Origin: a virus
Direction: 5' to 3' (one strand)
Length of the DNA: 64,000 bases
Virus record (IMG/VR): IMGVR_UViG_3300020469_000023
Span: 1 to 64,000 of that record
Part shown: positions 1-64,000 of the stretch, one piece after another
Numbering within the stretch: position 1 is the first letter of the stretch
Layout: each line of letters begins with the position of its first letter
Made by a program: the position numbers and the translations under genes
The notes under the pieces: model-generated
Databases searched by the model: none
What the model saw: only the letters and a program-made list of their open reading frames with translations
Told to the model about the DNA's origin: nothing

Positions 1-579
1 GGCATAACCAGCGGGTTCACCAAATCCTGCATATGCTTCTGCGACAAACCAATCTGGTATATCACGTTTAGTCCACTTTGCAAACCCAATCTTTTCATTG
101 ACATAATACGTTTGATATGCTTTAATCGAGTCCCCAGGGACTTTACAATAATCTGGCATTGCTTGTGGAGGTTCTACGAACCCATTGTCCATTATATTTT
201 TAGGTGGAGTTGCTAGTAATTTACCTAACAATTTTTCTGTAGAATGAATCTTACCATATCGCCAAGTATACTCAACACATAGATTCATAAACAAATTATA
301 TAACCATCGATAATGTGCTTTACTTTCTCTAACCCAAATATTAGAAGGGTGATTAATATGACTTGCTTTGTACAACGTATTTTCTACGTTTGAATCTGCC
401 ATTTTAAATCTACGAATTCTGCGATTGTTTGCAGTTCTACCTTCATATTCTTCACCATCAAGAACACGATGAGCAGTTGATAATAACTGAGCATACTCAA
501 CTATCATTTTAACAACATGTTTATCGACATGTTGCTTTGCACATCTTTGTGTGTGGTGGTCTAAATAAAAAACATTCAT
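1..579 (-). CDS. Pyrimidine-dimer DNA glycosylase / endonuclease V-like protein (3' end runs off the window)
   Basis: Not in the ORF track; hand translation from ATG 579: MNVFYLDHHTQRCAKQHVDKHVVKMIVEYAQLLSTAHRVLDG...PPQAMPDYCK...AYQTYYVNEKIGFAKWTKRDIPDWF, typical DenV-family motifs; open to base 1. Confidence 0.85.
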   Translation of the reverse strand, partial: MNVFYLDHHTQRCAKQHVDKHVVKMIVEYAQLLSTAHRVLDGEEYEGRTANNRRIRRFKMADSNVENTLYKASHINHPSNIWVRESKAHYRWLYNLFMNLCVEYTWRYGKIHSTEKLLGKLLATPPKNIMDNGFVEPPQAMPDYCKVPGDSIKAYQTYYVNEKIGFAKWTKRDIPDWFVAEAYAGFGEPAGYA

Positions 580-809
580 GTATTATCACCTTCTGTATAT
601 GTAGTTCTTTGTTTATCGAACTGCCCTGCACCAGTGAGTGGTGGTTTATTACTGATAGAAACACCAGGTCTATCTTCTCTTTTTTCTGGTAAACTGTCAA
701 TATGCTTTTTTATTTTTCTTTTTTCAACTGCATCTTTATAGAATAAAAAACCAGCATAAATTCCGAAAGATATAAATGCAATAACAATTATATAATCAAT
801 GTACATCAT
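576..809 (-). CDS. Small single-TM membrane protein
   Basis: Start moved to MMYIDY, downstream of promoter 840-868; hydrophobic N-terminus; ATGA overlap with next gene. Confidence 0.65.
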   Translation of the reverse strand: MMYIDYIIVIAFISFGIYAGFLFYKDAVEKRKIKKHIDSLPEKREDRPGVSISNKPPLTGAGQFDKQRTTYTEGDNT

Positions 810-839
810 TATACTATCCCCATGTAACTTAAGATTAGT

Positions 840-868
840 ATTATATACAATGAAACAAAAATTGTCAA
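840..868 (-). promoter_or_regulatory. sigma70-type early promoter
   Basis: TTGACA-17 nt-TATAAT on - strand. Confidence 0.8.
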
Positions 869-870
869 GA

Positions 871-1056
871 CTACTTGTGTATAACCCATGGTTCACCTCT
901 CAATATTGCTTCTGCTTGATGTGGCCCATAGCGATAACAGTTTAACTGAATCACTTCACCACTCTCTCTTTCAATCAAATATCTTTTTGACAAGGGTTCT
1001 TTTTGTTCAACCCTTGATAAGATATCACCTTTGTATGTTTTTAAAACAAGTTTCAT
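871..1056 (-). CDS. Hypothetical protein
   Basis: ORF packed in a co-directional run; GAGG SD. Confidence 0.6.
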   Translation of the reverse strand: MKLVLKTYKGDILSRVEQKEPLSKRYLIERESGEVIQLNCYRYGPHQAEAILRGEPWVIHK

Positions 1057-1060
1057 ATTA

Positions 1061-1627
1061 TCACACCTCTATGTTTACTATTTTATCACCATATTTCTTT
1101 TCGACTTTTTGCCCTAAGACTTTAGAAATAACTTTGTACTTTGAAAAAGGTACACCTCTTTTATAACAGTAGTACCCTAAATCTACTTGACCAGTATTGC
1201 CATACATGACATCTGCATTTATAATGTTTTCTTCTAATGCTTTTTTCAAAGGAATATTAAAATACTCTGCATGGTCAACAATTTCTTTTCTAAGATTTAC
1301 CCATGCACGTCTTTCTTCTCTTCGTTCCATTTCTGCAACTTCTTTTGCTTCTTCTGAAACATCGTCAATCATTTCTTCAAGTTCGTTTACAGTATACTCT
1401 AAAAAGTTAAATCTAGGTCTAAACCCACGAGCATCTTTATGTATGTCTGAATACGTACCATAAAGTTCCCATTTGATAGCATCTTCAAGAGTATACACAC
1501 CAGCATCGTTGTAAAATTCTATTTCACAACTGACTGTTGACCAACCTTTTTCTTTATATTCTGCAGTTTTCTTTTCGCAATACTCTTCTAGAGTTTTACA
1601 ATCTGTCAAAATTACACCGTCTATCAT
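1061..1627 (-). CDS. Hypothetical phage protein
   Basis: 188 aa, contains YSDIHKDARGFRPR motif; overlaps upstream stop. Confidence 0.7.
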   Translation of the reverse strand: MIDGVILTDCKTLEEYCEKKTAEYKEKGWSTVSCEIEFYNDAGVYTLEDAIKWELYGTYSDIHKDARGFRPRFNFLEYTVNELEEMIDDVSEEAKEVAEMERREERRAWVNLRKEIVDHAEYFNIPLKKALEENIINADVMYGNTGQVDLGYYCYKRGVPFSKYKVISKVLGQKVEKKYGDKIVNIEV

Positions 1628-2034
1628 ATGATTTCAGGCCTCATAACATTACATGATGCACCTCTAACTGTTTTCAAAGTTTGTTCAGGTTCATAGTCAT
1701 AAAGATAAAATTCTTTCCAAGTCGCAAGTCTTTGTATCCAAATTAATCTAGTTAAATTGTTTTTAAATGAAAAAACAAAACGAGTTTCATCTTTACACTC
1801 AAAATAAAAATACTTGATAATATCTTCTTGCGGAGAAAAATCACTAAGATTACCATGACCTAAAGAGTCAAGGTGTTCGTTATGATATCTTAAGAACACT
1901 TTGAATATAAGAGCATCACTCATATATCTTTTTTGCATTGTATAAGGAAGTTTATTATAAAGTTTAAGAAAAAACTTTCTCTCTTTCTCACCTCTCAAAA
2001 GTTTTAATACTTGTGATAATTTTTTGTTTGTCAT
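1624..2034 (-). CDS. Hypothetical protein
   Basis: ORF with GAGG SD. Confidence 0.65.
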   Translation of the reverse strand: MTNKKLSQVLKLLRGEKERKFFLKLYNKLPYTMQKRYMSDALIFKVFLRYHNEHLDSLGHGNLSDFSPQEDIIKYFYFECKDETRFVFSFKNNLTRLIWIQRLATWKEFYLYDYEPEQTLKTVRGASCNVMRPEII

Positions 2035-2036
2035 TT

Positions 2037-2234
2037 TTACCTCTCTGTTAATTCGTCAATTCTTTTTTGAACTACTAAATCAATTAAATCATCATAAACA
2101 AACTTCTCTTCATATGCTTCTTGATAAGTCATTTGCAGTTCATCTAATAAATTTTCAAATGAATAATTTGCACTCTCTATTAAAAAATGCATTTCGATTT
2201 GTTCGTGAATTTTTTCGTTATGTTGACTTGACAT
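2037..2234 (-). CDS. Small acidic hypothetical early protein
   Basis: First gene after promoter 2258-2286; GAGGT SD. Confidence 0.65.
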   Translation of the reverse strand: MSSQHNEKIHEQIEMHFLIESANYSFENLLDELQMTYQEAYEEKFVYDDLIDLVVQKRIDELTER

Positions 2235-2257
2235 TTATACCTCTAATTTATGTTGTT

Positions 2258-2286
2258 ATTATAACAAGACTAACAACATTTGTCAA
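2258..2286 (-). promoter_or_regulatory. sigma70-type early promoter, part of a repeated cassette
   Basis: TTGACA-17-TATAAT; 25-bp identity with 27701-27725 and 51587-51611. Confidence 0.85.
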
Positions 2287-2289
2287 CCA

Positions 2290-2646
2290 TTATCTTCGCA
2301 TTTTTGCAATATCTTTTGCAAGTTGTTTGTTATCTTCAAAGATAGGTACTGCATTAGACTTATGCATAGTTGCAATACCCATGAGTTTTCTTTCACCAGA
2401 ATAGACTTTCTTATCTTGTTTAGTATTGTCACATACAGACTTTCTGAGTCTATCAAAGAAGTCCTGCTTTGCAAGTTCTCGTTCTTCTTGTTTTCGTTTG
2501 ATTTCTTTTGTTACTTCTAAAGAGACTTGTTTCTGCTTTGCGAGTATTTTATTGGGTTTTTTTACTGGATTTGCTAGATGATTCTTACGTTTTTTACCCT
2601 TCATGTCATACCGTAGGGAACCACCTCGATTAAATATTTGAGTCAT
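2290..2646 (-). CDS. Conserved T4-like phage hypothetical protein (basic)
   Basis: KVYSGERKLMGIATMHKSNAVPIF motif common in T4-like phages. Confidence 0.75.
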   Translation of the reverse strand: MTQIFNRGGSLRYDMKGKKRKNHLANPVKKPNKILAKQKQVSLEVTKEIKRKQEERELAKQDFFDRLRKSVCDNTKQDKKVYSGERKLMGIATMHKSNAVPIFEDNKQLAKDIAKMRR

Positions 2647-2654
2647 TGTTTACA

Positions 2655-2683
2655 ATTATACGTGGTCATACAGATAATGTCAA
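2655..2683 (-). promoter_or_regulatory. sigma70-type early promoter
   Basis: TTGACA-17-TATAAT, 8 nt before ATG 2646. Confidence 0.8.
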
Positions 2684-2684
2684 G

Positions 2685-2692
2685 TATAAATA
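2685..2692 (+). promoter_or_regulatory. T4-type late promoter
   Basis: TATAAATA followed by AAGGAG SD and ATG 2713. Confidence 0.75.
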
Positions 2693-2712
2693 CTACATTA
2701 AAGGAGAGAAAC

Positions 2713-2841
2713 ATGGACATAGATTTTGGTGCATTAGAACAACTATTAACTAATACTGGTTGGGGTGAAGGCATAATTTATGTGATAGGTGGATTATTTG
2801 TATATACAGTAATCCGATATATAAATAAATGGACAAGGTAA
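2713..2841 (+). CDS. Small membrane protein
   Basis: MDIDFG start after AAGGAG; one TM helix. Confidence 0.6.
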   Translation: MDIDFGALEQLLTNTGWGEGIIYVIGGLFVYTVIRYINKWTR

Positions 2842-2845
2842 TATT

Positions 2846-3109
2846 ATGGCAGAAGAAATATTTGATTTTGGATTTACATTAGTAGACGAAGACGAACTAG
2901 ATACAGTACAAGAGATTGAACAAAAAGTATCTGAAACATCATCAACTATAGAGGCAACTCAAGATAAACTTGATAAACTATTTAGTGCAATACAACCACT
3001 ACTAAACAATTTAAAAGCGAACCCTGAAAAAGAATTAATTAAATGGCCTAATCGTTTAGAAAAGATTGAGGCATTTGAAGACTTAATACAAGGAATATAT
3101 AAAGGTTGA
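2846..3109 (+). CDS. Conserved phage hypothetical protein
   Basis: FDFGFT...LKANPEKELIKWPNR motif seen in marine T4-like phages. Confidence 0.7.
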   Translation: MAEEIFDFGFTLVDEDELDTVQEIEQKVSETSSTIEATQDKLDKLFSAIQPLLNNLKANPEKELIKWPNRLEKIEAFEDLIQGIYKG

Positions 3110-3110
3110 T

Positions 3111-4205
3111 ATGAAAACAGCGGTGTTAAGTAATTTTGATGGAGACGAATTTAGTTATCAATATCTTAATTTAGATACTATGAATAGTGATACAAATGAG
3201 TTACATGAAAAATTAGAATATTATTGTAATACGAATGCATCTTGGTTAGACCCAAATGCTATACCAAATAATATAATTGCTAGAGTTATGTATCGAGGTA
3301 GTCATATTCCACATCAAATGTTATTATCTCTAGCAAATACTATTGGTGGAAACAATATGTTAATTATACCTAATTGGAATGACAGGAAACATAACCATTT
3401 ATATAATAGAGACCATACAACAATACCTTATTTAAATACAACATCAGATGTATTTTGTCCAACACATACTTTAGTTCAACATTTTGCTCCTGTCTGGCAA
3501 AAGTTATTAACTTGTCCTTTAAATTTATATGTAGCAATGCCGCCTGGTAACAGTCTGTTTCATTATTTGTATGGACAATATGGTGTAAAAATGGTTAGTG
3601 CATCAAAACAATATACTCTTGGTGAAAATGTTTTTTCTGGTTATACTATTGATGTTCCTTCAAATATTAAATTTGATGCGGTTATGTTACTCAACCATGA
3701 TAGACCAGATGAAGGTTTAACTTATAAAGCATCTGATATTAAAAAAGACTTTGCACAATATTGTAAACCAAACTTTGTACTTCAAGATTTATATTCTCCT
3801 CCTGGGCCATTACCTATGCTTGTGGAACAAGGTCTACTGACTTATCGAGGTATTACTAGTGACATACCAGAAAGTTTAGAAGGAAAAAATAACTATGAAA
3901 AAGTAAGTCAATCTATGTTAGTAGGTAGAAGTGGTGATGGTTTAGTGCCTTCTAGCACTATGAATGAAGGAAGATTAACAGGAGATTCAGGTTCAGATTT
4001 AGAAGGAAATTTAACTGCAGAAAGATTTAGAGGTGGTGCAGTAACTCCAGTTTTTTGGAGTACGGTTGATTCAAATGGTGAGAAAGTAAGTGTTCATGAT
4101 TTAGTTGAAAAAGTAGGTTTAGAAGAGACATTTAAAATGCAACATAAGAATTTATCAGACATGGTAAATAAAAATAATTTCTCAGATATGATTAAAATCT
4201 GGTAG
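3111..4205 (+). CDS. Hypothetical protein
   Basis: 364-aa ORF, no recognisable motif. Confidence 0.7.
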   Translation: MKTAVLSNFDGDEFSYQYLNLDTMNSDTNELHEKLEYYCNTNASWLDPNAIPNNIIARVMYRGSHIPHQMLLSLANTIGGNNMLIIPNWNDRKHNHLYNRDHTTIPYLNTTSDVFCPTHTLVQHFAPVWQKLLTCPLNLYVAMPPGNSLFHYLYGQYGVKMVSASKQYTLGENVFSGYTIDVPSNIKFDAVMLLNHDRPDEGLTYKASDIKKDFAQYCKPNFVLQDLYSPPGPLPMLVEQGLLTYRGITSDIPESLEGKNNYEKVSQSMLVGRSGDGLVPSSTMNEGRLTGDSGSDLEGNLTAERFRGGAVTPVFWSTVDSNGEKVSVHDLVEKVGLEETFKMQHKNLSDMVNKNNFSDMIKIW

Positions 4206-4298
4206 AAAATACAGTTTGTATATATAGTAATGTCAATGATTTTTTACGTCTAAGAAATCATTATTTTTATAACGTAAAGTAATAAGAGGAAAGTCACT

Positions 4299-4466
4299 AT
4301 GACTACTGCACAACTAAGGTTTGGTGCGAAGATTGTAGTGCAAAAAATTGAAAACCTAAAAGATAATGACACCGTGTGCCATGTCTGTGAAGTCTGTAAA
4401 TTCGTAGCATTCTTAATCGGACCAATTACAATACCATTTGTGATAATGCATCTTTCGATGTACTAG
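4299..4466 (+). CDS. Small Cys-containing membrane protein (55 aa)
   Basis: Hand translation MTTAQLRFGAKIVVQKIENLKDNDTVCHVCEVCKFVAFLIGPITIPFVIMHLSMY; GAGGA SD; below ORF-track cutoff. Confidence 0.7.
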   Translation: MTTAQLRFGAKIVVQKIENLKDNDTVCHVCEVCKFVAFLIGPITIPFVIMHLSMY

Positions 4467-4485
4467 AACTATGGACAAGAAGGAA

Positions 4486-5118
4486 TCAACCTTGCTTTGA
4501 TTCCTTACTTGTTGTCACAACAATTTCTACATTATCTGATTGTATCGGAATCTTTATATTATTGTGAGTATGATACAAGAAGAAAGTAGTATCTGGAAAT
4601 TCTTTGAACATTTCCGTCCAGATTGGACGCCAGTTTTGAGCAAGTCTAACTGTATTCTCTGTACTTCTATCAGATTCTAATATTGTATCTGTCCAAGAAG
4701 TTAAATCCATTTCAAAGATAGAATCAAATCCATAAATGTGAACTTCATCTGCATTCATTTGATTACATGCATAGTGAACAGCAAAGTGTCCACAATTAAA
4801 GTTTGTGGCATTACCAGCATACTTGGGAACATGTGGGTAAAAACCTCTTACTTTATGAGAGTATTTTAAATAGAAACTACCCTGCATCTCCATCCAATGT
4901 CTTGGTCTAGTACCTAGAATCCAGTCGTATTGGTCAAGAGCAAACTTACCTTCTTGAAGTGCTTTCATCATTTTGTAATCTACCATACATGTTGCATAAA
5001 CTTCATTTGGTGGTATTTCCATGGGTGGCATATTACAGATAAGTAAAGTCCCAGGCGAACCTCTACGATAGAGACCCGCATGATTACCATTCCCTAGAAC
5101 ATTAATTCTTTTTGTCAT
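4486..5118 (-). CDS. Putative glycosyltransferase (MAF/sialyltransferase-like fold)
   Basis: VLGNG N-terminus, CN motif, EVHIYGFD motif. Confidence 0.55.
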   Translation of the reverse strand: MTKRINVLGNGNHAGLYRRGSPGTLLICNMPPMEIPPNEVYATCMVDYKMMKALQEGKFALDQYDWILGTRPRHWMEMQGSFYLKYSHKVRGFYPHVPKYAGNATNFNCGHFAVHYACNQMNADEVHIYGFDSIFEMDLTSWTDTILESDRSTENTVRLAQNWRPIWTEMFKEFPDTTFFLYHTHNNIKIPIQSDNVEIVVTTSKESKQG

Positions 5119-5537
5119 TCATCATGTCCAAATAAAGTTTGGTGGTCAATGAGTTCTCTATTTTGTAAATGTTGTTCTGCAATATCTTCTTTGGATTGTC
5201 CAAAGTATGCAACTGCAAGATGAGTTTCAACCATAACTTGATTGATGTTCACACCATCACATATAATTTCACCAAGTATTCTACCATACTTACCTTTTGC
5301 ATCTTTATATGTTCTTAGTGATACTACTTCTGCATCTTTAATTGCATCTTCTAAGAAGTTTCCTGCCATTTTACCATACTTCTTTTCTTCTAAATCTCTT
5401 GTTCTGGATTCTGGTGTATCAATACCATATAATCTAATTCTCTGCTTCTTTAACCAAGTAGAGAAACCTAAATCTATATCTACATCAACAGTATCGCCAT
5501 CAACAACTCTTAAAACGTCTATTTTATATTCGTGCAT
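5115..5537 (-). CDS. Thermonuclease (SNase) family nuclease
   Basis: RVVDGDTVD, RIRLYGIDTPE, GKYGRILG. Confidence 0.92.
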   Translation of the reverse strand: MHEYKIDVLRVVDGDTVDVDIDLGFSTWLKKQRIRLYGIDTPESRTRDLEEKKYGKMAGNFLEDAIKDAEVVSLRTYKDAKGKYGRILGEIICDGVNINQVMVETHLAVAYFGQSKEDIAEQHLQNRELIDHQTLFGHDE

Positions 5538-6171
5538 TTATTTGCTCCTTTATCACATCGTCTCCTTTCTTTCCTGTATGATGTATTATTTTTGGGTTTT
5601 TTACATCTATCTTATCTATGTAGTCTAGGCGTAACGTATTGTATTCATGTGGTAAAGGATTGATTGCACCAAGTTTTCTGATTGCATTACCTTCCATCAT
5701 TAAATATAAAACTTCTTGGTCACCTTGCTGTGGGTTATGAATACATTGTTTTTCCCAATCTCGAAGTACTAATGGTATACCTTGAATTAAAATAACACCA
5801 CTATTATACCATTCACCCATTTCTGGTCTTCTTTTACTCCATGGTCTATCTTCAATCATACCAAGTTTATCTGGTTCAGCATAATTAAATATACTTGAGA
5901 TATCTTCTAGTACTTGACAATCTGTGTCTAACCAACAAACTTTACTATGACCTAGTTCAGCAACTTTAATAAGACTAGAAGGTTTTTTAAACCAACCTTT
6001 TGCTTTATTTTTTGACATATCAATACAAGTATAATCACCATCAGGGTAATTCATCATACCAAAGTCAGCAATAACTAATTGCGTATCGTTGTATTTTTTA
6101 AAGTTTTCGATAAACCAAGGTAATTGCCATTCTGTTTTGTGGTCACACCCTGTTACAAAAACATTAGACAT
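5524..6171 (-). CDS. Glycosyltransferase (GT-A, GT8-like)
   Basis: WLDTDC DxD motif, YNSGV, GDQEVL, IIHHTG; start moved to MSNVF. Confidence 0.8.
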   Translation of the reverse strand: MSNVFVTGCDHKTEWQLPWFIENFKKYNDTQLVIADFGMMNYPDGDYTCIDMSKNKAKGWFKKPSSLIKVAELGHSKVCWLDTDCQVLEDISSIFNYAEPDKLGMIEDRPWSKRRPEMGEWYNSGVILIQGIPLVLRDWEKQCIHNPQQGDQEVLYLMMEGNAIRKLGAINPLPHEYNTLRLDYIDKIDVKNPKIIHHTGKKGDDVIKEQINARI

Positions 6172-6823
6172 CTGAGACTTCGTAGTTTTCGTTGTAGTTA
6201 TGTTTTGCAAGACAACCATTTACATTTTGAATAGTTGTAAAGTTATCTCTTGCTTCTACTGGCCATGGATAATATTCTTGAAGAAACTTAAATCTATCTA
6301 GATGTAAAAACGTGTCAGTTGGTCCAGCATCTATCTTTGCTTGGTCAATTAGTATTTTTGCACCTGCTGGTTTAATGCCATATGCATGTGCGCCAGGAAA
6401 ATATCTTTTACTTGTCAATGGATTTAGTCCTAATATTCCTGGTGTATTAAAGTTGCCATAACTAGGTTTACCAAAACTACAGACAAAAGTATAAGGCACA
6501 TTTGGTATAGGTGCAGTTAATACTGCATCGTGTTCAAAGATAAGTATCTCTTCATTTAACTCTACACATTTTTTCCATAAAGAATAATGTGAACAAAATG
6601 CAGATATACAATTTAAATTACGAGAGTATTGTTCTTCAAAACCTGCTTCGGGTATGCCTTCTTGTTCTAAAAACGTTAGTGGTTCGTCTCTCGGTGTGAT
6701 TGCTTCGAATCTTTTTATGTCTAAGTCATACTTATAACCAGATTCCATGCATCTCCAAGAAGTCTCTAGACTACCTTGATGGTGCATTATAGTAATAACA
6801 AATGCTTTCATATTATATCTCAT
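6164..6823 (-). CDS. Glycosyltransferase family 25-like
   Basis: FCSHYSLW, ILIFEHDA, GAHAY. Confidence 0.8.
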   Translation of the reverse strand: MRYNMKAFVITIMHHQGSLETSWRCMESGYKYDLDIKRFEAITPRDEPLTFLEQEGIPEAGFEEQYSRNLNCISAFCSHYSLWKKCVELNEEILIFEHDAVLTAPIPNVPYTFVCSFGKPSYGNFNTPGILGLNPLTSKRYFPGAHAYGIKPAGAKILIDQAKIDAGPTDTFLHLDRFKFLQEYYPWPVEARDNFTTIQNVNGCLAKHNYNENYEVSDV

Positions 6824-7548
6824 TGAGTTGTAGTACTCTTAAGTCCTTGTTGTATAGTAGTGTAGTAAGGATAAACGACTTGTAAAGATGGAAACAATTG
6901 CTTACACATCAATGCATCATTTGGCCACATACCAACTTCTTTTGTTTTAAGTAATAATTCTTCTGCAGTTTTTGGTGTCATAATATATGCAGAATTGCCT
7001 GCAAGTCCTTGAGGATAATCTTTTGATTCATCAACATAAGGTACATCTTGCACACCTTGTTGTTTTGATATCAAGTCGTGATACACTTGAGATTTACGAG
7101 TCATACCTCTAGGGTCATTTAGACCAACAACTTCACCTTTCCATTTATGACTTTTATTAATGTCTTCTTCAATAAACTGTCGAGTAAAAAGTGCATCGTG
7201 TTCTAGTATAATAATCTTATCTCCTGAGTTAATACACTCTTGCCATAATCTCATATGCGATATCATACATGCAATTCTATTCTTTATATCACCAGTCTCA
7301 TATGCACGAAGTCTGAGTCCAGTTGCTATGTCATACTTCTCACCGACTTGTGGATAACTATATTGTAAGAATTCTGCATCTATAGTCGTTATCTTTCTTA
7401 AATCTTCTTTAACAGTATCTGGTGTAGTCGCAGGAAAGATTAATGGGTCTATTTCAGACTTAGTTTCTTTGATAGAACCAATTACTTGTCTACTTGCTAA
7501 TGTAGATTCATGATTGTTTATCATTGTTATAATATAACCCTTTATCAT
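6820..7548 (-). CDS. Glycosyltransferase family 25-like
   Basis: ACMISHMRLW, ILEHDA, NSAYIMTP; start moved to MIKG (ATGA overlap). Confidence 0.8.
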   Translation of the reverse strand: MIKGYIITMINNHESTLASRQVIGSIKETKSEIDPLIFPATTPDTVKEDLRKITTIDAEFLQYSYPQVGEKYDIATGLRLRAYETGDIKNRIACMISHMRLWQECINSGDKIIILEHDALFTRQFIEEDINKSHKWKGEVVGLNDPRGMTRKSQVYHDLISKQQGVQDVPYVDESKDYPQGLAGNSAYIMTPKTAEELLLKTKEVGMWPNDALMCKQLFPSLQVVYPYYTTIQQGLKSTTTQ

Positions 7549-8072
7549 TGCTTTTGTCCTACAAATATGTGGTCTCTCCATTTACCTGACCTCTGGTCAC
7601 CTGAATGAAAAAGGTCTATATAATCATTTATAATTTTAATATCGTATTTGCTTTCTTCTGTTATACCTTCAAATGCATCGTCCATAAATCTAAAGTAATC
7701 TTTTTTATCATGTCTGGGGCCTGCACTTGGGACTATGATAACAATAATACCATTGGGTTTTAACACACGACATAGTTCTTCAAATATTTTAAATGGGTTT
7801 GCAATATGTTCTAATGTTTGTCCTGAGACCACAATGTCAAATGCTTCATCAATTGCGGGTATAGTATATTTTTCTTTCATAAAATGTGTCACACTCGGTG
7901 CATCTACAATATCTGCAATCCAGTAATGTTTAGTCCAATCTTTCCAAAGTAATTCATAACTTCTTTCAAGTTTACCACCACCCCCTAAATCTAAGATTTC
8001 ATTTTCTTTTTCTAAATATGGTGTAAGTTCTTGTATGACCTTTTCCATATTGTCTAGTGAACTTTGATGCAT
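7545..8072 (-). CDS. Class I SAM-dependent methyltransferase
   Basis: ILDLGGG, FDIVVSGQTLEH, RVLKPNG. Confidence 0.88.
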   Translation of the reverse strand: MHQSSLDNMEKVIQELTPYLEKENEILDLGGGGKLERSYELLWKDWTKHYWIADIVDAPSVTHFMKEKYTIPAIDEAFDIVVSGQTLEHIANPFKIFEELCRVLKPNGIIVIIVPSAGPRHDKKDYFRFMDDAFEGITEESKYDIKIINDYIDLFHSGDQRSGKWRDHIFVGQKQ

Positions 8073-8639
8073 TTAGTTTACTACTCCCGCAATACAATAT
8101 CTATAACCTTTTAACTGCACTGGTTTTGTTTCATGCATAACATGACCTCTAAACAAAAGTAGTCTACCATGTTTTATAGGTATTTCTACTTCTGCATCGG
8201 TAATCCATAATCCTTGTGCATTTTCTGGTGGGTCGATATAATAGGTAAATGCCCATCTTGCAGGCCAATGATTATGTGGTATAGTAATTTCTTCTTTTTC
8301 ATATCTGGTGCCCCATATTGCCACGACTCTAGAATTTTTAATAAATGTATTATAATTAGACATTTGACTTCTTCTATAATGATTAGGAGATTGATACATA
8401 TTTTCTTTTTCTGCACACTCAATTGCAAACTTAGAAATTATTTCACATAATGTTTTAATTTCAGGATATTCTAGTTCTTTACCAAGAAATGTTCCAGTGG
8501 TTAATGCTTTAACATTAGATAAAAAATGATTTTCATCTCCAGTTGAATCTATACGTGCAACTAATCTTGTATTCATATCTTCATTATCAATGTCTAAAGT
8601 ATAGATACGTTCTGTTAGTTTGGTTTCAACTGTATGCAT
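8073..8639 (-). CDS. Putative 2OG-Fe(II) oxygenase
   Basis: PHNH, FTYY, LLLF..HET, RYCIAG. Confidence 0.75.
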   Translation of the reverse strand: MHTVETKLTERIYTLDIDNEDMNTRLVARIDSTGDENHFLSNVKALTTGTFLGKELEYPEIKTLCEIISKFAIECAEKENMYQSPNHYRRSQMSNYNTFIKNSRVVAIWGTRYEKEEITIPHNHWPARWAFTYYIDPPENAQGLWITDAEVEIPIKHGRLLLFRGHVMHETKPVQLKGYRYCIAGVVN

Positions 8640-9319
8640 TTATCTCTACTACTTTTTTTAATTTTATTCCAAGTATTTGCAGTTGCAGTACCTGTAATTT
8701 GTAATGCAGGTCTTTTTTTCCATGAACCATTCCATGTTGCATGTGGTAAAGTTGACCACTCCCAAGTGACAACTTCTCCTGCTTTCCATTGTGTATGTAT
8801 ATGATTACCAAATTGAAATATCTGCCCTGGTTCCCAATCTGCAAGAAAGACTAGAAATCTTACTTTGTCTTTAGCATATTGAAATTCTTTACTTTCGATT
8901 CGTTCTTTTCTTGGTTCACCTGGTAGATTGTCTATATGAAACATTAACTGTTGATTTGGTTTTTGGTCATGAAACTTCCATGTTTGATTTTTAGTTTTGT
9001 CTAATTCAAACCACTCTGCAATTCTTCTAAAGTTAATAAATCTATTATCATCATTATATCTGTATGCATCAAACATTTCTGCATCAGGTTGACCAGCATA
9101 ATTATCTGCATCTTCAATTGCATGATAAACATCATTTACTACAGATGCTTTATTGTTTGCATAATTATATGGTTGTTCATTAAATAATTTTGTTTTCATT
9201 TGTGTTGTTCTTGCAATTGTAATCTCTTGAGTAAAGTCAATATCGAATCGACCAACTATTTTAAAGTAGTCTCCTTCTTTATCTTTCTTCCATTTGTCAA
9301 AATGATAATCTTCAAACAT
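8615..9319 (-). CDS. Putative 2OG-Fe(II) oxygenase / cupin-fold hydroxylase
   Basis: HID, DWEPGQ, WKAG, PHATWN, R..LQITG. Confidence 0.7.
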   Translation of the reverse strand: MFEDYHFDKWKKDKEGDYFKIVGRFDIDFTQEITIARTTQMKTKLFNEQPYNYANNKASVVNDVYHAIEDADNYAGQPDAEMFDAYRYNDDNRFINFRRIAEWFELDKTKNQTWKFHDQKPNQQLMFHIDNLPGEPRKERIESKEFQYAKDKVRFLVFLADWEPGQIFQFGNHIHTQWKAGEVVTWEWSTLPHATWNGSWKKRPALQITGTATANTWNKIKKSSRDKCIQLKPN

Positions 9320-9918
9320 TACACTCTTATAATAAACTGAGTTTTACCTCGTCTTTCTTTAAATAACATGTTTGTTTTTATGAAAGTATCAACTGCATCG
9401 GTGACACCTCTTTTACCATACTTTGCTTTTGGCCAGTAATAATCATCACCCATAATCATACCACCAGGTTTGACAACTTTCAAAGAGTTTTCTAAATCTT
9501 TTAAACAACCTTCATAACCATGGTCACCGTCTACATATATCCAATCTAATTTTTCTGGTTTAGAATCAAACCATTCATCTGAGGTCATACGATGAATTCT
9601 CACTCTTGGGTCCATTCCACACGTTGCACGTACTTCTGAATAGATTGCATCGTAATATTCTTGAAAATCTACATCTTTCTTTTTTATGTTAAGTATGTTA
9701 GAATATTTTGTTAAATACTCGTCATAACTTTTATACTCTTTAGATTTTTTATAGGGTTCTACTGACCATGGGTCAATCATATGTAGTTCAGAAATATTTA
9801 ATCGTAAGAATTGCAATGAGGTGTTTCCTACCCAAATACCTATTTCAGCGCCTTTTGAATTAGGTGGTATATCTTTCAATATACTTTTAGAATCTTTATT
9901 TACTCTAGATGCCATCAT
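9319..9918 (-). CDS. SAM-dependent methyltransferase (Methyltransf_24-like)
   Basis: AEIGIWVG, YVDGDHGYE, KPGGMIMGDDY. Confidence 0.88.
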   Translation of the reverse strand: MMASRVNKDSKSILKDIPPNSKGAEIGIWVGNTSLQFLRLNISELHMIDPWSVEPYKKSKEYKSYDEYLTKYSNILNIKKKDVDFQEYYDAIYSEVRATCGMDPRVRIHRMTSDEWFDSKPEKLDWIYVDGDHGYEGCLKDLENSLKVVKPGGMIMGDDYYWPKAKYGKRGVTDAVDTFIKTNMLFKERRGKTQFIIRV

Positions 9919-10264
9919 GAGACTTTTTCTCCGTTATTTCACTACCGCATACATTATCTATGAGTCTCTTAACTCTTGCTCTTTCATCGTTTAGTAGATA
10001 AACAAGTCTCGACAATTCTTGAAATTTAATATCAAAGTTTTGTTCTTTTTCGTAAGTTCTTTTTTCGTCTTCAATAGTCCACAATAGGCCATTGATGTGT
10101 TTTAGTAAACTAAAAAGTCTATATGTTATTTCATTTCCATATCCTACAAAAGTTGGATTTAGTTTATCTAATTCAGTTTCTACGTCTAAACCTTTTTCTT
10201 TTTTTATTGCTAGTATTGATACTTTATCGAACAATTCACCAACACTTACTTGTATTTCAGGCAT
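9905..10264 (-). CDS. DUF6165-like protein
   Basis: VSVGELFDKVSILAIK, LWTIED, NDERARVKRLI. Confidence 0.75.
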   Translation of the reverse strand: MPEIQVSVGELFDKVSILAIKKEKGLDVETELDKLNPTFVGYGNEITYRLFSLLKHINGLLWTIEDEKRTYEKEQNFDIKFQELSRLVYLLNDERARVKRLIDNVCGSEITEKKSHDGI

Positions 10265-11033
10265 TATATATTTTTACTCCTCTCGCTTTTGCACGAACAA
10301 AGTGGTGAGAAATATATCCACCAGTTGTGTATAAATGTATGTCTTCTGGTTTGTGATATAGATTTGCCATATGTAAAAATCCACTATCGATACCAATGTG
10401 TCCATCTGCTTTTCCCATAGCATAACCTATCGTTTGTATACTATCATTCATATCTGGTATGCTGGCATTACCTCCAACAGTAACTATTTCATATCCTTGC
10501 TCTTTATATCTATTCTCAATCACGTTAATTTCTGCTTCTGGTATACTTCTACCGGGGTCGGTAGTGTCCCATTGAGCAGTTACAAATTTACTAGGAACAA
10601 ATACTGCATGTTCTTTTTTTACTTGAAGCAAAGGATAATCTTTAAGTAATAATTCTGAAATGTCTAGTGGTAAAGGTATCGATGTTGGTGGGTCATTTGG
10701 GTGCATTTCTACAGTATCTTTATAGTAATAAGTTTCTGCATCATAACCACTTTCTTTTAAATATGCTAACCATTCATTTTCTGGTAAGTCTTGAACATCA
10801 TGGTTTTTATATGTGACAGTATCAGGAAACAAACTAATGATTTCTGGCCATGATTGTTGCTTTCTTGGTTTATCATTTTTATCAGCAGTAAGATGTATTG
10901 TTACTTTGTCATCGTGTAATAAACTATAAAGATGTCCTAACAACACACTATGTATTCTATCACCAAGTCCTGGTGTAGTAAATGGTCTGTCACCATTTCG
11001 CATACTTTTAGACCTCAATGCTAAGTGTTTCAT
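10257..11033 (-). CDS. Putative GT-B glycosyltransferase (GT9-like)
   Basis: GLGD N-terminal motif; HIGIDSGFLHMA. Confidence 0.65.
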   Translation of the reverse strand: MKHLALRSKSMRNGDRPFTTPGLGDRIHSVLLGHLYSLLHDDKVTIHLTADKNDKPRKQQSWPEIISLFPDTVTYKNHDVQDLPENEWLAYLKESGYDAETYYYKDTVEMHPNDPPTSIPLPLDISELLLKDYPLLQVKKEHAVFVPSKFVTAQWDTTDPGRSIPEAEINVIENRYKEQGYEIVTVGGNASIPDMNDSIQTIGYAMGKADGHIGIDSGFLHMANLYHKPEDIHLYTTGGYISHHFVRAKARGVKIYNA

Positions 11034-11461
11034 AACGAATCAATGTATGCTTGTAAATTCTCCATGTCTTGAGTTGATAAGTTTGCGGCCTGTCCCCACA
11101 TTAAAGCGGATTGAGGACCTCGTGTCTCACCATTTTTATATTGTTGTAGCATTGAAACTATTGAAGTACTACCTGCTAATTTAGGGCCGATACCACCTTC
11201 TCCTGCTTGACCATGACACATTGCACAATTAACATAAGTCTTTGCACCTTTATCTGCTGGACTTTCTCCTTGCATTGCAACTCGTTTTGCTTCCATCTGC
11301 TCTGCAAACGTTCCATATTTCTTAGTATACTCTACATAACATTCTCCGAAACAACTGTGTATACGTGAATAGTCTTTAACATCTGCTGTTTGATATGCAC
11401 CATAAAGTAATCCTGAAATTCCTGTGACTGCAATTAGTATTGGTAAAAGTACTTCTTTCAT
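11030..11461 (-). CDS. Membrane-anchored monoheme cytochrome c (c553/c4-like)
   Basis: N-terminal TM, CAMCHG heme motif, GPKLAG, distal Met in SALM, LSTQDMENLQAYI. Confidence 0.9.
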   Translation of the reverse strand: MKEVLLPILIAVTGISGLLYGAYQTADVKDYSRIHSCFGECYVEYTKKYGTFAEQMEAKRVAMQGESPADKGAKTYVNCAMCHGQAGEGGIGPKLAGSTSIVSMLQQYKNGETRGPQSALMWGQAANLSTQDMENLQAYIDSL

Positions 11462-11462
11462 T

Positions 11463-12140
11463 TTATCTCTCCCATTTTACGTAAAGTCTTGCTCCATCGG
11501 GCATAACTTCTGTAACGTTATAATTATATTTATCAGCAAATTCAAATGACTTTGCCACTGTCCATGGATAAAAGTTTGGCATTGCTAATAAACCTTGTTT
11601 TCTTAAATCTTTTCTTGATTCATTTAAATCTTTACCTAATTGTCTAAGTGAGTTAGTCTCATATAATTTAGGACTTCTGACATAGACTTCTTTTAGTTTA
11701 CCAAAATGGTCTGCATTACCTGGATTTAATCTCCAGAAAATAGTAGACTTTTCTTTCATATGTAATACTAAGTTTTCTACTTGTTTTGATATCAAGTCTT
11801 CACTACCAAAGTTAATACTACCTAAACAAAGTGCAACATCGAATCTTTCATTCGATTTAAAATCTTCAATTGCAACAACTTCATCTGCACCAATATCTGT
11901 TATGTCAATACCATAGACATTATTAAGATACTGCTTCATTGGTTGTTCACCACAACCAACATCTAATACTTTAGCATCTTTATCAATTTGAGTAGATAAT
12001 CTTTCTGGTCTTGTCCAATTTATTCTCCACTCATAGTCTTCTTTTGGTTGTTGCTGTCTAGCAATATCTAACATTTTCTGAGTCTTTGGCCAAACATGAG
12101 TAAAATATTGTGTTAACTGTTCTCTTTCACTACTATCCAT
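11463..12140 (-). CDS. SAM-dependent methyltransferase
   Basis: VLDVGCG, FDVALCLGSINFG; start probably MDSSE. Confidence 0.8.
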   Translation of the reverse strand: MDSSEREQLTQYFTHVWPKTQKMLDIARQQQPKEDYEWRINWTRPERLSTQIDKDAKVLDVGCGEQPMKQYLNNVYGIDITDIGADEVVAIEDFKSNERFDVALCLGSINFGSEDLISKQVENLVLHMKEKSTIFWRLNPGNADHFGKLKEVYVRSPKLYETNSLRQLGKDLNESRKDLRKQGLLAMPNFYPWTVAKSFEFADKYNYNVTEVMPDGARLYVKWER

Positions 12141-12738
12141 TCTTTCTCCTGAATGATGTAAGTCCATTTGCAAATCCATGATTTACTTCACTATGATGCA
12201 TTTCATCTGCTCTTACTTTAATTATTAAATCAGATAGTTTTGCAGATTTCTTCATCTTATAATATTTGATTGCTAGTTCTGGTGCTGGTACGTTTTCTAC
12301 TTCTCCATTCTCTACCATTGCTAGATAATCAGTATAACTTCGTACTGCTTCTTCTTCGAAGTAACCAATCATTCGATGAGCAGTTTTATAATCTATCATG
12401 TATAAAAACATATAGAAAATAAAAAACATTGCTTGAGCAATTAACACTAAGTATCTTTCAAACCAATTAGGGTTTGCTATCTCAATAAAAAACATTAAAT
12501 GCATTCTTTCGTTTTCTGCTTCTGCTAACAGTTCACGAATATCTGGTCCATAACCTGTCTTCATCTTACGTAAACTCTTCATATGTAACCACATTCCACC
12601 AACCATCCCTGGCACGCCAGCAACTGTTTCCAGAACTACGGCACGATGTCCATATCGTTTAGCGAAAAAAGTGTCAGCAAAGAATCTAAAAAACTTTGTC
12701 ATTGACATTGCAAGTGTGTTTCTTATTTTTTCAACCAT
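12133..12738 (-). CDS. aox: Alternative oxidase (di-iron ubiquinol oxidase)
   Basis: LETVAGVPGMV, EAENERMHL, FEEEAVRSYT, RADEMHH: all AOX iron-ligand motifs present. Confidence 0.95.
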   Translation of the reverse strand: MVEKIRNTLAMSMTKFFRFFADTFFAKRYGHRAVVLETVAGVPGMVGGMWLHMKSLRKMKTGYGPDIRELLAEAENERMHLMFFIEIANPNWFERYLVLIAQAMFFIFYMFLYMIDYKTAHRMIGYFEEEAVRSYTDYLAMVENGEVENVPAPELAIKYYKMKKSAKLSDLIIKVRADEMHHSEVNHGFANGLTSFRRKNG

Positions 12739-13367
12739 AAGTATACCTTTGTATCGTTCTCTTCATAAAAATTATACTGTCCTTTAGTATGTGAAAATAT
12801 ATCATCAGGTCTACTTATATCTATATTATCACATAGTTCATACGGGTTGTTACATTTAGTTATATGCGATTTGTTATAATGTAAGAATCTTTGTATTTCT
12901 GCACATTGGTTTTCTATTTCTAGAAATAACATATCATCATCTACATAATGCTTATAGTTAGGATATTTAATATTCCAACCACCCGCTTCATGCCACCATT
13001 CAAAACAATCGACTGGTGAACGAGAGACTATTATAATAGGTTGAGCATATTTTGTCAAGTGTTCTAGTTGATATGCAAAGTCATGCGACTTGATTATCTT
13101 GATACCTTCACTATCTTTTTTAAATGGTTTATCCCATTCGTCTCGTTGAACACCATATTTTTGACCAGTGCCAAAGTATGTTGCAAAGTGATTTGGTTTC
13201 TTTTCATCATCTAGTTTATCATCTTTATTGAAATAGAATTCGTTCTTTTTTCGATAATCTGTTTGATTAATATCTGCAGAATAGTATATACCTTTAATAA
13301 CACCTGACCATCTGCTACCTGGGGCACCTGTTGCAAGTATGTAATCAAAGTTCTGGTGCCTTGTCAT
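12723..13367 (-). CDS. P-loop/sulfotransferase-like phage protein
   Basis: ATGAPGSRWSG, IIKSH, WWHEAGGWNIKYPNY. Confidence 0.55.
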   Translation of the reverse strand: MTRHQNFDYILATGAPGSRWSGVIKGIYYSADINQTDYRKKNEFYFNKDDKLDDEKKPNHFATYFGTGQKYGVQRDEWDKPFKKDSEGIKIIKSHDFAYQLEHLTKYAQPIIIVSRSPVDCFEWWHEAGGWNIKYPNYKHYVDDDMLFLEIENQCAEIQRFLHYNKSHITKCNNPYELCDNIDISRPDDIFSHTKGQYNFYEENDTKVYLWLKK

Positions 13368-13539
13368 CTTCTATTTTAAATTTTGCTATTTTATAATTAC
13401 CTTTTCGAACTGCTTTTTCAAAAAGAAAATCATACATCTTACCAGCACCTGCAGTTATGCCAATTTTATATCCATGATAATATGCACCTATTACTACAAT
13501 AGCATAAATAATTAATTGAATGAAAAGTGTATCTGTCAT
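13345..13539 (-). CDS. Small single-TM protein
   Basis: Hydrophobic N-terminus; GAGG SD. Confidence 0.6.
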   Translation of the reverse strand: MTDTLFIQLIIYAIVVIGAYYHGYKIGITAGAGKMYDFLFEKAVRKGNYKIAKFKIEDDKAPEL

Positions 13540-13540
13540 G

Positions 13541-14641
13541 TTAACCTCTTATTATCATGTCACCATAAGTTGGTATTTGTGGTTTAATTAAATCTTCTGG
13601 TATTTCTGTATAAATCAACTCTTCTTTATATACTGATTTTAAATCAAGTGCTTTTTGATTAAACTCTACTAGATTTTTAAGTGCATCTTCTGTAATAAAC
13701 GACATTAAAGTATCTCTCATACCATCGCCTTCGTCACCAATTACCCAATCGTAGTCACCTACCTTTTGCATAATTCTGTTTGTTGATTCAGGATTATTTG
13801 TCATTCTTCTTAATGCTTCGATAAGTTTATCTTTATTAGGATTACCAGCATTTACCCATAATGCTTTTTGCAAACCATCACGAAATGATTTTGTTAGTTT
13901 ATATGCATCATAGAATTCACCTTCTGGTGCTTTACCATATTTCTGTTCATAGAGTAATTCAAACTGAACATTTGGATAGTTGATATCATCTTCATGAAAA
14001 CCTAAGTCATTTAGTATACCATGAGTAAACCAAACTTCTGCTCCAGCAAATGATTCAACGTGTTTCTTGTATGCCGCTGGATTTTCTCTTGTAACGTTTA
14101 ACTCACCTCTTTTAAATGCAAGTCTACGTTCATTACCTTTCATGCCTTTAACCCAAGTCACATTGTCTCTAAAACAATCAATTGCTTGTTCAGTATCTTT
14201 AACACTTGGTTCACCACAAATTAACATACTCATTGCCATTGCCTCAGGTACTTGACCAGAACCAAATGCAAATTTTATTTTATCGTTGTTGTCTTTCAAT
14301 CTACCAACAATAATGTTTAGATTCATCAACCCAATTGATTCGTAGTCAGCATAATTATACTCGACATTCTCTTGTAGAAAAGACACACCATTACCACCAT
14401 GTGATACCATAATAGTTTTGTCATCGAATCTTAAGTTGTTATGAAACTTATTAAATCCACCAATACCTCTTGCACTCGGTATGTGAACTAATCTAATTTT
14501 TTCATCTAATTGTTTTTCAAGTTCTTTTGCAACAATAGATGCCCAGACAGATGTACCACCACCTACTTTTTGTGGTATCACCATTGTGTAATCTGCGAAT
14601 ACTGGTGCAGATACGAGCATTAATATTAAAAGTTTTTTCAT
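13541..14641 (-). CDS. tctC: Tripartite tricarboxylate transporter substrate-binding protein (TctC/Bug-like)
   Basis: Signal peptide, VIPQKVGGGTSVWA (P.x.GGG.D-like), LAFKRGE; adjacent to TctA. Confidence 0.75.
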   Translation of the reverse strand: MKKLLILMLVSAPVFADYTMVIPQKVGGGTSVWASIVAKELEKQLDEKIRLVHIPSARGIGGFNKFHNNLRFDDKTIMVSHGGNGVSFLQENVEYNYADYESIGLMNLNIIVGRLKDNNDKIKFAFGSGQVPEAMAMSMLICGEPSVKDTEQAIDCFRDNVTWVKGMKGNERRLAFKRGELNVTRENPAAYKKHVESFAGAEVWFTHGILNDLGFHEDDINYPNVQFELLYEQKYGKAPEGEFYDAYKLTKSFRDGLQKALWVNAGNPNKDKLIEALRRMTNNPESTNRIMQKVGDYDWVIGDEGDGMRDTLMSFITEDALKNLVEFNQKALDLKSVYKEELIYTEIPEDLIKPQIPTYGDMIIRG

Positions 14642-16080
14642 GTATACTCCATAATTGTTTTCTTATTTAGACCATATATAAGTACTGCCACTATTATAGT
14701 ACAAAGTATTATGAATAGTGGTCGTGTTATTAATGTATCTAAATTATATAACGTTGTCATTTGAATAGTTAATCCTTCAATTCTATCACTTAATATAAAC
14801 CCAATTAATAATGCGGGTCTACTAAATTTTCCATATTTACATATCAATCCAATAATACTCATGATTGCAAGTACTACGTAATCTTCCCAACCACCAGTAT
14901 ATTGAACTGCTGTCCATATTACTAATGCAGTAAGAGGTATTGCATAGTACACAAATGGTACTTTTGTAATCCTCGCAATCTGTTTATTACAAGATAAACA
15001 AATAAAACAGACGAGTATTGTAGCACAAAGAAATCCAAATGTCAAGTGAAAAATAAACTTTTCGTCTTCTAATAAGTCTGGTGTACCTAATTCAAAGTTT
15101 AGATAAGCGAATAATGCCATAAGCATTGCGGCATACTTCGCACCGGGTATACCAAATAACATTGTTGTTATCATTGATGTTGCTTTTTGAGAATTGTTTG
15201 CACCTTCAGGACCAATCACTCCTTTAATGTTACCTTTACCAAATGGGATTCTTTCGTTAGGGTTAGTTGCAACTGTCTGACCATATGCAATCCAATCTGC
15301 AATTGTACCACCAAGACCTGGTAATAAACCAATAACTGCACCAATAAATCCACCTCTAAGTGACAACCAACGATTTTTCCAGACTTCTATAAATGCTTCT
15401 TTTGTTTGTCCTGTTGTGTGTCCGAAAGTATAGTCTGTAAGTGCTTTGTTTCTCAACCCTGCAATAATTTCTGGTATTGCAAATAGACCAACTGCAACAG
15501 GTACAATTTGTACACTATCAGCGAGATAGTACCAACCAAAAGTAAATCTATCAGATGCATCATATGGATTAATACCAATCATGCCTAGAAAAATACCAAA
15601 TGCAAGTGCAATTAAACCACGTACCCACCATTTACTTGATATGAAAACAACAAAAGTAAATGCAAGAAGTGTAAATGCCCATAACTCTGGTATGCCCATA
15701 TATAAGACAATGTTTTTATAATATGGTATAAGTAAGAATGTTAAACAACCCCATATAAGTCCATTTACTGTTGATGAAATAATTGCAGACGATAATGCCA
15801 GATTTGCTTTACCTTGACGTGCAAGAGGATATCCATCAAGCATTGTTGTTGCGGCCGAGTTAGCACCAGGAATATTTAATAACACACTAGCATATGAATC
15901 ACCTGTTGTCGATGCGGCAACTAATGCCATGCAGAATAGTACTGCTAGATACGGGTCAGGAAAGAAATGTAAAAACGAAAATGTAATTACGAGACCAGTT
16001 GTAGCACCAGCAGTTGGAATTATACCTATTAGTAAACCATAGAACGTGCCTAATAATAGTACTGTAATTATCTCTAACAT
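14638..16080 (-). CDS. tctA: Tripartite tricarboxylate transporter permease TctA
   Basis: LLNIPG..SAATTMLDGYPLARQG, GLLPGLGG, GPEGANN, FGIPG; multi-TM. Confidence 0.92.
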   Translation of the reverse strand: MLEIITVLLLGTFYGLLIGIIPTAGATTGLVITFSFLHFFPDPYLAVLFCMALVAASTTGDSYASVLLNIPGANSAATTMLDGYPLARQGKANLALSSAIISSTVNGLIWGCLTFLLIPYYKNIVLYMGIPELWAFTLLAFTFVVFISSKWWVRGLIALAFGIFLGMIGINPYDASDRFTFGWYYLADSVQIVPVAVGLFAIPEIIAGLRNKALTDYTFGHTTGQTKEAFIEVWKNRWLSLRGGFIGAVIGLLPGLGGTIADWIAYGQTVATNPNERIPFGKGNIKGVIGPEGANNSQKATSMITTMLFGIPGAKYAAMLMALFAYLNFELGTPDLLEDEKFIFHLTFGFLCATILVCFICLSCNKQIARITKVPFVYYAIPLTALVIWTAVQYTGGWEDYVVLAIMSIIGLICKYGKFSRPALLIGFILSDRIEGLTIQMTTLYNLDTLITRPLFIILCTIIVAVLIYGLNKKTIMEYT

Positions 16081-16916
16081 AAGTCGATATCTAAAAAGAA
16101 CTTATCAAGTAGTTCTGTATTTTTTTTAAAATATTTTGCCGATTTGTTTTTGTGATTATCGAACTCTGTATTTGTATCTTTACCTTTAAGTAAATCATCA
16201 TATGAAACTACTTTGACTTCTGTGTACTGTTTTAACTCTGCAATGTTTGAGTCTAATATTTCGTATTCTTTTAATCCTATCGCATACGTTTTTGTTTGAT
16301 ACTCATGATGTAAATGATTTAAAAAATCTTCGGCATTCCAATTATATCTATCTGTATCTTTTAGTGCAAAATATTTTAATCCTACTGTCGATAGTGGGTC
16401 AAGAAATTCTGAAATAGATTTTACCATTCGTTGAAAATTATTCCATGATTGAATCTTTTCTTGATTGCTTGGTACACTCCAAAATATTTTTTCATATGCT
16501 CGTTGATTTCTATTTAACATCATCATCATAAAATATGGAGTCATATGATAACAAGAGTTTGCAGTTACTTTTTTAAAAAATACTAAATCATCAATATAGT
16601 CTTTTTGTCCAGTTGGATTAATTATATAAGTTATTGGACACTCACAATGATTTTTAAAAAACTCTATAGGTGAAAATCTTTTACCAAGTAAAATCGTGTT
16701 TTCATTCCAATTAGGAAAGTCACTAAACTTTACATGAAGTTTGTAATCATCAATTCGAAAAGAATTGGGACTACCAGCATATTCATTTGTTTTCGAACAT
16801 CTATTGTTATCTTTATTTTGTGTTCCTTCTACTGACCAATTATCATCTAATAATTCAGTAAAGTATGCCCCACCTGCACCAGATGGTGCCAGCATTGTAA
16901 AATTAATTGATTGCAT
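16074..16916 (-). CDS. Hypothetical protein, possibly P-loop/sulfotransferase-like
   Basis: N-terminal PSGAGGAYF; C-terminal VSYDDL. Confidence 0.45.
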   Translation of the reverse strand: MQSINFTMLAPSGAGGAYFTELLDDNWSVEGTQNKDNNRCSKTNEYAGSPNSFRIDDYKLHVKFSDFPNWNENTILLGKRFSPIEFFKNHCECPITYIINPTGQKDYIDDLVFFKKVTANSCYHMTPYFMMMMLNRNQRAYEKIFWSVPSNQEKIQSWNNFQRMVKSISEFLDPLSTVGLKYFALKDTDRYNWNAEDFLNHLHHEYQTKTYAIGLKEYEILDSNIAELKQYTEVKVVSYDDLLKGKDTNTEFDNHKNKSAKYFKKNTELLDKFFLDIDLC

Positions 16917-17691
16917 TCATTAACTCTTCAACGTTCTCGCCTTTGTTTGGTAGTTTGTCTTTTAAAAAGAAATGTACAAAATGACATTCATCTATTTGAT
17001 TGTTTGCAGTAAATAAACCATTCCATTTCCAATGCATCTTTTGTAAAGGTATGCGATACTTTTTAACAAAGTAGTTAAGTAATGTTTGGTCAGTTGACCA
17101 TTTCCATGCACCCACACCATCAACAAAATCTTTAAACTCAGTTCTCATAAGAAAGTCTTTTGGTGATTGCCCTTGTAAGTATGGTTTAAACTTTGTTGAA
17201 TTCAATACTATCATACCCATATTACAAAACTCAAACCCTAATTCATTTGGTCTAAAGTCTAATTCATTACAATGCAATTGTCCATATTGCATTTGTGAAT
17301 AATTAATTATCTTTCTTTTATACCAGTCATCAATAGGCATATCTCGTTCTATTACAGCACCAAAGGCCGCATCTTCACTTACTTCATCAAAGATATTGGG
17401 TGAATCTGGTCTAATATAAATGTCAGCATCAACAATAGCAATTTGGTCAAAGTCATCAATGTATTCAAATGCATTTTCTTTTTCATAAATTGGTAAGAAT
17501 CCACCATATTTCATATAAGATTCTTCACTTCGACCTGATGTGAATGGGTCAGGTTTAATAAACAGTTTAGGTGAATCAAAAACAAAATGTGTAATGTCAT
17601 GTTTAAGACAATATTGACGAACAGACTCAATACAATGCTCGTATAATTTTGATTGTGGTCCTACTGCGACTTGAAATATCATTCTATCCAT
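16903..17691 (-). CDS. Glycosyltransferase (GT-A, GT8-like)
   Basis: VDADI, NMG, DQTLLN, WKWN, FVHFF. Confidence 0.8.
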   Translation of the reverse strand: MDRMIFQVAVGPQSKLYEHCIESVRQYCLKHDITHFVFDSPKLFIKPDPFTSGRSEESYMKYGGFLPIYEKENAFEYIDDFDQIAIVDADIYIRPDSPNIFDEVSEDAAFGAVIERDMPIDDWYKRKIINYSQMQYGQLHCNELDFRPNELGFEFCNMGMIVLNSTKFKPYLQGQSPKDFLMRTEFKDFVDGVGAWKWSTDQTLLNYFVKKYRIPLQKMHWKWNGLFTANNQIDECHFVHFFLKDKLPNKGENVEELMNAIN

Positions 17692-17693
17692 AA

Positions 17694-18374
17694 TTAAAAT
17701 CCCCCTTGTCCGTGGTCAATTGTATTCCCAACTTTATGATTAATAATTGGTTTCGTGTAATTATACACGGATTCTTTTACTTTGTCAAGCGAATTATCAC
17801 ACTCTTTTTCTAATTTATATTTTAATAGTAAATCATCTGCAAACCCTTTAAAAACTACAGGTTGAAGCATTGTTAATAATTCTGTTGCTATTTTAGGTGT
17901 TAGTGTATATGCATGAGTAAAAGGAACTAATTTATTTCGATGTCCCCAATATGGGTGTAAAGTAAATCTGTTAGCATAATGTTTCCATTCTGATTCATTA
18001 TCATAATTACCAAATACATTTAATCCACGTTTTTCAAAGTCTAATGGGGCAACACATTCTACATCATGTTCAATAATCGCAATATCTTTATTTTCCATTG
18101 CACATTTAATCCATAATAATGAATGACTATACCAAGTTGCTTTTTCTGATTTATATAGAGGTCGACTTAGTAGTGCTTTATCATATTTGTTCAGCACTTC
18201 ATACTTATCAAATGTTAAATAGTCGTATTCATGTAGTGTATCACTCCATACACAATCAAACATATTAACATAATATCCAAATTTATCCCAACTAGGTAAA
18301 ACTAAATCAGTATAATATTTTGAAACTTTGTCTTTTGGATTCTGAATCATCCAAATGTTATCATCTATATTCAT
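17694..18374 (-). CDS. Glycosyltransferase family 25-like
   Basis: YSHSLLW, IIEHD, HAYTLTP. Confidence 0.65.
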   Translation of the reverse strand: MNIDDNIWMIQNPKDKVSKYYTDLVLPSWDKFGYYVNMFDCVWSDTLHEYDYLTFDKYEVLNKYDKALLSRPLYKSEKATWYSHSLLWIKCAMENKDIAIIEHDVECVAPLDFEKRGLNVFGNYDNESEWKHYANRFTLHPYWGHRNKLVPFTHAYTLTPKIATELLTMLQPVVFKGFADDLLLKYKLEKECDNSLDKVKESVYNYTKPIINHKVGNTIDHGQGGF

Positions 18375-19341
18375 TTAAATCAAACTCCGTACCATGCATT
18401 TTATATAAATCTCTTTCGTGGTTAGTCCAAACTAATACTTCGGGGTCATCTAATAAAAAATCACATGACTTGCAATAATCAGGGTAATTACCAGAAGTAT
18501 GATTACTTCTTAATTCTGTATATGCTGGTCCATTCCATATTTCTTCTATAGTGTTTTCACTTGTATGTCCTAAAACTGCTTCTTCGTCTCTACCTAAAAC
18601 TTGACAACATGGTGCAACAGCACCTTTCTTTCCGTCTAAACCGCCAGCACGTATAACGACATCAGGACTAAAAGGACGACCACAAGTTTTAATCTTACCT
18701 GTTCGTTTATCTTTATTATCATATACACCACTCCAGTTATGCATTCTCCATATCTCACTTTTTACACCGAGTTTTTTAACAAGTTCTTTATATCCTTCAA
18801 GTTCTTCTTCTTGATTATCATTATCAGTAATCAAATGATAAGTTGCGACAACACAATTGCTTCCTGATTCTTCTACGTAATCTTGCATTCGCATTATGTT
18901 TTCACATATCATATCAAAGTTACTGAAATGTGGTGGTGTTTTCTCTTGTATTCTATTATACATCCATTTTCTATATTGCTCTTGATTGTGTCCAATAAAA
19001 GAAAATCGATAGAAATCTAATCCAGCATCAACACATCTTTTCATGAATCTACCGAACATTCGATATCCATTTGAAAAACAAAATGCTTTTGCATTGTATT
19101 TCTTTACTATTTTTATATATTCATCTAAGTTCGCATTCAATGTGGGTTCACCACTACCTTCTAAGTTGACAACATTGAGTCCATGTTTTGCACAATCTCT
19201 GACATTATCTTCAAACTCTATAAGAGTCATTTTTTGTAAAAATCTTTTGTCACGTCCACCAGTTCGCATATCTTGTGGACACATAGAACATGAGTAATTA
19301 CACCCACCATTTACTTCTATTACTGCTCTATCAATCTTCAT
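18361..19341 (-). CDS. Radical SAM/SPASM-domain protein
   Basis: CNYSCSMC, GEPTL, C-terminal CGRPF...PCC...CKSC. Confidence 0.92.
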   Translation of the reverse strand: MKIDRAVIEVNGGCNYSCSMCPQDMRTGGRDKRFLQKMTLIEFEDNVRDCAKHGLNVVNLEGSGEPTLNANLDEYIKIVKKYNAKAFCFSNGYRMFGRFMKRCVDAGLDFYRFSFIGHNQEQYRKWMYNRIQEKTPPHFSNFDMICENIMRMQDYVEESGSNCVVATYHLITDNDNQEEELEGYKELVKKLGVKSEIWRMHNWSGVYDNKDKRTGKIKTCGRPFSPDVVIRAGGLDGKKGAVAPCCQVLGRDEEAVLGHTSENTIEEIWNGPAYTELRSNHTSGNYPDYCKSCDFLLDDPEVLVWTNHERDLYKMHGTEFDLNEYR

Positions 19342-20128
19342 AATACTTTACTAATGTCTTATGATATTTTTTTGCTCTATCTTGCACACCAGTTATTCTT
19401 GTTGGTAAGTCTGAGTTAAACCACTCTAAAAACTTTGGTCTGCTTGATAAGAGTTTTACTTGTGGTGTATTTGAAAATGTGACTTTTTCTGGCGATTGTA
19501 TTGCGATTGCTTTTGCAAAATTTCTTGCAATACCATGCCACATGCCTTCGTAACTTATAATATAGTCAGCATCTTTTATTAATCTAAATGCTTCTGCTAC
19601 TGGTGTTCGATAGGTAAGTTCTGTCACGTGACTTAATTTATCTAGTTCTGTTACAACATGATTCCAGTCTGCTTTAGTTAATTGTCTTTTCCAGACTTTT
19701 GGTGGTTCACTATTATGTCTTGGTGTCCAGATAACTGCAAAGTCTTTGTTAAAAGTTGGTTCTGGTAATTCTTTATATACCCAATCACGATATGGTCCGA
19801 TATCTACGTTAGGTCTATTGTCAGGAAATATCCATCGTGTTTTTGATTGATAGTCTTGTGTATATGGTATATCGTACTTGAATAAACTTGTATTGAAAAC
19901 ATGAGAAACTTTTACTCTGTCATTTTGATAATACTGTTTATGTAACCAAGACATTCTTTCAACAATAGTTTCTGGGTCACATTCATGCTCTTTGTAATCT
20001 TCGTCATGATTCCAGTGCATTTCTAATTCGACTAAGACATCGTGTGTACGAGAATAATTATGTGCAACATTTAATGCCATACAAACATCACCAACACCCC
20101 AGGTGCCTCTCCATTTAAATTGTTTCAA
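19331..20128 (-). CDS. Putative GT-B glycosyltransferase-like protein
   Basis: GVGD N-terminal motif; ISYEGMWHGIA. Confidence 0.55.
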   Translation of the reverse strand: MKQFKWRGTWGVGDVCMALNVAHNYSRTHDVLVELEMHWNHDEDYKEHECDPETIVERMSWLHKQYYQNDRVKVSHVFNTSLFKYDIPYTQDYQSKTRWIFPDNRPNVDIGPYRDWVYKELPEPTFNKDFAVIWTPRHNSEPPKVWKRQLTKADWNHVVTELDKLSHVTELTYRTPVAEAFRLIKDADYIISYEGMWHGIARNFAKAIAIQSPEKVTFSNTPQVKLLSSRPKFLEWFNSDLPTRITGVQDRAKKYHKTLVKYYED

Positions 20129-21690
20129 AATATTCTCACGTTGTATTCACTTTGCCAGTCTTTAACATCTTGTTCATCATTTAACATAGGTTGACCTTTA
20201 ATATTTAACGAAGTATTAAGTAGCATTGGCACACCTGTTCGTTCATAGTACTCTTCTAGTATTTGTCTGAGTACACTTTGGCAATCTTTCTTTACCACTT
20301 GACATCTAGAAGTACCATCAATATGAATAACAGAATTGTAATCATGTTTTGCTTTACAAGTGTATTGCATGTACTCGTTCTTATATCCATCAAAGTAATC
20401 ATCTGCATATTCTTCTAGTATTGCTGGTGCAAATGGTCTAAATCTTTCTCGTTTCTTTATATCGTTTACTGTATCTTTGACATCATATCTTACATCTGCA
20501 ATGAGACTTCGATTACCCAATGCTCTTGGTCCAAACTCTGCTTTACCATTTGCAATACCACAGACTCGTTTTGATAATAAGTAATCAACTACTTCTTTTG
20601 GATTAATTTTATTTTTTATATTATATCCAAGATATGGTGACCATTTTAATCTAGTCCCACCTGTTTCTTCTGCCCATGTTTTTGCGGCACACCCTAAAGA
20701 ACTACCTGAATCATTAGGTGAAATTGCAATATGCATATCATCAAACATATCTCTTATCTTTGAATTCGCAACAATATTCTGTGCGACACCACCAGAATAA
20801 ATTAATTTACTTCCGTGCTTTCTTGCAGTTTGCATAATTTCTAATATTTTGTTTTCTGCAAATTCTTGAACTGATGCCGCAATGACTTTTGCATCATGTG
20901 TTTGTTTTACTTTCCAAAGTTTTTTTATAAATCTTTTTTCTAAATCAGCAATCATTGTTGGATATCTATGATATAGAAATCCCATACTTGATTTTTTTCG
21001 TTCTGGGTTACTTGTGTCTAAAGTATATTTTAATCTTAAAAATTCTTCTCTGGTATATTGACTATACGATTCATAATAATCTGTAAAAAATTTCACTAGA
21101 TTTTTATCAGGTTCTGCATATGCAGATAAACCCATAACAATGTATTCGTGTTCTAGTGGTTTGTAACCTAATATTTTAGTTGTATAACTATAAATTTTGC
21201 CAATAGATTGTGGGTCATGAACATCATCTATGACATTAAAATTAGAGTCATAGATTACAGATGTTTGTTCTTCTCCAGCACCATCAATTGATACCATAAC
21301 TATATCATCATTTGTTTTCCATGGGCAAGTATATAAACCTTGTGCAACGTGTGACTCATGATGCATATGACACTTATCAAATGTTCCTTCATCTTCTTCT
21401 GGAAAATATCCAATTATTCCACCACGAGTTAAACTTTCACTCATTTTATTTAAATCATCAGGAAATATCTCTTTACGAAGATTGTGCATCTTGCTTCTTA
21501 TTGATGTATCTTCATAAAATGTAACAACATCATCATCTTTAATGAGTTCCATTAATTCAAATGCTATTCTAGGGTCGTATTTTATTTTTGAATATCTTTC
21601 TGAATGTGATGCAAACGATACTGAACCATCTTCTTCAATGATTGATAGTCCAGCATCATGAAACTGGTTTGAATAACCTACGTATCTCAT
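20125..21690 (-). CDS. Carbamoyltransferase (NodU/CmcH family)
   Basis: HDAG, ERYS, HHESH, DGAGE, GGVAQN, EFGPRALGNRS, RPFAP, LNTSLN. Confidence 0.93.
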   Translation of the reverse strand: MRYVGYSNQFHDAGLSIIEEDGSVSFASHSERYSKIKYDPRIAFELMELIKDDDVVTFYEDTSIRSKMHNLRKEIFPDDLNKMSESLTRGGIIGYFPEEDEGTFDKCHMHHESHVAQGLYTCPWKTNDDIVMVSIDGAGEEQTSVIYDSNFNVIDDVHDPQSIGKIYSYTTKILGYKPLEHEYIVMGLSAYAEPDKNLVKFFTDYYESYSQYTREEFLRLKYTLDTSNPERKKSSMGFLYHRYPTMIADLEKRFIKKLWKVKQTHDAKVIAASVQEFAENKILEIMQTARKHGSKLIYSGGVAQNIVANSKIRDMFDDMHIAISPNDSGSSLGCAAKTWAEETGGTRLKWSPYLGYNIKNKINPKEVVDYLLSKRVCGIANGKAEFGPRALGNRSLIADVRYDVKDTVNDIKKRERFRPFAPAILEEYADDYFDGYKNEYMQYTCKAKHDYNSVIHIDGTSRCQVVKKDCQSVLRQILEEYYERTGVPMLLNTSLNIKGQPMLNDEQDVKDWQSEYNVRIF

Positions 21691-22013
21691 TTTCCTACTG
21701 TCATTTTTCCACCACGACTACCAGTTCCAGCGTAGAGACCAAACCAAGCGGCACCAGCACCGACAACAACAGATATTAAACCTGCTTGAGCAGTATTGGG
21801 TTCGGGTAAAGTCATAAACCAAACAGTTGATTTATACAATAGAACGATATAAGTAGTGATAAAAAGACGAGGAAAGATTCTCCATGCATCAACCGCATCT
21901 GCTAAATCTATCAACCATTGATATTTATTAACTTTTGGTGATTTTAAAGTTGGGTCGATTTCTAATTCAACTGCAACTTTCTTTTGCACTATATTTAAAG
22001 TATCTTCTGCCAT
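21687..22013 (-). CDS. Two-TM membrane protein (holin-like)
   Basis: WRIFPRL...AGLISVVVGAGAAWFGLY; GGAG SD; late-promoter-like CATAAATA upstream. Confidence 0.65.
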   Translation of the reverse strand: MAEDTLNIVQKKVAVELEIDPTLKSPKVNKYQWLIDLADAVDAWRIFPRLFITTYIVLLYKSTVWFMTLPEPNTAQAGLISVVVGAGAAWFGLYAGTGSRGGKMTVGK

Positions 22014-22037
22014 AATTACTCCTTATAAAAGAACTAT

Positions 22038-22634
22038 TTATGCAGATGCTAAATCTTCGTAGATAGATTTCCAGGTGGGATATTTTTTGAATTGTTCGTT
22101 ATCCATATTGAACCCATGTTCAAACAGTACTGAGTCTAAACCATATTTCAGACCACATTCAGCATTGTCAACTTTGTCTTCAATCCATAGATAACCACTA
22201 TCTTGATATTCTGTTAGAATTCTATCTTTGTCTTCACCAGTATCTAAACAAATAATCTTTTCAAAACAAGTATCGCCAAAAATCTTTTCTAAGTTTTGTT
22301 TACGTAATTGTTGAGCAGAATAATCTTTTGATAAAGAAGTGATACAATGAAATACATACCCAAGTTCTTTGTGAATTTTTGGTACCCAATGTGCGGCATC
22401 ACGTAATGCTGGTAAGAAACCTATTGCGGCAGACTGATTAAATGTTCTAATGTGTTGTTTTGCTTCTTGTTTACTAATGTAAAAGTTATCTGCAACATTG
22501 TAAGAACCCCAACCTTCTTGTCGTTTTTCTTCACCTTGTTGTTGCATGTAGATACTAAAAGCATATCCCCAATTTAAGAGAACACCATCACAATCAGTAA
22601 GAATAACTTTGTTGTAAGGGTCTTTGTTCAGCAT
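22038..22634 (-). CDS. HAD-superfamily nucleotidase (T4 gp30.2-like)
   Basis: LTDCDGVLLNW, ITS, WIEDK..N. Confidence 0.85.
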   Translation of the reverse strand: MLNKDPYNKVILTDCDGVLLNWGYAFSIYMQQQGEEKRQEGWGSYNVADNFYISKQEAKQHIRTFNQSAAIGFLPALRDAAHWVPKIHKELGYVFHCITSLSKDYSAQQLRKQNLEKIFGDTCFEKIICLDTGEDKDRILTEYQDSGYLWIEDKVDNAECGLKYGLDSVLFEHGFNMDNEQFKKYPTWKSIYEDLASA

Positions 22635-22640
22635 GTAAGT

Positions 22641-22669
22641 ATTATAACAAATACTACATGGAATGTCAA
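22641..22669 (-). promoter_or_regulatory. sigma70-type promoter
   Basis: TTGACA-17-TATAAT, 6 nt before ATG 22634. Confidence 0.8.
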
Positions 22670-22848
22670 GTAACTAAAGAAATTAAATAGAAGTTCAGAC
22701 CCATGAAAAGTATTGTTCCTACTTGTAAAATTGATGCATAGATTACAAACTTAAGTGCATTGTCCGCCCACCAATCTCGGTCATTCTTTTGCCATCTTGC
22801 TTGTTCTTCTGGAGTGGCGTCTCTGTATGTATATTGTTTTTTACTCAT
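22666..22848 (-). CDS. Small membrane protein
   Basis: C-terminal TM helix. Confidence 0.6.
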   Translation of the reverse strand: MSKKQYTYRDATPEEQARWQKNDRDWWADNALKFVIYASILQVGTILFMGLNFYLISLVT

Positions 22849-22850
22849 AA

Positions 22851-23339
22851 TTAATTGTTGATAATAAATTCTTTTGCTACCTGATAAATTGTTTTCTTGC
22901 CATCTTTTAATGCAATCAAATTTCTTTTTCTATTTTGCGATAAGTCTGCTTTACATGAGGCATGTACCCACCCACTATTTGGTCCATCTGCTGGATTAAA
23001 GAATTCTAAAATGACTTGGTCATACTCACAATTATCTGTAATCCAATCTGCGACTTCTAAGTTAGACACACCATCTATTTCTAAATCAAGTGCTTCACCT
23101 TTACTGTGTTGTGATTTTGTTGAACCACCAATTGCTTCGTTTAGTGCTAATGACCTATAACCACTATTGATTCTTACTGGTTTGCCAAAGTGGTCTCTCA
23201 GTGGTTGTGCAATTTCATCAACTACGACTTGCAAATTATCATAATGTTCGCTATTAATAGGCATATTATTAATACCTAACTTTTTTGCTGTAGCACTTCT
23301 TATTAGTTCTTCAAGACTAAAGTTTTTGCTAAGTTTCAC
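22851..23339 (-). CDS. Peptidase M15A family, probable endolysin
   Basis: LSKNFSLEE, INSGYRS, SQHSKGEALD, WVH. Confidence 0.9.
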   Translation of the reverse strand: MKLSKNFSLEELIRSATAKKLGINNMPINSEHYDNLQVVVDEIAQPLRDHFGKPVRINSGYRSLALNEAIGGSTKSQHSKGEALDLEIDGVSNLEVADWITDNCEYDQVILEFFNPADGPNSGWVHASCKADLSQNRKRNLIALKDGKKTIYQVAKEFIINN

Positions 23340-23736
23340 AAACTCTCCTTCTTAAATCACTTGTAGAAAATCTGTGGTCACGATTATTAAAATACAATTC
23401 TATATCTCGTTTTCTACAGATATCTCTACCAGTAAATGGTTTATCTCTATACTCTTCGCCGAGTATTCTTACGTCTATTGTATATAGACTTAACAAGTCT
23501 TCTAAATCTTTCTCTGTTGCATATGGGATAATTTCATCAACGTATTTAATACCTTTTAACTGAGTATATCTTTCAACGATGGTTTGTATCGGTGCATTCT
23601 TTTCTGCTCTGTCAACGCTTGGGTCCATCTGGAGTGCAACGATTAAATAGTCACATTGCTCTTTTGCATCACGAAGCATTTGTACATGACCAGCATGAAG
23701 TAAATCAAACGTACTGCAAGTAAAACCTATTCTCAT
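23329..23736 (-). CDS. Glycerol-3-phosphate cytidylyltransferase-like (TagD family)
   Basis: FDLLHAGH, VDEII, RFSTSDLR; start moved to MRIGF (ATGA overlap). Confidence 0.9.
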   Translation of the reverse strand: MRIGFTCSTFDLLHAGHVQMLRDAKEQCDYLIVALQMDPSVDRAEKNAPIQTIVERYTQLKGIKYVDEIIPYATEKDLEDLLSLYTIDVRILGEEYRDKPFTGRDICRKRDIELYFNNRDHRFSTSDLRRRVCET

Positions 23737-23963
23737 TGTAATCTTTTCCATGTTGAATGTAAAACATAAAACCAAACACCATTGATTGCTGGTTCGACAA
23801 GTGCAACTACACCTGCTTCCCATAAACTTGCACCTGTCATTACAGATACCACTGTCATTGCAATAATGACATGACCAGCAGTATAAATTAGTGCTAACGT
23901 TAAACTAGACTTCTTAAGAAGACTATTAAATGCACCTTGAATACCAGTTGTAAATTCTGTCAT
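23733..23963 (-). CDS. DUF2061-like membrane protein
   Basis: YTAGHVIIA...ALVEPAINGVWFYVLH. Confidence 0.7.
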   Translation of the reverse strand: MTEFTTGIQGAFNSLLKKSSLTLALIYTAGHVIIAMTVVSVMTGASLWEAGVVALVEPAINGVWFYVLHSTWKRLQ

Positions 23964-24247
23964 TTCATATTACCATCTTTTGCTTCTTTAAATACATAGT
24001 TTGTTATCATAATAGGAACAAGAACTGCAATATGTATTATGATTGAAGTGACAATATTATAATTTTGCCAGTCTAACCAGACAATTGCAATTATTCCAAA
24101 ATAACAAGACCACATTACAAACAATGCTAATGTAAAATAACTTTGAATACTTGGGTCTTTAATATAACTTAGTGGATTGTATCGATTGTCCATGACACTT
24201 CGCCAACAAGTCAATACCCATTCAATCAATTTCATTACTATCTTCAT
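23960..24247 (-). CDS. Two-TM membrane protein
   Basis: WRSVMDNRYNPLSYI.DP plus two hydrophobic helices. Confidence 0.65.
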   Translation of the reverse strand: MKIVMKLIEWVLTCWRSVMDNRYNPLSYIKDPSIQSYFTLALFVMWSCYFGIIAIVWLDWQNYNIVTSIIIHIAVLVPIMITNYVFKEAKDGNMK

Positions 24248-24900
24248 TTTTTCTCCAACATTTCTTTTGTCATAATATAGTCACGTACAAAATCAGAACG
24301 AACTATATCTTTCCAATCAAACTCTATAACCGAAAAACTGTTTAGATGTTCAATTATATTAATAAACTCAATAATGCCTGCTTTATCTTTTGCTTGTTTA
24401 AAATCACTTTGATAGTAATCACCACAAAATATAATTCGACAATTATGACCAACTCGTGTGATTATACTATCTAATTCATGAAATGTCAAGTTCTGACATT
24501 CATCTATTATAAGAATAGAATCATTAAACGTGGTACCACGAATATAAGATGTTGATAGAAACTCTATCTGGTGCTTAGTCTTAAGTGTTTCATAAGAGTT
24601 TTTATCTTTAAATAATTCTGTACACATTTGTTGATAAGGTGTTTCGAATGCAGATAACTTTTCTTCTACTGTTCCTGGTAAAAACCCTAAGTCTCTTGTT
24701 GGTACAACACTTCTTATGATAACAAGTTTCTTATGATTTGACTTACCAAAGACTTCATTTAGTCCAAGATATAAAGACATAAATGTTTTACCTGTACCAG
24801 CACTACCATTTAAGACTAAATTATCTCCAACATTCCATGCAGAAAATGTTTCTTCTTGATGTTTAGTTATGGGTTTTATATCAATCGATTTTAATTTCAT
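24244..24900 (-). CDS. phoH: PhoH-family ATPase
   Basis: GSAGTGKT, LGFLPG, YIRGTTF, DECQN, GDYYQSD, DIVRS. Confidence 0.95.
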   Translation of the reverse strand: MKLKSIDIKPITKHQEETFSAWNVGDNLVLNGSAGTGKTFMSLYLGLNEVFGKSNHKKLVIIRSVVPTRDLGFLPGTVEEKLSAFETPYQQMCTELFKDKNSYETLKTKHQIEFLSTSYIRGTTFNDSILIIDECQNLTFHELDSIITRVGHNCRIIFCGDYYQSDFKQAKDKAGIIEFINIIEHLNSFSVIEFDWKDIVRSDFVRDYIMTKEMLEKK

Positions 24901-25126
24901 CTATGCTAGACAATTCAATGTCTTCAAATTTATTATCATCTACTAACCAAACTACTATCTTATTACTTTCTCTTTGATTTATTTTAATTCTCTGTTCAGT
25001 ATGTTGAAGAGTACAAGTTTTAGTAAATATTTTATCACTAGACAAACTTTTATAGGTAATAATTACATTACCTTCTTGAAGATGTTTTTTTAGTGAATCA
25101 AATGTCATGTGCGGGTATATGTGCAT
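24881..25126 (-). CDS. Small SH3/WYL_2-like protein
   Basis: TCTL...VVWLVD pattern. Confidence 0.5.
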   Translation of the reverse strand: MHIYPHMTFDSLKKHLQEGNVIITYKSLSSDKIFTKTCTLQHTEQRIKINQRESNKIVVWLVDDNKFEDIELSSIDEIKID

Positions 25127-25473
25127 TAATGGTTACGTTTACCATCAAAGACACAAACAAAATATAAGTCTTCTTCGGTATCATTATAAACTCGGTGAAA
25201 AGCACCGTCAGGAATCAAAACTACTGTCCCTGGTTTGACATCGATTTCCTGATTATCAACTGTCATAAAACCTGTTCCTTTCACAAATAAATAAACTTCT
25301 TCTTGACCAGAATGATTATGTCCTGTTGTTTGTTTATTTGCACGAAGTAATGTTGAACTCAAAACAAGATTGTTAAGAGTTTTATTATCTTTGAGTAAAT
25401 AGATTTCATTGTCTTTGACAACTTCACCACCTATATCATCAATCGTGAATTGTATTTCTTTTTGAGAGTCCAT
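25126..25473 (-). CDS. Cupin-domain protein
   Basis: GHNH.GQEEVY, IPDGAFHRVYN. Confidence 0.88.
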   Translation of the reverse strand: MDSQKEIQFTIDDIGGEVVKDNEIYLLKDNKTLNNLVLSSTLLRANKQTTGHNHSGQEEVYLFVKGTGFMTVDNQEIDVKPGTVVLIPDGAFHRVYNDTEEDLYFVCVFDGKRNH

Positions 25474-25708
25474 GTTTTACTGCTACTTCACTATTACCAC
25501 CAGCACCTTTTTTTATCTTACCAAGTAAATCTTTCCAATCACTACTCGTTCTACTTAACGTAGACCCTGCTTGTGATATTGTAGATGGTGCAGATATTCT
25601 TTTTTCAAGGTGTGGATTGTCTGCTTTAAATTTATCTAAGTCTTTATAAGACATTCGATGTTCTTCTGTCTCTTCTGTTTTAGTGTTGTAAAATTCATAT
25701 GTTATCAT
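25439..25708 (-). CDS. FmdB-like small late protein
   Basis: M.TYEFYN start, WKDLLGKIKK; TATAAATA at 25716-25723. Confidence 0.65.
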   Translation of the reverse strand: MITYEFYNTKTEETEEHRMSYKDLDKFKADNPHLEKRISAPSTISQAGSTLSRTSSDWKDLLGKIKKGAGGNSEVAVKHGLSKRNTIHD

Positions 25709-25728
25709 AATATATTATTTATAATTAA

Positions 25729-25752
25729 CGTAAGGGGGAACTCCCCCCTACG
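25729..25752 (-). terminator. Probable intrinsic terminator
   Basis: CGTAGGGGGG-AGTT-CCCCCTTACG 10-bp stem, followed by TTAATT, just after a small ORF. Confidence 0.7.
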
Positions 25753-25767
25753 AGATAAGACCACCCC

Positions 25768-25932
25768 CTATTGTGTTTCGTTATAAGAATCACATATAGA
25801 TTGCTTAAGGAATCCACGTTTCAACGTTAGTTTTCGGACTAGATTATCTTTACCTTGTTTTTTCAATCGATAAATTCTATTATCTAATTCTCTTTCATCT
25901 TTCCTTAAACGTTCTACTTGTGCCAATGTCAT
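25768..25932 (-). CDS. Small basic coiled-coil protein (54 aa)
   Basis: Hand translation MTLAQVERLRKDERELDNRIYRLKKQGKDNLVRKLTLKRGFLKQSICDSYNETQ; AAGGAGG SD. Confidence 0.7.
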   Translation of the reverse strand: MTLAQVERLRKDERELDNRIYRLKKQGKDNLVRKLTLKRGFLKQSICDSYNETQ

Positions 25933-25992
25933 ACATTGCCCTCCTTAAGTGTCATAACGAAACTGGGAGTCAAGTTCTTTAAAGTTCCCTAC

Positions 25993-26427
25993 TTATGCAT
26001 CAAACCCAGAACCTTTAATCAAACCGGGGAATGCCTCTTTCGCAAGACCCTCTGTAAGATATTTGCAGGGTTGTTCTTTGTTTATCATTTTAATAACAAT
26101 CTCTGCATCTTCGGCATGAATAGATTCTAGTAACTGTACGAATCTTCGTTCTATTTTGAATTGAGGTATACCTTGAGATTTTCTACCACGTACAAAATCA
26201 CCAAATTGTCTATGCAATCTTCTTAATGAAGATGGCGTACTTTCTGGTCTATTGGGTGTATATGGTGGAGTACCTGCAGGTAGTAAAAATACAAGAGTAC
26301 TATCGTAACAACCTCTAACCACATCTTTCAATGCTGGTATAGAGTTGTCTTGTAAAAATTTAACTCTTTCGTTCTTACTCTTTATCTTTTCAAAACGTTC
26401 AAAAATTTCAAATAGTTCTAATTCCAT
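25993..26427 (-). CDS. Conserved T4-like protein (DUF6433-like)
   Basis: LPAGTPPYTPN, FVQLLESIHAEDAE, KEAFPGL. Confidence 0.75.
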   Translation of the reverse strand: MELELFEIFERFEKIKSKNERVKFLQDNSIPALKDVVRGCYDSTLVFLLPAGTPPYTPNRPESTPSSLRRLHRQFGDFVRGRKSQGIPQFKIERRFVQLLESIHAEDAEIVIKMINKEQPCKYLTEGLAKEAFPGLIKGSGFDA

Positions 26428-26500
26428 AATTATATCCTATAAAGTTATATATAAAAATCACTCTCTTTACGAGAGTAATTTCACCAATTCAACTATTTAG

Positions 26501-26794
26501 TTATGATTTAAAAGCATCTAAAAGAATGCTCTTATTTTCCTGAGAAACCCCAGGCATATCTGTGATTAGTTGACCATCACTATCGCAACACTCCATATCA
26601 AACTTTGTTTGAATGAAGTCTGCTTGTTGTTCGACATATTTTATAAAAGATGAATATTCTTTCTCACCATGTGCCCTTCTTTCAGCACAATTATTTGCAT
26701 ACATTAATCTAGCAAATGCATCTAAATCAGATAAGTATTCTTCTGAGTGGTCACCAGACCAATATGGTTCGCTTCTAATATTACTCATTTTCAA
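26501..26794 (-). CDS. Hypothetical protein
   Basis: FARLMYANNCAERRAHGE. Confidence 0.6.
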   Translation of the reverse strand: MKMSNIRSEPYWSGDHSEEYLSDLDAFARLMYANNCAERRAHGEKEYSSFIKYVEQQADFIQTKFDMECCDSDGQLITDMPGVSQENKSILLDAFKS

Positions 26795-27011
26795 TTCTTA
26801 TGTTTTCAATAAAATAATTTTCAAGTAAACTTTCATTCTCTTGAATATCACCATTTAACTGCATTCTGTTTTCTACAGATTGACATGCTAAGTCATAACA
26901 TTTCGTGTCAGACGATGCAAACAATTGACACTCTTTACTGTTAAGTGCAATCGTTACAGGATAACCAGTCGCTATATGCTCTAGTTCTACGTAATTTTTT
27001 AACTCTATCAT
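26781..27011 (-). CDS. Hypothetical early protein
   Basis: GAGGT SD; promoter upstream. Confidence 0.6.
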   Translation of the reverse strand: MIELKNYVELEHIATGYPVTIALNSKECQLFASSDTKCYDLACQSVENRMQLNGDIQENESLLENYFIENIRIENE

Positions 27012-27182
27012 TTATACCTCTCTATTAGTTAAGTTATTATTATACTTGGTTTTACAAGAATTGTCAAGTGTTTTGAAGAACTCGTCTAATTCTTTTTGTT
27101 CTTTTTCGGTGGGTTTAAAGTGTGGGTTTAAGAAGTACTCTTGTAGAAGAGTACCTCTTTTATAACCTCCGGTGCCTCGCAC
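27012..27182 (-). CDS. Small hypothetical protein (56 aa, GTG start)
   Basis: Hand translation MRGTGGYKRGTLLQEYFLNPHFKPTEKEQKELDEFF...; fills the gap exactly. Confidence 0.5.
   Translation of the reverse strand: MRGTGGYKRGTLLQEYFLNPHFKPTEKEQKELDEFFKTLDNSCKTKYNNNLTNREV
27039..27067 (-). promoter_or_regulatory. sigma70-type early promoter
   Basis: TTGACA-17-TATAAT. Confidence 0.8.
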
Positions 27183-27358
27183 TAGGCAACCTCGTCAACT
27201 AAAATTAATTTTCTTTTGCCAATTTTTATGTAACCTTTTTCTCTATCTACATAAACATCTTTGTATTTTGTAAAATCTCTAACTTTGTACTGTGTATTTT
27301 TCATTAAAGTATCGTACACGTCATCTAAGAAATTTTTATCTACTTGTTGCATTGCCAT
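27182..27358 (-). CDS. Small hypothetical protein (58 aa)
   Basis: Hand translation MAMQQVDKNFLDDVYDTLMKNTQYKVRDF...; TAATG coupling with upstream gene. Confidence 0.6.
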   Translation of the reverse strand: MAMQQVDKNFLDDVYDTLMKNTQYKVRDFTKYKDVYVDREKGYIKIGKRKLILVDEVA

Positions 27359-27681
27359 TATGCGGCCTCTTTAATTTCTTGAGACTGAGCAATAACGTTG
27401 TTCTTGTAAACTTCAAGAATTTCATTGTAAGAAAACACTTTAAAGTAGTAAGGCACTTTTGTCACTTTACCATCAGCATCTTCTTTTTCTCTCATCATCA
27501 TAAGAGTAGCAAATGCTTTAGCACCTTTAAGATATTTACCAGCAATTGTTTTGCCATTACTATCTTTTACTTTAAGCATTTGTTTGAATGTACCGAACTT
27601 GTCACCTTCTTCGGCCCCACTTGCGAGTAAGATATCAAAGTTCTGACCTGTATACTCTCTTTTTGTTAAAACATTAATCAT
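27358..27681 (-). CDS. ArdC N-terminal (DUF1738)-like ssDNA-binding protein
   Basis: N..TKREYTGQN..L, FGTFKQ, LKGAKA, YFKVF match the ArdC-N pattern. Confidence 0.65.
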   Translation of the reverse strand: MINVLTKREYTGQNFDILLASGAEEGDKFGTFKQMLKVKDSNGKTIAGKYLKGAKAFATLMMMREKEDADGKVTKVPYYFKVFSYNEILEVYKNNVIAQSQEIKEAA

Positions 27682-27714
27682 TTTTACCTCTCTAATTAAT
27701 TAATTTATGTTGTT

Positions 27715-27743
27715 ATTATAACAAGTGAATCAAGTATTGTCAA
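27715..27743 (-). promoter_or_regulatory. sigma70-type early promoter, part of a repeated cassette
   Basis: TTGACA-17-TATAAT. Confidence 0.85.
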
Positions 27744-28983
27744 GTCTTTTTTTCACATTTTTTATATGTCCACGAAGTTGTTCCATATTAATCTTAGTAT
27801 CGTAATCAAATAAACTTAAATCTATAGGTTCTGGACATGACTTAATTAGGTCATCTAAGTGAATAGTTTCGATTCTACCTTTTAATATGTATTGACTATT
27901 GACTATTTCTAGAATATCATCCATGTCACGTTTCTGAGTCCACATGGAGTTGTTGACAGAAACATGCCCAGTAGATGATACATCTATGTCGTAAAAATCG
28001 TCTGGTGAGACTCCTAGAGAGTCTGGTATGCATTCAGAATTACCACTTATGTAGTTTACTAGTAATGGAATTGCTGTATCTACACTACCATAGTGTGAAA
28101 TAAATTCGATGTCATACTCTTTACACATGTCTATATGTTTTTGTGTCATTGTAAATCCACACATAACTAATATTGTACCTTTTTGTAGTCCACCATTTTT
28201 ATCAAAGAATTCAATAAACCAATCTAGCATTTTTTCATTTGGTATCATTACGTGATTAAAGTTAATTAAATTAAGACCTTTGACTTGCCATTCAGTAAAC
28301 TCTGCCATTGTAAACGACCTATGTTTTTTAACTACCATAAGTGACGGCAATAGTGTACATAACATTGCACTAACATGGTGCATATTTTTACTATGTAATA
28401 TTTTAGTATCTGGTTTTAATTTAAAAATATCTATATTTCTTTTTGCTATTGCATATACTTCTTTATGTGTGAATTCAATTTTACGAGAAGGTTTAGTAGA
28501 ACCAGATGTAGAACTAATTAAAAATACATCATCTTCTGATACTTCACTAATGTAGTCCATACCTGTCGGTACTTTTAATTTAAGTTCTCGTGCATCAATT
28601 AGTTCTTTACTATATTCACGAATCATTTTACCATGCAAACCACCATAAAGTTCATCGCCTTTAAAAGCATTATGAATTAAATAATCGACAGGACCATGAA
28701 GTGCGAGTTTAGTATAAGGTAAAGACTCTTTGGTTGCAGGCGCATCAATCAAAAATATTTTTAAACCTAACTCGGCACATGCAATAATAGATGTTAAATG
28801 TAAATGATTTACATCTAGAATACCAATAGCAATTGTTTCTCCTTTGCGAACATTGTAGTTCTCTTTGAGTAACATTTTCCATTGTCTTATTTCATAAACA
28901 AGTTCTGCTTTTGATTTATTGGCATCAAAGTTTATTTCGTCATTGATAATGTTACGACTAATTTTGTTTTCCGACATCATATA
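27730..28983 (-). CDS. AMP-binding (ANL adenylating enzyme)-like protein, C-terminally short
   Basis: STSGSTKPSRK P-loop, HYGSVD, DIL..GR; exact start uncertain. Confidence 0.65.
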   Translation of the reverse strand, partial: YMMSENKISRNIINDEINFDANKSKAELVYEIRQWKMLLKENYNVRKGETIAIGILDVNHLHLTSIIACAELGLKIFLIDAPATKESLPYTKLALHGPVDYLIHNAFKGDELYGGLHGKMIREYSKELIDARELKLKVPTGMDYISEVSEDDVFLISSTSGSTKPSRKIEFTHKEVYAIAKRNIDIFKLKPDTKILHSKNMHHVSAMLCTLLPSLMVVKKHRSFTMAEFTEWQVKGLNLINFNHVMIPNEKMLDWFIEFFDKNGGLQKGTILVMCGFTMTQKHIDMCKEYDIEFISHYGSVDTAIPLLVNYISGNSECIPDSLGVSPDDFYDIDVSSTGHVSVNNSMWTQKRDMDDILEIVNSQYILKGRIETIHLDDLIKSCPEPIDLSLFDYDTKINMEQLRGHIKNVKKRLDNT

Positions 28984-29899
28984 CAATTTTGTGTGTAAAA
29001 GGTTCTGTAATTTTACTTTTAAAAAACTCAAGTGATTCTGAGTCAGGAAATAGTATTCTCTCTATTTCATGTTCACGAACTGCCTTAACTGCATAGTCTG
29101 TAATGTATTCATAAACAGGTGCTTCTTCGGGGCGTTCAGTATGGTCCATCAAAGTAATATTAAATATTTCTTCACAATTCATTAGTGCTGGTAAAAAGTA
29201 GTAATCAATACATCTATTGTGATGAATTGGTCTAGACATTGCACAATTTTTATAAGGAAATGGATATTGTTTTGTAGATTCGATAATTTGTTTATGTGTA
29301 AAGTAATCAGGGTGCCACCATTCATCAATTTCTTTTATGTCCATACATGGGTCAATAGACATAACTGCATACGAATCTTCACTTACTTCCCAGGGTTGGA
29401 TAGGTGTACCGGGATATGGTGCAACATCGTCCATCAACATAACATTGTTTGTGCCTTGTTCGTTTTCCCAATGATTATATAAATTTATTACATCGGCATA
29501 GAGACCATCTTTTAAATCCATACGAGTCAGACCACCTGAATTGTTTGGGTCTAATGGTTTATTTAAATCATGTACACAAAATTCTTGATAACCACGAAAA
29601 TACTTACTGTGAATAGTAATCATATATTGAACAGCATCTAACATATGTTTTGCATCTTTTCTTGTTTTTAATATTCTATCTGAGCAAGTAATAACTTTAA
29701 ATCCAAGTTCCCATGCCGCAAACAAGGCCGCATAGTAATCATTTGGACAATTTAATGTTGTGACACTAATACTATCATTCTTTTTTATACCTTTATCAAG
29801 ATACATATGTTTGAACTTGTTGATTCTATGGCATATTTTTTCATATGATGTGCCATTTATGATGATATTAGGATTTATTAGTTCTCTTGAAATAATCAT
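28958..29899 (-). CDS. Degenerate AMP-binding-fold-like protein, paralog of the neighbour
   Basis: Shared ISR..IN start, AAWELG vs ACAELG, FTHKQI vs FTHKEV, IHH vs MHH. Confidence 0.5.
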   Translation of the reverse strand: MIISRELINPNIIINGTSYEKICHRINKFKHMYLDKGIKKNDSISVTTLNCPNDYYAALFAAWELGFKVITCSDRILKTRKDAKHMLDAVQYMITIHSKYFRGYQEFCVHDLNKPLDPNNSGGLTRMDLKDGLYADVINLYNHWENEQGTNNVMLMDDVAPYPGTPIQPWEVSEDSYAVMSIDPCMDIKEIDEWWHPDYFTHKQIIESTKQYPFPYKNCAMSRPIHHNRCIDYYFLPALMNCEEIFNITLMDHTERPEEAPVYEYITDYAVKAVREHEIERILFPDSESLEFFKSKITEPFTHKIVYDVGKQN

Positions 29900-30308
29900 T
29901 TTTCATTTCTTTTATAAATTTAGAATGTATCTTACACCCAATAAACTCATTGAAGTAATCGTTTCTTAATAGAACGTCATTTTCAAATTGAAGTTTTGTT
30001 TCATAGTAAGAACACTCGCCTTTTGTTCGACATAATTGTAATATTTTTCTGTCAAAATGAAATCCTTGTTCGACAAGTTGTTTAACTTCTGCAGACGAAC
30101 CATGATAAATTTTCCAATCAGATTGGACTCTAGTAATAACTTTACGTTTTCTTGATTTATTTTTAGGTAAAACTTTCTTTTTCCAAAAGAATTTCTTACC
30201 GATATATTTCATACCAGTTTCAAGTTCTGTTACTTCGTAGACGAAACCTTGATAGTTTTCAAGTTCTTCTTCATTCATATCGAATGGTTCATCATTATAA
30301 TACCACAT
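29868..30308 (-). CDS. GIY-YIG-type nuclease, conserved in T4-like phages
   Basis: GFVY...KYIGKK, SDWKIYHGSS, YFN..IG. Confidence 0.8.
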   Translation of the reverse strand: MWYYNDEPFDMNEEELENYQGFVYEVTELETGMKYIGKKFFWKKKVLPKNKSRKRKVITRVQSDWKIYHGSSAEVKQLVEQGFHFDRKILQLCRTKGECSYYETKLQFENDVLLRNDYFNEFIGCKIHSKFIKEMKNDYFKRTNKS

Positions 30309-30320
30309 AATTCTATTTAT

Positions 30321-30851
30321 TTATTCTTTATCATGTAGTGCCTGAACTCTAGATTCATCATTACCCCACCATGTAATTAGTGCTAATCTTACTCCGTCTG
30401 TAACTTCTGTTACAGAATGTAATGCATCACCTGGTATTAAAAGAGTTTCATTTGCTTTTATTTTAATTTTTTGCCTTTGATATGGAGATTCTGAATTAGC
30501 ATATTCATTAATATAAAAGTCGCCACCTTTAAATTCATTTGGTTCAGATATTAATGTTGTTGTTGAAATAAGACTAAATGCATCTTCGTGTTTATGTGGA
30601 GTTGCAAGAGCACCTTCTTGATATTCTATAAAATACCAAGATTGTAAATTTAAATCTATTTTAAAATGTTTTTTTATTTTATCTGTAAATTTATTTGGTA
30701 TATTAGATGCAGTTTTAAAAATTGAAATTAAATATTTGTATATGTGAATACTATTCTTTGGTACTATGGGTTTGTATTCTAGAGTTTTAGACAACTCTTT
30801 TAATTCTTTAAATTCTGTATCTGTAAATATAGTATCAAGATTTAATTTCAT
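30321..30851 (-). CDS. 2OG-Fe(II) oxygenase
   Basis: PHKH, FKGGDF, HSVTEVTDGVRLAL. Confidence 0.85.
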   Translation of the reverse strand: MKLNLDTIFTDTEFKELKELSKTLEYKPIVPKNSIHIYKYLISIFKTASNIPNKFTDKIKKHFKIDLNLQSWYFIEYQEGALATPHKHEDAFSLISTTTLISEPNEFKGGDFYINEYANSESPYQRQKIKIKANETLLIPGDALHSVTEVTDGVRLALITWWGNDESRVQALHDKE

Positions 30852-30867
30852 CGTGAACTATTTAGAC

Positions 30868-31017
30868 TTAATTTAACAGTTCAGTTACGATAGCATCTGC
30901 ACCACACATTGGGCAAAAAACAGGTTCTTCGTTTTCTCCTTCTTCAACGATAACATGTGTATCGACACCACACACGTCACATCTTATTTCGTATTCTCTT
31001 TCTATCGAGTCTAACAA
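30868..31017 (-). CDS. Small zinc-ribbon protein
   Basis: Hand translation ...IRCDVCG...PVFCPMCGA; directly after nrdB; start uncertain. Confidence 0.7.
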   Translation of the reverse strand: MLDSIEREYEIRCDVCGVDTHVIVEEGENEEPVFCPMCGADAIVTELLN

Positions 31018-31018
31018 A

Positions 31019-32041
31019 CTAACAACCTACATTTGCTATTGCTTCATCTAATTTATCTTCGATACGTTCTAATGATTGAGGTGTGTCAACACTTTCCCAA
31101 CCCCACTCACCTTCAAGACCATTGACAGAATACTCTGTAACTCTTTTCTCAAAGAAGTTATCATGTGATGCACCATTGAGTACCCAATCTAACCACGGGA
31201 GTGGATTGTCTTTTGCATTGAAGTTTGGTTTCATACCAAGTTGAAGAAGTCTTCGGTCTGCAATATGTCTTATGTATTGTTTGACATCTTCTTTCTTAAG
31301 ACCTTCTATTTCGTGGTCGTTGTATGCAAGGTCAATAAACTTGTCTTCTAACTTAACAACATCTTTTGCAATCTTGTAGATTTTAGATTTAAGTTCATCT
31401 GTGACTATACGTGTGTGTTCACCACAAAAATCTCGAAATAGTTTTGCATTACCTTGCACGTGTAAAGTTTCGTCACGAATTGACCACTCAACAATTGTTC
31501 CCATACCTTTCATTTTACCATAACGTTGAAAGTTTAATAACATGACAAACGATGCAAAGACAGAAAGACCTTCATTGAATACTGATTGTGCAAGTGCTAA
31601 TGCTAAACCTGTGTGAGTTGAAATATCACCATCTTTCATAAAGTCAATCTTATCTGCCATTTCTTTGTATTCTAGAAATGCACTAAAGTCTTCGTCTGGT
31701 AAACCAAGAGTATCATTAAGTAATGCATATGCACGTTGATGAACACCTTCTCTGTTTGCAAAAGAAGATAACATATTTCTTACTTCGTTATTCTTGAACT
31801 TTGGTATTAACAGTTCGTGATAGTTTTCACCTACTTGGACATCACTTTGGGTGAAAAGTCTTAGTACTTGAGTAATGAATAATTTTTCGTCTTCGCTGAG
31901 TTTGGTTCTCCAATCCTGTACGTCTTCTGACAGTTCCGCTTCGTCTTCTATCCAATGTATTTCCTCGTGTTTTTTGGTTAGTTCAACTGCCCATGGGTAG
32001 ATGAAAGGTTTGTATGTTTTTGAAAATTCTAATAATGCCAT
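31019..32041 (-). CDS. nrdB: Class Ia ribonucleotide reductase beta subunit
   Basis: FTQSD, EGVHQRAY, EGL..F.SF, RDETLH, NFFEKRVTEY. Confidence 0.97.
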   Translation of the reverse strand: MALLEFSKTYKPFIYPWAVELTKKHEEIHWIEDEAELSEDVQDWRTKLSEDEKLFITQVLRLFTQSDVQVGENYHELLIPKFKNNEVRNMLSSFANREGVHQRAYALLNDTLGLPDEDFSAFLEYKEMADKIDFMKDGDISTHTGLALALAQSVFNEGLSVFASFVMLLNFQRYGKMKGMGTIVEWSIRDETLHVQGNAKLFRDFCGEHTRIVTDELKSKIYKIAKDVVKLEDKFIDLAYNDHEIEGLKKEDVKQYIRHIADRRLLQLGMKPNFNAKDNPLPWLDWVLNGASHDNFFEKRVTEYSVNGLEGEWGWESVDTPQSLERIEDKLDEAIANVGC

Positions 32042-32043
32042 TG

Positions 32044-34032
32044 TTATCCTTCACATGCTTTACACTCTTCCGAGTCTTCTGTTTCTGTTTTGTCAAATAG
32101 TTCCATAAGTTCATCATAACCACCCACATATTCACCTTGTAAATATATTTGTGGAACTGTTTTAACACCTTTTCGACCCGTTACTTCTCTTGCAGTTTTA
32201 CCAATCTCTTCAAGATTAATCTCATCGTATGGTATACCACGAAGTTTCAGTTCTTCTTTTGCAAGTTGACAGAAAGGACAATTGGGTTTTGAATAGACAA
32301 TTGTACTTGTGTCACTTTGGAGTGCGACTCTCTCTACTTTTTCAGAAACATTCTCAGCACGAGACTTTGCTTCTGTTCGCAAATAATATAATCCTTTCAG
32401 ACCTGAACTCCATGCACGTAAGTGGACTTTGTTCACATATGATTTATCTGCTGTACCAGGAAAGAATAAGTTAACAGACTGTCCTTGACAGATATACTGT
32501 TGCCTATCTCCTGCATGACGAACTACCCAGTTTTGGTCTAATTCATCTGCTGTTTTATATATACTTTTTTCACCTTCTGTAAGAAACGAAAGATGCTGAA
32601 CAGACCCCTTATTCGTAATGATAGAACTCCAAATGCTATCATTATTCATTTCTTTTGTTTCAAGTAGTTCTTCTAGATATTTGTTCTTGACAAGAAAACT
32701 ACCAGCACGAGTTCTGTGTGTGTATGCATTTGCTTTAAGTGGTTCTATTGAAGGACTTGTTCCAAGAATAACACCACTAGATGCATTTGGGGCAATCGCA
32801 AGTAAATGAGAGTTTCTTTTACCACTCTTTGGTCCATCTAAATATGCACCACGTTCTTCTGCAAGTTGCTCTGTTTCTGCATGTGCTTCATCATGAATGA
32901 ACTTAAATACTTGGTCGTTAATATCTTTTGCAAGTTCAGATTCCCATGCAACACCATGCTTATGTAAAAGGGAGTGAAATCCCATTGCACCAAGACCTAA
33001 ACTTCTTTCTCTTGATGCAGAATACTTTGCACGAGCAATCGAGTCTGGTGCATTGTGTATGAAGTACTCCAGCACATTATCTAACATTCGTATTAAATCT
33101 CTTACGATTGTAGTATCTTTCCATTCATCATAGTATTCTAGATTTAATGATGATAAACAACAGACTGCAGTTCGTTCGGCACTTGTAGGTAAATGTATTT
33201 CATTACATAGATTACTTCCATGTATTTTAAGTCCTGCATCTTTCAGTGGTTGAGGTAAACCTTTGTTTGCAGTATCAATAAAGTTTAAATATGGTTCACC
33301 AGTTCTAAATCTAATTTCAAGTATTCTTTCCCATAACTTTCTTGCTTTGACAGTTTCTTTTGTACTACCATCATTTGGGTCAATTAAATTAAAATCACTA
33401 TTTGTCATAACTGCTTCCATAAACTTATCTGTTATGTTAATCGCATTGTGTATGTTTAGTGCTTTACGTTGCACATCACCAGTAGGTATACGAATGTTTA
33501 GAAACTCCATAATGTCTGGGTGGTCAACATTCATGTATGCCGCATAACTACCTTTACGTGTTTTACCTTGACGATATGCAATCATATCAGCATCTACTGT
33601 ATGCAGAAATGGTATTGGACCAGGGGCAATATCAGATACAGTTCTTACATCTGACCAATGACCACCTACACCACCACCCATGATAGATAACCATCTAAGT
33701 TCAGATGAATGGTCAATTAAACCTTCAAGTGTGTCTGGTACATAAGTAAGAAAACAAGATATTGGCATACCTTTTGATTTACTTTCTTGCCCATTGGGTG
33801 CATTTGATAAAACAGGACTTGCAAACATAAACCACTTATTACTTACATAATCATAGAGTCTTTGTGCGAGTTCTTTATCTGTCTTACCATCGTATTTTGA
33901 CCATGCTAAACTGGCACGTGCAAATCCTTCTTGTGGTGATTTTTCATAATTTGTGAGATAAAAATCTTTCAGCATTCCAACTGAATAATCTTCTAATAGT
34001 TTATCTCTTTTTTTGTCAATGTTTAAGTCCAA
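32044..34032 (-). CDS. nrdA: Class Ia ribonucleotide reductase alpha subunit with embedded glutaredoxin domain
   Basis: ISCF, SNLCNEI, CCLSSLNL, APNASS, KGLYYLR; Grx CPFC...TVPQI...VGGYDEL; terminal CKACEG. Confidence 0.97.
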   Translation of the reverse strand: MDLNIDKKRDKLLEDYSVGMLKDFYLTNYEKSPQEGFARASLAWSKYDGKTDKELAQRLYDYVSNKWFMFASPVLSNAPNGQESKSKGMPISCFLTYVPDTLEGLIDHSSELRWLSIMGGGVGGHWSDVRTVSDIAPGPIPFLHTVDADMIAYRQGKTRKGSYAAYMNVDHPDIMEFLNIRIPTGDVQRKALNIHNAINITDKFMEAVMTNSDFNLIDPNDGSTKETVKARKLWERILEIRFRTGEPYLNFIDTANKGLPQPLKDAGLKIHGSNLCNEIHLPTSAERTAVCCLSSLNLEYYDEWKDTTIVRDLIRMLDNVLEYFIHNAPDSIARAKYSASRERSLGLGAMGFHSLLHKHGVAWESELAKDINDQVFKFIHDEAHAETEQLAEERGAYLDGPKSGKRNSHLLAIAPNASSGVILGTSPSIEPLKANAYTHRTRAGSFLVKNKYLEELLETKEMNNDSIWSSIITNKGSVQHLSFLTEGEKSIYKTADELDQNWVVRHAGDRQQYICQGQSVNLFFPGTADKSYVNKVHLRAWSSGLKGLYYLRTEAKSRAENVSEKVERVALQSDTSTIVYSKPNCPFCQLAKEELKLRGIPYDEINLEEIGKTAREVTGRKGVKTVPQIYLQGEYVGGYDELMELFDKTETEDSEECKACEG

Positions 34033-34065
34033 GTCTTCTCCTTGTTTGTGAAGTTAAAGTGGACT

Positions 34066-34094
34066 ATTATACTCTACTTAGAAAGTATTGTCAA
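34066..34094 (-). promoter_or_regulatory. sigma70-type promoter of nrdA
   Basis: TTGACA-17-TATAAT; AAGGAG SD before the TTG start. Confidence 0.8.
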
Positions 34095-34097
34095 TGA

Positions 34098-34595
34098 TTA
34101 TTTTTTTGCTTTACGATTCTTGTCGATTGCTCTAGACCCAAACCAGAATGATATTATTGCGGCAAAGATTGCTTTTGTATCTTCGTCCCACAATATATTA
34201 ATCGCTTCTTGAAAGTCTGTTCCTGCCTGTATTGCGCCATATAGAAGTGTGCCCTCTATAACTGCGAATAAAAGAAAGAATGCATATGTAATGATTGGTC
34301 GTACTGACCTCGCTAATCCACCTATAAATCCTGTACCTGATTGCAACACTATATCGTGTTGAATTAATCTTTCGTGTTCTTTGTCTTTTGCTTGTGCTTC
34401 GAATAAATTAAGTGTTTGTTTGCCTAATTCTTTTTGGAGTTTTGCTTGAACTTGGAGTTGTTCTGATTGTATTTTTGCTTGGACTTCTAACTTTTTGAGT
34501 TCGAATTTTTGGTCTGATTTTTCTTTGAAACTGTCTAAGATACCTGGGATTATGGACCCACCGAAACCTAATAAACTACCTAATAAACTCAACAT
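34098..34595 (-). CDS. Membrane protein, 3TM holin-like
   Basis: SVRPIITY...AIISFWFGSR. Confidence 0.65.
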   Translation of the reverse strand: MLSLLGSLLGFGGSIIPGILDSFKEKSDQKFELKKLEVQAKIQSEQLQVQAKLQKELGKQTLNLFEAQAKDKEHERLIQHDIVLQSGTGFIGGLARSVRPIITYAFFLLFAVIEGTLLYGAIQAGTDFQEAINILWDEDTKAIFAAIISFWFGSRAIDKNRKAKK

Positions 34596-34637
34596 AATTT
34601 TCTCCTATTCTTATATATACAATTAAAATTTTAGAGT

Positions 34638-34943
34638 TTAATTGTCAACTTTTGCACTTGCTCTCCACTGATAACATGACCAATATCGTGCTTTCCATTT
34701 AGGACCAGGATTGTCGCAATTGTGTCTTGCTCGAAAAGATGCTCGTCTTCCTGGGTCATCACGTTTAATTTCCATATTCGGGTCACCGAAACCTACTTTC
34801 ACAACATTACCTTTCTCGTTCTTAACGTAGACATAGAACTTTTTCTTGCCATCGCTAGACCTAGTTGGGTTATTTAATGTAACTTTTCTACCTTGATACT
34901 CTGCGGCCTCTTGTAGTAAGTCTTCACAATTACATTTCTTCAT
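34638..34943 (-). CDS. Small basic virion-associated protein (DUF6321-like)
   Basis: LQE leader then VGFGDP...RRASFRARHNC...ARYWSC. Confidence 0.7.
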   Translation of the reverse strand: MKKCNCEDLLQEAAEYQGRKVTLNNPTRSSDGKKKFYVYVKNEKGNVVKVGFGDPNMEIKRDDPGRRASFRARHNCDNPGPKWKARYWSCYQWRASAKVDN

Positions 34944-34947
34944 AGTT

Positions 34948-35958
34948 CTATTTATCTTTTACTGGTTCTTCAGGTTCTCTGTCTTTATTATCTAAGTCTC
35001 CAGCATCACCTTTTACCATTTGTCGCATCTTACCAAATAATTTATTTGCTAAATTAGTATTACCTGCTTTCTTGGCACCAGTATATGCCGCGGCCATCAT
35101 CAAACCTCTTCTACCACCTGCCCAAATAGTTGACATACCACCTGTAGCAATACCTGCCGCGAGTAGACCCATACCTTTAACACCAGCAGGTGTTGCCAAT
35201 ACTTCTGTGAATCCTATATTACCTGCAATTGCTTCTGGTATACTAGATAAGTCATAGTCACTATCTAAGTTACCTGAGAATGACATTTGTAACCACTGAT
35301 ATGTTAAAAATCCTGCTATTCCTACACCAGCAACTGTTTTTAATTTAGGGTACTTATTAAGAAACTCATCAACTTTTATTGTACCTTTTTGTAATCCTTG
35401 TACCATTTGTGTGGCCGCTACTTTATCTGAGGCAAAGTTTACTGCACTATCTACTGTTTTAAGACCATCAAGTGCAACTTTACCACCACCCATACCAACT
35501 GCCTTAACTGCTTTGAAGACACTTTTTTCTTTGATTGCATTTACGAGTTCGTCTCGTGCAACACCTAAATCTTTTGTAATCTGATTTACTTCACTACTAA
35601 GTGCTTTCTTTAATGTTGGGTGTTTACTGAGAGGTTCGTTATATCTTTTCGGGTCTGGTGTATCTGCATCTGCAGAACTTGTTTTGACATCAACACTTTT
35701 ATTAGTATCAGTAGTGGGTGTGTCTTTAGTTGATAGATAAGACCTCATTGCTTTTGCAGTATCAGATTGTGGATTCTTTTTAATATAGTCTTGTTGAAAC
35801 TTTTCACCTTTGTCTTGCCACCAAGGTGTCTTTTCGTCTTCTAATAACATACACCAGTCATTGTATGTACATTCATTCAGTTCACGATTTACTTGTTGTT
35901 CAAACAAGAATGTGCCTTCTGTTAGTTCTTGGTGATTGACGTAAGTTGTAAACTTCAC
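34948..35958 (-). CDS. Putative internal virion protein with hydrophobic Gly-rich segments
   Basis: MKFTTY..ELTE leader; hydrophobic helices in the C-terminal half. Confidence 0.55.
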   Translation of the reverse strand: MKFTTYVNHQELTEGTFLFEQQVNRELNECTYNDWCMLLEDEKTPWWQDKGEKFQQDYIKKNPQSDTAKAMRSYLSTKDTPTTDTNKSVDVKTSSADADTPDPKRYNEPLSKHPTLKKALSSEVNQITKDLGVARDELVNAIKEKSVFKAVKAVGMGGGKVALDGLKTVDSAVNFASDKVAATQMVQGLQKGTIKVDEFLNKYPKLKTVAGVGIAGFLTYQWLQMSFSGNLDSDYDLSSIPEAIAGNIGFTEVLATPAGVKGMGLLAAGIATGGMSTIWAGGRRGLMMAAAYTGAKKAGNTNLANKLFGKMRQMVKGDAGDLDNKDREPEEPVKDK

Positions 35959-36560
35959 TTAGTTATATCTCCTGTAGTCACATACATTTTTTGATTACTA
36001 TGCAAATGAATTGCAGTATATATGTCAAGTCCTAAAACTTCATCTACAGGAGTTGATTCTTCTTCAAGAATTCTTATTTGGTCATCTTTATGTGTATCAG
36101 TATAAATGCAAGTCATACTGTCATGTTTCATTCTATAGACACCAGGAGATAATTGTTTGTCTTCTAACATAAACCATTGTGTATCTTCTGCAAGTACATC
36201 TAGTATATCAATACCAGTTGCTTCGTGAATCTTGCGAAGATTCTTATCTGATAATTCACCATGCTCTTTGATAAGTGCTAATGCGGCACCATATCTTGCA
36301 ACAAATGATTTACCACCAGGGACTTTTGCTAATAAAGATTTAAGTCTAATAACAAGACGTAGAAATGTCGTGTAATGTGTTGACAATTCCATTCTACCAT
36401 CCATTGTTAATTTAAGTTCTTCTTTCTTTTTCTTATCTACTTTACCTTCTTTATCGATGAGACCAATCTCATATGCACCTAATTTTTCAAAAGGTGTAGT
36501 TAACAACTTTAAAAATCGAAGTGTATATACCAGGTCTGCGGCAGATTTTAGAATTCCCAT
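35955..36560 (-). CDS. Conserved T4-like late protein
   Basis: DLVYTLRFLKLLTTPF..AYEIGLID; TATAAATA at 36566-36573. Confidence 0.75.
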   Translation of the reverse strand: MGILKSAADLVYTLRFLKLLTTPFEKLGAYEIGLIDKEGKVDKKKKEELKLTMDGRMELSTHYTTFLRLVIRLKSLLAKVPGGKSFVARYGAALALIKEHGELSDKNLRKIHEATGIDILDVLAEDTQWFMLEDKQLSPGVYRMKHDSMTCIYTDTHKDDQIRILEEESTPVDEVLGLDIYTAIHLHSNQKMYVTTGDITK

Positions 36561-36568
36561 ACGTCTAT

Positions 36569-36925
36569 TTATATCTCTCGAAGTTTCTCGACAACATTTT
36601 TATCCATTTCTATGTTGGTATACTCTTCGTTTTTAATTGTTTTAAGAAAAATAAGAAAGGGTTTGATAACTGGCCAGTATTCTAGTTCTAGTTTAAGTTC
36701 AAGAATATTAAGACCTGCTTCAATGTCAAAGACATTAAAGATTACAATAAGATGATTTAGTATAAGACGTTCAGAAAGAACACCACTATCTCTGTAACGA
36801 TTAAGTAATCGTTTGATGTATTTAAAACGTTTTAAATCTTCAAGAAAATCGTCTGTGTCAATACACTTTGGATTGTAGTAATTCTGAGCGGCATAGACTA
36901 ATAGATTATCTTTCGTTAACTTCAT
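36569..36925 (-). CDS. Conserved T4-like phage protein
   Basis: YYNP.C...FLEDLKRFKYIKRLL...ERLILNH. Confidence 0.8.
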   Translation of the reverse strand: MKLTKDNLLVYAAQNYYNPKCIDTDDFLEDLKRFKYIKRLLNRYRDSGVLSERLILNHLIVIFNVFDIEAGLNILELKLELEYWPVIKPFLIFLKTIKNEEYTNIEMDKNVVEKLREI

Positions 36926-36950
36926 GATATACTATTATGTATATCAATTC

Positions 36951-37256
36951 TTAACTAAAAAGTTCTTTTACAGTTTGTAGTAGTGTTGCTTTTGATTTTC
37001 TTCTATCTAACTCAACACCTTTTTCTCTAGCAAGTGATTCAAGTTCTAACTTATTCATTTGGTCTAGACCTTTGTTATTAGCAGGTGCTTCTGTTAACAC
37101 TTGTGCTTTTTTAGGTTTAGCACCAAAAAATAAATCTATTTCTTCTGTAGTAAATCCGGCACTTACATAAAGTTCGCCTGTGTCAGGGTCTTCCCAACCG
37201 TTCGCAGTAGGTACTGCATTTTCACACCAACCTGGTGCAACTGGTTTAATCGCCAT
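36951..37256 (-). CDS. Hypothetical protein with C-terminal HeH/Rho-N-like motif
   Basis: MNKLELESLAREKGVELDRRKSKATL. Confidence 0.65.
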   Translation of the reverse strand: MAIKPVAPGWCENAVPTANGWEDPDTGELYVSAGFTTEEIDLFFGAKPKKAQVLTEAPANNKGLDQMNKLELESLAREKGVELDRRKSKATLLQTVKELFS

Positions 37257-38944
37257 TATTTTTCTCCTTTAGTCTTTGGTAATTCTTTTGGTTGCATAGG
37301 TAAATCTTTTGGGTCATTGTCTTTAACCATTGTACCTTTATCACCATTCTTTCTTTTTGCCATTCTTTCTAAAAATGACTTAGCATCTTTAGTTCGTGCA
37401 TCAAAAGGATTTCTGTTATCTTCTTTAGCACTAGCAACTATCTTTCTCATTTCAGGTACATTTTTACCTGATAATGCCTTAATTGCTAAGTCCATAAGAG
37501 TATTTTCAGTTTTAATTGATTTCTTACCTTCACCTTCTTTAGGTTCTTTTTCACCTTTAACAGGTGCTTCTGTAGATTTAATAGGTTTAGAGTCGCCTTT
37601 TGCTTGTTGTTGTTTGACATGTTTGCCTTGTTTAGTGTCTTTAGCAGTTTTAGAAGTGTCGTCTATTGCTTTTTCACCATCAACAACTACGTCTTTTTTA
37701 CCATGTGCATCTACAAAGTCTGTCTCACCTTCAGGATTGTTCTCACCTTTTTCTTCTGGTTCAGAACCATCTTTCTCTTTTTTCTTCTTACCAACAGCAT
37801 CAACTGCCATTAGTTCGTTTAAGAGATTAGTAAAGTCTGATACTTGTGCGGCCTCACTCAATTCTTTTTGTACATCTTTAATAGTTTTTGCCTTAGCACT
37901 AACTCCTAAATTTCCCTTAGCGAATTTAATAAGTACAGCATCTGGACCTGACATTTGAACATTGTCACCGCCAAATGGACTAGAACTAATTTTTTTAATT
38001 TTAATACCAAGTTTTTTTGCATTTCGTCCGCCGGCGCTAGAACCTTCATAGTCATCAACTTTTATTGTACCTTCACCAATTTTAGAGATTTCTGCTTCTT
38101 TTTCACCAGCATTACCAGAAGTTTTCTTTTTCTTTTTGTCTTCAGGTTTTTCTACGCCAACTTTTGGTTTGTCTTCTTCTGCATCATCTTCACTAGGTTT
38201 GTCTGCATCAGGTACCATAGGTTTCTTTTTCTTCTTCATTGGGTTTTCATCTGAGTCCATCATTTTTGGTTCTTCTTCTTCTTCGTCCTCTTCTTTCATT
38301 TTTTTCTTTTGACTCTTAATCATTTTGTCATCGTCTTTGTGGACTTTTTCTTTGTGTGCTTCTGTTTGAAGAATTTGCATGTCTTCTGCAGGGACTTCTT
38401 TTTCTATACCATGAGCAAACTCAACATCATACCAGTCAACAGAACCGTCATCGTTTGGTATTGCATGAGATTCGTATACTGGTTTACCAAGTCCAAACTC
38501 TGGGTGGTCAACGTAAGTTGCACAATCGTGGTCTTTAGAATGACACATTTCACGAATGTCATCTAAACTAAATGATTCTTTTTGAAGTTTGTTTAATTCT
38601 GATTGAACATCATATTCTTTATCACCAACTTTAAATTTCTTTTCACCTTTTTCTTTTGCGGCCATTAATGCTTTACTAAATGCATTGCCTTCTTTTTCCA
38701 TTGCTTTTGAAACTGCTTTACGTCTTTTGTGAAGGAATTTATCAGAAGAGTCAACATCGCCATCGTTATCAATGTCTTTGTCTTTTCTATCGTCAAATTT
38801 CTTTTTAACTGCTTTAGGTTGAACTGCATCTAACCCATCGCCATCATCTGACTTATCGTTCTTGTTTGTTTCGTCAAGAACTTCTTCTTTTTGTTCGTAC
38901 ATACTTCTGTATGCATTTTTAATATTCTGATTTATGTCTGCCAT
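37256..38944 (-). CDS. Highly charged modular prohead-core/internal protein
   Basis: K/D/E-rich; DIDNDGDVDSSD motif; modules bounded by L/I-x-E; start moved to MADIN. Confidence 0.65.
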   Translation of the reverse strand: MADINQNIKNAYRSMYEQKEEVLDETNKNDKSDDGDGLDAVQPKAVKKKFDDRKDKDIDNDGDVDSSDKFLHKRRKAVSKAMEKEGNAFSKALMAAKEKGEKKFKVGDKEYDVQSELNKLQKESFSLDDIREMCHSKDHDCATYVDHPEFGLGKPVYESHAIPNDDGSVDWYDVEFAHGIEKEVPAEDMQILQTEAHKEKVHKDDDKMIKSQKKKMKEEDEEEEEPKMMDSDENPMKKKKKPMVPDADKPSEDDAEEDKPKVGVEKPEDKKKKKTSGNAGEKEAEISKIGEGTIKVDDYEGSSAGGRNAKKLGIKIKKISSSPFGGDNVQMSGPDAVLIKFAKGNLGVSAKAKTIKDVQKELSEAAQVSDFTNLLNELMAVDAVGKKKKEKDGSEPEEKGENNPEGETDFVDAHGKKDVVVDGEKAIDDTSKTAKDTKQGKHVKQQQAKGDSKPIKSTEAPVKGEKEPKEGEGKKSIKTENTLMDLAIKALSGKNVPEMRKIVASAKEDNRNPFDARTKDAKSFLERMAKRKNGDKGTMVKDNDPKDLPMQPKELPKTKGEK

Positions 38945-38946
38945 TT

Positions 38947-39243
38947 TTATCCCCAAAGAGCATTACTTATTACACTTGCTATAACTGTTGCACAAGAAAC
39001 TATTACTATCCAAAAAACTCGATGAATTACCATAACAGTTTGAGCATTTGATTGAACTTGTGCCTCTATAGCATCAAGTTTCACACCATGATTGTTCATT
39101 CTGTCGTGGCCATTCGATAGTTGATTTTCAATACTCACTATCTTCTCTTCGACTCTTGCCAATGAAACGATAGCATCTGACAGTTTATCGATTTTATCTT
39201 CGATTCTGTCTAAACGAGTGGTTGAAGTTTCCTTTGCGACCAT
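38947..39243 (-). CDS. Coiled-coil protein with C-terminal TM (XhlA/holin-like)
   Basis: RLDRIEDKIDKL heptads plus TM. Confidence 0.65.
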   Translation of the reverse strand: MVAKETSTTRLDRIEDKIDKLSDAIVSLARVEEKIVSIENQLSNGHDRMNNHGVKLDAIEAQVQSNAQTVMVIHRVFWIVIVSCATVIASVISNALWG

Positions 39244-39310
39244 TTTTTCCCATTTAAGTAAAATTTATACTTTTATTTATACAAATTAATTTCTAGACAT
39301 TGAGTATGAC

Positions 39311-40099
39311 TTAAGAAAAACCTTTATTTTTGTGTAGTTTTTTATTGTCTTGCATGTATTTTTCACATAATAACATACCTAAATCAACTATTGAGTAGTC
39401 AAAACCTAAATAATCAAAAATTTTTATTAATTGTTCTTCTCTTTCATCTTCATCTTCTGTATGTAATAACTTCATTGGGTCTATATGTAACCAATCGTGG
39501 GGTTCTGGTATCCAGTCTTTATATCGTTGTGTAGTAAATAAATTAAATTCTAATGGAGTTTCCCAGATATCACCAATATTGTTTAAACCGAACTCTTGTA
39601 ATAAAGGAGTAAGTTTATTTATTGCAATTCCTTCTGGTTGATTGAATGCCGCAGTTTCTGACATAGTGTGAGTACCTTTACCAAACACTTTTATTTGTGC
39701 TAAGTCTCGACAAAACTTTGAACCTTTAAGTTCTGTTGTATTTAAAATAATAGTCTTCGATACATTCCAATCTGAGTATAAACCTTTTATCCATTGGTCT
39801 TCTTGTACTACATATCCATAACAGTGGTCAATTCGTAATGTCCACTTATCGTTTGAAGTTGTCCAAAGTTCTTCAAAAAACTCTTTTGGACTGTAATCAA
39901 CAAGGCATTTGTGTGTGCCTAAACCTAAATAAAGATGAGAATGATGGTCGAATCTGTCTCTTTTAAATTCGTATTTAGTAATATTATCTATTTTGTCAGT
40001 TTCATGTTGATTGAATTCATGATGGCGTTGTAGATATGATGCTAAGAATTCACCACCATTTCCACCTAAATAATGTATATTTAATAATTTATGTCTCAC
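39311..40099 (-). CDS. Hypothetical protein, possibly P-loop/sulfotransferase-like
   Basis: YLGGNGGEF N-terminus; KIFDYLG near C-terminus. Confidence 0.5.
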   Translation of the reverse strand: MRHKLLNIHYLGGNGGEFLASYLQRHHEFNQHETDKIDNITKYEFKRDRFDHHSHLYLGLGTHKCLVDYSPKEFFEELWTTSNDKWTLRIDHCYGYVVQEDQWIKGLYSDWNVSKTIILNTTELKGSKFCRDLAQIKVFGKGTHTMSETAAFNQPEGIAINKLTPLLQEFGLNNIGDIWETPLEFNLFTTQRYKDWIPEPHDWLHIDPMKLLHTEDEDEREEQLIKIFDYLGFDYSIVDLGMLLCEKYMQDNKKLHKNKGFS

Positions 40100-40108
40100 A
40101 AAAAGTAT

Positions 40109-40447
40109 TTATTTAGTTTTTACGTACAGTCTATTTTTTGCTTGTTTTGTATTATCAAATGACATACCATACATTTTACCTATTCTATTGAGTTGTATGA
40201 CTCTTTGATTGCTAGGCATGTTCATTAATTGTTTTTGCATTGTACCAAATAGTTTTTTCATTGCATCTATTTCAGTAGTAACCATTTGTCCTTCTTCTAC
40301 ATTTTCACCACGAGCATTCTTAAAATCTTGGGCCGAAGGTGCGCCTTTCTCACCAGGTTTTCTCATCTTCTTACCACTTTTTCGTTTCTTATGGATATTG
40401 GCCCATAAAGACTCGTTTGAAGAAGCGAATTGTTTAAATGATTTCAT
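40109..40447 (-). CDS. Putative internal head protein with capsid-targeting-like leader
   Basis: MKSFKQFASSNE then SLWANIHKKRK...KPGEKGAPS. Confidence 0.7.
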   Translation of the reverse strand: MKSFKQFASSNESLWANIHKKRKSGKKMRKPGEKGAPSAQDFKNARGENVEEGQMVTTEIDAMKKLFGTMQKQLMNMPSNQRVIQLNRIGKMYGMSFDNTKQAKNRLYVKTK

Positions 40448-43155
40448 TTTCCGAGTAGTCTTTTTAGACCTTGAACTGTCATTTTCTTATCGTTCATTGC
40501 AGTTTGAACTTTAAGTCTGTCTTGTGGTTTACGAATTGCATCAAACTTTTTCATCATCATCTTAGCATCTGCTGGTTTCAACATTACTTTTTTACCATTT
40601 CGTAATTCTATTTGTGCAGGTCTTTGTAAATCTGTAACTTTTCTTATTTGCATAACAACATTTTTATCTGCGGCCTTTCTGTCATCTTTAGTTGCAACAC
40701 CGTAACCATCATCGTCTTTATCTTTACGTTTACCCATATCTCTCATTGCATCTGCTTTTGCACGAGACATAGATTCTGTATTTATTGCCTTTTCTAAATC
40801 ATCTGCCTGTTTTGCATGAGTCTTAGAACCACCTCTTAACTTCTTAACTAAGTCTTTGACAAATGGTTTGTCTTTGGCATCTAATGCTTCTGACTTAGGT
40901 TTCTCATGAGTATAACCCATTTTACCAAACTTCATATGGTCAGCATATGTATTTGCCATGACTTCTTTATCACCCTTATACATTTTATGTGGTTTAAAGT
41001 CTTTCTCATCTGCACATTCATTCTTAGGTTTCTCACCTCGTTCTTTCTTAGAGATTGCAATTGCGGCCTGTTGTGCGGGAGATACTGCTTCTATTTTATA
41101 TTTTTTACCATAATTAGTCATAAGTGTTTTTAATGCTTTTAAATCTCTTTTGTCATAGGCATTTCCCAAAGCAAGATAAAGTGTAGAATCAATTTGTCCT
41201 TTTGGTTTAACAATCTTAGCAATTTTTTCTTGTTCTGCTTTACCCAATCTAGGGAATCTTTCTTTAACTCTTTGTAATATTGCTTTTTGGTTAGGTGATA
41301 CTGCTTCTTTTTGCATTAACATTTTAGTATTAAGAGTTCCAATCATTTTAAGGATTGAGTCTCTTGCATCTAAAACTTTTTTATAGTCTTTGTTATGTCT
41401 TGTATCTTTTAATTCTTTATCACCTATAGTTGCAATCTTTTGATAAGTTTGTAAAACCTTTTGCATGTCTTTGGAGAGTTTTTTCATTGCATCTACTTCT
41501 TGTCTTGTGACTTCTTGTAAATCAGTTGACTCTTTTCTTGATTTACCAGCAACTTTCATTGTAAGATTAACAAGTCCTGGTAATTTAAGTGTGTCCATTC
41601 TTTTCTTGTTCTGTGAATTAACTTTGTCATATACAGATGCTATCATACTTGCAGTTGTTAAGTCAAGTTGCATACCGTCTATTTTCATCATAGATTTTTT
41701 CTTAACTACTTGACGAACCTTCTTCATAGTTGCAGACTCTTCGTTAAGTGGTGTACCTGATTTATAACCTTCGTATATCAAACTGAATATTAATCCATTA
41801 CTTGCTTGTAAAATAACTTCATAAACATCGTCCCTAATTGCAGTATCTAAATCTGCAAACAAGTTTAATTCTTTAGGGTCTCTCATTATCTTTTTACCCT
41901 TTTTAGTAATAGTCATTCCTTTTGAGATTACATCAATTATCTTCTTAATTTTTGGGGCGTCCATTTCATCTCTCGGTTCACCTTTACCAAAAGCGGCGCC
42001 TTTCTTAGCGGCACCTCTTCTATCTTGGTTCATTATTCTTGCAAGTGACCTAACAATAAGAGAAGTATTCGGGTCTTTTATTTTATGTTTACCGTCTTTC
42101 TTTTTCTGAAGCATGTCCATGACATCATCATGTTCCATTGCTGGACCCGATGCTCTAGATTTTTTGAATTTGGTTCTAATTTTTCGTTCAAGACCGTCTT
42201 GGCCTGGTTTTAGTGCAAATTGTTTTTCTAACAAGTCAAGTTGTTCTTCAAGAGAGTTTAGTTGTGCAAGTACATCTTCTGTTGCAGTATCTTTAGTTCT
42301 TTGTATTTCGTCTTTCTCTTGTTCTGCTTCTCTTTTATGTTTTGCTTTTAAGTCTGCCATTTCTTTTGCTCTTTCAACTGCATCTTCAATTAAAGACGGG
42401 TCTCCATAAGATGATTTACCTCTTGCCACTGCATCAAAGTCTCTTAACTGTTTCTTATTGCCACTCATAGTTACAAGAGTATCATTACCTTTTTTCTTAA
42501 ATGCTACTTTCAACTTCATTAACTTTGCAGATGAATTAAACTTGTCCATTTCAGGTTTTTGTATACCTTTAACTCGGTAAGTCATCGTATTTTCATTTAT
42601 CGATTCTTTCATAGCAGGTAGTTCACCCATTTTAATCGCCATTCTTGAGAAACCTTTTGGATTTTGTTTCTGCATTGACTGTAAAACTTTAACACTAGTC
42701 ATGTTCATAAGATTTGCAATACCGTCTATCTCTTTTCTATTTCTAGTTTTGAATAGTTTACCCAACTTATCTTCCATAGACTCTTCAAGGTCTTTTCTTT
42801 TTAAAACTTTAGTTTTCTTTACTTTACCAAGTGGTATACCATCTGGCATTGCAACAGAAGTTGTGCTTGTCATATCTTCGTTTGCAGTTTTAAGTGCTTG
42901 TTGAACAACAGGCATCTTTGAAAGACCTCTTTTAAGTTTTTCTATTTCTTTACTTGCGAGAGTATAATTACCACCTAAATCAAGTGCAAGTTCAATTGCT
43001 TTCTTAACTGTCTTGTCTTTAGCGGCCATTTTTGCTTTAGGATTATCTTTATAATACTTTGCAACTTCTTGACCCGTAAGTTTAGACTTACCCATTTTAG
43101 ATAATGGGTCTAACTTACCACCTTTAACTCTTTCAGATATGTCTCTGAACTTCAT
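40444..43155 (-). CDS. Putative virion-packaged polyprotein of basic modules
   Basis: MKFRDISE leader; about 12 Lys/Met-rich modules bounded by Glu sites. Confidence 0.65.
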   Translation of the reverse strand: MKFRDISERVKGGKLDPLSKMGKSKLTGQEVAKYYKDNPKAKMAAKDKTVKKAIELALDLGGNYTLASKEIEKLKRGLSKMPVVQQALKTANEDMTSTTSVAMPDGIPLGKVKKTKVLKRKDLEESMEDKLGKLFKTRNRKEIDGIANLMNMTSVKVLQSMQKQNPKGFSRMAIKMGELPAMKESINENTMTYRVKGIQKPEMDKFNSSAKLMKLKVAFKKKGNDTLVTMSGNKKQLRDFDAVARGKSSYGDPSLIEDAVERAKEMADLKAKHKREAEQEKDEIQRTKDTATEDVLAQLNSLEEQLDLLEKQFALKPGQDGLERKIRTKFKKSRASGPAMEHDDVMDMLQKKKDGKHKIKDPNTSLIVRSLARIMNQDRRGAAKKGAAFGKGEPRDEMDAPKIKKIIDVISKGMTITKKGKKIMRDPKELNLFADLDTAIRDDVYEVILQASNGLIFSLIYEGYKSGTPLNEESATMKKVRQVVKKKSMMKIDGMQLDLTTASMIASVYDKVNSQNKKRMDTLKLPGLVNLTMKVAGKSRKESTDLQEVTRQEVDAMKKLSKDMQKVLQTYQKIATIGDKELKDTRHNKDYKKVLDARDSILKMIGTLNTKMLMQKEAVSPNQKAILQRVKERFPRLGKAEQEKIAKIVKPKGQIDSTLYLALGNAYDKRDLKALKTLMTNYGKKYKIEAVSPAQQAAIAISKKERGEKPKNECADEKDFKPHKMYKGDKEVMANTYADHMKFGKMGYTHEKPKSEALDAKDKPFVKDLVKKLRGGSKTHAKQADDLEKAINTESMSRAKADAMRDMGKRKDKDDDGYGVATKDDRKAADKNVVMQIRKVTDLQRPAQIELRNGKKVMLKPADAKMMMKKFDAIRKPQDRLKVQTAMNDKKMTVQGLKRLLGK

Positions 43156-43163
43156 TGATACTC

Positions 43164-43430
43164 CTATCTAAATGCTACTGAAACTCCAAGAACTGCCGCG
43201 TTTGCCGCAAATATCTCGTCTGTCTTACCTTTTCTTACGTATATCTCTTGATTACCAGCAAGTGTAAAAGTTCCTATTGCCACTCCAGCAGAAGTTTCAA
43301 CTGTAACTAATCTTGCAGTACCACCACTATTAATAAGGCGAACTAATCCTGCTTTACCAAAATTACTACCATTAGTAGTCGATGTACCACATGCGGCCTC
43401 TGTTCCTAATACTTGAATATATCTTGCCAT
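43164..43430 (-). CDS. Small beta-rich putative virion protein
   Basis: GGAG SD; Gly/Ala/Thr-rich. Confidence 0.6.
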   Translation of the reverse strand: MARYIQVLGTEAACGTSTTNGSNFGKAGLVRLINSGGTARLVTVETSAGVAIGTFTLAGNQEIYVRKGKTDEIFAANAAVLGVSVAFR

Positions 43431-43439
43431 GTTTTTCTC

Positions 43440-43685
43440 CTAACCTAAATCTTGGTCGTGATTTAATTTAATACCTTTCTTTTTCTTAGTAATGAAGGCA
43501 TTAACTCTTGCCATACCCCATTGTGCTGGAGTTGTCCCTGGTCTATGACCAGTTCTCCATGCGGCAACACCTCTATCGAATACTTTTTTTAAAGTTTTAA
43601 ATGCAAATCCAGACTTTGATGCCTTGTTTTGAAGACCTTTAGTCGAACTTTCTTCTATTTCTGCATATTCTTTAAAAGATATCAT
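43440..43685 (-). CDS. DUF5824-like basic protein with capsid-targeting-like leader
   Basis: Start moved to MISFKEYAEIEE, after TATAAATA 43691-43698; VFDRGVAAWRTGHRPGTTPAQWGMARVN. Confidence 0.75.
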   Translation of the reverse strand: MISFKEYAEIEESSTKGLQNKASKSGFAFKTLKKVFDRGVAAWRTGHRPGTTPAQWGMARVNAFITKKKKGIKLNHDQDLG

Positions 43686-43701
43686 GTTTCTATTTATACT
43701 A

Positions 43702-44940
43702 TTAGTCATCGCCAAACATTTGTTTGTATGATTTCGTATGTTTACTAAGTTTTGTTCCTTTCTTTCTTGCCTTTTTGTCTCCAGGTGCATCTTTGTATGC
43801 AGATGGATTATCATCGTCCATCTTACCATGTTTAGCAAAATGTGATGCTCTAGAACTTTTCGTTTTCTTTGCTACACCTTTATAGTAAACAGATGGTTGC
43901 GAACCTTCTTTATCTTTGACATCTTTATCTTGAGCAACTCTTGCCTTTTCTTTTTCCATGATAGTCGCAACGTCATCAACAATTTTTTCTGCAACACGTT
44001 TAGCAGTAGCAGTAGCAATTGCCATTTTTTTACTCATGTCCATTTTAGGGTTATCTTTTTCAATTGCTTTTGCTATCTCTTCTCTTTTCTTAAGTTCTGC
44101 TGGTGTTAGTTTCTTTTCAACAAGTTCTATTGCATCTAACCATTTACGTACTTTCTTTTTATCACTTGTTTCAATAATAACATAATTAGAACCTAATACT
44201 GTAATAACACCAACTTCTTCTGATTCTTTGATAACAACAGTATCGCCTATTTCATAAAGACTACCTTTGATGTAGTTCTCTCGAAGTTCGTTTAATTTAC
44301 CAAGGTCAACATGACGTTTGAACTTTTTCTCTTCTTTAAGTCCCATGCCTTTACGAACATCATTAAATAACTTACGAGTATCTTTATCATTCATTGTGCT
44401 TGGTACACCTTGAGAGAATGCAGTATAATCATTTTGTTGAGCATTTGCTCTTTGTTTTGATGCAGACATACCAGCAACTCCTTCAGCATCTGGGTCACGT
44501 TCACCTGCAGACAATACATTAATTGATTCAAAGTTGTAGAAACCATGTCTACCTTTGACACCATTATACTTTTTCAATAGTGTGTCAAACTCTCTAACTC
44601 TATCAGAACCAACAATCATATTTACTTTACGATATCCTTGGTCATATAGTTCTGTTACAGCATCAAAGGCAGTTCTTATCTTTTTATTAATGATAATACT
44701 TCTACCATGTTTTGGAAACATTTTTCGCATATGTTTGATTTTATCTGAGTAAGATAGTGGGTCTTTCTTTGGATTAGATACTTGTGAAGTAAAAACTTTA
44801 TAGTCATTTCTACCAGATTTCTTTGCTAAATTTTCAAGTACTTTACCATGTCCAATAGTAGGTGGATTCATTCTACCAAACGTGAAGAATACCTCTCTTT
44901 CTGCTTCAATTAAATATTGTGAAAAGTTTTTGATTGCCAT
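43702..44940 (-). CDS. HIGH-motif nucleotidyltransferase (cytidylyltransferase-like) with C-terminal basic modules
   Basis: FTFGRMNPPTIGH, VGSDR, SAGERDPDAEG..GMSASK; leader MAIKNFSQYLIE. Confidence 0.85.
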   Translation of the reverse strand: MAIKNFSQYLIEAEREVFFTFGRMNPPTIGHGKVLENLAKKSGRNDYKVFTSQVSNPKKDPLSYSDKIKHMRKMFPKHGRSIIINKKIRTAFDAVTELYDQGYRKVNMIVGSDRVREFDTLLKKYNGVKGRHGFYNFESINVLSAGERDPDAEGVAGMSASKQRANAQQNDYTAFSQGVPSTMNDKDTRKLFNDVRKGMGLKEEKKFKRHVDLGKLNELRENYIKGSLYEIGDTVVIKESEEVGVITVLGSNYVIIETSDKKKVRKWLDAIELVEKKLTPAELKKREEIAKAIEKDNPKMDMSKKMAIATATAKRVAEKIVDDVATIMEKEKARVAQDKDVKDKEGSQPSVYYKGVAKKTKSSRASHFAKHGKMDDDNPSAYKDAPGDKKARKKGTKLSKHTKSYKQMFGDD

Positions 44941-44946
44941 GATATA

Positions 44947-45309
44947 TTACTTATCTTCTTTAGATTTCTTTTTCTTTGCTAACTCATCTTTCCTTACTTG
45001 TGGTAAAATCTTTACAGCAAACTTTTTAATCTTATTTTTCATTTTGTCAAGTTTTTTCTCAATCTCATTTCTTCGAGCAAGAGATACTTGTTGAGGTGCT
45101 TGACCTTTAGTTATTTTCTTAAAGAACTTTAGACGTGCTTTTTTCAATGCACGTTTCTTTAGTTTCTCAGGTGATGCTATTTTACGGGCCGCTTTCTTTC
45201 GACCCATTGCGATTTTTGCCTTGATTTTTTTGAATTGACGAGACCTCTTCAACCTTTGTTGAACTGTCATTGCTTCGTCTGTAGTTGTGAACTCTTTAAA
45301 TGATTTCAT
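44947..45309 (-). CDS. Extremely basic prohead-core-like protein
   Basis: MKSFKEFTTTDE leader, then K/R-rich helix. Confidence 0.7.
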   Translation of the reverse strand: MKSFKEFTTTDEAMTVQQRLKRSRQFKKIKAKIAMGRKKAARKIASPEKLKKRALKKARLKFFKKITKGQAPQQVSLARRNEIEKKLDKMKNKIKKFAVKILPQVRKDELAKKKKSKEDK

Positions 45310-45310
45310 T

Positions 45311-47557
45311 TTACCTCGGTTTATCCCATCCTTTCAATATATTAGCAGAAAAGTTATTATAAGAAAATTCTAATCTATCAACTAACTTAACTGCACCACC
45401 ACCTAACTTATCAATAGCAACATATCCTTCTGCACCTGTTGTTTTATAACCATTTCTTGTTTTTACAAATGCATCTATATTGCTAATGTTGTTTAATCTA
45501 TTTATAAGTTTTAGTTTTGCGAGAACTATATTCTTCTGTAAATCAAACATATTGACAAGCGAAACTCTATTTTGTGGTGAAAAGAACTTTAAAATTGTGT
45601 CTAATTTATCTTGTTGTGTTTGTTTTCCTTTTGCAGTTTTACGTTTGTCCATTTCTTTTTTATATTTATTCTCAATCCAACGTATCAATCTTGCAGTATG
45701 TTTCTTACTGTCTGGTAACATTTGCCCTGCTCTAACAAAAGTATTATTGTATTGTTCGATTAATTGTGCAAGTTCTGGATTCTTTTCTAGTTCTCGAAGT
45801 GTATCACCAGCGACTTTGTTAAAAAGAAAACCAGCAGTACTTAAATAACCTGTAACTTCTGTTGTTTCTTTTTCATTCATTGTTGCCTCACCAGCGCCAC
45901 TTAGTTCTGCATCTTGCGACCAAACTGCTGGAGAAGATGGTATCTTTTTCACACCATACGATGCTTTCATTGATGCAAAGTCTTTACCTTTATATGTTGT
46001 ATGCCAAACTATACCAATCTGTGACTTAGTAATACGTTTGGCCGCTTCTGTACCTGATTCAACTGCATAGACAATTGTGTTTGGGTGAAATGTAATATAC
46101 TGCTTACCATCTATTTTAGTTTTACTTAAGTCTTGTTTTGAGTATAAGAAGTCTCCTTGTATGACATCTTTAATACCAAGATTCTTTAAATGCTTCAATG
46201 CAAGTTTTAGTTTCTCTGCTAAATCGCCTGAAGTATCAGCATCAATATCAGCATTTGATTTATATACTTTTGGATTCTTAGCAAAGATACCTTTCTTAGC
46301 AACAAAGAACTTACCATCACTTGGGTCTTCACCACAGAAGATTGCTGGTGCACCATCCCACTTAACTGACATCTTAGTTGATGATTTACCTGCTAACATA
46401 TCACGTATACTTCTCAAGGCATTGATTGCCTCTCTTGTACCTTTGACTCCACCATACAAAACTTTATCTTCTATATGTGTCATGTGTGTATTCTTTTCTT
46501 CTGGTAAGAAAAGACTTTTGTAAGATTCTGTCTGAAATGGTGTCAACTTACGATACTTTTTATTGTTCTTCGGGTGATATTCCATGTAGTCTTCGTTTCT
46601 TTCTTTAGTTTTCTTTTTCATCTTATTAATATATGTACGATAGATTGCCGCTTCTGCAGATTTACCCATTTCTTTTGCACGTTGTTCCATAGCAACTGCC
46701 GCTTGGATTTTGTGTGCATGTTTTTTACCAGAGTTTTCTATCTTCTTAACACTTGCTCTTGCAGTTTCAACGTCTTTAAATCCTAATCCATGTATTGTAC
46801 CTTTAGGGTTTTCATCTGTATATAAATCAGAATGTTTTTTAGAGTTAGCGGGTTGACCTTTCTTTCTAGGTATTCTAGGGTTTGTCTCTTCTTTCTGAGT
46901 CTTTATCCACTTTTGTGCAATTGGATTCATAGGTTTCTTGTCTGCAAATTGTTTTATTATTCTAAATGCTCTAGTTGTTTCTTTATTATAGTCTTTTCCA
47001 TCTGAGTTGTCAACTATTGTCAATCTACTTTTAAATGCTCTTTGATATTTACCAACGTTTCTTTGAACATTGTCCCACATCTTTGCAACTTCTTTCGGGT
47101 CTAGTTTTCTTGCTCTTTCCATATTTCTACGTAAAGCAGTTTCTTTATCTGTGTTGACAAATATCATTGCAGTAGAATAACCTAATTCTTTTAGTTTTTC
47201 ATTCTGTCTAATTATTTTATCTGCATCACGCCCTGTACCATCAATGACTAAACCAAGTCTGCCTTTCATATACATCATTTGTTGTTTTGCAGTCAACTCT
47301 TTTGCTTTAGTTCTTATATCTTGACCACCAACAGAAAAAATATTATCAGGGTTCATTTCTAGACCTGCTTGATTCATTGCACGTTCAAATGCAGTATCAG
47401 AATTTACAACTTTAAAACCTAAAGATGTAAGTCCTGTTTTACCAACAATAAATGATTTACCACTACCTGGTCCACCAGCAAGAAAGATTGCTTTGAAGAT
47501 TGCAGGGTCATTAACACCTTCTTCAACTTCTGCTATGTGTTCATTAAAACTTAACAT
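45311..47557 (-). CDS. Multidomain protein: P-loop kinase + basic module + ligase-like (DUF6267-like) domain
   Basis: GGPGSGKS, VIDGTG, R...R lid; SVKWDGAP, IQGDFL, EGYV, VKLVDRLEFS. Confidence 0.75.
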   Translation of the reverse strand: MLSFNEHIAEVEEGVNDPAIFKAIFLAGGPGSGKSFIVGKTGLTSLGFKVVNSDTAFERAMNQAGLEMNPDNIFSVGGQDIRTKAKELTAKQQMMYMKGRLGLVIDGTGRDADKIIRQNEKLKELGYSTAMIFVNTDKETALRRNMERARKLDPKEVAKMWDNVQRNVGKYQRAFKSRLTIVDNSDGKDYNKETTRAFRIIKQFADKKPMNPIAQKWIKTQKEETNPRIPRKKGQPANSKKHSDLYTDENPKGTIHGLGFKDVETARASVKKIENSGKKHAHKIQAAVAMEQRAKEMGKSAEAAIYRTYINKMKKKTKERNEDYMEYHPKNNKKYRKLTPFQTESYKSLFLPEEKNTHMTHIEDKVLYGGVKGTREAINALRSIRDMLAGKSSTKMSVKWDGAPAIFCGEDPSDGKFFVAKKGIFAKNPKVYKSNADIDADTSGDLAEKLKLALKHLKNLGIKDVIQGDFLYSKQDLSKTKIDGKQYITFHPNTIVYAVESGTEAAKRITKSQIGIVWHTTYKGKDFASMKASYGVKKIPSSPAVWSQDAELSGAGEATMNEKETTEVTGYLSTAGFLFNKVAGDTLRELEKNPELAQLIEQYNNTFVRAGQMLPDSKKHTARLIRWIENKYKKEMDKRKTAKGKQTQQDKLDTILKFFSPQNRVSLVNMFDLQKNIVLAKLKLINRLNNISNIDAFVKTRNGYKTTGAEGYVAIDKLGGGAVKLVDRLEFSYNNFSANILKGWDKPR

Positions 47558-48644
47558 TTCTTTTTACTCTAATATCTGGTATCGCACCAAGAAAAGATGT
47601 AAGTTGTCTCAAACCTTTTTTAAAAAAGTTTGTAACTTTACTCCATGTTTTACTTACAAATGATTTAACTTTATTTAATATGTTAAATTCAACTAATGTT
47701 TCTTTTTCATTTGTATCTAATTCTTCTGTCATAGAGTCTACTATTAATGAAATTACTGACCAGAAAAAATATTCTCCAGTTCCACCTTTTTCATTAGTCG
47801 GAGATACAAGTTCTTTTTTAGTTCGTTGTGATGTTTTAAACCTTGTTTGAAGTTTCATTGCAGTTGCTATTTTTTCACAATAACTATCATCATTAACATC
47901 ATGAATTTCTACTTTTCCACCGTCAGCAGTAGAGACCAACATTAAGTCTGCAGATGCTGGACTACTTTTACCAAATTTTTCATAACCTGACATTGCTTCT
48001 CTGGCAAATTCTATTTTAAATTCTTTAGACTGATTAAATAAATTACCAAGTTCTTTCATACAATCTTTGTGTGCTTTTTCCGCGGCATTAACTACTTTGT
48101 TTGTACCCGCTTTAATTAAAGGTCTAATTTTTGAAGGTGCTAATGTATTTTTTACAAAACCTTCTAATACTTGATTTGTTTTTTTATATTGTGGACTTTT
48201 TACTAAATCTGAATTAGAATTTTTAACTGCCGCTTGAAACGTTGCAGTTGATTCTGCTTTACCGCCAGACATTAGTTGTGCTAAACCTATTTTAACTGAA
48301 AAGTTTTTATCACCTATTTTTACATCTGTTTTTGGTGTAGTATCAGAAGCATCATATGATTTCCAAAAATCTGTTAAACTAGATTTTGTTCTACCAAATA
48401 CTTCTGCTTTTTTATTTTTTAGTTGTGGGTAATCTTTTAGTATTTTTGTTGCAATTAATTCACCTGTTTTTTTGGCACTTGGAGTATTTTCTATTTTATC
48501 GTAAAGTTGTTGTTTAATACCATAATCTTCTGTAGATTCCATTACTCTTTTAGTTACAGTATAAAAACCCATAACTATTGCCGCTTCATAATCTTCTGCT
48601 TTTAATTTTGCTTCTGTCAAAAAATTATTTTTAAATGAATGCAT
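47544..48644 (-). CDS. Putative PD-(D/E)XK nuclease-like protein with capsid-targeting-like leader
   Basis: MHSFKNNFLTE; YEAAI...TPKTDV..FSVK...QLMSG. Confidence 0.55.
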   Translation of the reverse strand: MHSFKNNFLTEAKLKAEDYEAAIVMGFYTVTKRVMESTEDYGIKQQLYDKIENTPSAKKTGELIATKILKDYPQLKNKKAEVFGRTKSSLTDFWKSYDASDTTPKTDVKIGDKNFSVKIGLAQLMSGGKAESTATFQAAVKNSNSDLVKSPQYKKTNQVLEGFVKNTLAPSKIRPLIKAGTNKVVNAAEKAHKDCMKELGNLFNQSKEFKIEFAREAMSGYEKFGKSSPASADLMLVSTADGGKVEIHDVNDDSYCEKIATAMKLQTRFKTSQRTKKELVSPTNEKGGTGEYFFWSVISLIVDSMTEELDTNEKETLVEFNILNKVKSFVSKTWSKVTNFFKKGLRQLTSFLGAIPDIRVKRNVKF

Positions 48645-48816
48645 ATCCGAACTCTGTTAATATCTGTTGTTTATCTATTGCTTCATCAAGAGGCAATCTC
48701 TGTATTGTTGATGTAAAGTTGAAAAATTCTGTGATGATTACAGTATCATCTTCTAGAATTGAAAAGTTGACGAAGTGTCCTTCGTCTTCCATTGTTCCTG
48801 CCCAACATTGTGTCAT
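48631..48816 (-). CDS. Small hypothetical late protein
   Basis: TATAAATA at 48823-48830, 6 nt upstream. Confidence 0.55.
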   Translation of the reverse strand: MTQCWAGTMEDEGHFVNFSILEDDTVIITEFFNFTSTIQRLPLDEAIDKQQILTEFGYAFI

Positions 48817-48834
48817 AACTACTATTTATAATAG

Positions 48835-49527
48835 TTAAAATTTGACACTAGTGTTTTCTTCGTTCCATTGAGCAATTACTGATTTTAGTGGTGTGACCCA
48901 GTTATCTCTATGTTCAATATAGACAATAGGGTCTCTGTCATCAACTGCAATTAGAGTTACGAGTTGAGTAATAGGTAATTGTGTTCGTTCTTCCCACATA
49001 ATCGCATATGCAGATTCTTGCATGAAGTAGTTATGACACCACTGTTTCTTTTTATACTTACGACTTGTTTTGAAATCAATAATAGATAGTTTGCCCTGCC
49101 ATTCTGCAACACAATCGACTCTACCTGCAACCCCTAGATAATTAGAATAAAGTGGTGCCTCTTGAGCATGAATATTGTTTATGTTTTCATCTAGAATAGG
49201 TCTTATCTTTTGAAACGTTTCTATATTGTTTGGCATTACGCCATCTAAATAATCAGCATCATTGTCTAGATACTTTTCGCAAACTGTATGAACTGCAGTA
49301 CCACGATTCGCCGCACGAGTTGATATCTTATTTGCTTCTACTTCACCGACTCTTTTACGCCACTTTGCAATACTATCTCTACTGAGTATTGATAATACTG
49401 TAGTAATCGATGGTAAGTCTATACCTTCGGGTGTGTGATACTTACGACCTTCATCTGTCGTTACAGCATTCATTTCAGTTAATTCTACTGGAATATGGTT
49501 AAAATTTTGTTTCTCTTTCATATGCAT
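48835..49527 (-). CDS. PD-(D/E)XK exonuclease (conserved in T4-like phages)
   Basis: PSITTVL, RGTAVH, AGRVDCV, IIDFKTS, Q..AY. Confidence 0.9.
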   Translation of the reverse strand: MHMKEKQNFNHIPVELTEMNAVTTDEGRKYHTPEGIDLPSITTVLSILSRDSIAKWRKRVGEVEANKISTRAANRGTAVHTVCEKYLDNDADYLDGVMPNNIETFQKIRPILDENINNIHAQEAPLYSNYLGVAGRVDCVAEWQGKLSIIDFKTSRKYKKKQWCHNYFMQESAYAIMWEERTQLPITQLVTLIAVDDRDPIVYIEHRDNWVTPLKSVIAQWNEENTSVKF

Positions 49528-49798
49528 CTTGCTCGTCTATTTCGCCTTTGATTAATAATTGTTGTGCATGAATTAACTCATGTGCCAATGTTGTAAATCT
49601 TTCTTCATCATATCTAATGTAGATATCTAAATGTTCTAACTGTTCATCAAATTCAATATAACCTTTAGTGTTTTGTAATGAGATAGTTGGTGGTAATTTT
49701 CGAATTGAAACAATTACGTCTGCATCATCTATCTTTAGTTGCTTTACTAGTTCTATTGCTTTGTTCTGAATCTCTTTGTTTTTGCAAATAATGTTCAT
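49499..49798 (-). CDS. Small zinc metallopeptidase-like protein
   Basis: TLAHELIHAQQ...EQDAY. Confidence 0.7.
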   Translation of the reverse strand: MNIICKNKEIQNKAIELVKQLKIDDADVIVSIRKLPPTISLQNTKGYIEFDEQLEHLDIYIRYDEERFTTLAHELIHAQQLLIKGEIDEQDAYERETKF

Positions 49799-49893
49799 CT
49801 TGTTCTTCGATGTATTCCATATAAGGACATTTCTCTTCTTCTTCTTGTTTTGAAAATAACTTTTTAAACCAATTAATCATTTATTTTGACTAC

Positions 49894-49922
49894 ATTATAC
49901 TTAAATATGCAAGAAAAGTCAA
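49894..49922 (-). promoter_or_regulatory. sigma70-type promoter
   Basis: TTGACT-17-TATAAT. Confidence 0.7.
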
Positions 49923-49940
49923 CCCTTAAGTTGACTTTCC
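49913..49940 (-). terminator. Probable intrinsic terminator overlapping a -35 box
   Basis: AAAGTCAAC-6nt-GTTGACTTT then TCTT, just after the DUF932 stop. Confidence 0.65.
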
Positions 49941-49953
49941 TCACTTGAAAAGA

Positions 49954-50910
49954 TTATGCCGCTTCGGCGTATTCTACTGCCTTCTCGACTGCTTTAATCT
50001 TTCTACTTTGGTTTCTACCAAACCATGCAGATGCCATTCTCGAATCTGCTTCTCTACCCATCTTGTGGTCTGTAAGATAAGTAACTGAGTTAAGTGCCTG
50101 CCACCAAGTTCCAGCACCCATTTCTGCACCCGGTTGGGTCTCAAGAACTGAGTATGCATCTTGACCTGTAGTAGATAAGTCTTCAAACTTTTCAACTGTT
50201 ACAGGTTTCTTACCTTGGTAAGTTCTAGGGAACACTTCATTGTAGTATTGAACTAATGCTTTCGCACTAAAGTTTTTACTTGCAAGAAATTGTGCCACAT
50301 CTTTGTATTGAGCAAACTTTTCACTTGCAAGACCCATAGTCTCTTTTACGTGGTTAGCATCAAACACTTTTCTGTGATTCAATTTTGTACCCTGGTTTTT
50401 AACAGATGCTAATGCCATACTTAAAGTATTATTACAAACAACTCTGATTGGAGTAAATCTAATATCAATAGACTTTCCATATTCATGTGGGTTTGCAAAC
50501 AATAGGTATGAATCTACTTGGTCATTTTTACCAATGTCAAATGATTCTTTGACTTTTGCAAGTCCCCAAACCATTTTACCATCACGTAATGAACCAGCAG
50601 TTTCCATACTCATGTCACCTGCTAAACAGTACTCTGAGAAGAATTCAAATGATTCTTCGTTTTGTACTGGGTGCCAATTCTTACCAACTTGAGTAAGAAC
50701 TTTGTTATCAGAACTTCTTACCAATGCTTCTTGCCCAGTAAGAACTTCTATTTCACCAACTCTTGCATAAGTTGGAACCTTGTTGACTTGCCAATCAAGT
50801 CCTGCTTTTACCATTATCTGGTTGGGACTCAAGTCATCGCTGACTTTCGTACCAAGGCCATGCCAAGGAACTTCTCCTGCATATGCCATACTTTCAACTG
50901 CCGCTACCAT
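49954..50910 (-). CDS. DUF932 (phage/plasmid-like TIGR03299-type) protein
   Basis: PWHGLG, AGLDW, ETAGSL, TPIRVVCNNTL, GTWWQALNSVT; GGAGG SD. Confidence 0.9.
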   Translation of the reverse strand: MVAAVESMAYAGEVPWHGLGTKVSDDLSPNQIMVKAGLDWQVNKVPTYARVGEIEVLTGQEALVRSSDNKVLTQVGKNWHPVQNEESFEFFSEYCLAGDMSMETAGSLRDGKMVWGLAKVKESFDIGKNDQVDSYLLFANPHEYGKSIDIRFTPIRVVCNNTLSMALASVKNQGTKLNHRKVFDANHVKETMGLASEKFAQYKDVAQFLASKNFSAKALVQYYNEVFPRTYQGKKPVTVEKFEDLSTTGQDAYSVLETQPGAEMGAGTWWQALNSVTYLTDHKMGREADSRMASAWFGRNQSRKIKAVEKAVEYAEAA

Positions 50911-50925
50911 ATAAACCTCCTATAG

Positions 50926-51312
50926 TTAGTCATTCCAATTGTAATCTGGTTGAACTTGACCATTGAGAATTTCCTCAATGAATTCAACCGCTTCATAACA
51001 TGTGCCACCTATGTGCCACTCGTATTCTTCTGTAGGCGTACCACCAGTTTTCCAATTGTAAACTGTCGCCTTAATAGTTTCATAATCTTTGTCACCATAT
51101 TCATCTGTAAAATAAACTTTACCGTCAATTGCCCATTGAGTTTGAACTTTGTCATATGGGTCACCTGTTGAATAAGAAGGTGTACCAAATAAGTTATATA
51201 ACTTATCATAAGTAGTAGTCACATAACTTTGTAAACTACTACCACTTTCTGGATTTTCAGCAACTTCATACTCGCAGTTTTCTGCAAGAATTTTCTCTGA
51301 TAGATAAATCAT
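50926..51312 (-). CDS. Conserved phage hypothetical protein
   Basis: DKVQTQW, ATVYNWK, WHIGG. Confidence 0.7.
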   Translation of the reverse strand: MIYLSEKILAENCEYEVAENPESGSSLQSYVTTTYDKLYNLFGTPSYSTGDPYDKVQTQWAIDGKVYFTDEYGDKDYETIKATVYNWKTGGTPTEEYEWHIGGTCYEAVEFIEEILNGQVQPDYNWND

Positions 51313-51569
51313 ATGTTTGCTACCTCTAACATTGAAAGAGGCACTCTGTATGCTTTACCTCTCATTTGAACAACTGCTTTCTTTTGTTTAATCTCAATGA
51401 TTGTACCAAAAGTTTTTTTAGTTTTTTGAACAACGAACACGCCGTCACCTTCTTTGAAACTTGCTTTCGCAAGGGCATCTAAAATATCTTTACCGAAATG
51501 ATAGACTTCTGCCAATTGTTCAGGTGTCTGAATCTTTGACAGTTCTTTTATTAACGTTTTACTTAACAT
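51309..51569 (-). CDS. Small SH3/KOW-like early protein
   Basis: FKEGD.V...GTI...YRVPLSML. Confidence 0.65.
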   Translation of the reverse strand: MLSKTLIKELSKIQTPEQLAEVYHFGKDILDALAKASFKEGDGVFVVQKTKKTFGTIIEIKQKKAVVQMRGKAYRVPLSMLEVANI

Positions 51570-51600
51570 TTTACCTCTCTGTTTATTAATTTATGTTGTT

Positions 51601-51629
51601 ATTATAACAAGTCAAACAATAATTGTCAA
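51601..51629 (-). promoter_or_regulatory. sigma70-type early promoter, part of a repeated cassette
   Basis: TTGACA-17-TATAAT. Confidence 0.85.
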
Positions 51630-51638
51630 CTCTTTTTT

Positions 51639-52094
51639 TCATATTAATTGAAATTTTTCTACCTCTGGTTGGAAGTTAAAATCCCAATCTTCAAAATTTT
51701 CACACAATGGGTGAGAAAACCAACCATCACGACTATAATTTGTACTATACCCGTCTAACCAAACTTTTACTTGTTTTTCAATAAAGTCTTCGTAAGGAAC
51801 AAAGACAAACAAAACATCGTCTCTAGAACCTTCTTTAGTATAAAATTTACGAGTATAAAATTTTATTGTTATACCTTTCTTAAAGTCATTTTTTCTAAAG
51901 TCAACATAACCCGTGACCCAAGGTAAAGACTCACCTAATTCTTCTGCTAATTTTTCATCGGTGATTTGAACTTCTTTTACATTCTGTTCATAATCACTAT
52001 GGAAAGTATATTTACCATCTTTATAATTATAATCTGTAGAATTAGACCTATAAATGTCTTCTTTTACTCTTTCAATAAATTGATTACTTTGCAT
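51639..52094 (-). CDS. Hypothetical early protein
   Basis: GAGGT SD; own promoter. Confidence 0.65.
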   Translation of the reverse strand: MQSNQFIERVKEDIYRSNSTDYNYKDGKYTFHSDYEQNVKEVQITDEKLAEELGESLPWVTGYVDFRKNDFKKGITIKFYTRKFYTKEGSRDDVLFVFVPYEDFIEKQVKVWLDGYSTNYSRDGWFSHPLCENFEDWDFNFQPEVEKFQLI

Positions 52095-52124
52095 TTTACC
52101 TCTTTTCTTATTCTTAATACAAGT

Positions 52125-52153
52125 ATTTTACAGGGTCAAACAGGAATTGTCAA
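52125..52153 (-). promoter_or_regulatory. sigma70-type promoter
   Basis: TTGACA-17-TAAAAT. Confidence 0.7.
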
Positions 52154-52189
52154 CCCTTGTAATTAAAATAAGTGTTTTGCTACGACAGA

Positions 52190-52702
52190 TTATGTCGCAT
52201 ACTTTGAAAAGAATGTAATTACAGTTCTATCTGTATTGCCATGTAAGGGGTGATGTGGTACGTTTGCATTGAAACAAACTGCACGATTGTATTTAAATGG
52301 AACTTCGTCACCATCTATCCAAGTGCCACCATTTCCTTCTAGATAAATGACACCTGAAAAGTCCCATGCTTTATCGATATGTGGCATGGGTGTAGATATG
52401 TTTTGTTCTAGTAAATGTTTGTAGAAAGTAATCCAACCAACTTTTACATCAAACATGTTTTGTATTTTATTGACGACCTCAGGAAGTTCGAACATAAGAT
52501 TTTTAGTTCGAAGTCCTGGCCATTTACCAATGGATTCGCTTTTATTATATTCTGCATATTGTTTTGCAGTATAATAATTAGAACTCTTAGAAAACTCTAA
52601 GACTTCATCTGGGTCATCAAGAAAGTTTTCAAATACTTGATATTTAGATTTTGACACTAAACTGTAAGGTTGCATAGAGTTTGTCAGTATTGTAGTCATC
52701 AT
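52190..52702 (-). CDS. 2OG-Fe(II) oxygenase-like (DUF6445-like)
   Basis: NFLDDPD, WPGLRT, PHID, SGVIYL, YNRAVCF, PH; start uncertain. Confidence 0.7.
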   Translation of the reverse strand: MMTTILTNSMQPYSLVSKSKYQVFENFLDDPDEVLEFSKSSNYYTAKQYAEYNKSESIGKWPGLRTKNLMFELPEVVNKIQNMFDVKVGWITFYKHLLEQNISTPMPHIDKAWDFSGVIYLEGNGGTWIDGDEVPFKYNRAVCFNANVPHHPLHGNTDRTVITFFSKYAT

Positions 52703-53261
52703 CTACTATGTATCTAACCCCAGGTCTTATGGTGAACTTTTTACCAAACTTAATATTTAACATGATATCAGTTTGAATATCTTCAAATTCTCCATCATCT
52801 ACACCGTCTTTTGCGAATGCGAATCTAGGTGAGAAATGAACTTGTGGTGCAAAACAAACTAAGTCTGTATTACATTGAAAGTTACCTTTATACCCAAGAG
52901 TAGTTAAGACTCTAAAGTAATAAGTATCACTTTTTTTACCTTCGATATCACGATACTCTACTCTAGGTCTAAAGTAGAAACCATTATCTTGTTCAAAGAG
53001 TTTTACTGATACTCTAGGTCGGTGTTCAATTCTGCCTTTCTTTTCAATGTACTGATATGAAAAATCCCAGTTATCGAGTTTGTAACCCAATTGGTGATGT
53101 GTTTTATCAGTATCTCCAAAGTAATGTCTGTATCTCCAAGATACATTATTACCAAAACTATCTTTAGTTTGTAATTTTAAATTTAATTGTTCTCTATCCC
53201 AATTTTCTGCAGAAAATACTGATGCAGATAAGAACATTATTAATATTAAAAGGTTTTTCAT
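52644..53261 (-). CDS. Outer-membrane beta-barrel protein
   Basis: Signal peptide (VFSA), alternating aromatic/Arg amphipathic strands, EHRPR/RVEYR, terminal strand LQFSVKI; GGAG SD. Confidence 0.7.
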   Translation of the reverse strand: MKNLLILIMFLSASVFSAENWDREQLNLKLQTKDSFGNNVSWRYRHYFGDTDKTHHQLGYKLDNWDFSYQYIEKKGRIEHRPRVSVKLFEQDNGFYFRPRVEYRDIEGKKSDTYYFRVLTTLGYKGNFQCNTDLVCFAPQVHFSPRFAFAKDGVDDGEFEDIQTDIMLNIKFGKKFTIRPGVRYIVDDDYNTDKLYATLQFSVKI

Positions 53262-53291
53262 TATATTACTCCAATAATAAATTTAACAAAT

Positions 53292-53320
53292 ATTATACTC
53301 GCACTAACAAGAATTGTCAA
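53292..53320 (-). promoter_or_regulatory. sigma70-type promoter for the beta-barrel gene
   Basis: TTGACA-17-TATAAT. Confidence 0.8.
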
Positions 53321-53360
53321 TACTTGCTTAGTATATATGCTTCTTATAACTCTGTTTTCA

Positions 53361-53368
53361 TATAAATA
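53361..53368 (+). promoter_or_regulatory. T4-type late promoter of the curli-like operon
   Basis: TATAAATA 7 nt before ATG 53376. Confidence 0.75.
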
Positions 53369-53375
53369 GACGTGT

Positions 53376-53672
53376 ATGAACAATATAATGAAATTATTAA
53401 TGGAAGTGGGTATCCCGATTGGTAGTGCAATCATCATGGGGTTCTTTATCTTTCTGACTTTAAAATACATTTTAGATAGTGTTGGTGGTTCTGTTACAGG
53501 TCTTACTAACATTATGAATGGTTTAGAGTCAAGAGTTCGTCAAATGAATAATGATATGATAAAGATTGACTTGTTAGTAAGTGAGTCTTTAGATTTAAGA
53601 CCAGACATCGATAGAGTTGCGAGAGCAGAAAACTTTATGGAAGATGGTAAGATAGACTCTAGGAGAGATTAA
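53376..53672 (+). CDS. Single-TM coiled-coil protein
   Basis: EVGIPI..IMGFFIF TM; MNNDMIKID. Confidence 0.75.
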   Translation: MNNIMKLLMEVGIPIGSAIIMGFFIFLTLKYILDSVGGSVTGLTNIMNGLESRVRQMNNDMIKIDLLVSESLDLRPDIDRVARAENFMEDGKIDSRRD

Positions 53673-54001
53673 TGAACAGCAGTAATATTAATCAAATTGT
53701 TTTGATTATTGATGAGGTTGGTTATCCAGTTTTAATGGCAATCGGTATGGGATATTTTATCTGGTATGTTTGGAAGTATGTGACGAAAGAACTAAAACCA
53801 AAAATTGGTGCTTCACATAAGACTCTTATTAAATTATTAGACCAGATTAGAATGCTTGACAATGACTTGATACGATTACAACAGAAAGTAAATACTGTAA
53901 TCGAATATAGAAAACAAGAAGAATTAAAAAAACAAGGGCAAGAAGATGAAGACAGCACAGTATATATTAATGATATGGGTAAGTCTAACGATAACAAGTA
54001 A
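53672..54001 (+). CDS. Single-TM coiled-coil protein, paralog of the upstream gene
   Basis: EVGYPV..GMGYFIW TM; IRMLDNDLIRL. Confidence 0.75.
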   Translation: MNSSNINQIVLIIDEVGYPVLMAIGMGYFIWYVWKYVTKELKPKIGASHKTLIKLLDQIRMLDNDLIRLQQKVNTVIEYRKQEELKKQGQEDEDSTVYINDMGKSNDNK

Positions 54002-54428
54002 TTTGTTTGCTGACCAGATAGTTCATAAATTTAAATCTCCATCATTTAGTGGTATTGGACAATCGTCACACTATTTAACAATAGAGAATCAACAGAAGTC
54101 TCGTAGAGATAAGATTCAAGAAGATATCGAATCTGCAATTGCAAAAGCAGAACGTGAAGCAGATAGTACGACCCATGCTAAGTTCCTTAGAAACTTAGAG
54201 TCAAGAATCTATGCTCAAATATCAAAACAATTAGTTGACCAAATGTTTGGTGATGGAGTAAATGAAGGTTCAATAGAAGGTTTCTTTGATATGCTTGGTA
54301 ATACTGTAGCATACGAATTATGTACAGGTTGTGGTGATGATGGTATTGATGTAATTAGAATTACAATTACAGGCGATGATAATACAACAACAACATTAGA
54401 TGTACCAGTAGGTAGTGGAGCATTTTAG
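53946..54428 (+). CDS. csgF: Curli assembly component CsgF-like
   Basis: Signal peptide then DQIVHKFKSPSFSG (CsgF F.NP.FGG-like), F..NLESRIYAQIS, TTLDVP; directly upstream of CsgG. Confidence 0.85.
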   Translation: MKTAQYILMIWVSLTITSNLFADQIVHKFKSPSFSGIGQSSHYLTIENQQKSRRDKIQEDIESAIAKAEREADSTTHAKFLRNLESRIYAQISKQLVDQMFGDGVNEGSIEGFFDMLGNTVAYELCTGCGDDGIDVIRITITGDDNTTTTLDVPVGSGAF

Positions 54429-55300
54429 TGAAAATATTTTTATTGATAGGAGTATTCGTTCTATCAAGTTGTGCTAGTATTCCTTCTTTCTCACGTATAG
54501 ATTGTGATGAAAGAGAATTAGCATGTCGAGAAAGTGCAACTATAGAAAAGTTGCCATCGACAGCAGAATTAAAAAAAGTGCCAGGTCCAAGTAATGGTAA
54601 ACCTGTAGTAGTTGCAGTTTATGGATTTACAGACAAAACTGGCCAAAGAAAAAGTAGAGATACATTTTCAGATTTTTCTACTGCAGTAACACAAGGTGCA
54701 GATTTACTTGTTATTGATGCACTTAAAACTGCAAGTAATGGAGAGTGGTTTAGAGTAGTTGAGAGAACTAATATAGATGCTCTCATAAGAGAAAGGCAAA
54801 TAATAAGAAGTTCTAGAGAAGAGTTTAAAGAAGATAAACAACTAGCATCTTTAGTATTTGCAGGGATTTTAATTGATGGTGGTGTTGTTGGGTACGACAC
54901 TAACATCGAAAGTGGTGGTCGTGGAGCAAGATACTTAGGTATCGGACACAATACATCATATAGAAGAGATTCAGTAATTGTTAGTCTAAGGGCAACCTCA
55001 ACACTAACAGGTGAAATTTTAATGAATGTTCAGGCGAAAAAAACTATTTTGTCTGTCGGTGGCGGTTATGATTTATTCCGATTCTTTGATATGGATACAA
55101 AGTTATTGGAATTTGAAGATGGTAACGGATTTAACGAAAGTGTAACGTTTGCAGTTCGCTCCGCTATTGAAGTTGCCGTATTAGAACTTATTTACCAAGG
55201 ACACGATAGAGGTTTTTGGAAAATGAAAAGTGACCATCGTCACCCACACTTAAGTGATGGGACTAACGATAAACACTTAATAACTAAGGAGAAAGAATGA
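54428..55300 (+). CDS. csgG: Curli secretion pore CsgG
   Basis: Lipobox LSSC, VAVYGFTDKTGQRK, STAVTQG, WFRVVER, ERQIIR, GGVVGYDTN, GGRGARYLGIG. Confidence 0.95.
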   Translation: MKIFLLIGVFVLSSCASIPSFSRIDCDERELACRESATIEKLPSTAELKKVPGPSNGKPVVVAVYGFTDKTGQRKSRDTFSDFSTAVTQGADLLVIDALKTASNGEWFRVVERTNIDALIRERQIIRSSREEFKEDKQLASLVFAGILIDGGVVGYDTNIESGGRGARYLGIGHNTSYRRDSVIVSLRATSTLTGEILMNVQAKKTILSVGGGYDLFRFFDMDTKLLEFEDGNGFNESVTFAVRSAIEVAVLELIYQGHDRGFWKMKSDHRHPHLSDGTNDKHLITKEKE

Positions 55301-56214
55301 GAACTTTAATTCTCGCTTTATTATTAACAGCAAGTGCTTTTGCATTTGCGGATAATGAAATATATATCGAGCAAGTTGGTGAAGGTGTAGAAATTATTAT
55401 TGAACAAACAGGTAATGGAAACTTGATTGGGCAAAATACTAGCACTGGTGCTAATGCGACCGACATGAAACTGCAGATAGGTAACTCTAATGCATATTGG
55501 TTGTTTAATGGAAGTAACAACTTACTATTTGGTGATATCAACTCAGATGGTTCAAACATTGACTATAATGTTCAAGGTTCGAACAACAGAATCAATCAAT
55601 TGATTGGTACTGTAACTGGTAATACTAGTAGTAATCAAAGTGCAGATGCCATTGATATGAATGTAGATGTTCAAGGTGATTATAACCAGACAACGTTTAG
55701 GTTAGGTAATAAATCTGAAACTTACAATACACCTCATAATTTAGGTGATGGTGCATTTTTTAACAATAGTGCAGGTTTTAAAACGTATAGCAATCATACA
55801 TTTACAGGTAGTAACATCACGGGTTATGGAACTTATGGTGGTAATGCTACAAGTAACTATGGGTCAAATGCCGCATATTGGGATGCCTGGAATATTACAG
55901 AAGGTAGTGCTGATGGTGCCAACATTGACTTATTAGTTGATGGCAGTGGTGCTTCAAATACTATTGGTGCATTTATAAACTCTTCAAATGCTGTTTGGGA
56001 TTGGGACATAACTGGTTCAAATAACTGGATATTAACAACTCAAGAAGATGGAAGTGATAATAAAATATCTGTTGATTTAACAGGTGATAAAAACTATGTA
56101 TTTGTTGGTCAAAGAACAGGTACAAGTATAAGTGGTGCAGAGGCGATATTAGATGCAAGTTTTGTTACAGACGGTTCAGAAATTACGATTATTCAACAAG
56201 ATACTGGCGAGTAA
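55297..56214 (+). CDS. Curlin-like secreted beta-solenoid protein
   Basis: Signal peptide, ADNEIYIEQVG, repeated (Q/V)xGxxN; N/G/S/T-rich. Confidence 0.75.
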   Translation: MRTLILALLLTASAFAFADNEIYIEQVGEGVEIIIEQTGNGNLIGQNTSTGANATDMKLQIGNSNAYWLFNGSNNLLFGDINSDGSNIDYNVQGSNNRINQLIGTVTGNTSSNQSADAIDMNVDVQGDYNQTTFRLGNKSETYNTPHNLGDGAFFNNSAGFKTYSNHTFTGSNITGYGTYGGNATSNYGSNAAYWDAWNITEGSADGANIDLLVDGSGASNTIGAFINSSNAVWDWDITGSNNWILTTQEDGSDNKISVDLTGDKNYVFVGQRTGTSISGAEAILDASFVTDGSEITIIQQDTGE

Positions 56215-57304
56215 TCTTATTCTAATAGGGTCTGTTTATGCAGACTCTATTGGCGATATTCGTGAGCATACTGGTAGTGCGGCAATCGAAAGAGAATCTG
56301 GTGAAGAACTAGTTGTCTCTCCTGCTTTTTTACCTGATGTTGAAATGAATGATACTGCTATTACTGGTAATGGCAGAATGTTAATTGAATTCAAAGATAA
56401 AGAAGAATTAGCATTGACTGAACACACAAAGATTTATATTGATGAAGTATATTATGACCCTGACCCATCGCTGTCAAAGATGACTATGCGAATGGCACTT
56501 GGTACTGCTAGATTTACATCTGGTAGAGGTGAAATGATTGACAAAGCAAACATTGACATTTCAACACCAACTGCTCAGATAGGTATTCGGGGAACAGATT
56601 TTACAACTACAGTTGATGAACTCGGTAGAACGTTAGTTGTATTATTACCTGATGAAAATGGAGAATCATCTGGTGAAATATTTATTACAAATGCTGGTGG
56701 GACAATTACATTGAATGAAGCATATCAATCTATGATGCTTCAATCATTTGATGTAATGCCACAAAGAACAGTTATTCTTGAAGGCATTACGCCCGATTCA
56801 ATTAATAATATGTTTATTGTTAATCCACCAAAAGAGATAAAAGAAGTAGAAGCAGAAGGAGAAAGTAAAGAAGACGATGCTCAAGGTATTTTAGATGTAG
56901 ACTTCTTGGCATACGATGCCTTAGAAGAAGATGCTTTAGAAGATAAAGGAGAATTAGAATATACAGAACTAGATATTGACTTATTAGATGTTGAGTTTCT
57001 TCAAGACGTATTAGACATTACTGCTGACCTCGATAGAATAAATGAGATTGATAGAGAGGTTGCAGATATAGGTAATGTTAACATTGAAGGTACTCAAGTA
57101 GGGTTTGATGATGATAGTCAATATAGTACGTTTGTTAATAAAGAAGAAGAGACGATTGTTATGACTAGAGAAGTAGAAGGTGTAATTAGAATAACTCATG
57201 CGATTTATACAAATGCAGTTATTGAAACATACACTAACCAAAAACCAAGCGAGATAACTTTAGGAGATGGTTCAGATGCAAGAATCATAATAATACAAGA
57301 ATGA
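56153..57304 (+). CDS. FecR-domain secreted protein with acidic tail
   Basis: D..ITGNG...F.D, ISTPTAQIGIRGTDF; LDVDFL/LDIDLL repeats. Confidence 0.85.
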   Translation: MQVLLQTVQKLRLFNKILASNLILIGSVYADSIGDIREHTGSAAIERESGEELVVSPAFLPDVEMNDTAITGNGRMLIEFKDKEELALTEHTKIYIDEVYYDPDPSLSKMTMRMALGTARFTSGRGEMIDKANIDISTPTAQIGIRGTDFTTTVDELGRTLVVLLPDENGESSGEIFITNAGGTITLNEAYQSMMLQSFDVMPQRTVILEGITPDSINNMFIVNPPKEIKEVEAEGESKEDDAQGILDVDFLAYDALEEDALEDKGELEYTELDIDLLDVEFLQDVLDITADLDRINEIDREVADIGNVNIEGTQVGFDDDSQYSTFVNKEEETIVMTREVEGVIRITHAIYTNAVIETYTNQKPSEITLGDGSDARIIIIQE

Positions 57305-58131
57305 TTAAATTTTTAAAAGAAAATACATCACCACAAGGTATAAAGACTATCGTAACAATGTGGATTTTATTTGCATTTGCTATTGGTGGTTGTGAATATG
57401 TATATGCTGATAATGAAGTATATATTACTCAAAGTGGTGAAGGTACAAAGTTGTTTATCGAACAAGAAGGTAAAGATAATAAAGTAGACTTCTCAATGCA
57501 ACATCAGGGTAATGAAGTAAAAATAATCCAGCATGGGCATAATAATAAAATAGCATATGGACATTGGGGTTCACTAACTAGTGGAGATATAGATGGAACG
57601 TTTAATTCATTAGACTTTGCACAAATATGTGGACGTGGTTCAAGTTGTAAAGAATCTGATATCGGTCTGCATATCTATGGAGACAATAACTCAATACGTT
57701 GGGGACAAGGATATATTTTAAGTTCTCCGACTTCAACTTGGACATGGGACGGAAGTGAAGGTGGTGGTCATCATCTAACTTTAGATGTTCATGGAGATAA
57801 TAATAATGTTGCGGGTAGTCAAAGAAACTCATCTGCAGGCATCTATAGTGAACACCAAGCAGATATCTATCTTTACTCTAATAACAATAGTGTTTTTTGG
57901 AGACAAAATACAGATGGTGTTAAAGATGTAAATTTATACACATATAATGATGGTAATAATATTACTGGTTATCAATCTGGTTATGCAACACATACTGCAA
58001 ATATATCTTTAACTGGGTCTAGTCCAACAACATTAAATTTAACTCAAGAAGGTAACTCTGCTCAATCATATTCACTATCACAAAACTGCCAAACTATGGG
58101 TGGTTGTAGCATTTCTGTTACACAACAATAA
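57301..58131 (+). CDS. Curlin-like (CsgB/CsgA-type) protein
   Basis: ADNEVYITQSG, QEGKDN, QHGHNN, GDNN repeats; C-terminal C..GGC.ISVTQQ. Confidence 0.78.
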   Translation: MIKFLKENTSPQGIKTIVTMWILFAFAIGGCEYVYADNEVYITQSGEGTKLFIEQEGKDNKVDFSMQHQGNEVKIIQHGHNNKIAYGHWGSLTSGDIDGTFNSLDFAQICGRGSSCKESDIGLHIYGDNNSIRWGQGYILSSPTSTWTWDGSEGGGHHLTLDVHGDNNNVAGSQRNSSAGIYSEHQADIYLYSNNNSVFWRQNTDGVKDVNLYTYNDGNNITGYQSGYATHTANISLTGSSPTTLNLTQEGNSAQSYSLSQNCQTMGGCSISVTQQ

Positions 58132-58136
58132 AGACA

Positions 58137-59966
58137 ATGTATAATTGGAAAGTTGTTCTCGTAACAATAGCATTACTTGTAAGTGTTCGTATTGCTGACC
58201 CTAAATTAGTAGAGCAGTTTCGTTTAAACTATTTTGATTCACTTCAATATTTACAAGAACCCGTAGACTCTGGTATTGTTTTAGTTGATATTGATGAAAA
58301 GTCTTTAGAGCAATTTGGACAGTTTCCATTTCCACGTGATATCTATGCACAAGAATTAAGTAAGAATGGTGCATTGTCTTTGTATGTAATGAATATGAGT
58401 TTTACAGAAGCAGATAGATTTGGTGGTGATGAAGACTTAGCAAACGTGATGAATCTTCGTGAAGTTATATTATCTTCTATTCCTACAAACGTAACAAATA
58501 AAGGCGACAAACCATTTCTTGGTTTTGGCAAACTAGGTAAAGGTAACCCAAGTAATTGGTTATATAACTACAAAGGTATTTCTACACCAATAAAAGAATT
58601 AAATCCTGTTGGAGTTGGTGTTGTAAGTGCGGCACCAAGTGTTGATGGTATAGTTCGTGAAGCACCCTTAATGGTAATTGCAAACGAACATATCTATCCT
58701 TCTCTTGCATTAGAAACTTTACGTGTTTGGAATCGTCAACCTAATTATGCAATGAAAGTAAAAGAAGCAGGTGTTGAATGGGTAAGAATGGGTAAACTAG
58801 ATAAAATGTCCACTACACCTAACTCTAATATTCAGATTGCATATTGGAATAATTTTAAACGTATTTCTTTTGGTGAACCAATGCCAGATGGGCAAATGTA
58901 TATTATAGGACTATCTGCTGGTGGATTGGTAAACCCAGTACCAACACCCATGGGTGCAATGTACCCACATGATGTTCAAGCAAACTTAATTCAAACTGTC
59001 GTGAGCGGTGTACAAATACAAAGACATTTCTTTCTTGAACAGTTAGAAATACTTGTTCTGATAATAAGTACACTATTAATACTACTTATGGTATATAGAT
59101 TGCCTACGTATTTAAGTGGTATACTATCTCTTGCAATGATTGGTGGTATAGTTGCAACAGGACTATATTATTGGTATACTGCTCTGTTACTTATTGATGT
59201 AGTTTACACGTCACTGGCATTATTCCTAGTGTTTGGACATGCATCATTTAACAAGTACTACGTCACATACAAACTTAAGGAAATGATTAAAGGACAGTTT
59301 AAAACATATCTATCGCCAGATATGGTAGATAAACTTGCAGAAGACCCAAGTCTTTTAAAACTTGGTGGTGAAAGAAGAAACATGACTTTCTTTTTTATGG
59401 ATATTGTAGGGTTTACACCAATATCAGAACACTATAAAAACAATAATGACCCCGAAGGTCTAGTGGAATTAATTAATAACTTTTTAGATAGAACATCAAA
59501 TATTATACTAAATAATGGTGGTACTATTGATAAATACATGGGTGATTGTATAATGGCGTTTTGGAATGCTCCATTAGACAACAAGTATCATGCAGAACTT
59601 GCCTGTATATCTGCAATTCAAATAGAAAAAGAAGTAGGAGAAATTCAAGATGAATTTAAAAGAAAAAATCTACCTAGCATTAATGTTGGTATTGGTATTA
59701 ATACCAGTGATTGCATATGCGGTAATCTTGGTAGTCAATCCAGATTTGATTATTCAGTCATCGGAGATGGCGTCAATCTCGCCGCACGTCTGGAAGCATT
59801 AGCGGGTAGAGGCGATTATAAAAAACATATGACTATAGTTGGACAAGATACTGTTGATTCAATAGTTGTAAATGGATATAGTCAGAAAGATGTTATGTTT
59901 AATTACATTGATGAGATACAAGTAAAAGGTAAAGAAGAAAAAATAAAAATATATTCACCGAGTTAG
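58137..59966 (+). CDS. CHASE2-domain class III adenylate/guanylate cyclase
   Basis: LVDIDEKSL..GQFPFPR (CHASE2), 3 TM, FMDIVGFT, DKYMGDCIMAFWNAP, GIGIN, YSVIGDGVNLAARLE. Confidence 0.95.
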   Translation: MYNWKVVLVTIALLVSVRIADPKLVEQFRLNYFDSLQYLQEPVDSGIVLVDIDEKSLEQFGQFPFPRDIYAQELSKNGALSLYVMNMSFTEADRFGGDEDLANVMNLREVILSSIPTNVTNKGDKPFLGFGKLGKGNPSNWLYNYKGISTPIKELNPVGVGVVSAAPSVDGIVREAPLMVIANEHIYPSLALETLRVWNRQPNYAMKVKEAGVEWVRMGKLDKMSTTPNSNIQIAYWNNFKRISFGEPMPDGQMYIIGLSAGGLVNPVPTPMGAMYPHDVQANLIQTVVSGVQIQRHFFLEQLEILVLIISTLLILLMVYRLPTYLSGILSLAMIGGIVATGLYYWYTALLLIDVVYTSLALFLVFGHASFNKYYVTYKLKEMIKGQFKTYLSPDMVDKLAEDPSLLKLGGERRNMTFFFMDIVGFTPISEHYKNNNDPEGLVELINNFLDRTSNIILNNGGTIDKYMGDCIMAFWNAPLDNKYHAELACISAIQIEKEVGEIQDEFKRKNLPSINVGIGINTSDCICGNLGSQSRFDYSVIGDGVNLAARLEALAGRGDYKKHMTIVGQDTVDSIVVNGYSQKDVMFNYIDEIQVKGKEEKIKIYSPS

Positions 59967-59970
59967 CGTT

Positions 59971-60192
59971 ATGAAAAAAGTAGAGAGGTCTTTTTCAAGT
60001 GCAGTAAGAATGCCTTATCAAGATGCAATTGCATTTGCACTAAGACTTCATGACTTTCATATCGCACAATCTATTCAAGACTCAAAAAATAAAGAGTTTC
60101 ATAAAAAACAAGCACAAAGAATGCGAGATTGGTTAACTGATATGAAAGATTTTATTATTTCGAATGAGTCTTCTCATGAACATGAAGCATAA
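59971..60192 (+). CDS. Hypothetical protein
   Basis: Last ORF of the + strand operon. Confidence 0.6.
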   Translation: MKKVERSFSSAVRMPYQDAIAFALRLHDFHIAQSIQDSKNKEFHKKQAQRMRDWLTDMKDFIISNESSHEHEA

Positions 60193-60430
60193 TCAAAGCA
60201 TAATGAATAACTTTTAATAAGTCATCTTTATTATACCCATTCTTATTTCCATATCGCTGTGCATATTTCATTATGTTGCCGATACAAAACCCTTCGCCAT
60301 GTCCACCATCAATAATAAACTCGGTTGCTTGAAACTTGTTTTTAGAATAATGTTGATTGTAAGTTTTATCAACATAACTTTTAAGTTCTTCTAGAAATTT
60401 GTCTTCGTTGTATTTGTATGTATTTTTCAT
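60155..60430 (-). CDS. DUF3310-like protein (T7 gp1.7-type nucleotide kinase family)
   Basis: HY, GFCIGNIMKYAQRYG.K.G...DLLKVIHY. Confidence 0.8.
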   Translation of the reverse strand: MKNTYKYNEDKFLEELKSYVDKTYNQHYSKNKFQATEFIIDGGHGEGFCIGNIMKYAQRYGNKNGYNKDDLLKVIHYALIMLHVHEKTHSK

Positions 60431-60438
60431 TGTGGTAT

Positions 60439-60467
60439 ATTATACACTATTATTCAGGCGTTGTCAA
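60439..60467 (-). promoter_or_regulatory. sigma70-type promoter
   Basis: TTGACA-17-TATAAT. Confidence 0.75.
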
Positions 60468-61088
60468 GTCTTCAATTACTTCATTTAAGTAATTCATGTT
60501 AGTAAACTTTAGTGCCATTGTAAATCTATCGCATGAAGTATAAGCAGAATGCCAACAATGATTTTCTGGGTCATTCTCTTCACCAAAATGAAACCAACGA
60601 CATTGCCAACCTTTCTTATCTGGTATAGTGACTATTTCATTTGTTTTTTTATCTAAGTAATTAAAATACCCATCGCCTTTTAAACTATATGTAAATAGCA
60701 TTTGATATGCAGATGCATTCCAATTTGTGTGCCAACCTATAAATCCACCTGGTGGATAATAATTTAATAAAGCATTATGTTTTGCGCCAATTTCTGGTGG
60801 AAATTGATATTTGTAATATTCATAAAATTTTTTCCAGACGCTTGGATTTTTTTCAGATGCATTACTTGTAGAAGTATTATAAAATGCATCAGGGTATCCA
60901 TCGTGATTTCTTGACATAATATCATTTAAGTACTCTCTAGAGCAATAATATTCACCATTATCTAAATCACCTCTAATTGTATTATAATCCATGTTGTCGT
61001 AATCTAAAGAATAAAATTCATCTATTAAATTATTTAACTTGTTGTTATAATAAGAATTATTAATTACTATTTCTGCCATACCAATCAA
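60450..61088 (-). CDS. Putative 2OG-Fe(II) oxygenase-fold protein
   Basis: YPPGGFIGWHTN, CWH, RFT. Confidence 0.65.
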   Translation of the reverse strand: MIGMAEIVINNSYYNNKLNNLIDEFYSLDYDNMDYNTIRGDLDNGEYYCSREYLNDIMSRNHDGYPDAFYNTSTSNASEKNPSVWKKFYEYYKYQFPPEIGAKHNALLNYYPPGGFIGWHTNWNASAYQMLFTYSLKGDGYFNYLDKKTNEIVTIPDKKGWQCRWFHFGEENDPENHCWHSAYTSCDRFTMALKFTNMNYLNEVIEDLTTPE

Positions 61089-61332
61089 TTAATTCATCGC
61101 CTTTTAATGCTTTACCAAAAATATGAATTAATTTACCATTCTTTACTCTTTCAATTCTTTTGTCATTGAAATGAGTATCAGTAACCATTTCACCATTTGC
61201 TGTGTCTTCTGGTCTATTATCATACCACATACTGCTTAAACTATGTACGTGTACAGAATTAGTGCCTTTTGCCCACTCTTCTGCTTCAAGTAAAAGTCTC
61301 TGTCTTTCTACAGCACTATTAAATTCACCCAT
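61060..61332 (-). CDS. Hypothetical protein
   Basis: Packed ORF. Confidence 0.6.
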   Translation of the reverse strand: MGEFNSAVERQRLLLEAEEWAKGTNSVHVHSLSSMWYDNRPEDTANGEMVTDTHFNDKRIERVKNGKLIHIFGKALKGDELIDWYGRNSN

Positions 61333-62006
61333 TATGCACCATACATTTCTATGTTTGTGATTAAGTCCATAAAAACCGGTACTCTATCTTTCTCTTCCCA
61401 GTTTCTGTTTTGTTCAATTCCAACTTCAAACTGCTTTAAATATAATTTATTTTCTATATCTTTCCACATTCTTTTAGCAATATCATCTGGGTCTAACATG
61501 GGATAGTCTTTATGTTTTGTTGGGTCAAAATTACCAGTTTCGTCTTTGCTTGTTAAACCAGTTCTAGTTAGACCAAGACTGTAGTTTGTCCAATATATAT
61601 TTTTTGCTTCTCTATTTCTTACTTTCCACATATATGCTTCTAGTAGCAATTTTGCTTTACTGTTGGTGTAGTGCATATATGGTTGTTTTATTAAACCATC
61701 ATAAAAATCATCTAAGTTATCCACTAAAAAAGCATAAGCGAGAGCAGACCCAGTCGTAATCATAACACCTTTTTTAAATCTTTCTACAAACCAAGTAGCA
61801 ATGTTATTTTGATTGCCATATCCCCAAACATTGTTAAACAATATATCTGGTTGATATTCTTTTATAAAACCAAGAACATCTGGAAGATTATTAACAATGT
61901 CATGACCTGTTGAACGAGAAATACCTTTTACTTCATAATCACTAGGGCAATTTTCTAGTATTGCTTTACCAATACCAGAAGTATGTCCTGTGATTAGTAC
62001 TTTCAC
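61332..62006 (-). CDS. Short-chain dehydrogenase/reductase
   Basis: ITGHTSGIG, DILFNN, YTNSK. Confidence 0.85.
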   Translation of the reverse strand: MKVLITGHTSGIGKAILENCPSDYEVKGISRSTGHDIVNNLPDVLGFIKEYQPDILFNNVWGYGNQNNIATWFVERFKKGVMITTGSALAYAFLVDNLDDFYDGLIKQPYMHYTNSKAKLLLEAYMWKVRNREAKNIYWTNYSLGLTRTGLTSKDETGNFDPTKHKDYPMLDPDDIAKRMWKDIENKLYLKQFEVGIEQNRNWEEKDRVPVFMDLITNIEMYGA

Positions 62007-62275
62007 TATACTCTATCAATTATTGATGTTGCATCTTCATATGCTTTTTTAACATCTTCATGAGTATCAACTTTTAATACTACATTGCTTTTTCTAAAAT
62101 CAACTTTATCAGGTGATTCTACACTTGTTACACATACTCCTTTTGCAAATCCAAATCCTTCTTGAGATTGGATTACCATTTTAGGTTTAGATAGAGTAAT
62201 GATATCTCCACTTTCGTATGTCAATTCACCTATGTATTCTCCATAAGTTGTTACTACAGTTGTTATGTCTGCCAT
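62006..62275 (-). CDS. Small Sm-like beta protein
   Basis: GEYIG...LSKP pattern; GGAG SD. Confidence 0.6.
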   Translation of the reverse strand: MADITTVVTTYGEYIGELTYESGDIITLSKPKMVIQSQEGFGFAKGVCVTSVESPDKVDFRKSNVVLKVDTHEDVKKAYEDATSIIDRV

Positions 62276-62283
62276 ATTTTCTC

Positions 62284-62487
62284 CTATAATTTTATTGCTA
62301 ATACAACTAGTATTGCTAACTGTATTAATATAACTATTAACAACTCAATACCCAAGATAGTATGATACCATATCCACCTAGTTTTATATGCATTGTCAAC
62401 ACTTAATTCTTCGGGGTCTGGTTCACCAGATATACCTTTATCAGGTTGTCCCCATAATGTCTCTTTTATTTTGTTTATTATTCCCAT
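62284..62487 (-). CDS. Small membrane protein
   Basis: AYKTRWIWYHTIL plus TM. Confidence 0.65.
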   Translation of the reverse strand: MGIINKIKETLWGQPDKGISGEPDPEELSVDNAYKTRWIWYHTILGIELLIVILIQLAILVVLAIKL

Positions 62488-63866
62488 TTGAAATCTTTAA
62501 ATTTTTCTGAACTTACTCGTTCACCTGACGTTGACTTATCAAATACTGGAACATCATCTTTATTACTAACAACACCTTGGTCATTATCATCTGCTAGTTT
62601 CATTTTGCTTCTATCAACTTTTAATGTGAATCTATTATATTTAGTCGGGTCGTTATATCTGTTTTTTAATTGCTTAACAAGTATCTTGCCCATTGTATTT
62701 AATTCTTCATTTGATATTAATGCAAACATTAAGTCAGCAGTTGCTGGCAAACCAAACGATTCAGAAGTATCTTCTAGACCAGGGTCGTCACTAGTAAACC
62801 CACTTCTGTTTGTTTGTGTTGCACTCATAATCGGGACATTAAACTCTACAGCAAGACCTCGCATTTCTTCTGCAATACTCTTGATATAAGAATAAGAGTT
62901 GATACTACCACCAATCATTTTCATTCTACTTGATGCACATATGTTTAGATAGTCAACAAAGATTATTTCTGGTACAAAATTCTTTTTAAGTTTTAATTCA
63001 TTTAACAATGCACGAAAGTGAGAAGTGTTTGCTTGACCTGTGGGATATTCTTTGATAATTAATTTACCATCTGTCTTTGCAGTTATCTGACCTACTTTAT
63101 CTCTAAACATATCTTTAGATAAATTCTCAATTTGGTCAATTGGTATATTCAATAAGTTTGCATCGATTCTTTCTGCGATTCTTTCTTCTGCCATTTCCAT
63201 AGTAATATATAAAACGTTTCTACCTTGTGCTAATATATTAGATGCACAATGACACATGAATAATGATTTACCAACACCTGTGCCTGCAAGAGCAATGTTT
63301 AGAGTTTTATTTGGTAGACCACCTTTCGTTATCTTATTAAAATTATCTAAGTCAAAAGGTATTCGTTCTTCTTGTTCATGATAAAAATCATATCGTTCAT
63401 CTACTTGTTCAAGATAATCATGCCCTACTTTAGTATCAAACGAAACACCAAGTGCTTTTGATAGAACATCAGGGATTGCATTCTTTTGAAGTGTTGCATG
63501 TTTACCATCGATGATAGATATAGACTCCATGACTGCATTATATACAGAACGGTCTTGACACCATTTCTCAGTTCTTTCAATTAACCAATCTAAATTCTCT
63601 GGTTCAGCAGTAAAGATATTGGGTAACATTTCAATTGCTTGTCGATAGTTGTCTTCACTTAATCTATTACCTTCATCAACTTCAATCTTAAATGATTCAA
63701 GTGTTGGTATCTTATTAAACTTAGATACAAACTTTGCAACTTCTTTAAATAAGTCTTTGTAAACACCTTCGAAATAATCGGGTGCTAAAAAGGGTAATAC
63801 TCTTCGTGTGTATTCTTCGTTAGTAAGAAGATTACGAAGAATCGTTTGTTCTAGATTTATATTCAT
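62478..63866 (-). CDS. 41: Replicative DNA helicase, T4 gp41 family
   Basis: AGTGVGKS, YITMEMAEERIAERIDAN, IKEYPT, DYLNIC, SESFGLPATAD, KQLKNRY. Confidence 0.96.
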   Translation of the reverse strand: MNINLEQTILRNLLTNEEYTRRVLPFLAPDYFEGVYKDLFKEVAKFVSKFNKIPTLESFKIEVDEGNRLSEDNYRQAIEMLPNIFTAEPENLDWLIERTEKWCQDRSVYNAVMESISIIDGKHATLQKNAIPDVLSKALGVSFDTKVGHDYLEQVDERYDFYHEQEERIPFDLDNFNKITKGGLPNKTLNIALAGTGVGKSLFMCHCASNILAQGRNVLYITMEMAEERIAERIDANLLNIPIDQIENLSKDMFRDKVGQITAKTDGKLIIKEYPTGQANTSHFRALLNELKLKKNFVPEIIFVDYLNICASSRMKMIGGSINSYSYIKSIAEEMRGLAVEFNVPIMSATQTNRSGFTSDDPGLEDTSESFGLPATADLMFALISNEELNTMGKILVKQLKNRYNDPTKYNRFTLKVDRSKMKLADDNDQGVVSNKDDVPVFDKSTSGERVSSEKFKDFKWE

Positions 63867-64000
63867 TTTCTGCCCATGCTATATTTTCTTCTGTTGCTAG
63901 TACTTCGTGATTCTCTTTATCCCATGCCATCATCGACCCATCTGTAATTGATGCTTCAATAATATTACTTAGTATTCTCCCAGAGTACTCTTGGAATTCA
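63832..64000 (-). CDS. 3' end of an upstream gene (partial)
   Basis: Open frame ...EFQEYSGRILSNIIEA...RTNDSS*. Confidence 0.6.
   Translation of the reverse strand, partial: EFQEYSGRILSNIIEASITDGSMMAWDKENHEVLATEENIAWAENEYKSRTNDSS

Follow-up and report, generated by a model that had tools for sequence, protein, structure and literature searches.

A block of late genes in this uncultured marine T4-like phage encodes proteins that begin with leaders of 8-14 residues, and these N-terminal leaders probably act as T4-type signals for capsid targeting and processing. Because seven or eight neighbouring late genes carry such a head-loading tag, the tagged proteins are predicted to be packed into the virion, which we consider likely. 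The best evidence for packaging comes from one of the encoded enzymes, a nucleotidyltransferase, whose tagged orthologues are found in the virion proteomes of two cyanophages. The principle is that known from T4; the cargo is new.

Table 1. Leader-candidate genes and associated features in the window (the whole stretch of 64,000 nucleotides analysed, part of a 99-kb contig). Arrows mark cleavage-type sites after Glu.
Feature	Position	Strand	Leader or comment
Late-promoter-like TATAAATA	48823-48830	-	Operon head; 6 nt before 61-aa ORF 48631-48816, which precedes 47544-48644
366-aa basic protein	47544-48644	-	MHSFKNNFLTE↓A (48612-48644); predicted HinP1I/MspI fold
748-aa fusion	45311-47557	-	MLSFNEHIAE↓V (47528-47557)
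P-loop kinase domain of 748-aa fusion	about 46979-47494	-	Pfam; basic linker follows
Relic leader	46496-46525	-	SYKSLFLPEE↓KNTHMTHIED; embedded at kinase/DUF6267 junction
DUF6267 ligase-like nucleotidyltransferase domain	about 45344-46492	-	Pfam
120-aa protein, 28% Lys, pI 11	44947-45309	-	MKSFKEFTTTDE↓A (45274-45309); near-match to T4 IPI MKTFKEFTSTT
412-aa HIGH-motif nucleotidyltransferase (cytidylyltransferase/NMNAT-like), Lys-rich tail	43702-44940	-	MAIKNFSQYLIE↓A (44905-44940)
Late-promoter-like TATAAATA	43691-43698	-	6 nt before start of 43440-43685
81-aa DUF5824 protein	43440-43685	-	MISFKEYAEIEE↓S (43650-43685)
88-aa protein	43164-43430	-	Leaderless; inside operon
903-aa Lys-rich (17%) protein	40444-43155	-	Short start MKFRDISE↓R (43132-43155)
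112-aa basic protein	40109-40447	-	MKSFKQFASSNE↓S (40412-40447)
336-aa protein, GTG start	34948-35958	-	(M)KFTTYVNHQELTE↓G (35917-35958)
GATAAATA	34949-34956	-	6 nt before start of 34638-34943
101-aa Cys-motif protein	34638-34943	-	Start MKKCNCEDLLQE; leaderless here

All nine candidate ORFs lie on the minus strand, and their N termini, read from the translated ORFs, are exactly those quoted in the original prediction. Its count of about nine leader genes needs revision: seven are well supported by a sequence profile, the 903-aa protein is plausible with a short leader of the Alt type, and the 101-aa protein has lost its leader. Nor do the genes form the dedicated 14-kb locus that had been proposed; those with leaders span 8.5 kb (40109-48644), with the 336-aa gene in addition, and seven leaderless genes lie inside the block. 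Several leader genes had been said to follow late promoters. An exact TATAAATA precedes the 81-aa gene and a GATAAATA the 101-aa candidate; other late-promoter motifs stand before leaderless genes of the block. In a close relative (L005), the same TATAAATA promoter immediately precedes the nuclease gene. A further exact TATAAATA lies within the 748-aa gene, 190 nt before the next gene. The contig also encodes a gp55-type late sigma factor. Taken as a whole, the original observation is thus partly confirmed.

All eight operon proteins have a pI of 9.4-11. Lysine accounts for 13-28% of residues in seven of the eight, compared with a genome mean of 8.5% and only 3.4% in the leaderless 88-aa protein. 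In T4 internal proteins, lysines make contact with the DNA (PMC3012670). The 88-aa protein weakly resembles S-SCSM1 ORF39 (E 0.009), which is found in virions and whose gene lies between the portal and protease genes.

As originally proposed, the leaders resemble the T4 capsid-targeting sequence (CTS), and they are in register with those of T4 IPI, IPII and IPIII; the T4 Alt sequence was compared as well. Leaders in the window have Phe at position 4 and Phe, Tyr or His at position 7, followed by [LI]-x-E. T4 IPII and IPIII start with MKTYQEFIAE and T4 IPI with MKTFKEFTSTT...ITE, and corresponding starts in the window are MLSFNEHIAE, MKSFKEFTTTDE and MKSFKQFASSNE. According to mutagenesis of the T4 CTS, targeting is determined by residues 4 and 7, and processing by residues 8 and 10 (PMC9026906). 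The aromatic targeting determinants are present in six or seven of the genes and absent from the 101-aa protein. The leaders contain the cleavage-type sites LTE↓A, IAE↓V, LIE↓A, IEE↓S, ISE↓R and LTE↓G, and two end in TDE↓A and SNE↓S.

The strict core M-x-S-F-[KN] occurs at five real gene starts, all within 40109-48644, with one spurious match among the 1760 candidate starts of the contig. The full pattern, a pair of aromatics spaced by three residues and followed by [LIVMT]-x-E, is found in 5 of 147 genes, with 0.5 expected from shuffled N termini, and at 1 of 731 internal Met positions. We built a 12-position profile HMM from 58 leaders of 366-aa-family proteins in other genomes, excluding the window's own sequence. 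Seven of the nine candidates (starting at 43685, 44940, 48644, 40447, 47557, 35958 and 45309) take ranks 1-7 among the 147 N termini of the contig with 9.3-14.0 bits, and the next-best N terminus reaches 8.8 bits. The profile gave no score for MKFRDISE or MKKCNCEDLLQE. Since a bare [LIVM]-x-E within the first 16 residues is common (39 of 147 genes), these two starts have no support from motif statistics, and MKFRDISE, although a plausible Alt-type short leader, is statistically indistinguishable from chance. The leader had been reported as absent elsewhere in the window, which holds; one weak further case (MKTFFSLRE↓A, 3.1 bits) lies outside it, in a basic 69-aa protein encoded directly upstream of the head protease gene (contig 89068-89277). 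Across 21 related loci, 59 of 406 ORF N termini score at least 9 bits, all on the operon strand, where shuffling expects 0.3 and the internal Met windows of these loci yield 5 of 1639. The tag is also found in the cultured phages HTVC008M and Melnitz.

By its motifs, the 412-aa protein is a HIGH-motif nucleotidyltransferase of a cytidylyltransferase/NMNAT-like kind, which may act on NMN or on another substrate. It matches Pfam PF01467 (22.1 bits; cut-off 21) and the PHROG 'cytidyltransferase' (5e-70), and its invariant motifs are FGRxNPxTxGH and SAGxRDP...GMSASKxR (T28-I-G-H31 and S159-A-S-K-Q-R164). Its orthologues S-CREM2 gp154 (ORF154; E 1e-39) and S-SCSM1 ORF91 (E 5e-58) start with MKNFSSFLTE↓A and MKSFLQFLKE↓A, respectively, and their genes share a syntenic block with it. 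Both orthologues were detected in proteomes of CsCl-purified virions (gp154 in PMC10665884, ORF91 in PMC9602691), whose authors warn that late proteins, where abundant, may be carried along during virion purification. The 81-aa protein has the top leader-profile score of all 147 N termini and contains a DUF5824 module (Pfam, 8.5e-17), which in other phages is fused to the C terminus of the nucleotidyltransferase (PHROG 3041, positions 604-665).

The 748-aa protein combines a kinase domain (Zeta_toxin, PF06414, 4.8e-11, 42.9 bits with a cut-off of 22.3; AAA_33, 7.4e-9), which has the Walker A motif GGPGSGKS, with a DUF6267 domain (2e-102). In DUF6267, K60-W-D-G63 is at least 90% conserved, and QGD130, E371-G372 and K385 are invariant. 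By sequence, the DUF6267 protein had no match in the PDB; in the AF2 model of the fusion (pLDDT 79), the domain repeatedly, though weakly, matched RNA ligases (5cot, 1xdn, 2hvq, 6n0t, 9r3w and 1s68; Z 5.0-5.7, 158-196 residues aligned).

Stand-alone DUF6267 orthologues start with MEKFSSFITE↓EKNTH or MKNFTNYLAE↓AKNTH, and the fusion of another related locus (L014) retains an intact MGKTFTNFITE↓QKNTH within the chain. In the window, the internal site LPE↓E carries a proline at P2, which may prevent cleavage. Gene fission leaves each product with its own tag, and fusions keep the embedded one. DUF6267 orthologues of the pelagimyophage type start with the tag plus KNTHMTHIED, whereas cyanophage orthologues start with MAKNTHLEHLED and are untagged. 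Because the latter function without a tag, virion delivery is not intrinsic to DUF6267 enzymes. On these comparisons, the tag is both modular and conserved.

The AF2 model of the 366-aa protein (pLDDT 88) has a restriction-endonuclease-like fold of the HinP1I/MspI type. VIA-align matched it to HinP1I (Z 10.4, 188 residues aligned), MspI (Z 9.8, 200 residues) and HhaI (Z 6.9), these three alignments covering 179-200 residues and other chains reaching at most 5.2; Foldseek probabilities were 0.99 (MspI) and 0.90. Invariant residues of the family are E20, D107, S116-x-K118 and E131, with an unusual Ser in the middle position of the candidate catalytic motif D...(D/E/N/Q)-x-K, a place taken by Asn in MspI (N-x-K) and by Gln in HinP1I (Q-x-K). 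At least 90% of 60 diverse relatives retain the leader Glu (E11), which is as strongly conserved as the candidate catalytic residues. Most members of the family, which comprises 405 clusters at 50% identity, start with M[KR]x[FL]xx[YF][LI]xE. The homology between the window and L005 sets in precisely at the Glu codon. A relative with 96% identity has MQPLLE↓A at the start of its nuclease, with none of the aromatics that target in T4. The 99-kb fragment, with a completeness of 57%, yielded no C5-methylase. The contig contains no GATC (289 expected) and no AGCT (95 expected) sites, whereas GCGC and CCGG are near expectation.

Among the remaining candidates, orthologues of the 903-aa protein start with MKKFKGISEE or MKKFKQIKE. 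The 336-aa protein ranks sixth of 147 in the leader profile (9.9 bits), has a Gly/Ala-rich, hydrophobic C-terminal half, and finds homologues only in near-identical contigs. Orthologues of the 101-aa protein in other phages carry leaders (MKKFKQYIDEGCCEAC, MKKFNDYNEIDAHCEC or MKAFKQYMHE), so this protein has lost its leader in the present phage.

The contig also encodes the head machinery on which such a tag would act. A gp21-type prohead protease was identified (Peptidase_S77, PF03420, 6.7e-41; PHROG head maturation protease, 9e-77) together with a gp22-type scaffold (PHROG scaffolding protein, 6.5e-73) that has 25 [LIVM]-x-E sites, and the capsid protein has an LFE↓A site near residue 55 (MLFE↓AAP). 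We propose that the leader genes would be transcribed late by the gp55-type sigma factor and that the leader would bind the nascent scaffold core of gp22 and gp21 homologues, enclosing the proteins as the shell forms. The gp21-type serine protease would then cut after the Glu of [LI]-x-E, freeing mature, strongly basic proteins that would stay in the head with the DNA. Presence in the virion is likewise expected for the other tagged proteins. By analogy with the T4 internal proteins and Alt, the cargo would be ejected with the DNA into the host and act early. It would comprise the HinP1I/MspI-fold nuclease, the P-loop kinase with its RNA-ligase-like nucleotidyltransferase, the NMNAT-like enzyme, the DUF5824 module and several Lys-rich proteins. 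That the tagged products include enzymes was claimed from the start and is borne out by Pfam and AF2 fold matches for the kinase, the ligase-like domain, the HIGH-motif nucleotidyltransferase and the restriction-endonuclease-fold protein.

Several points speak against packaging. A nuclease stored beside the genome would be hazardous, and proteins of 85-100 kDa have to unfold on their way out through the tail, something that T4 Alt and CTS-β-galactosidase fusions nonetheless achieve. The MQPLLE↓A start in the 96%-identical relative, the chance-level leaders of two of the nine candidates, the untagged cyanophage DUF6267 proteins, the proline in the internal LPE↓E site and the possible co-purification of late proteins with cyanophage virions also count on this side.

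The tag could also target proteins to the prohead that serve only there and not as host effectors, namely as scaffold accessories or charge-neutralising filler, or as proteins degraded and expelled like T4 gp22, gp67 and gp68. The 120-, 112- and 903-aa members would suit this role, being low-complexity, Lys-rich and devoid of an enzyme fold, as would the weakly leader-like basic 69-aa gene, which occupies the gp67/68 position in the head module; [LI]-x-E cleavage occurs in T4 core proteins, too. However, the predicted catalytic motifs of the nuclease, kinase, ligase-like enzyme and nucleotidyltransferase are intact across hundreds of relatives, and because they are conserved in these four members, inert filler makes no sense. 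As the closest models, the T4 internal proteins and Alt, are ejected, we regard a purely structural role as unlikely.

It is very doubtful that the leader marks proteins for some other process, be it a modifying enzyme (a radical-SAM enzyme is encoded in the window at 18361-19341), degradation or localisation, or that it is a translation-initiation feature of AT-rich late mRNAs. Starts lie only 6-8 nt behind TATAAATA, which could give the first codons a role in leaderless translation; yet most late genes with equal promoter spacing are untagged, and synonymous codons differ between leaders, so selection acts on the leader peptide. The position-by-position match to the experimentally defined T4 CTS and the presence of tagged orthologues in virions argue in the same direction. 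A resemblance arising by chance, N-terminal composition bias or gene duplication is scarcely credible: MK- starts and [LIVM]-x-E are indeed common in this AT-rich genome, but the shuffle and internal-Met controls agree in refuting chance for seven genes (it is possible for the 903-aa and 101-aa genes), the mature parts have unrelated folds, and one family conserves the leader across its 405 clusters.

If the tagged proteins are packed as proposed, the capsid could be pre-loaded with a first-strike and repair kit entering with the DNA, consisting of a restriction-type endonuclease, an RNA end-healing and sealing kinase-ligase and an NMNAT-like enzyme for making NAD. Having been purged of the target, the genome of the phage itself would be immune to the injected nuclease (no GATC or AGCT site), and fused enzymes would be split in the head at embedded leader sites by the prohead protease. 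This combined reading is quite improbable. Packaging itself would place the T4 capsid-targeting principle in very abundant ocean phages (pelagimyophage, OM43-phage and cyanophage relatives) and offer a mechanism for a published puzzle, the recurrence of NMNAT-like enzymes and kinases in cyanophage virion proteomes. The known injected cargo, made up of small inhibitors and a single ADP-ribosyltransferase, would come to include nucleases, RNA-repair-like and nucleotide-cofactor enzymes, and because the tag is a simple sequence rule, virion cargo would be predictable from metagenomes.

The papers on S-SCSM1 ORF91 and S-CREM2 ORF154 report detection in virions without a loading mechanism or mention of a CTS, whereas here the leader was identified from genes alone. 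In giant phages (SPN3US/phiKZ-like), a protease related to that of T4 likewise cleaves many head-internal proteins behind a Glu, and these proteins reach the host (PMC5694885); their propeptides are long and differ from the MKxFxxF pattern, and the cargo includes virion RNA polymerase subunits. T4 Alt is a head-packaged and injected ADP-ribosyltransferase. Like the proteins described here, it is a large enzyme with a short propeptide (MELITE↓L) removed by gp21, and it sets a precedent for enzymes as cargo and for short starts such as MKFRDISE and MQPLLE, although its enzymology differs and it is trimmed at the C terminus as well.

The T4 internal proteins share a propeptide of 10-19 residues with aromatics at positions 4 and 7 and an [LI]-x-Glu end (1994 work cited in PMC9026906 and PMC3012670), a gp21-type protease with a gp22-type core, and basic, mutually unrelated mature parts in which only the tag is conserved; there too, tagged genes are clustered and swapped as cassettes. 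In contrast, the present system is inferred for marine Kyanoviridae-like phages of streamlined heterotrophs, in which a single late operon holds seven or eight tagged genes and the tags sit where multidomain enzymes have been joined or split. The T4 proteins are 8-20 kDa inhibitors or DNA-binding proteins, whereas the cargo here is mostly large and enzymatic (41-100 kDa). Still, the contrast originally drawn with T4, a much larger and more enzymatic cargo than IPI-III, was too sharp, since Alt, an enzyme of 682 aa, is packaged by T4 itself. The original interpretation is partly supported.

The nine ORFs of the original prediction are all present with the N termini given for them. Among 1760 candidate starts on the whole contig, five that are real gene starts have the strict leader core M-x-S-F-[KN]; all five lie within 40109-48644. 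The full pattern (a pair of aromatic residues spaced three apart, followed by a [LIVMT]-x-E site) is found in 5 of 147 genes, compared with 0.5 in shuffled N termini and 1 of 731 internal methionine positions. A bare [LIVM]-x-E near the N terminus is frequent (39 of 147 genes), and therefore MKFRDISE and MKKCNCEDLLQE alone prove nothing. When the 147 N termini were scored with an independent 12-position profile, built from 58 leaders of nuclease-family relatives in other genomes only, seven of the nine genes took ranks 1–7 (9.3–14.0 bits; next N terminus, 8.8), and the 903-aa (40444-43155) and 101-aa (34638-34943) genes gave no score. On 21 nonredundant related loci, the profile marks 59 of 406 ORF N termini, all on the operon strand, against 0.3 by shuffling; 5 of 1639 internal methionine windows reach the threshold. 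About nine leader genes had been proposed: seven bear a genuine T4-type leader, the 903-aa gene plausibly has a short leader of the Alt type, and one has lost its leader.

Outside the cluster, an 89-aa gene (25439-25708, minus strand) starts with MITYEFYNTKTEE, 8 nt past a TATAAATA. It fits the loose two-aromatic pattern, has no leader-profile score, and is a borderline tagged gene.

The late-promoter-like motif TATAAATA lies 6 nt ahead of a 61-aa ORF at the operon head and likewise 6 nt ahead of 43440-43685, and close variants lie 6–7 nt ahead of 34638-34943 and 39311-40099. Head and tail genes are preceded by the same promoter arrangement. With 19 copies versus ∼31 expected from base composition, the motif shows no overall enrichment, and only its placement 6–8 nt before start codons is informative. 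Many genes have (T/G/A)ATAAATA just 6–8 nt before the start codon, which leaves no room for a ribosome-binding site and suggests that the late mRNAs may be leaderless or near-leaderless.

Positions of (T/G/A)ATAAATA late-promoter-like motifs
Motif	Coordinates	Reference
(T/G/A)ATAAATA	25716-25723	window
(T/G/A)ATAAATA	36566-36573	window
(T/G/A)ATAAATA	43691-43698	window
(T/G/A)ATAAATA	48823-48830	window
(T/G/A)ATAAATA	53361-53368	window
(T/G/A)ATAAATA	77796	contig
(T/G/A)ATAAATA	98935	contig

The contig (99 kb, estimated 57% complete, the window being its first 64 kb) belongs to a T4-like marine myophage. In the phage collection, megablast matches it only to Pelagibacter phage Mosig, over 166 bp at 80.8% identity; Mosig was left out of the comparison as a draft genome whose ends cut through the cluster. 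The nearest cultured relatives at the protein level are phage C48C1, OM43 phage Melnitz, and Pelagibacter phage HTVC008M. Beyond the window, the contig has a T4-type head module. Its genes encode a portal, an acidic core protein resembling gp67, a basic protein of 69 aa, a Peptidase_S77 protease (PF03420, 6.7e-41; PHROG, 9e-77), a scaffold (PHROG, 6.5e-73), and a capsid protein resembling gp23. The contig also encodes a gp55-type late sigma factor. The capsid protein contains MLFE↓AAP (arrow, predicted cut point) near residue 55, and the scaffold has 25 [LIVM]-x-E sites, as expected of gp21 substrates.

The fold of 47544-48644 is confidently predicted (pLDDT 88), and the model aligns with three restriction endonucleases, HinP1I (Z 10.4), MspI (Z 9.8), and HhaI (Z 6.9), at scores well clear of background. 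In the product of 45311-47557, a P-loop kinase of the zeta/AAA_33 type is joined to DUF6267, and 43702-44940 encodes a HIGH-motif nucleotidyltransferase whose motifs are intact. For the proposed ligase-like cargo, DUF6267 has a nearly invariant K-W-D-G motif, and its model gives repeated structural matches to RNA ligases with VIA-align alone; these are weak (Z 5.0–5.7), so that ligase-like is just a lead. Foldseek gave no match for the DUF6267 model, and searches of DUF6267 and the nucleotidyltransferase against the PDB with single sequences and profiles gave nothing meaningful. Pfam found no families in ten more tagged proteins from related loci. The eight proteins of 40109-48644 have a pI of 9.4–11, and lysine makes up 13–28% of the seven leader-bearing ones (genome mean, 8.5%; leaderless p88, 3.4%).

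The 903-aa gene varies from 805 to 975 aa in length among near-identical contigs. The count of [LIVM]-x-E sites in its product (13 versus 12.6 shuffled) lends no support to a "string of beads" model, in which a polyprotein would be cleaved at numerous glutamates. Short basic modules recur, shuffled among the Lys-rich proteins of the block across phages (40444-43155, 37256-38956, and the C-terminal part of 43702-44940). One, E-AVSPxQQAAIAI-SKKE, occurs twice in the 903-aa protein and also in Melnitz gene 21 and the related locus L030; another is LTPAExKKREEIAK.

The tag behaves as a portable module. Cyanophage DUF6267 orthologues start with MAKNTHLEHLED, without a tag, and those of the group of the window phage start with the tag plus KNTHMTHIED. 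DUF6267, the nucleotidyltransferase, and DUF5824 are fused in other phages (PHROG profiles); in the window, three individual genes encode them, and every one of these has a tag. Kinase–DUF6267 fusions keep an embedded tag at the joint, intact in the related locus L014 and as the relic SYKSLFLPEE in the window. Compared with a 96%-identical relative (L005), homology of the nuclease gene begins exactly at the leader Glu codon. This Glu is among the ∼20 best-conserved columns of the nuclease family, beside the catalytic residues, and because the leaders differ in codons, selection acts on the peptide. Tags in the cultured phages HTVC008M (gp126, gp139, and gp143) and Melnitz (genes 15–18 and 27) provide systems for testing.

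In the window, an inserted 61-aa acidic ORF (48631-48816, minus strand) separates the late promoter from the nuclease gene. It is absent from L005, where the promoter directly precedes the nuclease gene, starting MQPLLE↓A. For the cytidylyltransferases of C48C1 (10604-12013) and S-8S53 (upstream of 5569), the start codons given in GenBank seem to lie too far downstream; if GTG codons 66 and 45 nt further upstream are taken instead, the proteins regain the leaders MIKNFSQYLLEE and MSFFKRVRTILE, respectively.

S-CREM2 ORF154 (cytidylyltransferase) and S-SCSM1 ORF91 (NMNAT) were detected in CsCl-purified cyanophage virions; the authors remarked on how frequently virion proteomes of cyanophages include such enzymes, and they warned of contamination (PMC10665884, PMC9602691). 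Both are orthologues of 43702-44940 (E 1e-39 and 5e-58) and carry the leaders MKNFSSFLTE↓A and MKSFLQFLKE↓A, respectively. In S-SCSM1, neighbours in the syntenic block are virion proteins too. The S-CREM2, S-SCSM1, pelagimyophage, and Melnitz papers do not mention a capsid targeting sequence. Leaderless p88 (43164-43430, minus strand), inside the tagged operon, shows weak likeness (E 0.009) to S-SCSM1 ORF39, a virion protein whose gene lies between the portal and protease genes.

Across the whole 99 kb, GATC (0; 289 expected) and AGCT (0; 95 expected) are missing, and CGCG is found 5 times versus 19. One idea is that the GATC/AGCT purge might shield the phage DNA from the nuclease packaged with it. 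Relatives purge other sets (GTAC 0/49 and GATC 0/94 in L018, CCGG 0/9 in L011, TCGA 0/11 in HTVC008M, and GATC 2/97 in Melnitz) or show no palindrome purge (L024–L026, L028, L029, and L032–L035). Some purge GATC without a visible gene of the nuclease (p366) family, so the correlation is imperfect and does not tie the purge to the tagged nuclease. No C5-methylase was found in the 99-kb fragment (57% complete). In Melnitz (3808-5992), an M.HhaI-type C5 methylase adjoins a 328-aa gene of no assigned function, and a homologue of the HinP1I/HhaI-fold nuclease is among the tagged proteins of this phage; GCGC is a candidate specificity for that nuclease family.

Targeting to the prohead and trimming by gp21 is the best explanation of the leaders, and a probable one. 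By analogy, the cargo may also be delivered to the host and act early, a possibility that we put somewhat short of probable. In the T4 record, IPII and IPIII start with MKTYQEFIAE, IPI with MKTFKEFTSTT...ITE, and Alt with MELITE. Mutagenesis of the T4 capsid targeting sequence assigned targeting to residues 4 and 7 and processing to residues 8 and 10 (PMC9026906). The window leaders have Phe at position 4 and Phe, Tyr, or His at position 7, followed by [LI]-x-E, and MLSFNEHIAE is in exact register with the T4 leader. T4 internal proteins are basic too, and their lysines contact DNA. Whereas the principle is already known from T-even phages, the enzymatic cargo, the placement of tags where enzymes are fused or split, and the connection with cyanophage proteomes are new.

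Follow-up and report, generated by a model that had tools for sequence, protein, structure and literature searches.

A shuffled, lysine-rich modular protein of a pelagimyophage-like virus as a probable polyprotein precursor of head-internal proteins

The locus and its phage

The window analysed here, a stretch of 64,000 nucleotides (positions 1 to 64,000 of IMG/VR record IMGVR_UViG_3300020469_000023), belongs to the 99-kb contig of a marine, pelagimyophage-like T4-type phage and carries on its minus strand an ORF for a protein of 903 aa (Table 1). This protein is unusually basic in composition (K 157 (17.4%), M 52, D 74, E 53; pI 9.85). Its gene sits between replication genes (DnaB/exonuclease) and ribonucleotide reductase genes, outside the head module and about 45 kb from the portal gene, and this genome region has been described as hypervariable in pelagimyophages (PMC7029224). 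Late-promoter-like TATAAATA boxes are present nine times versus 11 by chance; they are not above chance, and late expression of the gene is therefore not established. A tape-measure or tail role was considered and dropped on account of the locus, composition and architecture.

The capsid protein of this phage shares 61-69% identity with its counterparts in Phage C48C1, Melnitz and HTVC008M. A profile search of the contig identified Peptidase_S77 (gp21, PF03420) at G000:C1:88574-89002 (135.7 bits), and the corresponding gp21-family prohead protease is a 219-aa ORF at G000 88412-89071 that adjoins the scaffold and capsid genes, the scaffold gene being acidic and gp22-like; the portal gene also lies beside the protease. 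In the capsid protein, M-L-F-E/A (a slash after E marks a cut site or module border) aligns with F-L-T-E/A of T4 gp23, which is the T4 cleavage position, and by this alignment the site is homologous to the T4 cleavage site.

The genes neighbouring the 903-aa ORF have leaders that resemble the T4 targeting sequence MKTYQEFIAE, far more closely than does MKFRDISE, the leader of the 903-aa protein, whose likeness to it is weak and loose. Phage C48C1 and Melnitz have the same leaders at their syntenic loci, and IMG/VR relatives have them as well; in the head module, a leader of the same type (MKTFFSLRE) opens a Lys-rich gene of 69 aa. Leader enrichment in the locus is limited to the specific M-x-S/T-F-K type; a loose pattern, with phi-x-E ending at residues 7-17, is not enriched (5/16 in the locus versus 32/120). 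The downstream 112-aa gene has, in addition, the junction text GEKGAP.AQDFKNARGE in common with homologs of the 903-aa protein.

Table 1. Positions in the window of the 903-aa ORF, its leader and modules, and the flanking genes
Feature	Position	Strand	Basis or remark
Candidate polyprotein ORF, 903 aa + stop	40444-43155	minus	ORF real
Leader, aa 1-8 MKFRDISE, ends I-S-E	43132..43155	minus	putative capsid-targeting or propeptide cut site
Bead M1 (aa 9-97) and variable tail to E125 (DLEE/S)	42781..43131	minus	pLDDT 71-79 at aa 31-93, <50 at aa 94-125
Bead M3, aa 126-188, four helices, ends SINE/N	42592..42780	minus	pLDDT ~80 at aa 126-179; linker 180-188 stops at E188
Bead M4, aa 189-257, predicted ferredoxin-like beta-alpha-beta-beta-alpha mini-domain, ends SLIE/D	42385..42591	minus	AlphaFold
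M5, aa 258-310, acidic Glu-rich long helix, pI 4.8, conserved LEE/Q and LLE/K at end	42226..42384	minus	helix 259-313, low pLDDT
Bead M6, aa 311-472, largest, 18 kDa, pI 9.8, ends PLNE/E	41740..42225	minus	confident islands aa 341-384, 397-465
Bead M7, aa 473-548, Glu-free between 474 and 541, ends RKE/STDLQE/V	41512..41739	minus	pLDDT 75-79
Bead M8, aa 549-617, helical hairpin, ends MQKE/AVSP	41305..41511	minus	helices 546-576, 589-615
Bead M9, aa 618-689, starts AVSPNQ, ends YKIE/AVSP	41089..41304	minus	pLDDT 63-75
M10-M11, aa 690-794, begins AVSPAQQAAIAISKKERGE, holds PKNE/C, PKSE/A, INTE/S	40774..41088	minus	mostly low confidence
Bead M12, aa 795-903, C-terminal module, 1 Glu and 14 Asp, pI 10.3	40447..40773	minus	pLDDT ~80 at aa 827-900
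Upstream genes, same locus, T4 capsid-targeting-like leaders	43440..48644	minus	translations, families
Gene, leader MHSFKNNFLTE/	47544-48644	minus	
Gene, kinase + DUF6267 (kinase-ligase-like), leader MLSFNEHIAE/	45311-47557	minus	
Gene, leader MKSFKEF..DE/	44947-45309	minus	
Gene, nucleotidyltransferase, leader MAIKNFSQYLIE/	43702-44940	minus	
Gene, DUF5824, leader MISFKEYAEIEE/	43440-43685	minus	
Downstream Lys-rich gene, 112 aa, leader MKSFKQFASSNE/	40109..40447	minus	

Modules, predicted folds and glutamate at the junctions

The 903-aa protein has more than 1000 homologs in metagenomes, and they are not collinear: 261 of them represent more than 200 architectures, with permuted module order and single-module ORFs included. 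The gene is real and conserved and its modules are shuffled, module content differing strongly even between close relatives. The initial annotation had described a chain of unrelated modules that might recur in another order or alone in related phages, and both arrangements were seen. Module borders were set independently of that annotation, from the positions at which homolog alignments start (aa 3, 124, 183, 255, 301, 469, 543, 617, 687, 752 and 796) and stop (aa 97, 127, 179, 258, 293/300, 463, 541, 621, 714, 756 and 792), which gives about 11 modules. They fall within a few residues of the twelve glutamates at which boundaries had been placed (E93, E125, E188, E257, E310, E472, E548, E617, E689, E713, E756 and E794), all of which are present, as are the two modules starting E/AVSP. 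M1 is the usual N-terminal module (102/138 non-redundant proteins carrying it) and M12 is C-terminal in 82/89 non-redundant proteins, while M5 takes different positions; M3 and M7 are represented by 96 and 165 instances, respectively.

The stand-alone modules P0229, P0239 and P0204 have leaders of their own that end in phi-x-E at the same border. The M4 ORF, P0239, carries the leader MDAYREMWEEKLNE/, and the 86-aa M9 ORF, P0229, begins MKSWTTPGDNYFKE/AVSP and has its C-terminal end at the same module border. A 78-aa record, P0261, corresponds to M7 alone; since its start at MKKVRQV lies within the module, past the LNE/ESAT border, it may be a truncated call.

Searches of Pfam and PHROGs with the whole protein and nine pieces returned nothing above the cut-off, and in these databases no bead matched any internal protein or family described so far; only sub-threshold matches appeared (CggR_N, PCuAC and similar), with CggR_N (winged-helix) as the only family match of M6. 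M6 was otherwise found in the ESM Atlas only among unnamed viral clusters with scores below 0.8. A tblastn comparison with 50,697 phage records found nothing for the whole protein; module-sized matches alone came from the C-terminal third (weak, M12 in Melnitz) and from the N-terminal part (M1 in C48C1). In Melnitz, M12- and M10-type modules are encoded by MelnitzEXVC044M_20 and _21, and in Phage C48C1 the candidate gene is CDS0095.

AlphaFold predicts no global fold for the full-length protein (pTM 0.28) but separate confident mini-domains with low-confidence linkers between them, in line with the independent mini-domains anticipated by the initial annotation and not with a single folding unit. 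The confident islands coincide with modules, and the linkers stop exactly at E125, E188 and E472, the last closing the M6 linker (466-472); pLDDT is below 50 at aa 687-766 in the M10-M11 region. M4 modelled alone reaches pLDDT 85.9 and pTM 0.68. The full-length model had no Foldseek match in PDB or BFVD at E<=0.001, and a KH-domain lead (Foldseek rows at E ~0.5) was rejected. With the dedicated M4 model, matches at Z 7-9 extend over the entire ferredoxin-like class (ACT, RRM, HMA, acylphosphatase and pro-domains), a level that is background in this search, and no function is claimed from the M4 fold.

The junctions ahead of the unrelated modules M1, M4, M7 and M8 (171 distinct) have Glu at P1 in 165 cases and one of LIVMF at P3 in 160 (L 100, I 47). 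T4 gp21 cuts after L/I-X-E (PMC9026906), and the combination of P1 Glu with hydrophobic P3 thus fits the T4 gp21 consensus. At P3, codons for Ile and Val occur along with five for Leu, and conservation of the motif is, judging from these sequences, at the protein level. In P0001, the conserved phi-x-E columns lie at 8, 125, 188, 304, 310, 472 and 548, with 257 partly conserved. Among 89 aligned homologs, E8 of the leader is 99% conserved and its P3 100% hydrophobic; the P3 positions of E304 and E310 in M5 are hydrophobic in 95-96%. Internal copies of M1 are preceded by the same phi-x-E/[RK]V as the leader-M1 border, and [LI]-x-E stands ahead of M8 in 40/42 distinct junctions. Conserved Glu residues inside modules (E30, E55, E202, E397 and E850), in contrast, almost never have a hydrophobic P3. 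[LIV]xE is found near 35% of homology breakpoints versus 17% of random positions, whereas the [LIV]xD control gives 13% versus 17%. The total of [LIV]xE in the protein (11 versus 9.6 expected) is ordinary, and only its placement is unusual.

The initial annotation had proposed all twelve quoted glutamates as protease sites, of which only seven or eight have a canonical hydrophobic P3 and about five do not. In the family, P3 of E93, E617, E713, E756 and E794 is not hydrophobic, which makes them doubtful as gp21-type sites. E689 is invariant (98% conserved), with a hydrophobic P3 in 27% (alignment column) to about half (46 distinct M9/M10 junctions). The concentration of Glu at boundaries was borne out as an enrichment in linkers, since 29/53 Glu residues fall in AlphaFold low-confidence linkers that make up 34% of the length (p=0.0015) and Asp shows no enrichment; Glu is not confined to borders, however, as the Glu-rich helix 258-310 and the interior conserved Glu residues indicate. 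Glu makes up 4.0% of the structured parts but 7.4% elsewhere in the phage (p=4e-4), whereas Asp does not differ, and the depletion in bead cores is specific to Glu. The low-Glu regions described earlier were recovered at residues 474-541 (no Glu) and 795-903 (one Glu, 14 Asp), and five modules have family E/D ratios between 0.12 and 0.57 (0.12 in M7, 0.15 in M12). Of eight modules, five to six show the suggested selection against internal Glu, whereas M1 and M9 do not.

Proposed processing and competing explanations

The 903-aa ORF probably encodes a polyprotein precursor of head-internal proteins of this pelagimyophage-like T4-type phage. There is good indirect support for its being cut by the Glu-specific prohead protease, namely the gp21-family protease on the contig, the L/I-x-E ahead of unrelated modules and the capsid site aligned with that of T4. 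We infer packaging, cleavage, ejection and bead function, while a DNA-binding or anti-defence role of the modules is conjectural. The precursor would be made alongside the head proteins, and its N-terminal leader together with M1 would take it into the prohead scaffolding core. There, the gp21-type serine protease would cut after the Glu of L/I/V-x-E, in flexible linkers just ahead of each folded bead. Eight canonical cuts would yield nine products, of which six are basic; the others are the leader peptide, the acidic helix M5 and a spacer of six residues. As computed for canonical cleavage, five of the basic products (all six with pI 9.8-10.0) have masses of 7-18 kDa, and the sixth is a C-terminal block of 40 kDa (aa 549-903), which would be divided into pieces of 2.6-12.4 kDa (pI 8.1-10.3) only if non-canonical Glu sites were also cut. 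The basic pieces may remain with the packaged DNA, as T4 IPI-III do, and would presumably be ejected along with it. T4 internal proteins are 'highly basic' and undergo a single cut each (PMC8442874), so the multi-site release of retained fragments would be without T4 precedent. Because the junction motif moves with the downstream module, recombination at or close to junctions, or the joining in frame of single-module genes that bear leaders, could generate new combinations that remain processable. The loose likeness of the leader, the location outside the head module, the non-canonical junctions and the Glu content of M1 and M9, which are not depleted, count against a polyprotein. Further points against it are the chance-level frequency of late-promoter-like boxes, the loose leader pattern that is not enriched in the locus, and the failure of any bead to match a known internal protein in the searches above.

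It is unlikely that the product is instead a packaged internal protein that is trimmed at the leader only or left uncut, forming one long beads-on-a-string DNA condenser in which L/I-x-E would be a linker or recombination signature. Its Lys content (17%) and pI (9.85) would fit DNA charge neutralisation whether it is cut or not, and several junctions lack a canonical P3; nevertheless, the motif recurs ahead of unrelated modules with protein-level conservation over several Leu, Ile and Val codons, and it is located in predicted flexible, accessible linkers. Apart from L/I-X-E, gp21 has 'very few determinants' (PMC9026906), so one would expect it to cut sites that are exposed within the prohead. 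Without a Glu-directed protease, it is likewise hard to explain why bead cores are depleted specifically in Glu.

Less probable still is a non-virion intracellular modular protein, such as a host nucleoid or RNA remodeller, encoded in a hypervariable region, with leaders and Glu motifs as a family habit unrelated to the head. The position of the gene between DnaB/exonuclease and ribonucleotide reductase genes, far from the head module, suits such a protein, yet T4 internal-protein genes also lie outside the head module. Regional hypervariability in pelagimyophages (PMC7029224) and the generic ferredoxin-like fold of M4, as in RRM/ACT-type binding domains, are also consistent with an intracellular role, but the junction motif equals the specificity of a protease encoded by this phage, a head-module gene has the same leader type, and the Glu-versus-Asp asymmetry also speaks against such a role. 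It seems very improbable that the protein is a scaffold or core-type assembly protein like T4 gp22, gp67 and gp68, whose pieces would exit the capsid before DNA packaging so that nothing is delivered to the host. Although T4 core proteins undergo multi-site L/I-X-E cleavage (PMC9026906, PMC5694885) and the acidic long helix M5 (aa 258-310) is scaffold-like, an acidic gp22-like scaffold is already present beside the protease, and the beads are folded, basic domains of 7-18 kDa and not short acidic peptides. The highly variable module content among close relatives would also be unexpected for an essential assembly part.

If the protein is indeed processed into head-internal proteins, a more tentative extension is that it constitutes a combinatorial capsid cargo, in which leader and M1 would bring in about ten interchangeable basic mini-proteins, cut at L/I-x-E, as an ocean-wide, fast-evolving arsenal of co-injected DNA-coating or counter-defence proteins beside co-packaged leader-bearing enzymes. 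With its own cut site at the N-terminal edge of each module, such a string could be reshuffled freely by recombination. T4 internal proteins are the classic case of proteins injected with phage DNA, IPI being an anti-restriction factor, and to our knowledge they are known only as single genes and in coliphages. If the proposal is correct, some of the most abundant marine myophages would package a far larger, modular and rapidly shuffled protein set as a protease-processed polyprotein, which would point to a so far hidden level of conflict between phages and SAR11/OM43-type hosts. The sequence rule of a leader plus L/I-x-E before each domain would then predict capsid cargo straight from metagenomes and would represent a natural design for multi-protein delivery via T4-type capsids. 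This prediction is testable on cultured phages, including Melnitz, HTVC008M-like phages and C48C1.

Comparison with known systems

The T4 core and scaffold proteins gp22, gp67 and gp68 share with the 903-aa protein the presence of several L/I-x-E sites, which in T4 are cut by gp21. These proteins are acidic, conserved and degraded to peptides that leave the head, whereas the 903-aa family is shuffled.

Polyvalent proteins of phages and conjugative elements combine 2-15 unrelated domains per polypeptide in highly variable architectures, and they are predicted to be packaged, delivered with DNA and possibly released proteolytically (Iyer et al. 2017, PMC5512222). The 903-aa protein resembles them in its many unrelated domains (about 11 modules) and variable architectures. 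In polyvalent proteins, however, enzymatic or anti-restriction domains can be recognised (MPTase, ART, methylase, ParB, etc.), often along with an MPTase peptidase embedded in the chain or a link to MuF/portal. In the 903-aa protein, neither the whole sequence nor nine pieces gave an effector or enzymatic domain above the Pfam cut-off, enzymatic domains being encoded by separate neighbour genes, and no embedded peptidase and no portal/MuF fusion or adjacency was detected in the ORF. Its beads are tiny and basic, and their release would rely on the prohead protease at L/I-x-E.

The inner-body and ejection proteins of phiKZ, 201phi2-1 and SPN3US (processed by gp175/gp245) are head-internal substrates of a gp21-related protease that cleaves after Glu. 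They have multiple cut sites per substrate and their fragments stay with the DNA, as proposed here. Their motif is S/A/G-x-E, while P3 at the 171 junctions is mostly L (100) or I (47); they are encoded by separate, often paralogous genes of jumbo phages, whereas the present case involves L/I-x-E in a shuffled polyprotein of a T4-like phage.

T4 internal proteins form a functional class, not a homology class. IPI, IPII, IPIII and Alt compare with the present system in the T4-type phage, the gp21-family protease and the small, highly basic products, which are predicted here. A gene outside the head module is a further point of likeness, as may be the short N-terminal leader with its L/I-x-E end, and the set of these proteins also varies between related phages (PMC3012670). 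By Pfam, PHROG and tblastn searches, the 903-aa protein is without sequence similarity to IPI-III, and its leader, at 8 aa, is only loosely like MKTYQEFIAE. Whereas the T4 proteins are encoded by separate genes, each with its own leader and one cut, about eleven units are here fused in one ORF with internal cut motifs.

Module architecture and predicted fold

The 903-aa "string of beads" protein contains 157 Lys (17.4%), 52 Met, 74 Asp and 53 Glu residues, and Pfam and PHROG searches with it returned no family. A word-indexed search recovered 529 metagenomic relatives and an exhaustive search 1071 related clusters (E<=0.001). The starts and stops of the homolog alignments cluster at a few query positions, dividing the chain into about eleven modules (numbered M1 and M3-M12). 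A module-profile scan of 261 homologs revealed more than 200 different architectures with permuted order, such as M1-M8-M4-M3-M7-M10-M12, [216 aa]-M6-M8-M3-M11-M1-[212 aa] and M7-M12-M10. Small one-module ORFs were also found among the homologous proteins, including P0157 (M1), P0239 (M4), P0261 (M7), P0229 (M9) and P0182 (M12); some, which start at a module edge or inside it (P0182 at MNTE/S, the slash marking a putative cut; P0261 at MKKVRQV within M7), may be truncated calls. The initial annotation envisaged a Glu-specific prohead protease freeing a dozen mini-proteins from the chain, a modular reading against which collinear homologs would count; because module order is permuted and single modules stand alone, the homologs are not collinear. 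M1 takes first place in 102 of 138 non-redundant M1-bearing proteins, and M12 takes last place in 82 of 89 non-redundant proteins.

In one related IMG/VR locus (L014:8001-10846), the gene lies in two pieces, a 136-aa M1-only ORF and an 812-aa remainder starting inside a module; this could be a natural split or could stem from a frameshift or misassembly. Homologs with M4 in last position (P0239, P0250, P0242, P0155, P0160 and others) end in ..GDPSTI.HFDEK, and C-terminal trimming could take place at this conserved F-D-E-K tail.

Nor does the protein fold as one unit in its AlphaFold2 model (full length with 43 homologs; pTM 0.28, mean pLDDT 59.7), which contains separate islands of pLDDT 70-85 (residues 31-93, 126-179, 189-245, 341-384, 397-465, 473-537, 621-686 and 827-900). 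Values below 50 occur at 1-26, 94-125, 180-188, 246-299, 307-309, 320-337 and 385-396 in the first half and at 466-472, 538-553, 610-620, 687-766 and 792-826 in the second. In this model, the confident islands are the modules and the low-pLDDT gaps are the junctions. Three low-pLDDT linkers end exactly at a conserved Glu (E125, E188, E472) and a fourth stops one residue short of E310; linker 538-553 includes the conserved E548, and its end, E553, is without a hydrophobic P3 (two residues before P1, the residue preceding the cut). Modelled alone, M4 forms a compact beta-alpha-beta-beta-alpha domain (pLDDT 85.9, pTM 0.68) and falls into the common ferredoxin-like class of folds (a generic match, Z about 9).

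Coordinates of the 903-aa ORF, its modules (residues, from homolog alignment borders) and associated genes (window positions unless stated; a slash marks the putative cut)
Feature	Position	Strand	Leader
903-aa ORF (plus stop)	40444-43155	-	MKFRDISE/
Module M1	aa 1-97		
Module M3	aa 124-182		
Module M4	aa 183-258		
Module M5	aa 255-300		
Module M6	aa 301-465		
Module M7	aa 466-542		
Module M8	aa 543-620		
Module M9	aa 617-688		
Module M10	aa 687-756		
Module M11	aa 752-796		
Module M12	aa 795-903		
566-aa protein	37256-38956	-	..NAYRSMYEQKEEVLDE/T
DUF5824 gene, after nucleotidyltransferase gene	43440-43685	-	MISFKEYAEIEE/
Cytidylyltransferase-like (HIGH-type) nucleotidyltransferase	43702-44940	-	MAIKNFSQYLIE/
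748-aa protein, N-terminal Zeta_toxin/AAA_33-type P-loop kinase, C-terminal DUF6267	45311-47557	-	MLSFNEHIAE/
Curli-type operon (CsgF/CsgG-like genes and neighbours)	53361-59966	+	
69-aa Lys-rich ORF between prohead protease and portal	G000:C1:89071-89277 (whole contig) = L003:7068-7277 (related locus)	-	MKTFFSLRE/AV

The motif at module junctions

Residues printed around extrapolated module borders in the homologs show the same short text before unrelated modules, irrespective of the preceding sequence (S-T-x-L-N-E/, ESINE/, STDLQE/, x-L-D-E/). The pattern phi-x-E/[RK]V (phi, hydrophobic) precedes M1 both at the true N-terminus (MKFRDISE/RV, MRLKDLRE/RV) and internally (AVNE/RV, EIDE/KV). With the first residues of M1, M4, M7 and M8 as anchors, 213 non-redundant proteins provide 171 distinct junctions; Glu occupies P1 in 165 of them, and one of L/I/V/M/F occupies P3 in 160 (L 100, I 47). 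The phi-x-E columns of the query are kept across homologs at E8, E125, E188, E304, E310, E472 and E548 and partly conserved at E257 and E462, while conserved Glu residues within modules almost never have a hydrophobic P3. At -3 to +9 of homology breakpoints, [LIV]xE occurs in 35% versus 17% at random positions, and [LIV]xD in 13% versus 17%. The total number of [LIV]xE in the protein is ordinary (11 versus 9.6 expected), and what is unusual is only where they fall. Because P3 is encoded by many Leu codons (TTA, CTT, CTA, TTG, CTC) as well as Ile (ATA) and Val (GTA) codons in 14 related IMG/VR loci, conservation of the motif acts on the protein, not only through DNA microhomology.

The capsid protein of this phage carries M-L-F-E/A aligned with F-L-T-E/A of T4 gp23, the site of the gp23 maturation cut, and this alignment supports the same specificity for its protease as for T4 gp21. 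The junction motif equals the consensus L/I-X-E after which T4 gp21 cleaves (PMC9026906); the cut sites in T4 Alt are ITE-6 and LTE-619 (PMC5694885). All twelve cut sites proposed in the initial annotation are present, as are both E/AVSP module starts, but across the family E93, E617, E713, E756 and E794 lack a hydrophobic P3, and for E689 the share with one ranges from only 27% (alignment column) to about half (46 distinct junctions).

Glutamate is concentrated in the linkers, which make up 34% of the length yet hold 29 of the 53 Glu (p=0.0015); Asp is not enriched there. In structured parts, Glu falls to 4.0% versus 7.4% in the remaining ORFs of this phage (p=4e-4), with Asp unchanged (7.5% versus 6.9%). 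A Glu-free stretch spans residues 474-541, and the last 109 residues contain 1 Glu versus 14 Asp, as had been claimed. The suggested selection against internal Glu holds for most beads, whose family E/D ratios in module cores lie below the phage background of 1.07 (M7 0.12, M12 0.15, M4 0.39, M6 0.40, M8 0.57, M3 0.72), but not for M1 and M9 (both 1.1).

Phage identity and the surrounding gene block

The window covers the opening 64 kb of an IMG/VR viral contig of 99,095 bp. A prohead protease of the T4 gp21 family (Peptidase_S77, 135.7 bits) is encoded on the same contig and adjoins the portal, acidic scaffold and major capsid genes. The capsid protein shares 69% identity with its counterpart in Phage C48C1, 62% with the one in Methylophilales phage Melnitz and 61% with the one in Pelagibacter phage HTVC008M. 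Based on this protease, these identities and the curli-type operon, which is known from pelagimyophages (PMC7029224), the phage belongs to the T4-like marine myophages (Kyanoviridae) and is pelagimyophage-like.

The 903-aa gene belongs to a block of minus-strand genes flanked by DnaB/exonuclease genes on one side and ribonucleotide reductase on the other. The short N-terminal leaders of its neighbours closely resemble the T4 capsid targeting sequence MKTYQEFIAE (PMC8442874), and include MKSFKEF..DE/, MHSFKNNFLTE/ and MKSFKQFASSNE/; the leader of the 903-aa protein itself is only loosely similar. The syntenic loci of C48C1 and Melnitz have the same leaders (e.g., MKKFSEIIE/A, MLSFKQFVSE/V and MSKYLETKKGSIESAVLE/AMSPAQQAAIAISKKE, the last of which is an M10-type module), and IMG/VR relatives likewise have them. 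Elsewhere on the contig, the only leader-looking match to the strict pattern is the 69-aa Lys-rich gene, whose leader is of the type found in the 34-48 kb locus; a second match, in a 594-aa ORF (MALFTPSASPAVTVKE), was rejected as Lys-poor and not leader-like.

The leader of the 748-aa protein nearly matches the T4 ending (..EFIAE), and this protein is possibly a co-packaged nucleic-acid-end enzyme. The basic tail of the nucleotidyltransferase has the text KMAIATATAKRVAE, common to internal M1 junctions of bead proteins. The 566-aa protein, in which Lys (18%), Asp and Glu are abundant, is kept in three related loci (L008, L009, L014). Its leader-like start matches the inter-module ..TYRNVWEETLNE/ in type, and the protein probably belongs to the cargo set as well.

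As judged from sequence, the whole block draws on one module pool, since DUF5824 is fused to beads in some homologs, and DUF6267, nucleotidyltransferase and DUF5824 are joined in other phages (PHROG profiles). Stand-alone modules have their own leader, ending in phi-x-E exactly at the polyprotein border (P0229, MKSWTTPGDNYFKE/AVSP; P0239, MDAYREMWEEKLNE/EVITYRVKG), and leader-like text (..NTYRNVWEETLNE/) also occurs between modules of longer proteins, which suggests that single genes, each with its leader, were fused in frame to form the strings.

T4 late-promoter-like TATAAATA boxes occur at chance level overall. Within the locus or next to it, four closely precede a gene start (43691, 39274, 36566 and 48823, the last before a doubtful 61-aa ORF). 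Three of these (43691-43698, 36566-36573, 48823-48830; minus strand) sit only 5-6 nt upstream of ATG and so leave no room for a ribosome-binding site.

Proposed processing and its precedents

The reading we favour, with some reserve, is that the 903-aa protein is prohead-targeted and then cut by the gp21-type protease at L/I/V-x-E linkers into basic pieces. The leader and M1 would direct it to the prohead core, where cleavage would occur at exposed linkers. With the eight canonical cuts, the products would be the 8-aa leader, five basic pieces of 7-18 kDa, an acidic helix spanning aa 258-304, a spacer of six residues (aa 305-310) and a C-terminal block of 40 kDa that runs from aa 549 to 903. 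Were the non-canonical yet invariant E/AVSP-type sites used too, this block would give rise to another five or six pieces. Packaging with trimming solely at the leader, or with no cut at all, is unlikely, and an intracellular modular protein without relation to the head is more doubtful still. Least probable is a scaffold-like protein that is degraded and expelled.

The targeting leader, Glu-specific prohead protease processing and basic internal proteins varying between related phages are already known, as is the "polyvalent protein" concept, in which a single polypeptide unites many effectors (PMC5512222). No description was found of a T4-type phage with a shuffled polyprotein of internal-protein-like units and a protease motif at each joint, whether in T4 head reviews, giant-phage proteolysis papers or the pelagimyophage genomics paper, which treats the region only as hypervariable (PMC7029224). 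The predicted basic, Lys-rich pieces agree with the internal proteins of T4, which are present at about 1000 copies per head with lysines touching DNA phosphates (PMC3012670). However, T4 internal proteins are cut only once, whereas several fragments are predicted here, so their retention would be a novelty among T4-like phages.

Follow-up and report, generated by a model that had tools for sequence, protein, structure and literature searches.

Results

Organization of the locus

The window that we analysed is a stretch of 64,000 nt of a 99-kb contig, an IMG/VR virus record that is about 57% complete. At 53376-60192 on its + strand, the ORF check found nine genes in the order of two one-TM paralogs, CsgF, CsgG, curlin 1, an exported FecR-domain protein, curlin 2, a CHASE2 class III cyclase and a 73-aa ORF. 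They overlap by 1-62 nt or are parted by gaps of 4-5 nt, and the surroundings are - strand phage replication genes, such as that of a DnaB-like helicase. This is the arrangement described in the sequence-only reading of the window, namely nine tightly coupled + strand genes in a mostly - strand region, and the gene identifications given there were also right: the Pfam models CsgF, CsgG, FecR, CHASE2 and Guanylate_cyc matched, and the curlins were recovered by profile searches.

The possibility of a host-derived assembly chimera, which that reading had raised against itself, was ruled out, as the GC content is even throughout the window, the same gene order was present in 58 IMG/VR contigs, and DNA runs of several studies contained 80-100% of the sampled words of the block. 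The adjacent csgF and csgG lie in a phage genome, with Pfam matches above cut-off and phage flanks. RNA-library contigs covered the module and its flanks equally evenly, and for this reason they are no proof of transcription.

A T4-type late-promoter-like TATAAATA was read at 53361..53368 (+). It is located 7 nt 5' of the first ATG, and from such a distance it would give a near-leaderless mRNA. The presence of TATAAATA alone means little, because chance would place about 11 copies in the window and nine were counted, so that the motif is not enriched. Its position was more informative for the claim of a late operon. In 36 of the 60 related loci compared, TATAAATA occurs in the 100 nt that precede the first TM gene, and NATAAATA stands at -13 to -15 of this gene in most of the remaining ones, a placement conserved in most of the 60 loci and often found directly after a hairpin and T-run. 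The conserved promoter position supports the view that the block is a putative late operon.

Small membrane proteins and the terminal ORF

The first gene (53376..53672, +) encodes a protein of 98 aa with a single hydrophobic segment, an N-terminal TM helix that is followed by a helical tail (phrog_18771, E 5e-25), and it was found in nearly all viral loci. The second (53672..54001, +; 109 aa) is its paralog in the same phage family (phrog_18771, E 8e-27), and the two share the consensus E.GFPI..A.GMGYFI...RMLDND.IRLD. A basic stretch after the TM helix of the second protein suggests that its C-terminus is cytoplasmic; the Atlas neighbours of this protein were viral and unnamed throughout. Small upstream genes of this kind were labelled "histidine kinase" in PMC9599517. 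We rejected the label, as the proteins have only 98 and 109 aa, there was no Pfam match to HisKA or HATPase_c at E 0.1, and there was no conserved His among 129 family members. At the other end of the block, a small soluble ORF of 73 aa (59971..60192, +) with the conserved motif RMPYQDAIAFALR accompanies the cyclase gene. In 15 related loci its homologs directly precede or follow the cyclase gene, and searches of Pfam, PHROG and NCBIfam-type families gave no family match.

Curli pore and curlins

The CsgF homolog (53946..54428, +; 160 aa) matched Pfam CsgF above the cut-off (E 9e-9) and phrog_35372 (E 1e-36). It has a signal peptide, and in the family consensus the mature N-terminus KFK(N/S)PSFSG is conserved. 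The next gene (54428..55300, +) encodes a CsgG outer-membrane lipoprotein channel of 290 aa (Pfam CsgG, E 8e-46), which was aligned over its full length with E. coli CsgG structures (E 6e-46). Cys15 of the lipobox is invariant in alignment A2, and in our reading of the alignment Tyr51 and Asn55 of the E. coli constriction are replaced by Arg and Asp, respectively.

The two curlin-repeat proteins both carry signal peptides. For curlin 1 (55297..56214, +; 305 aa), profile A3 matched the CsgA structures 8C50 (E 1e-5) and 8ENQ (E 0.011). Its AF2 model consists of all-beta strand pairs (pLDDT 72) with a low-confidence insertion of 57 residues at 142-198, and the family HMM picked up genes adjoining csgFG in bacterial curli loci. 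Curlin 2 (57301..58131, +; 276 aa) has two conserved C-terminal Cys, and its profile A4 matched 8C50 CsgA (E 1e-13) and E. coli CsgA 8ENQ (E 2e-6). Its AF2 model (pLDDT 82) was structurally closest to 8C50 (Z 18.7, 27% identity), and its match to NCBIfam CsgB was below the cut-off (E 3e-5). In single-sequence searches, Pfam Curlin_rpt was found on curlins 1 and 2 below threshold only (E 0.08 and 0.04). Judged by profile, fold and reciprocal synteny with bacterial csgFG loci, both are true curlin homologs, and this is an addition to the published pelagiphage account.

No match to CsgE or CsgC was obtained in the whole 99-kb contig, and the lack of these two genes had been noted correctly in the sequence-only reading, in which no csgD was visible either. 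Substrate targeting and gating would consequently differ from those of E. coli.

FecR-domain protein

The FecR gene (56153..57304, +) encodes a protein of 383 aa (Pfam FecR, E 1.5e-8; phrog_37870, E 1e-58). On the conservation map it comprises a leader, the FecR domain at residues 69-163, an acidic LDVDFL linker and a C-terminal part that ends in I.I.I.Q. We considered an anti-sigma regulator of the FecIRA type and rejected it, as the signal-like leader ahead of residue 69 leaves no room for a cytoplasmic N-terminal anti-sigma domain; neither a Sigma70_r2 gene nor a TonB-dependent receptor was present in the 99-kb contig. By its layout, the protein is assigned to the exported type that adjoins CHASE2 cyclases in many bacteria, and not to the anti-sigma factors.

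In the window, only curlin 2 parts the FecR gene from the cyclase gene, and the two are directly adjacent in 13 viral loci. Among 66 CHASE2 cyclase genes of bacteria, 16 have a FecR-domain ORF no more than 300 nt away and 30 have one no more than 10 kb away, and the corresponding figure at bacterial CsgG loci was one in about 75. All ten of the bacterial FecR neighbours of CHASE2 cyclases that were tested had the layout of a leader plus a FecR domain.

Receptor cyclase

The cyclase (58137..59966, +; 609 aa) matched Pfam CHASE2 (E 3e-29, residues 11-315) and Guanylate_cyc (E 5e-17). Its hydrophobic segments at 6-25 and 297-370 fit a topology of one TM segment, a periplasmic CHASE2 domain, three TM segments and a class III cyclase domain. 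CyaB and Cya2 are its nearest relatives of known structure. In an alignment with CyaB 3R5G and Cya2 2W01/6FHT, the cyclase has the metal-binding residues D422 and D470 together with N547 and R551, and K466 in IDKYMGD aligns with the Lys of CyaB, so that both catalytic Asp and the ATP-specifying Lys are kept, as had been claimed. The second specificity residue is Ser540, which is Thr in CyaB. Alignment A1 shows no variation at the catalytic residues except at Asn547. With its adenylate-type Lys, the enzyme is predicted to make cAMP. No cNMP-binding protein or cAMP receptor was seen in the 99-kb contig, about 57% of a complete genome. The cyclase domain matched the PADLOC PycC models at E 1e-23, and the other eight proteins of the block had no match to PADLOC models.

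Distribution and a bacterial cassette

The gene order is fixed in the 58 IMG/VR loci, 45 of which have the second curlin, and is the same in HTVC008M and Melnitz, to whose cyclases the cyclase of the block is 38% and 32% identical, respectively. All module-linked copies form one clade apart from the ordinary bacterial copies, both in the CsgG tree (SH-aLRT 95) and in the cyclase tree (SH-aLRT 100).

Two Caulobacteraceae MAG contigs carry a csgF-csgG-curlin-curlin-FecR-cyclase cassette of 6 kb in a bacterial chromosomal context, which is a further addition to the published account. The small TM genes are missing from the cassette and are phage-specific. The two contigs have 87% nucleotide identity over exactly the six genes, and their flanks are bacterial and unrelated to each other, which shows that the six genes are transferred and maintained together, independently of the other phage genes. 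A PycTM gene follows the cyclase gene in one cassette and not in the second.

Discussion

In this block we recognize a copy of the type VIII secretion (curli) region, with FecR and adenylate cyclase, that has already been published for pelagiphages. After earlier partial accounts (PMC7029224, 2020; PMC9004378, 2022), CsgF, CsgG, CsgA/B, FecR, a second CsgA/B and adenylate cyclase were reported from SAR11 podo- and myo-pelagiphages in PMC9599517 (2022), with one or two small genes named HK ahead of them. The module was present at all 65 GOV2.0 stations and also in metatranscriptomes, and aggregation, superinfection defence and import were discussed. The reference loci are HTVC008M (KC465899, 7181-13807) and Melnitz (MZ577097, 50118-56876), and the GenBank record of the latter already names all six genes. 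The sequence-only reading had implied that the complete module with substrates and receptor cyclase goes beyond the published pore, and this part of its interpretation has to be given up; the gene identities stood, the late operon has support from the promoter position, and the coupling of the fibre to cAMP is plausible.

Like the published regions, the block has two small genes, csgF, csgG, curlin, FecR, curlin and cyclase in identical order, is without csgE and is carried by a T4-like marine phage. It differs in that it runs opposite to the adjoining replication genes, in that curlin 1 has the low-confidence insertion and a 73-aa ORF follows the cyclase, and in that the small upstream proteins are without a conserved His or kinase domain. 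CHASE2 is not mentioned in PMC7029224, PMC9004378 or PMC9599517.

With the E. coli curli system (csgBAC/csgDEFG) the block shares the CsgG lipoprotein channel, a CsgF with a conserved N-terminal peptide and secreted subunits (here by signal peptide) with curlin repeats of Q-x-G-x-x-N periodicity. In contrast to E. coli, the phage contig has no CsgE or CsgC, the subunits are about twice as long as E. coli CsgA and the constriction residues of CsgG differ. The phage system is also tied to FecR and a cyclase, whereas at least 70 ordinary bacterial csgG loci are without them within 10 kb.

The bacterial FecR/CHASE2 pairs resemble the phage pair in that a leader-plus-FecR-domain gene lies beside the gene of a membrane sensor whose CHASE2 domain is periplasmic, with a class III adenylate cyclase as the output in Alphaproteobacteria. 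In Burkholderia, a LysM/FecR gene forms an operon with a CHASE2 histidine kinase gene (PMC5192318). The signal in S. meliloti crosses the outer membrane via a dedicated protein, NsrA, which the CHASE2 cyclases CyaD1/D2/CyaK require (PMC7529298), and the FecR-domain protein SMc02177 is among the cAMP/Clr-regulated genes of this bacterium (PMC5498481). Curli genes do not accompany the bacterial pairs, the Caulobacteraceae cassette excepted. The bacterial systems have the cAMP receptor Clr, unlike the phage contig, in which none was seen, and the phage FecR protein differs from its bacterial counterparts in an acidic linker of its own and in a C-terminal end that resembles curlin.

The best reading of the block, towards which we lean slightly, is fibre export combined with envelope-to-cAMP sensing, in which the coupling and the purpose are what we infer. 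A single transcript would be made late in infection from the T4-type late promoter, as the conserved position of the motif suggests. The Sec system would then export CsgG, CsgF, the two curlin-repeat proteins and the FecR-domain protein, whose signal peptides and lipobox are visible. By homology, CsgG and CsgF would form an outer-membrane channel that releases the curlins, and these could stack into a beta-solenoid fibre. The exported FecR-domain protein and the CHASE2 domain that the cyclase exposes to the periplasm, a pair encoded by neighbouring genes in many bacteria, may be a two-part envelope sensor that sets cAMP synthesis in the cytoplasm; its candidate inputs are the passage of curlins, the condition of the pore or fibre, or an external cue that enters through the open pore. 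Both small TM proteins would be phage-specific accessories; they are not histidine kinases. We regard a trans-envelope coupling of this kind as plausible because of the fixed synteny in phage loci, the six-gene cassette in bacteria and the recurrence of exported FecR proteins beside CHASE2 cyclases. Against the best reading stand the lack of a visible cAMP receptor in the contig, the missing CsgE and CsgC, the divergent CsgG constriction, the variable parts of the module and the observation that Melnitz-infected cells did not clump (PMC9004378).

It is possible, if rather unlikely, that the fibres on the cell surface are themselves the purpose of the module, either clumping neighbouring hosts for the progeny ("sibling capture") or blocking competing phages, with FecR and the cyclase as regulators or passengers. 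Such roles have already been proposed (PMC7029224, PMC9599517), and they agree with the complete pore parts, with two genuine curlin substrates that carry signal peptides and with a late expression that would suit an effect at or after lysis. However, Buchholz et al. did not see Melnitz-infected cells clump (PMC9004378), the hosts are very dilute in oligotrophic water, and the retention of FecR and the cyclase in nearly every locus and in the bacterial cassette would be unexplained. We consider it quite unlikely that the module serves lysis timing, a function suggested earlier for CsgGF (PMC9004378). In this view the channel or the small TM pair would act as a gated pore or as holin/antiholin, and the FecR/CHASE2 cyclase would read the periplasm and set the lysis time, in loose likeness to T4 lysis inhibition. 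The place of the module behind a late promoter is in line with this, as are the one-TM proteins with helical tails that are phage-specific and missing from the bacterial cassette, an Atlas lead to a holin family with a score of 0.83 and the PycTM membrane effector after one bacterial cyclase. Yet the holin lead was below the trust level of the tool, the second cassette has no PycTM neighbour, a CsgG in the outer membrane would be unable to depolarise the inner one, and the curlins would be left without a role.

The absence of CsgE from the contig would also allow an ungated CsgG to admit nutrients or cofactors, with FecR as an iron-citrate sensor like its E. coli namesake. Import was raised in PMC7029224 and PMC9599517, but we find this account hardly credible: it leaves both conserved curlin substrates without explanation, there is no space for an anti-sigma domain in the FecR protein, the contig is without a sigma-70 region 2 gene or TonB-dependent receptor, and the bacterial FecR counterparts pair with CHASE2 sensors and not with FecA/FecI. 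The product of the cyclase could perhaps be cGMP or a Pycsar-like pyrimidine cyclic nucleotide that acts in phage-host or phage-phage conflict and not in curli control. The PycC matches show that the enzyme belongs to the same fold family as the Pycsar cyclases, the PycTM gene in one cassette also points in this direction, and so does the lack of a visible cAMP receptor in the contig. Against it, the adenylate cyclase CyaB is the closest solved relative (103 bits, compared to 82 for PycC), and Lys466 takes the position of Glu in Cya2 (2W01), which is Lys in the 6FHT chimera named adenylate cyclase. The phage enzyme further differs from Pycsar in its apparently purine-type specificity residues and its CHASE2 receptor domain, the window has no PADLOC match to PycTM or another effector, and the gene is a phage gene and not one of host defence. 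We think this alternative very unlikely.

Parts of the module are dispensable or variable, since 13 of the 58 viral loci are without the second curlin and the transition-state Asn at position 547 is replaced by Ser in the Melnitz cyclase.

Gene content of the module and earlier reports

The nine ORFs of the module, all on the + strand at 53376-60192, either overlap by 1-62 nt or stand 4-5 nt apart, and lie in surroundings that are otherwise on the - strand, in a 99-kb IMG/VR virus contig that is ~57% complete (CheckV). The positions of the ORFs, their packing and the Pfam matches bear out the sequence-only reading, which had described a nine-gene + strand block in a mostly - strand region. A DnaB-like helicase and other phage families occur among the flanks, and the GC of the window is even throughout (0.31-0.36). 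Pfam matches above the cut-offs were obtained for four proteins: CsgF (E 9e-9), CsgG (E 8e-46), the FecR protein (FecR, E 1.5e-8) and the cyclase (CHASE2, E 3e-29; class III cyclase domain, E 5e-17). When CsgF was run against PDB with phmmer, its E. coli counterpart was not recovered and the only rows were Bcl-xL at chance level. The N-terminus of CsgG is a lipobox whose Cys is invariant among relatives; CsgF, the FecR protein and the two curlin-like proteins each have an N-terminal leader that resembles a signal peptide. At the level of sequence, the block thus encodes a pore with its adaptor, two curlins and a protein of FecR fold, all of them exported, and in addition a receptor cyclase whose catalytic residues are intact.

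Such a module, complete with substrates and receptor-cyclase, had been taken as new. This did not hold, because the full region was already given for podo- and myo-pelagiphages in PMC9599517 (2022), and the sequence-only interpretation for the most part rediscovers what had been published. Two reports, PMC7029224 (2020) and PMC9004378 (2022), dealt with CsgG and CsgF only and regarded the operon as incomplete. In PMC9599517 the order is one or two "histidine kinases", CsgF, CsgG, CsgA/B, FecR, a second CsgA/B and adenylate cyclase, and CsgE was noted as lacking; the region was found at 65 of 65 GOV2.0 stations and in metatranscriptomes, accounted for ~0.1% of assembled viral proteins, and was proposed to serve aggregation, superinfection defence, import or recombination. 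The pelagiphages HTVC008M (KC465899) and Melnitz (MZ577097) carry the module genes in the same order as the window, and the GenBank record of Melnitz already annotates CsgF, CsgG, curlin repeat, FecR, curlin repeat and cyclase. CHASE2 is unmentioned in these three phage papers. Among accessory modules carried by SAR11-type phages, the block is one of the most widespread, and it supplies an abundant ocean bacterium with a surface system that the bacterium itself does not encode. What is added here is that the substrates are real curlins, that the "kinases" are not kinases, that FecR is probably the partner of CHASE2, and that a six-gene cassette exists in bacteria.

The curlin-like proteins

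Single-sequence Pfam searches left curlin 1 (E 0.08) and curlin 2 (E 0.04) below threshold. Four lines of evidence nevertheless agree that both are curlins, and the two curlin-like subunits of the sequence-only reading are thereby confirmed. Family alignments of the position-1 and position-2 proteins showed invariant Q, G and N at periodic spacing. When profiles were compared with PDB, the position-2 family matched both of its curlin entries, 8C50 (E 1e-13) and E. coli CsgA 8ENQ (E 2e-6), as did the position-1 family (E 1e-5 and 0.011, respectively). The AlphaFold models of curlin 1 (pLDDT 72) and curlin 2 (pLDDT 82) consist of stacked strand pairs with a period of ~23 residues. Foldseek against PDB gave nothing significant for either model, just weak beta-helix rows, and an exhaustive VIA structural search was needed to find CsgA; Pontibacter CsgA 8C50 was then at the top (Z 18.7, 27% identity, rmsd 8.8 Å), above generic beta-helices of 2-14% identity. 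Finally, when ~75 ordinary curli loci of bacteria were searched with HMMs built from the phage curlin proteins alone, the genes adjacent to csgF/csgG were recovered in most of them.

Curlin 1 (55297-56214) contains a 57-residue insertion rich in Gly, Asn, Tyr and Ser at residues 142-198, modelled with very low confidence. It is absent from most relatives (~245 aa) and present only in close kin, fully in one related locus (L091) and partly in another (L088).

The CHASE2 cyclase and its probable FecR partner

The nearest solved relatives of the cyclase are P. aeruginosa CyaB (3R5G) and Synechocystis Cya2 (2W01; 6FHT chimera). The metal-binding Asp422 and Asp470, as well as Lys466, Asn547 and Arg551, are all in place, and all except Asn547 are invariant in an alignment of seven sequences. 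The Lys466 column has Glu in 2W01 and Lys in both the 6FHT chimera and CyaB, and adenylate cyclase is the preferred reading of the protein. The second specificity residue is Ser, compared to Thr in CyaB. By hydropathy, CHASE2 is bracketed by a single TM segment at the N-terminus and a bundle of TM segments at 297-370. No cNMP-binding domain is encoded in the contig, which represents ~57% of the genome. In the Melnitz cyclase, Ser replaces the transition-state Asn (VSTAARIE vs VNLAARLE at the N547 column) and the C-terminus is extended by ~70 residues; its activity may differ.

The FecR domain occupies residues 69-163 of the phage protein, straight after the leader, and there is therefore no space for a cytoplasmic anti-sigma domain. 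Neither a sigma-70 region 2 gene nor a TonB-dependent receptor was found in the contig. Judging from its layout and neighbours, the protein should probably be read as the partner of the CHASE2 sensor rather than as an iron regulator. Of 66 bacterial loci with the closest CHASE2 cyclases, chiefly from Alphaproteobacteria, 16 have a FecR-domain ORF no more than 300 nt from the cyclase gene and 30 have one within 10 kb; of ~75 bacterial CsgG loci, 1 has such an ORF. All 10 FecR neighbours that were checked had the layout of the phage protein, with the FecR domain at ~residues 65-195. The literature on bacterial CHASE2 systems is consistent with this pairing: in Burkholderiales and P. aeruginosa, CHASE2 kinases have LysM/FecR proteins as partners (PMC5192318), the cAMP/Clr-regulated genes of S. 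meliloti include the FecR-domain protein SMc02177 (PMC5498481), and signal perception by the S. meliloti CHASE2 cyclases requires the outer-membrane protein NsrA (PMC7529298).

In an alignment of 62 FecR proteins, the C-terminal 25 residues form a conserved G.GD.I.I.I.Q strand (window protein at 56153-57304). This strand resembles the last curlin repeat, and in 38-40 of 41 C-termini it is aligned by the curlin HMMs, although without significance (E just 0.04-0.5). As a weak lead, the resemblance would be compatible with docking onto curlin.

A six-gene cassette in Caulobacteraceae

The genes csgF, csgG, two adjacent curlins, FecR and CHASE2 cyclase were also found, in this order, in two Caulobacteraceae MAG contigs of 54-57% GC, at 5971-12028 of L011 (CANGEH010000001) and 9513-15533 of L167. 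The flanks are ordinary bacterial genes that differ between the two contigs, including glycosyltransferases, S9 peptidase, TonB receptor, cytochrome c, acyl-CoA dehydrogenase and DsbA. Nucleotide identity (87%) is confined to exactly the ~5.95 kb cassette; CsgG, FecR and cyclase are 93-96% identical and the curlins 70-85%. PMC9599517 stated that FecR and the cyclase are outside bacterial T8SS operons, and this cassette is an exception that contradicts the statement.

In the CsgG tree, all module-linked copies, those of viruses and that of L011, fall into a single clade (SH-aLRT 95), separate from 54 CsgG of ordinary bacterial type. In the cyclase tree L011 falls inside the viral clade (100), where its sister is a phage-like contig from freshwater (100). 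These quick trees lean towards capture of the cassette from a phage; they are unrooted, and the direction of transfer between phage and Caulobacteraceae would need a root. The tree placement and the occurrence of the same cassette in unrelated flanks show that the six genes move and persist as a unit. Because they are kept in bacterial chromosomes, the pore, the fibre and the sensor appear to form a self-sufficient unit, and a tractable Caulobacter-like host may allow the cassette to be studied.

Directly 3' of the L011 cyclase, whose cyclase domain matches PycC models, is a 197-aa PycTM/2TM-effector gene (12470-13063; Pfam E 9e-25, PADLOC E 1e-17). In L167 a TetR gene occupies that place, and for this reason we rejected the PycTM gene as a cassette member.

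Other candidate bacterial homes were low-GC MAG contigs with the full module, binned as Rhodobacterales, Sphingobacteriales, Bacteroidetes, Legionellales, Pirellulales, Planctomycetaceae and Luteolibacter; because of their GC (32-40%) and of flanks that match T4-like or PHROG families, they were rejected or, as for L014, left ambiguous. Single-protein scans of genome contigs with the FecR protein and the cyclase gave just phage contigs binned into a Synechococcus MAG. Module-bearing phage contigs are present in public MAGs labelled Synechococcus, Rhodobacterales, Sphingobacteriales, Flavobacteriaceae, Bacteroidetes, Pirellulales, Planctomycetaceae and Luteolibacter (L005-L010, L012, L013, L017, L051, L165, L168, L190; GC 32-40%, several with T4-like or PHROG flanks). 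This is likely mis-binning, which could mislead claims on host or origin.

Possible working of the module

By homology, CsgGF would export the curlins, which would stack into a fibre; by synteny and the bacterial parallels, the FecR protein and CHASE2 would act as a periplasmic sensor that sets cAMP. Coupling of fibre and cAMP is plausible. A bolder proposal, which we consider quite unlikely, is one physical trans-envelope machine, in which the curlin-like I.I.I.Q strand of FecR would dock on curlin subunits, or on the fibre as it grows, at the CsgGF pore, FecR would report the state of fibre or pore, or an outside cue, to the CHASE2 cyclase, and cAMP would act via the two phage-specific small TM proteins, or via a non-canonical receptor, on a decision taken late in infection, e.g. 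lysis timing. If true, abundant marine phages and a few bacteria would have in common a secretion-coupled second-messenger sensor of a new kind.

The small TM proteins, the first two genes of the module, are paralogs of 98 and 109 aa from a single phage-only family (phrog_18771), with one TM helix followed by a helical tail. We reject the "histidine kinase" label of PMC9599517 for them, because neither has a Pfam match to HisKA or HATPase_c and no conserved His occurs among 129 relatives. In the Atlas, the clusters nearest to them are viral and unnamed; a lead to a holin was below trust level. Both are missing from the Caulobacteraceae cassette.

Transcription and adjoining genes

A late promoter had been read ahead of the block. 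Its position is conserved across related loci, but the motif itself is not enriched in the window, where TATAAATA occurs 9 times compared to ~11 in shuffles. The copy in question ends 7 nt 5' of the first ATG. TATAAATA lies within 100 nt upstream in 36 of 60 related loci with enough upstream sequence, and in most of the remainder the place at -13 to -15 is taken by CATAAATA, or by NATAAATA, which is similar, often directly 3' of a hairpin and T-run. The conserved position supports a T4-type late transcript that would have almost no leader. In the window (53361-53378) and the 60 related loci, the late-promoter motif is at a fixed 13-15 nt 5' of the first start codon; there is no space for a Shine-Dalgarno between them, which suggests a near-leaderless first gene. 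Parts of the stretch are present in five RNA libraries. The four matches examined are assembled contigs that span the flanks as fully as the module, from which neither transcription nor strand nor start site is readable; one contig begins upstream of the promoter.

Upstream of the module, at 52644-53261 (-), is a gene whose 205-aa product carries a signal peptide and weakly matches outer-membrane beta-barrel families (DUF2490, E 3.5e-4; OMP_b-brl, E 0.05). Its promoter (53320-53292, -) is a perfect 12/12 sigma-70 consensus and its transcription is divergent from the module. Because no homolog was found in ~160 related loci, we rejected it as part of the module; it has no PHROG match either, and it is thus specific to this phage lineage.

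At the other end, family searches gave no match for the 73-aa ORF (59971-60192). A soluble ORF of 70-75 aa with the motif RMPYQDAIAFALR...KDFH is conserved in the window and 15 related loci, and it always adjoins the cyclase gene, 5' of it in some loci and 3' in others.
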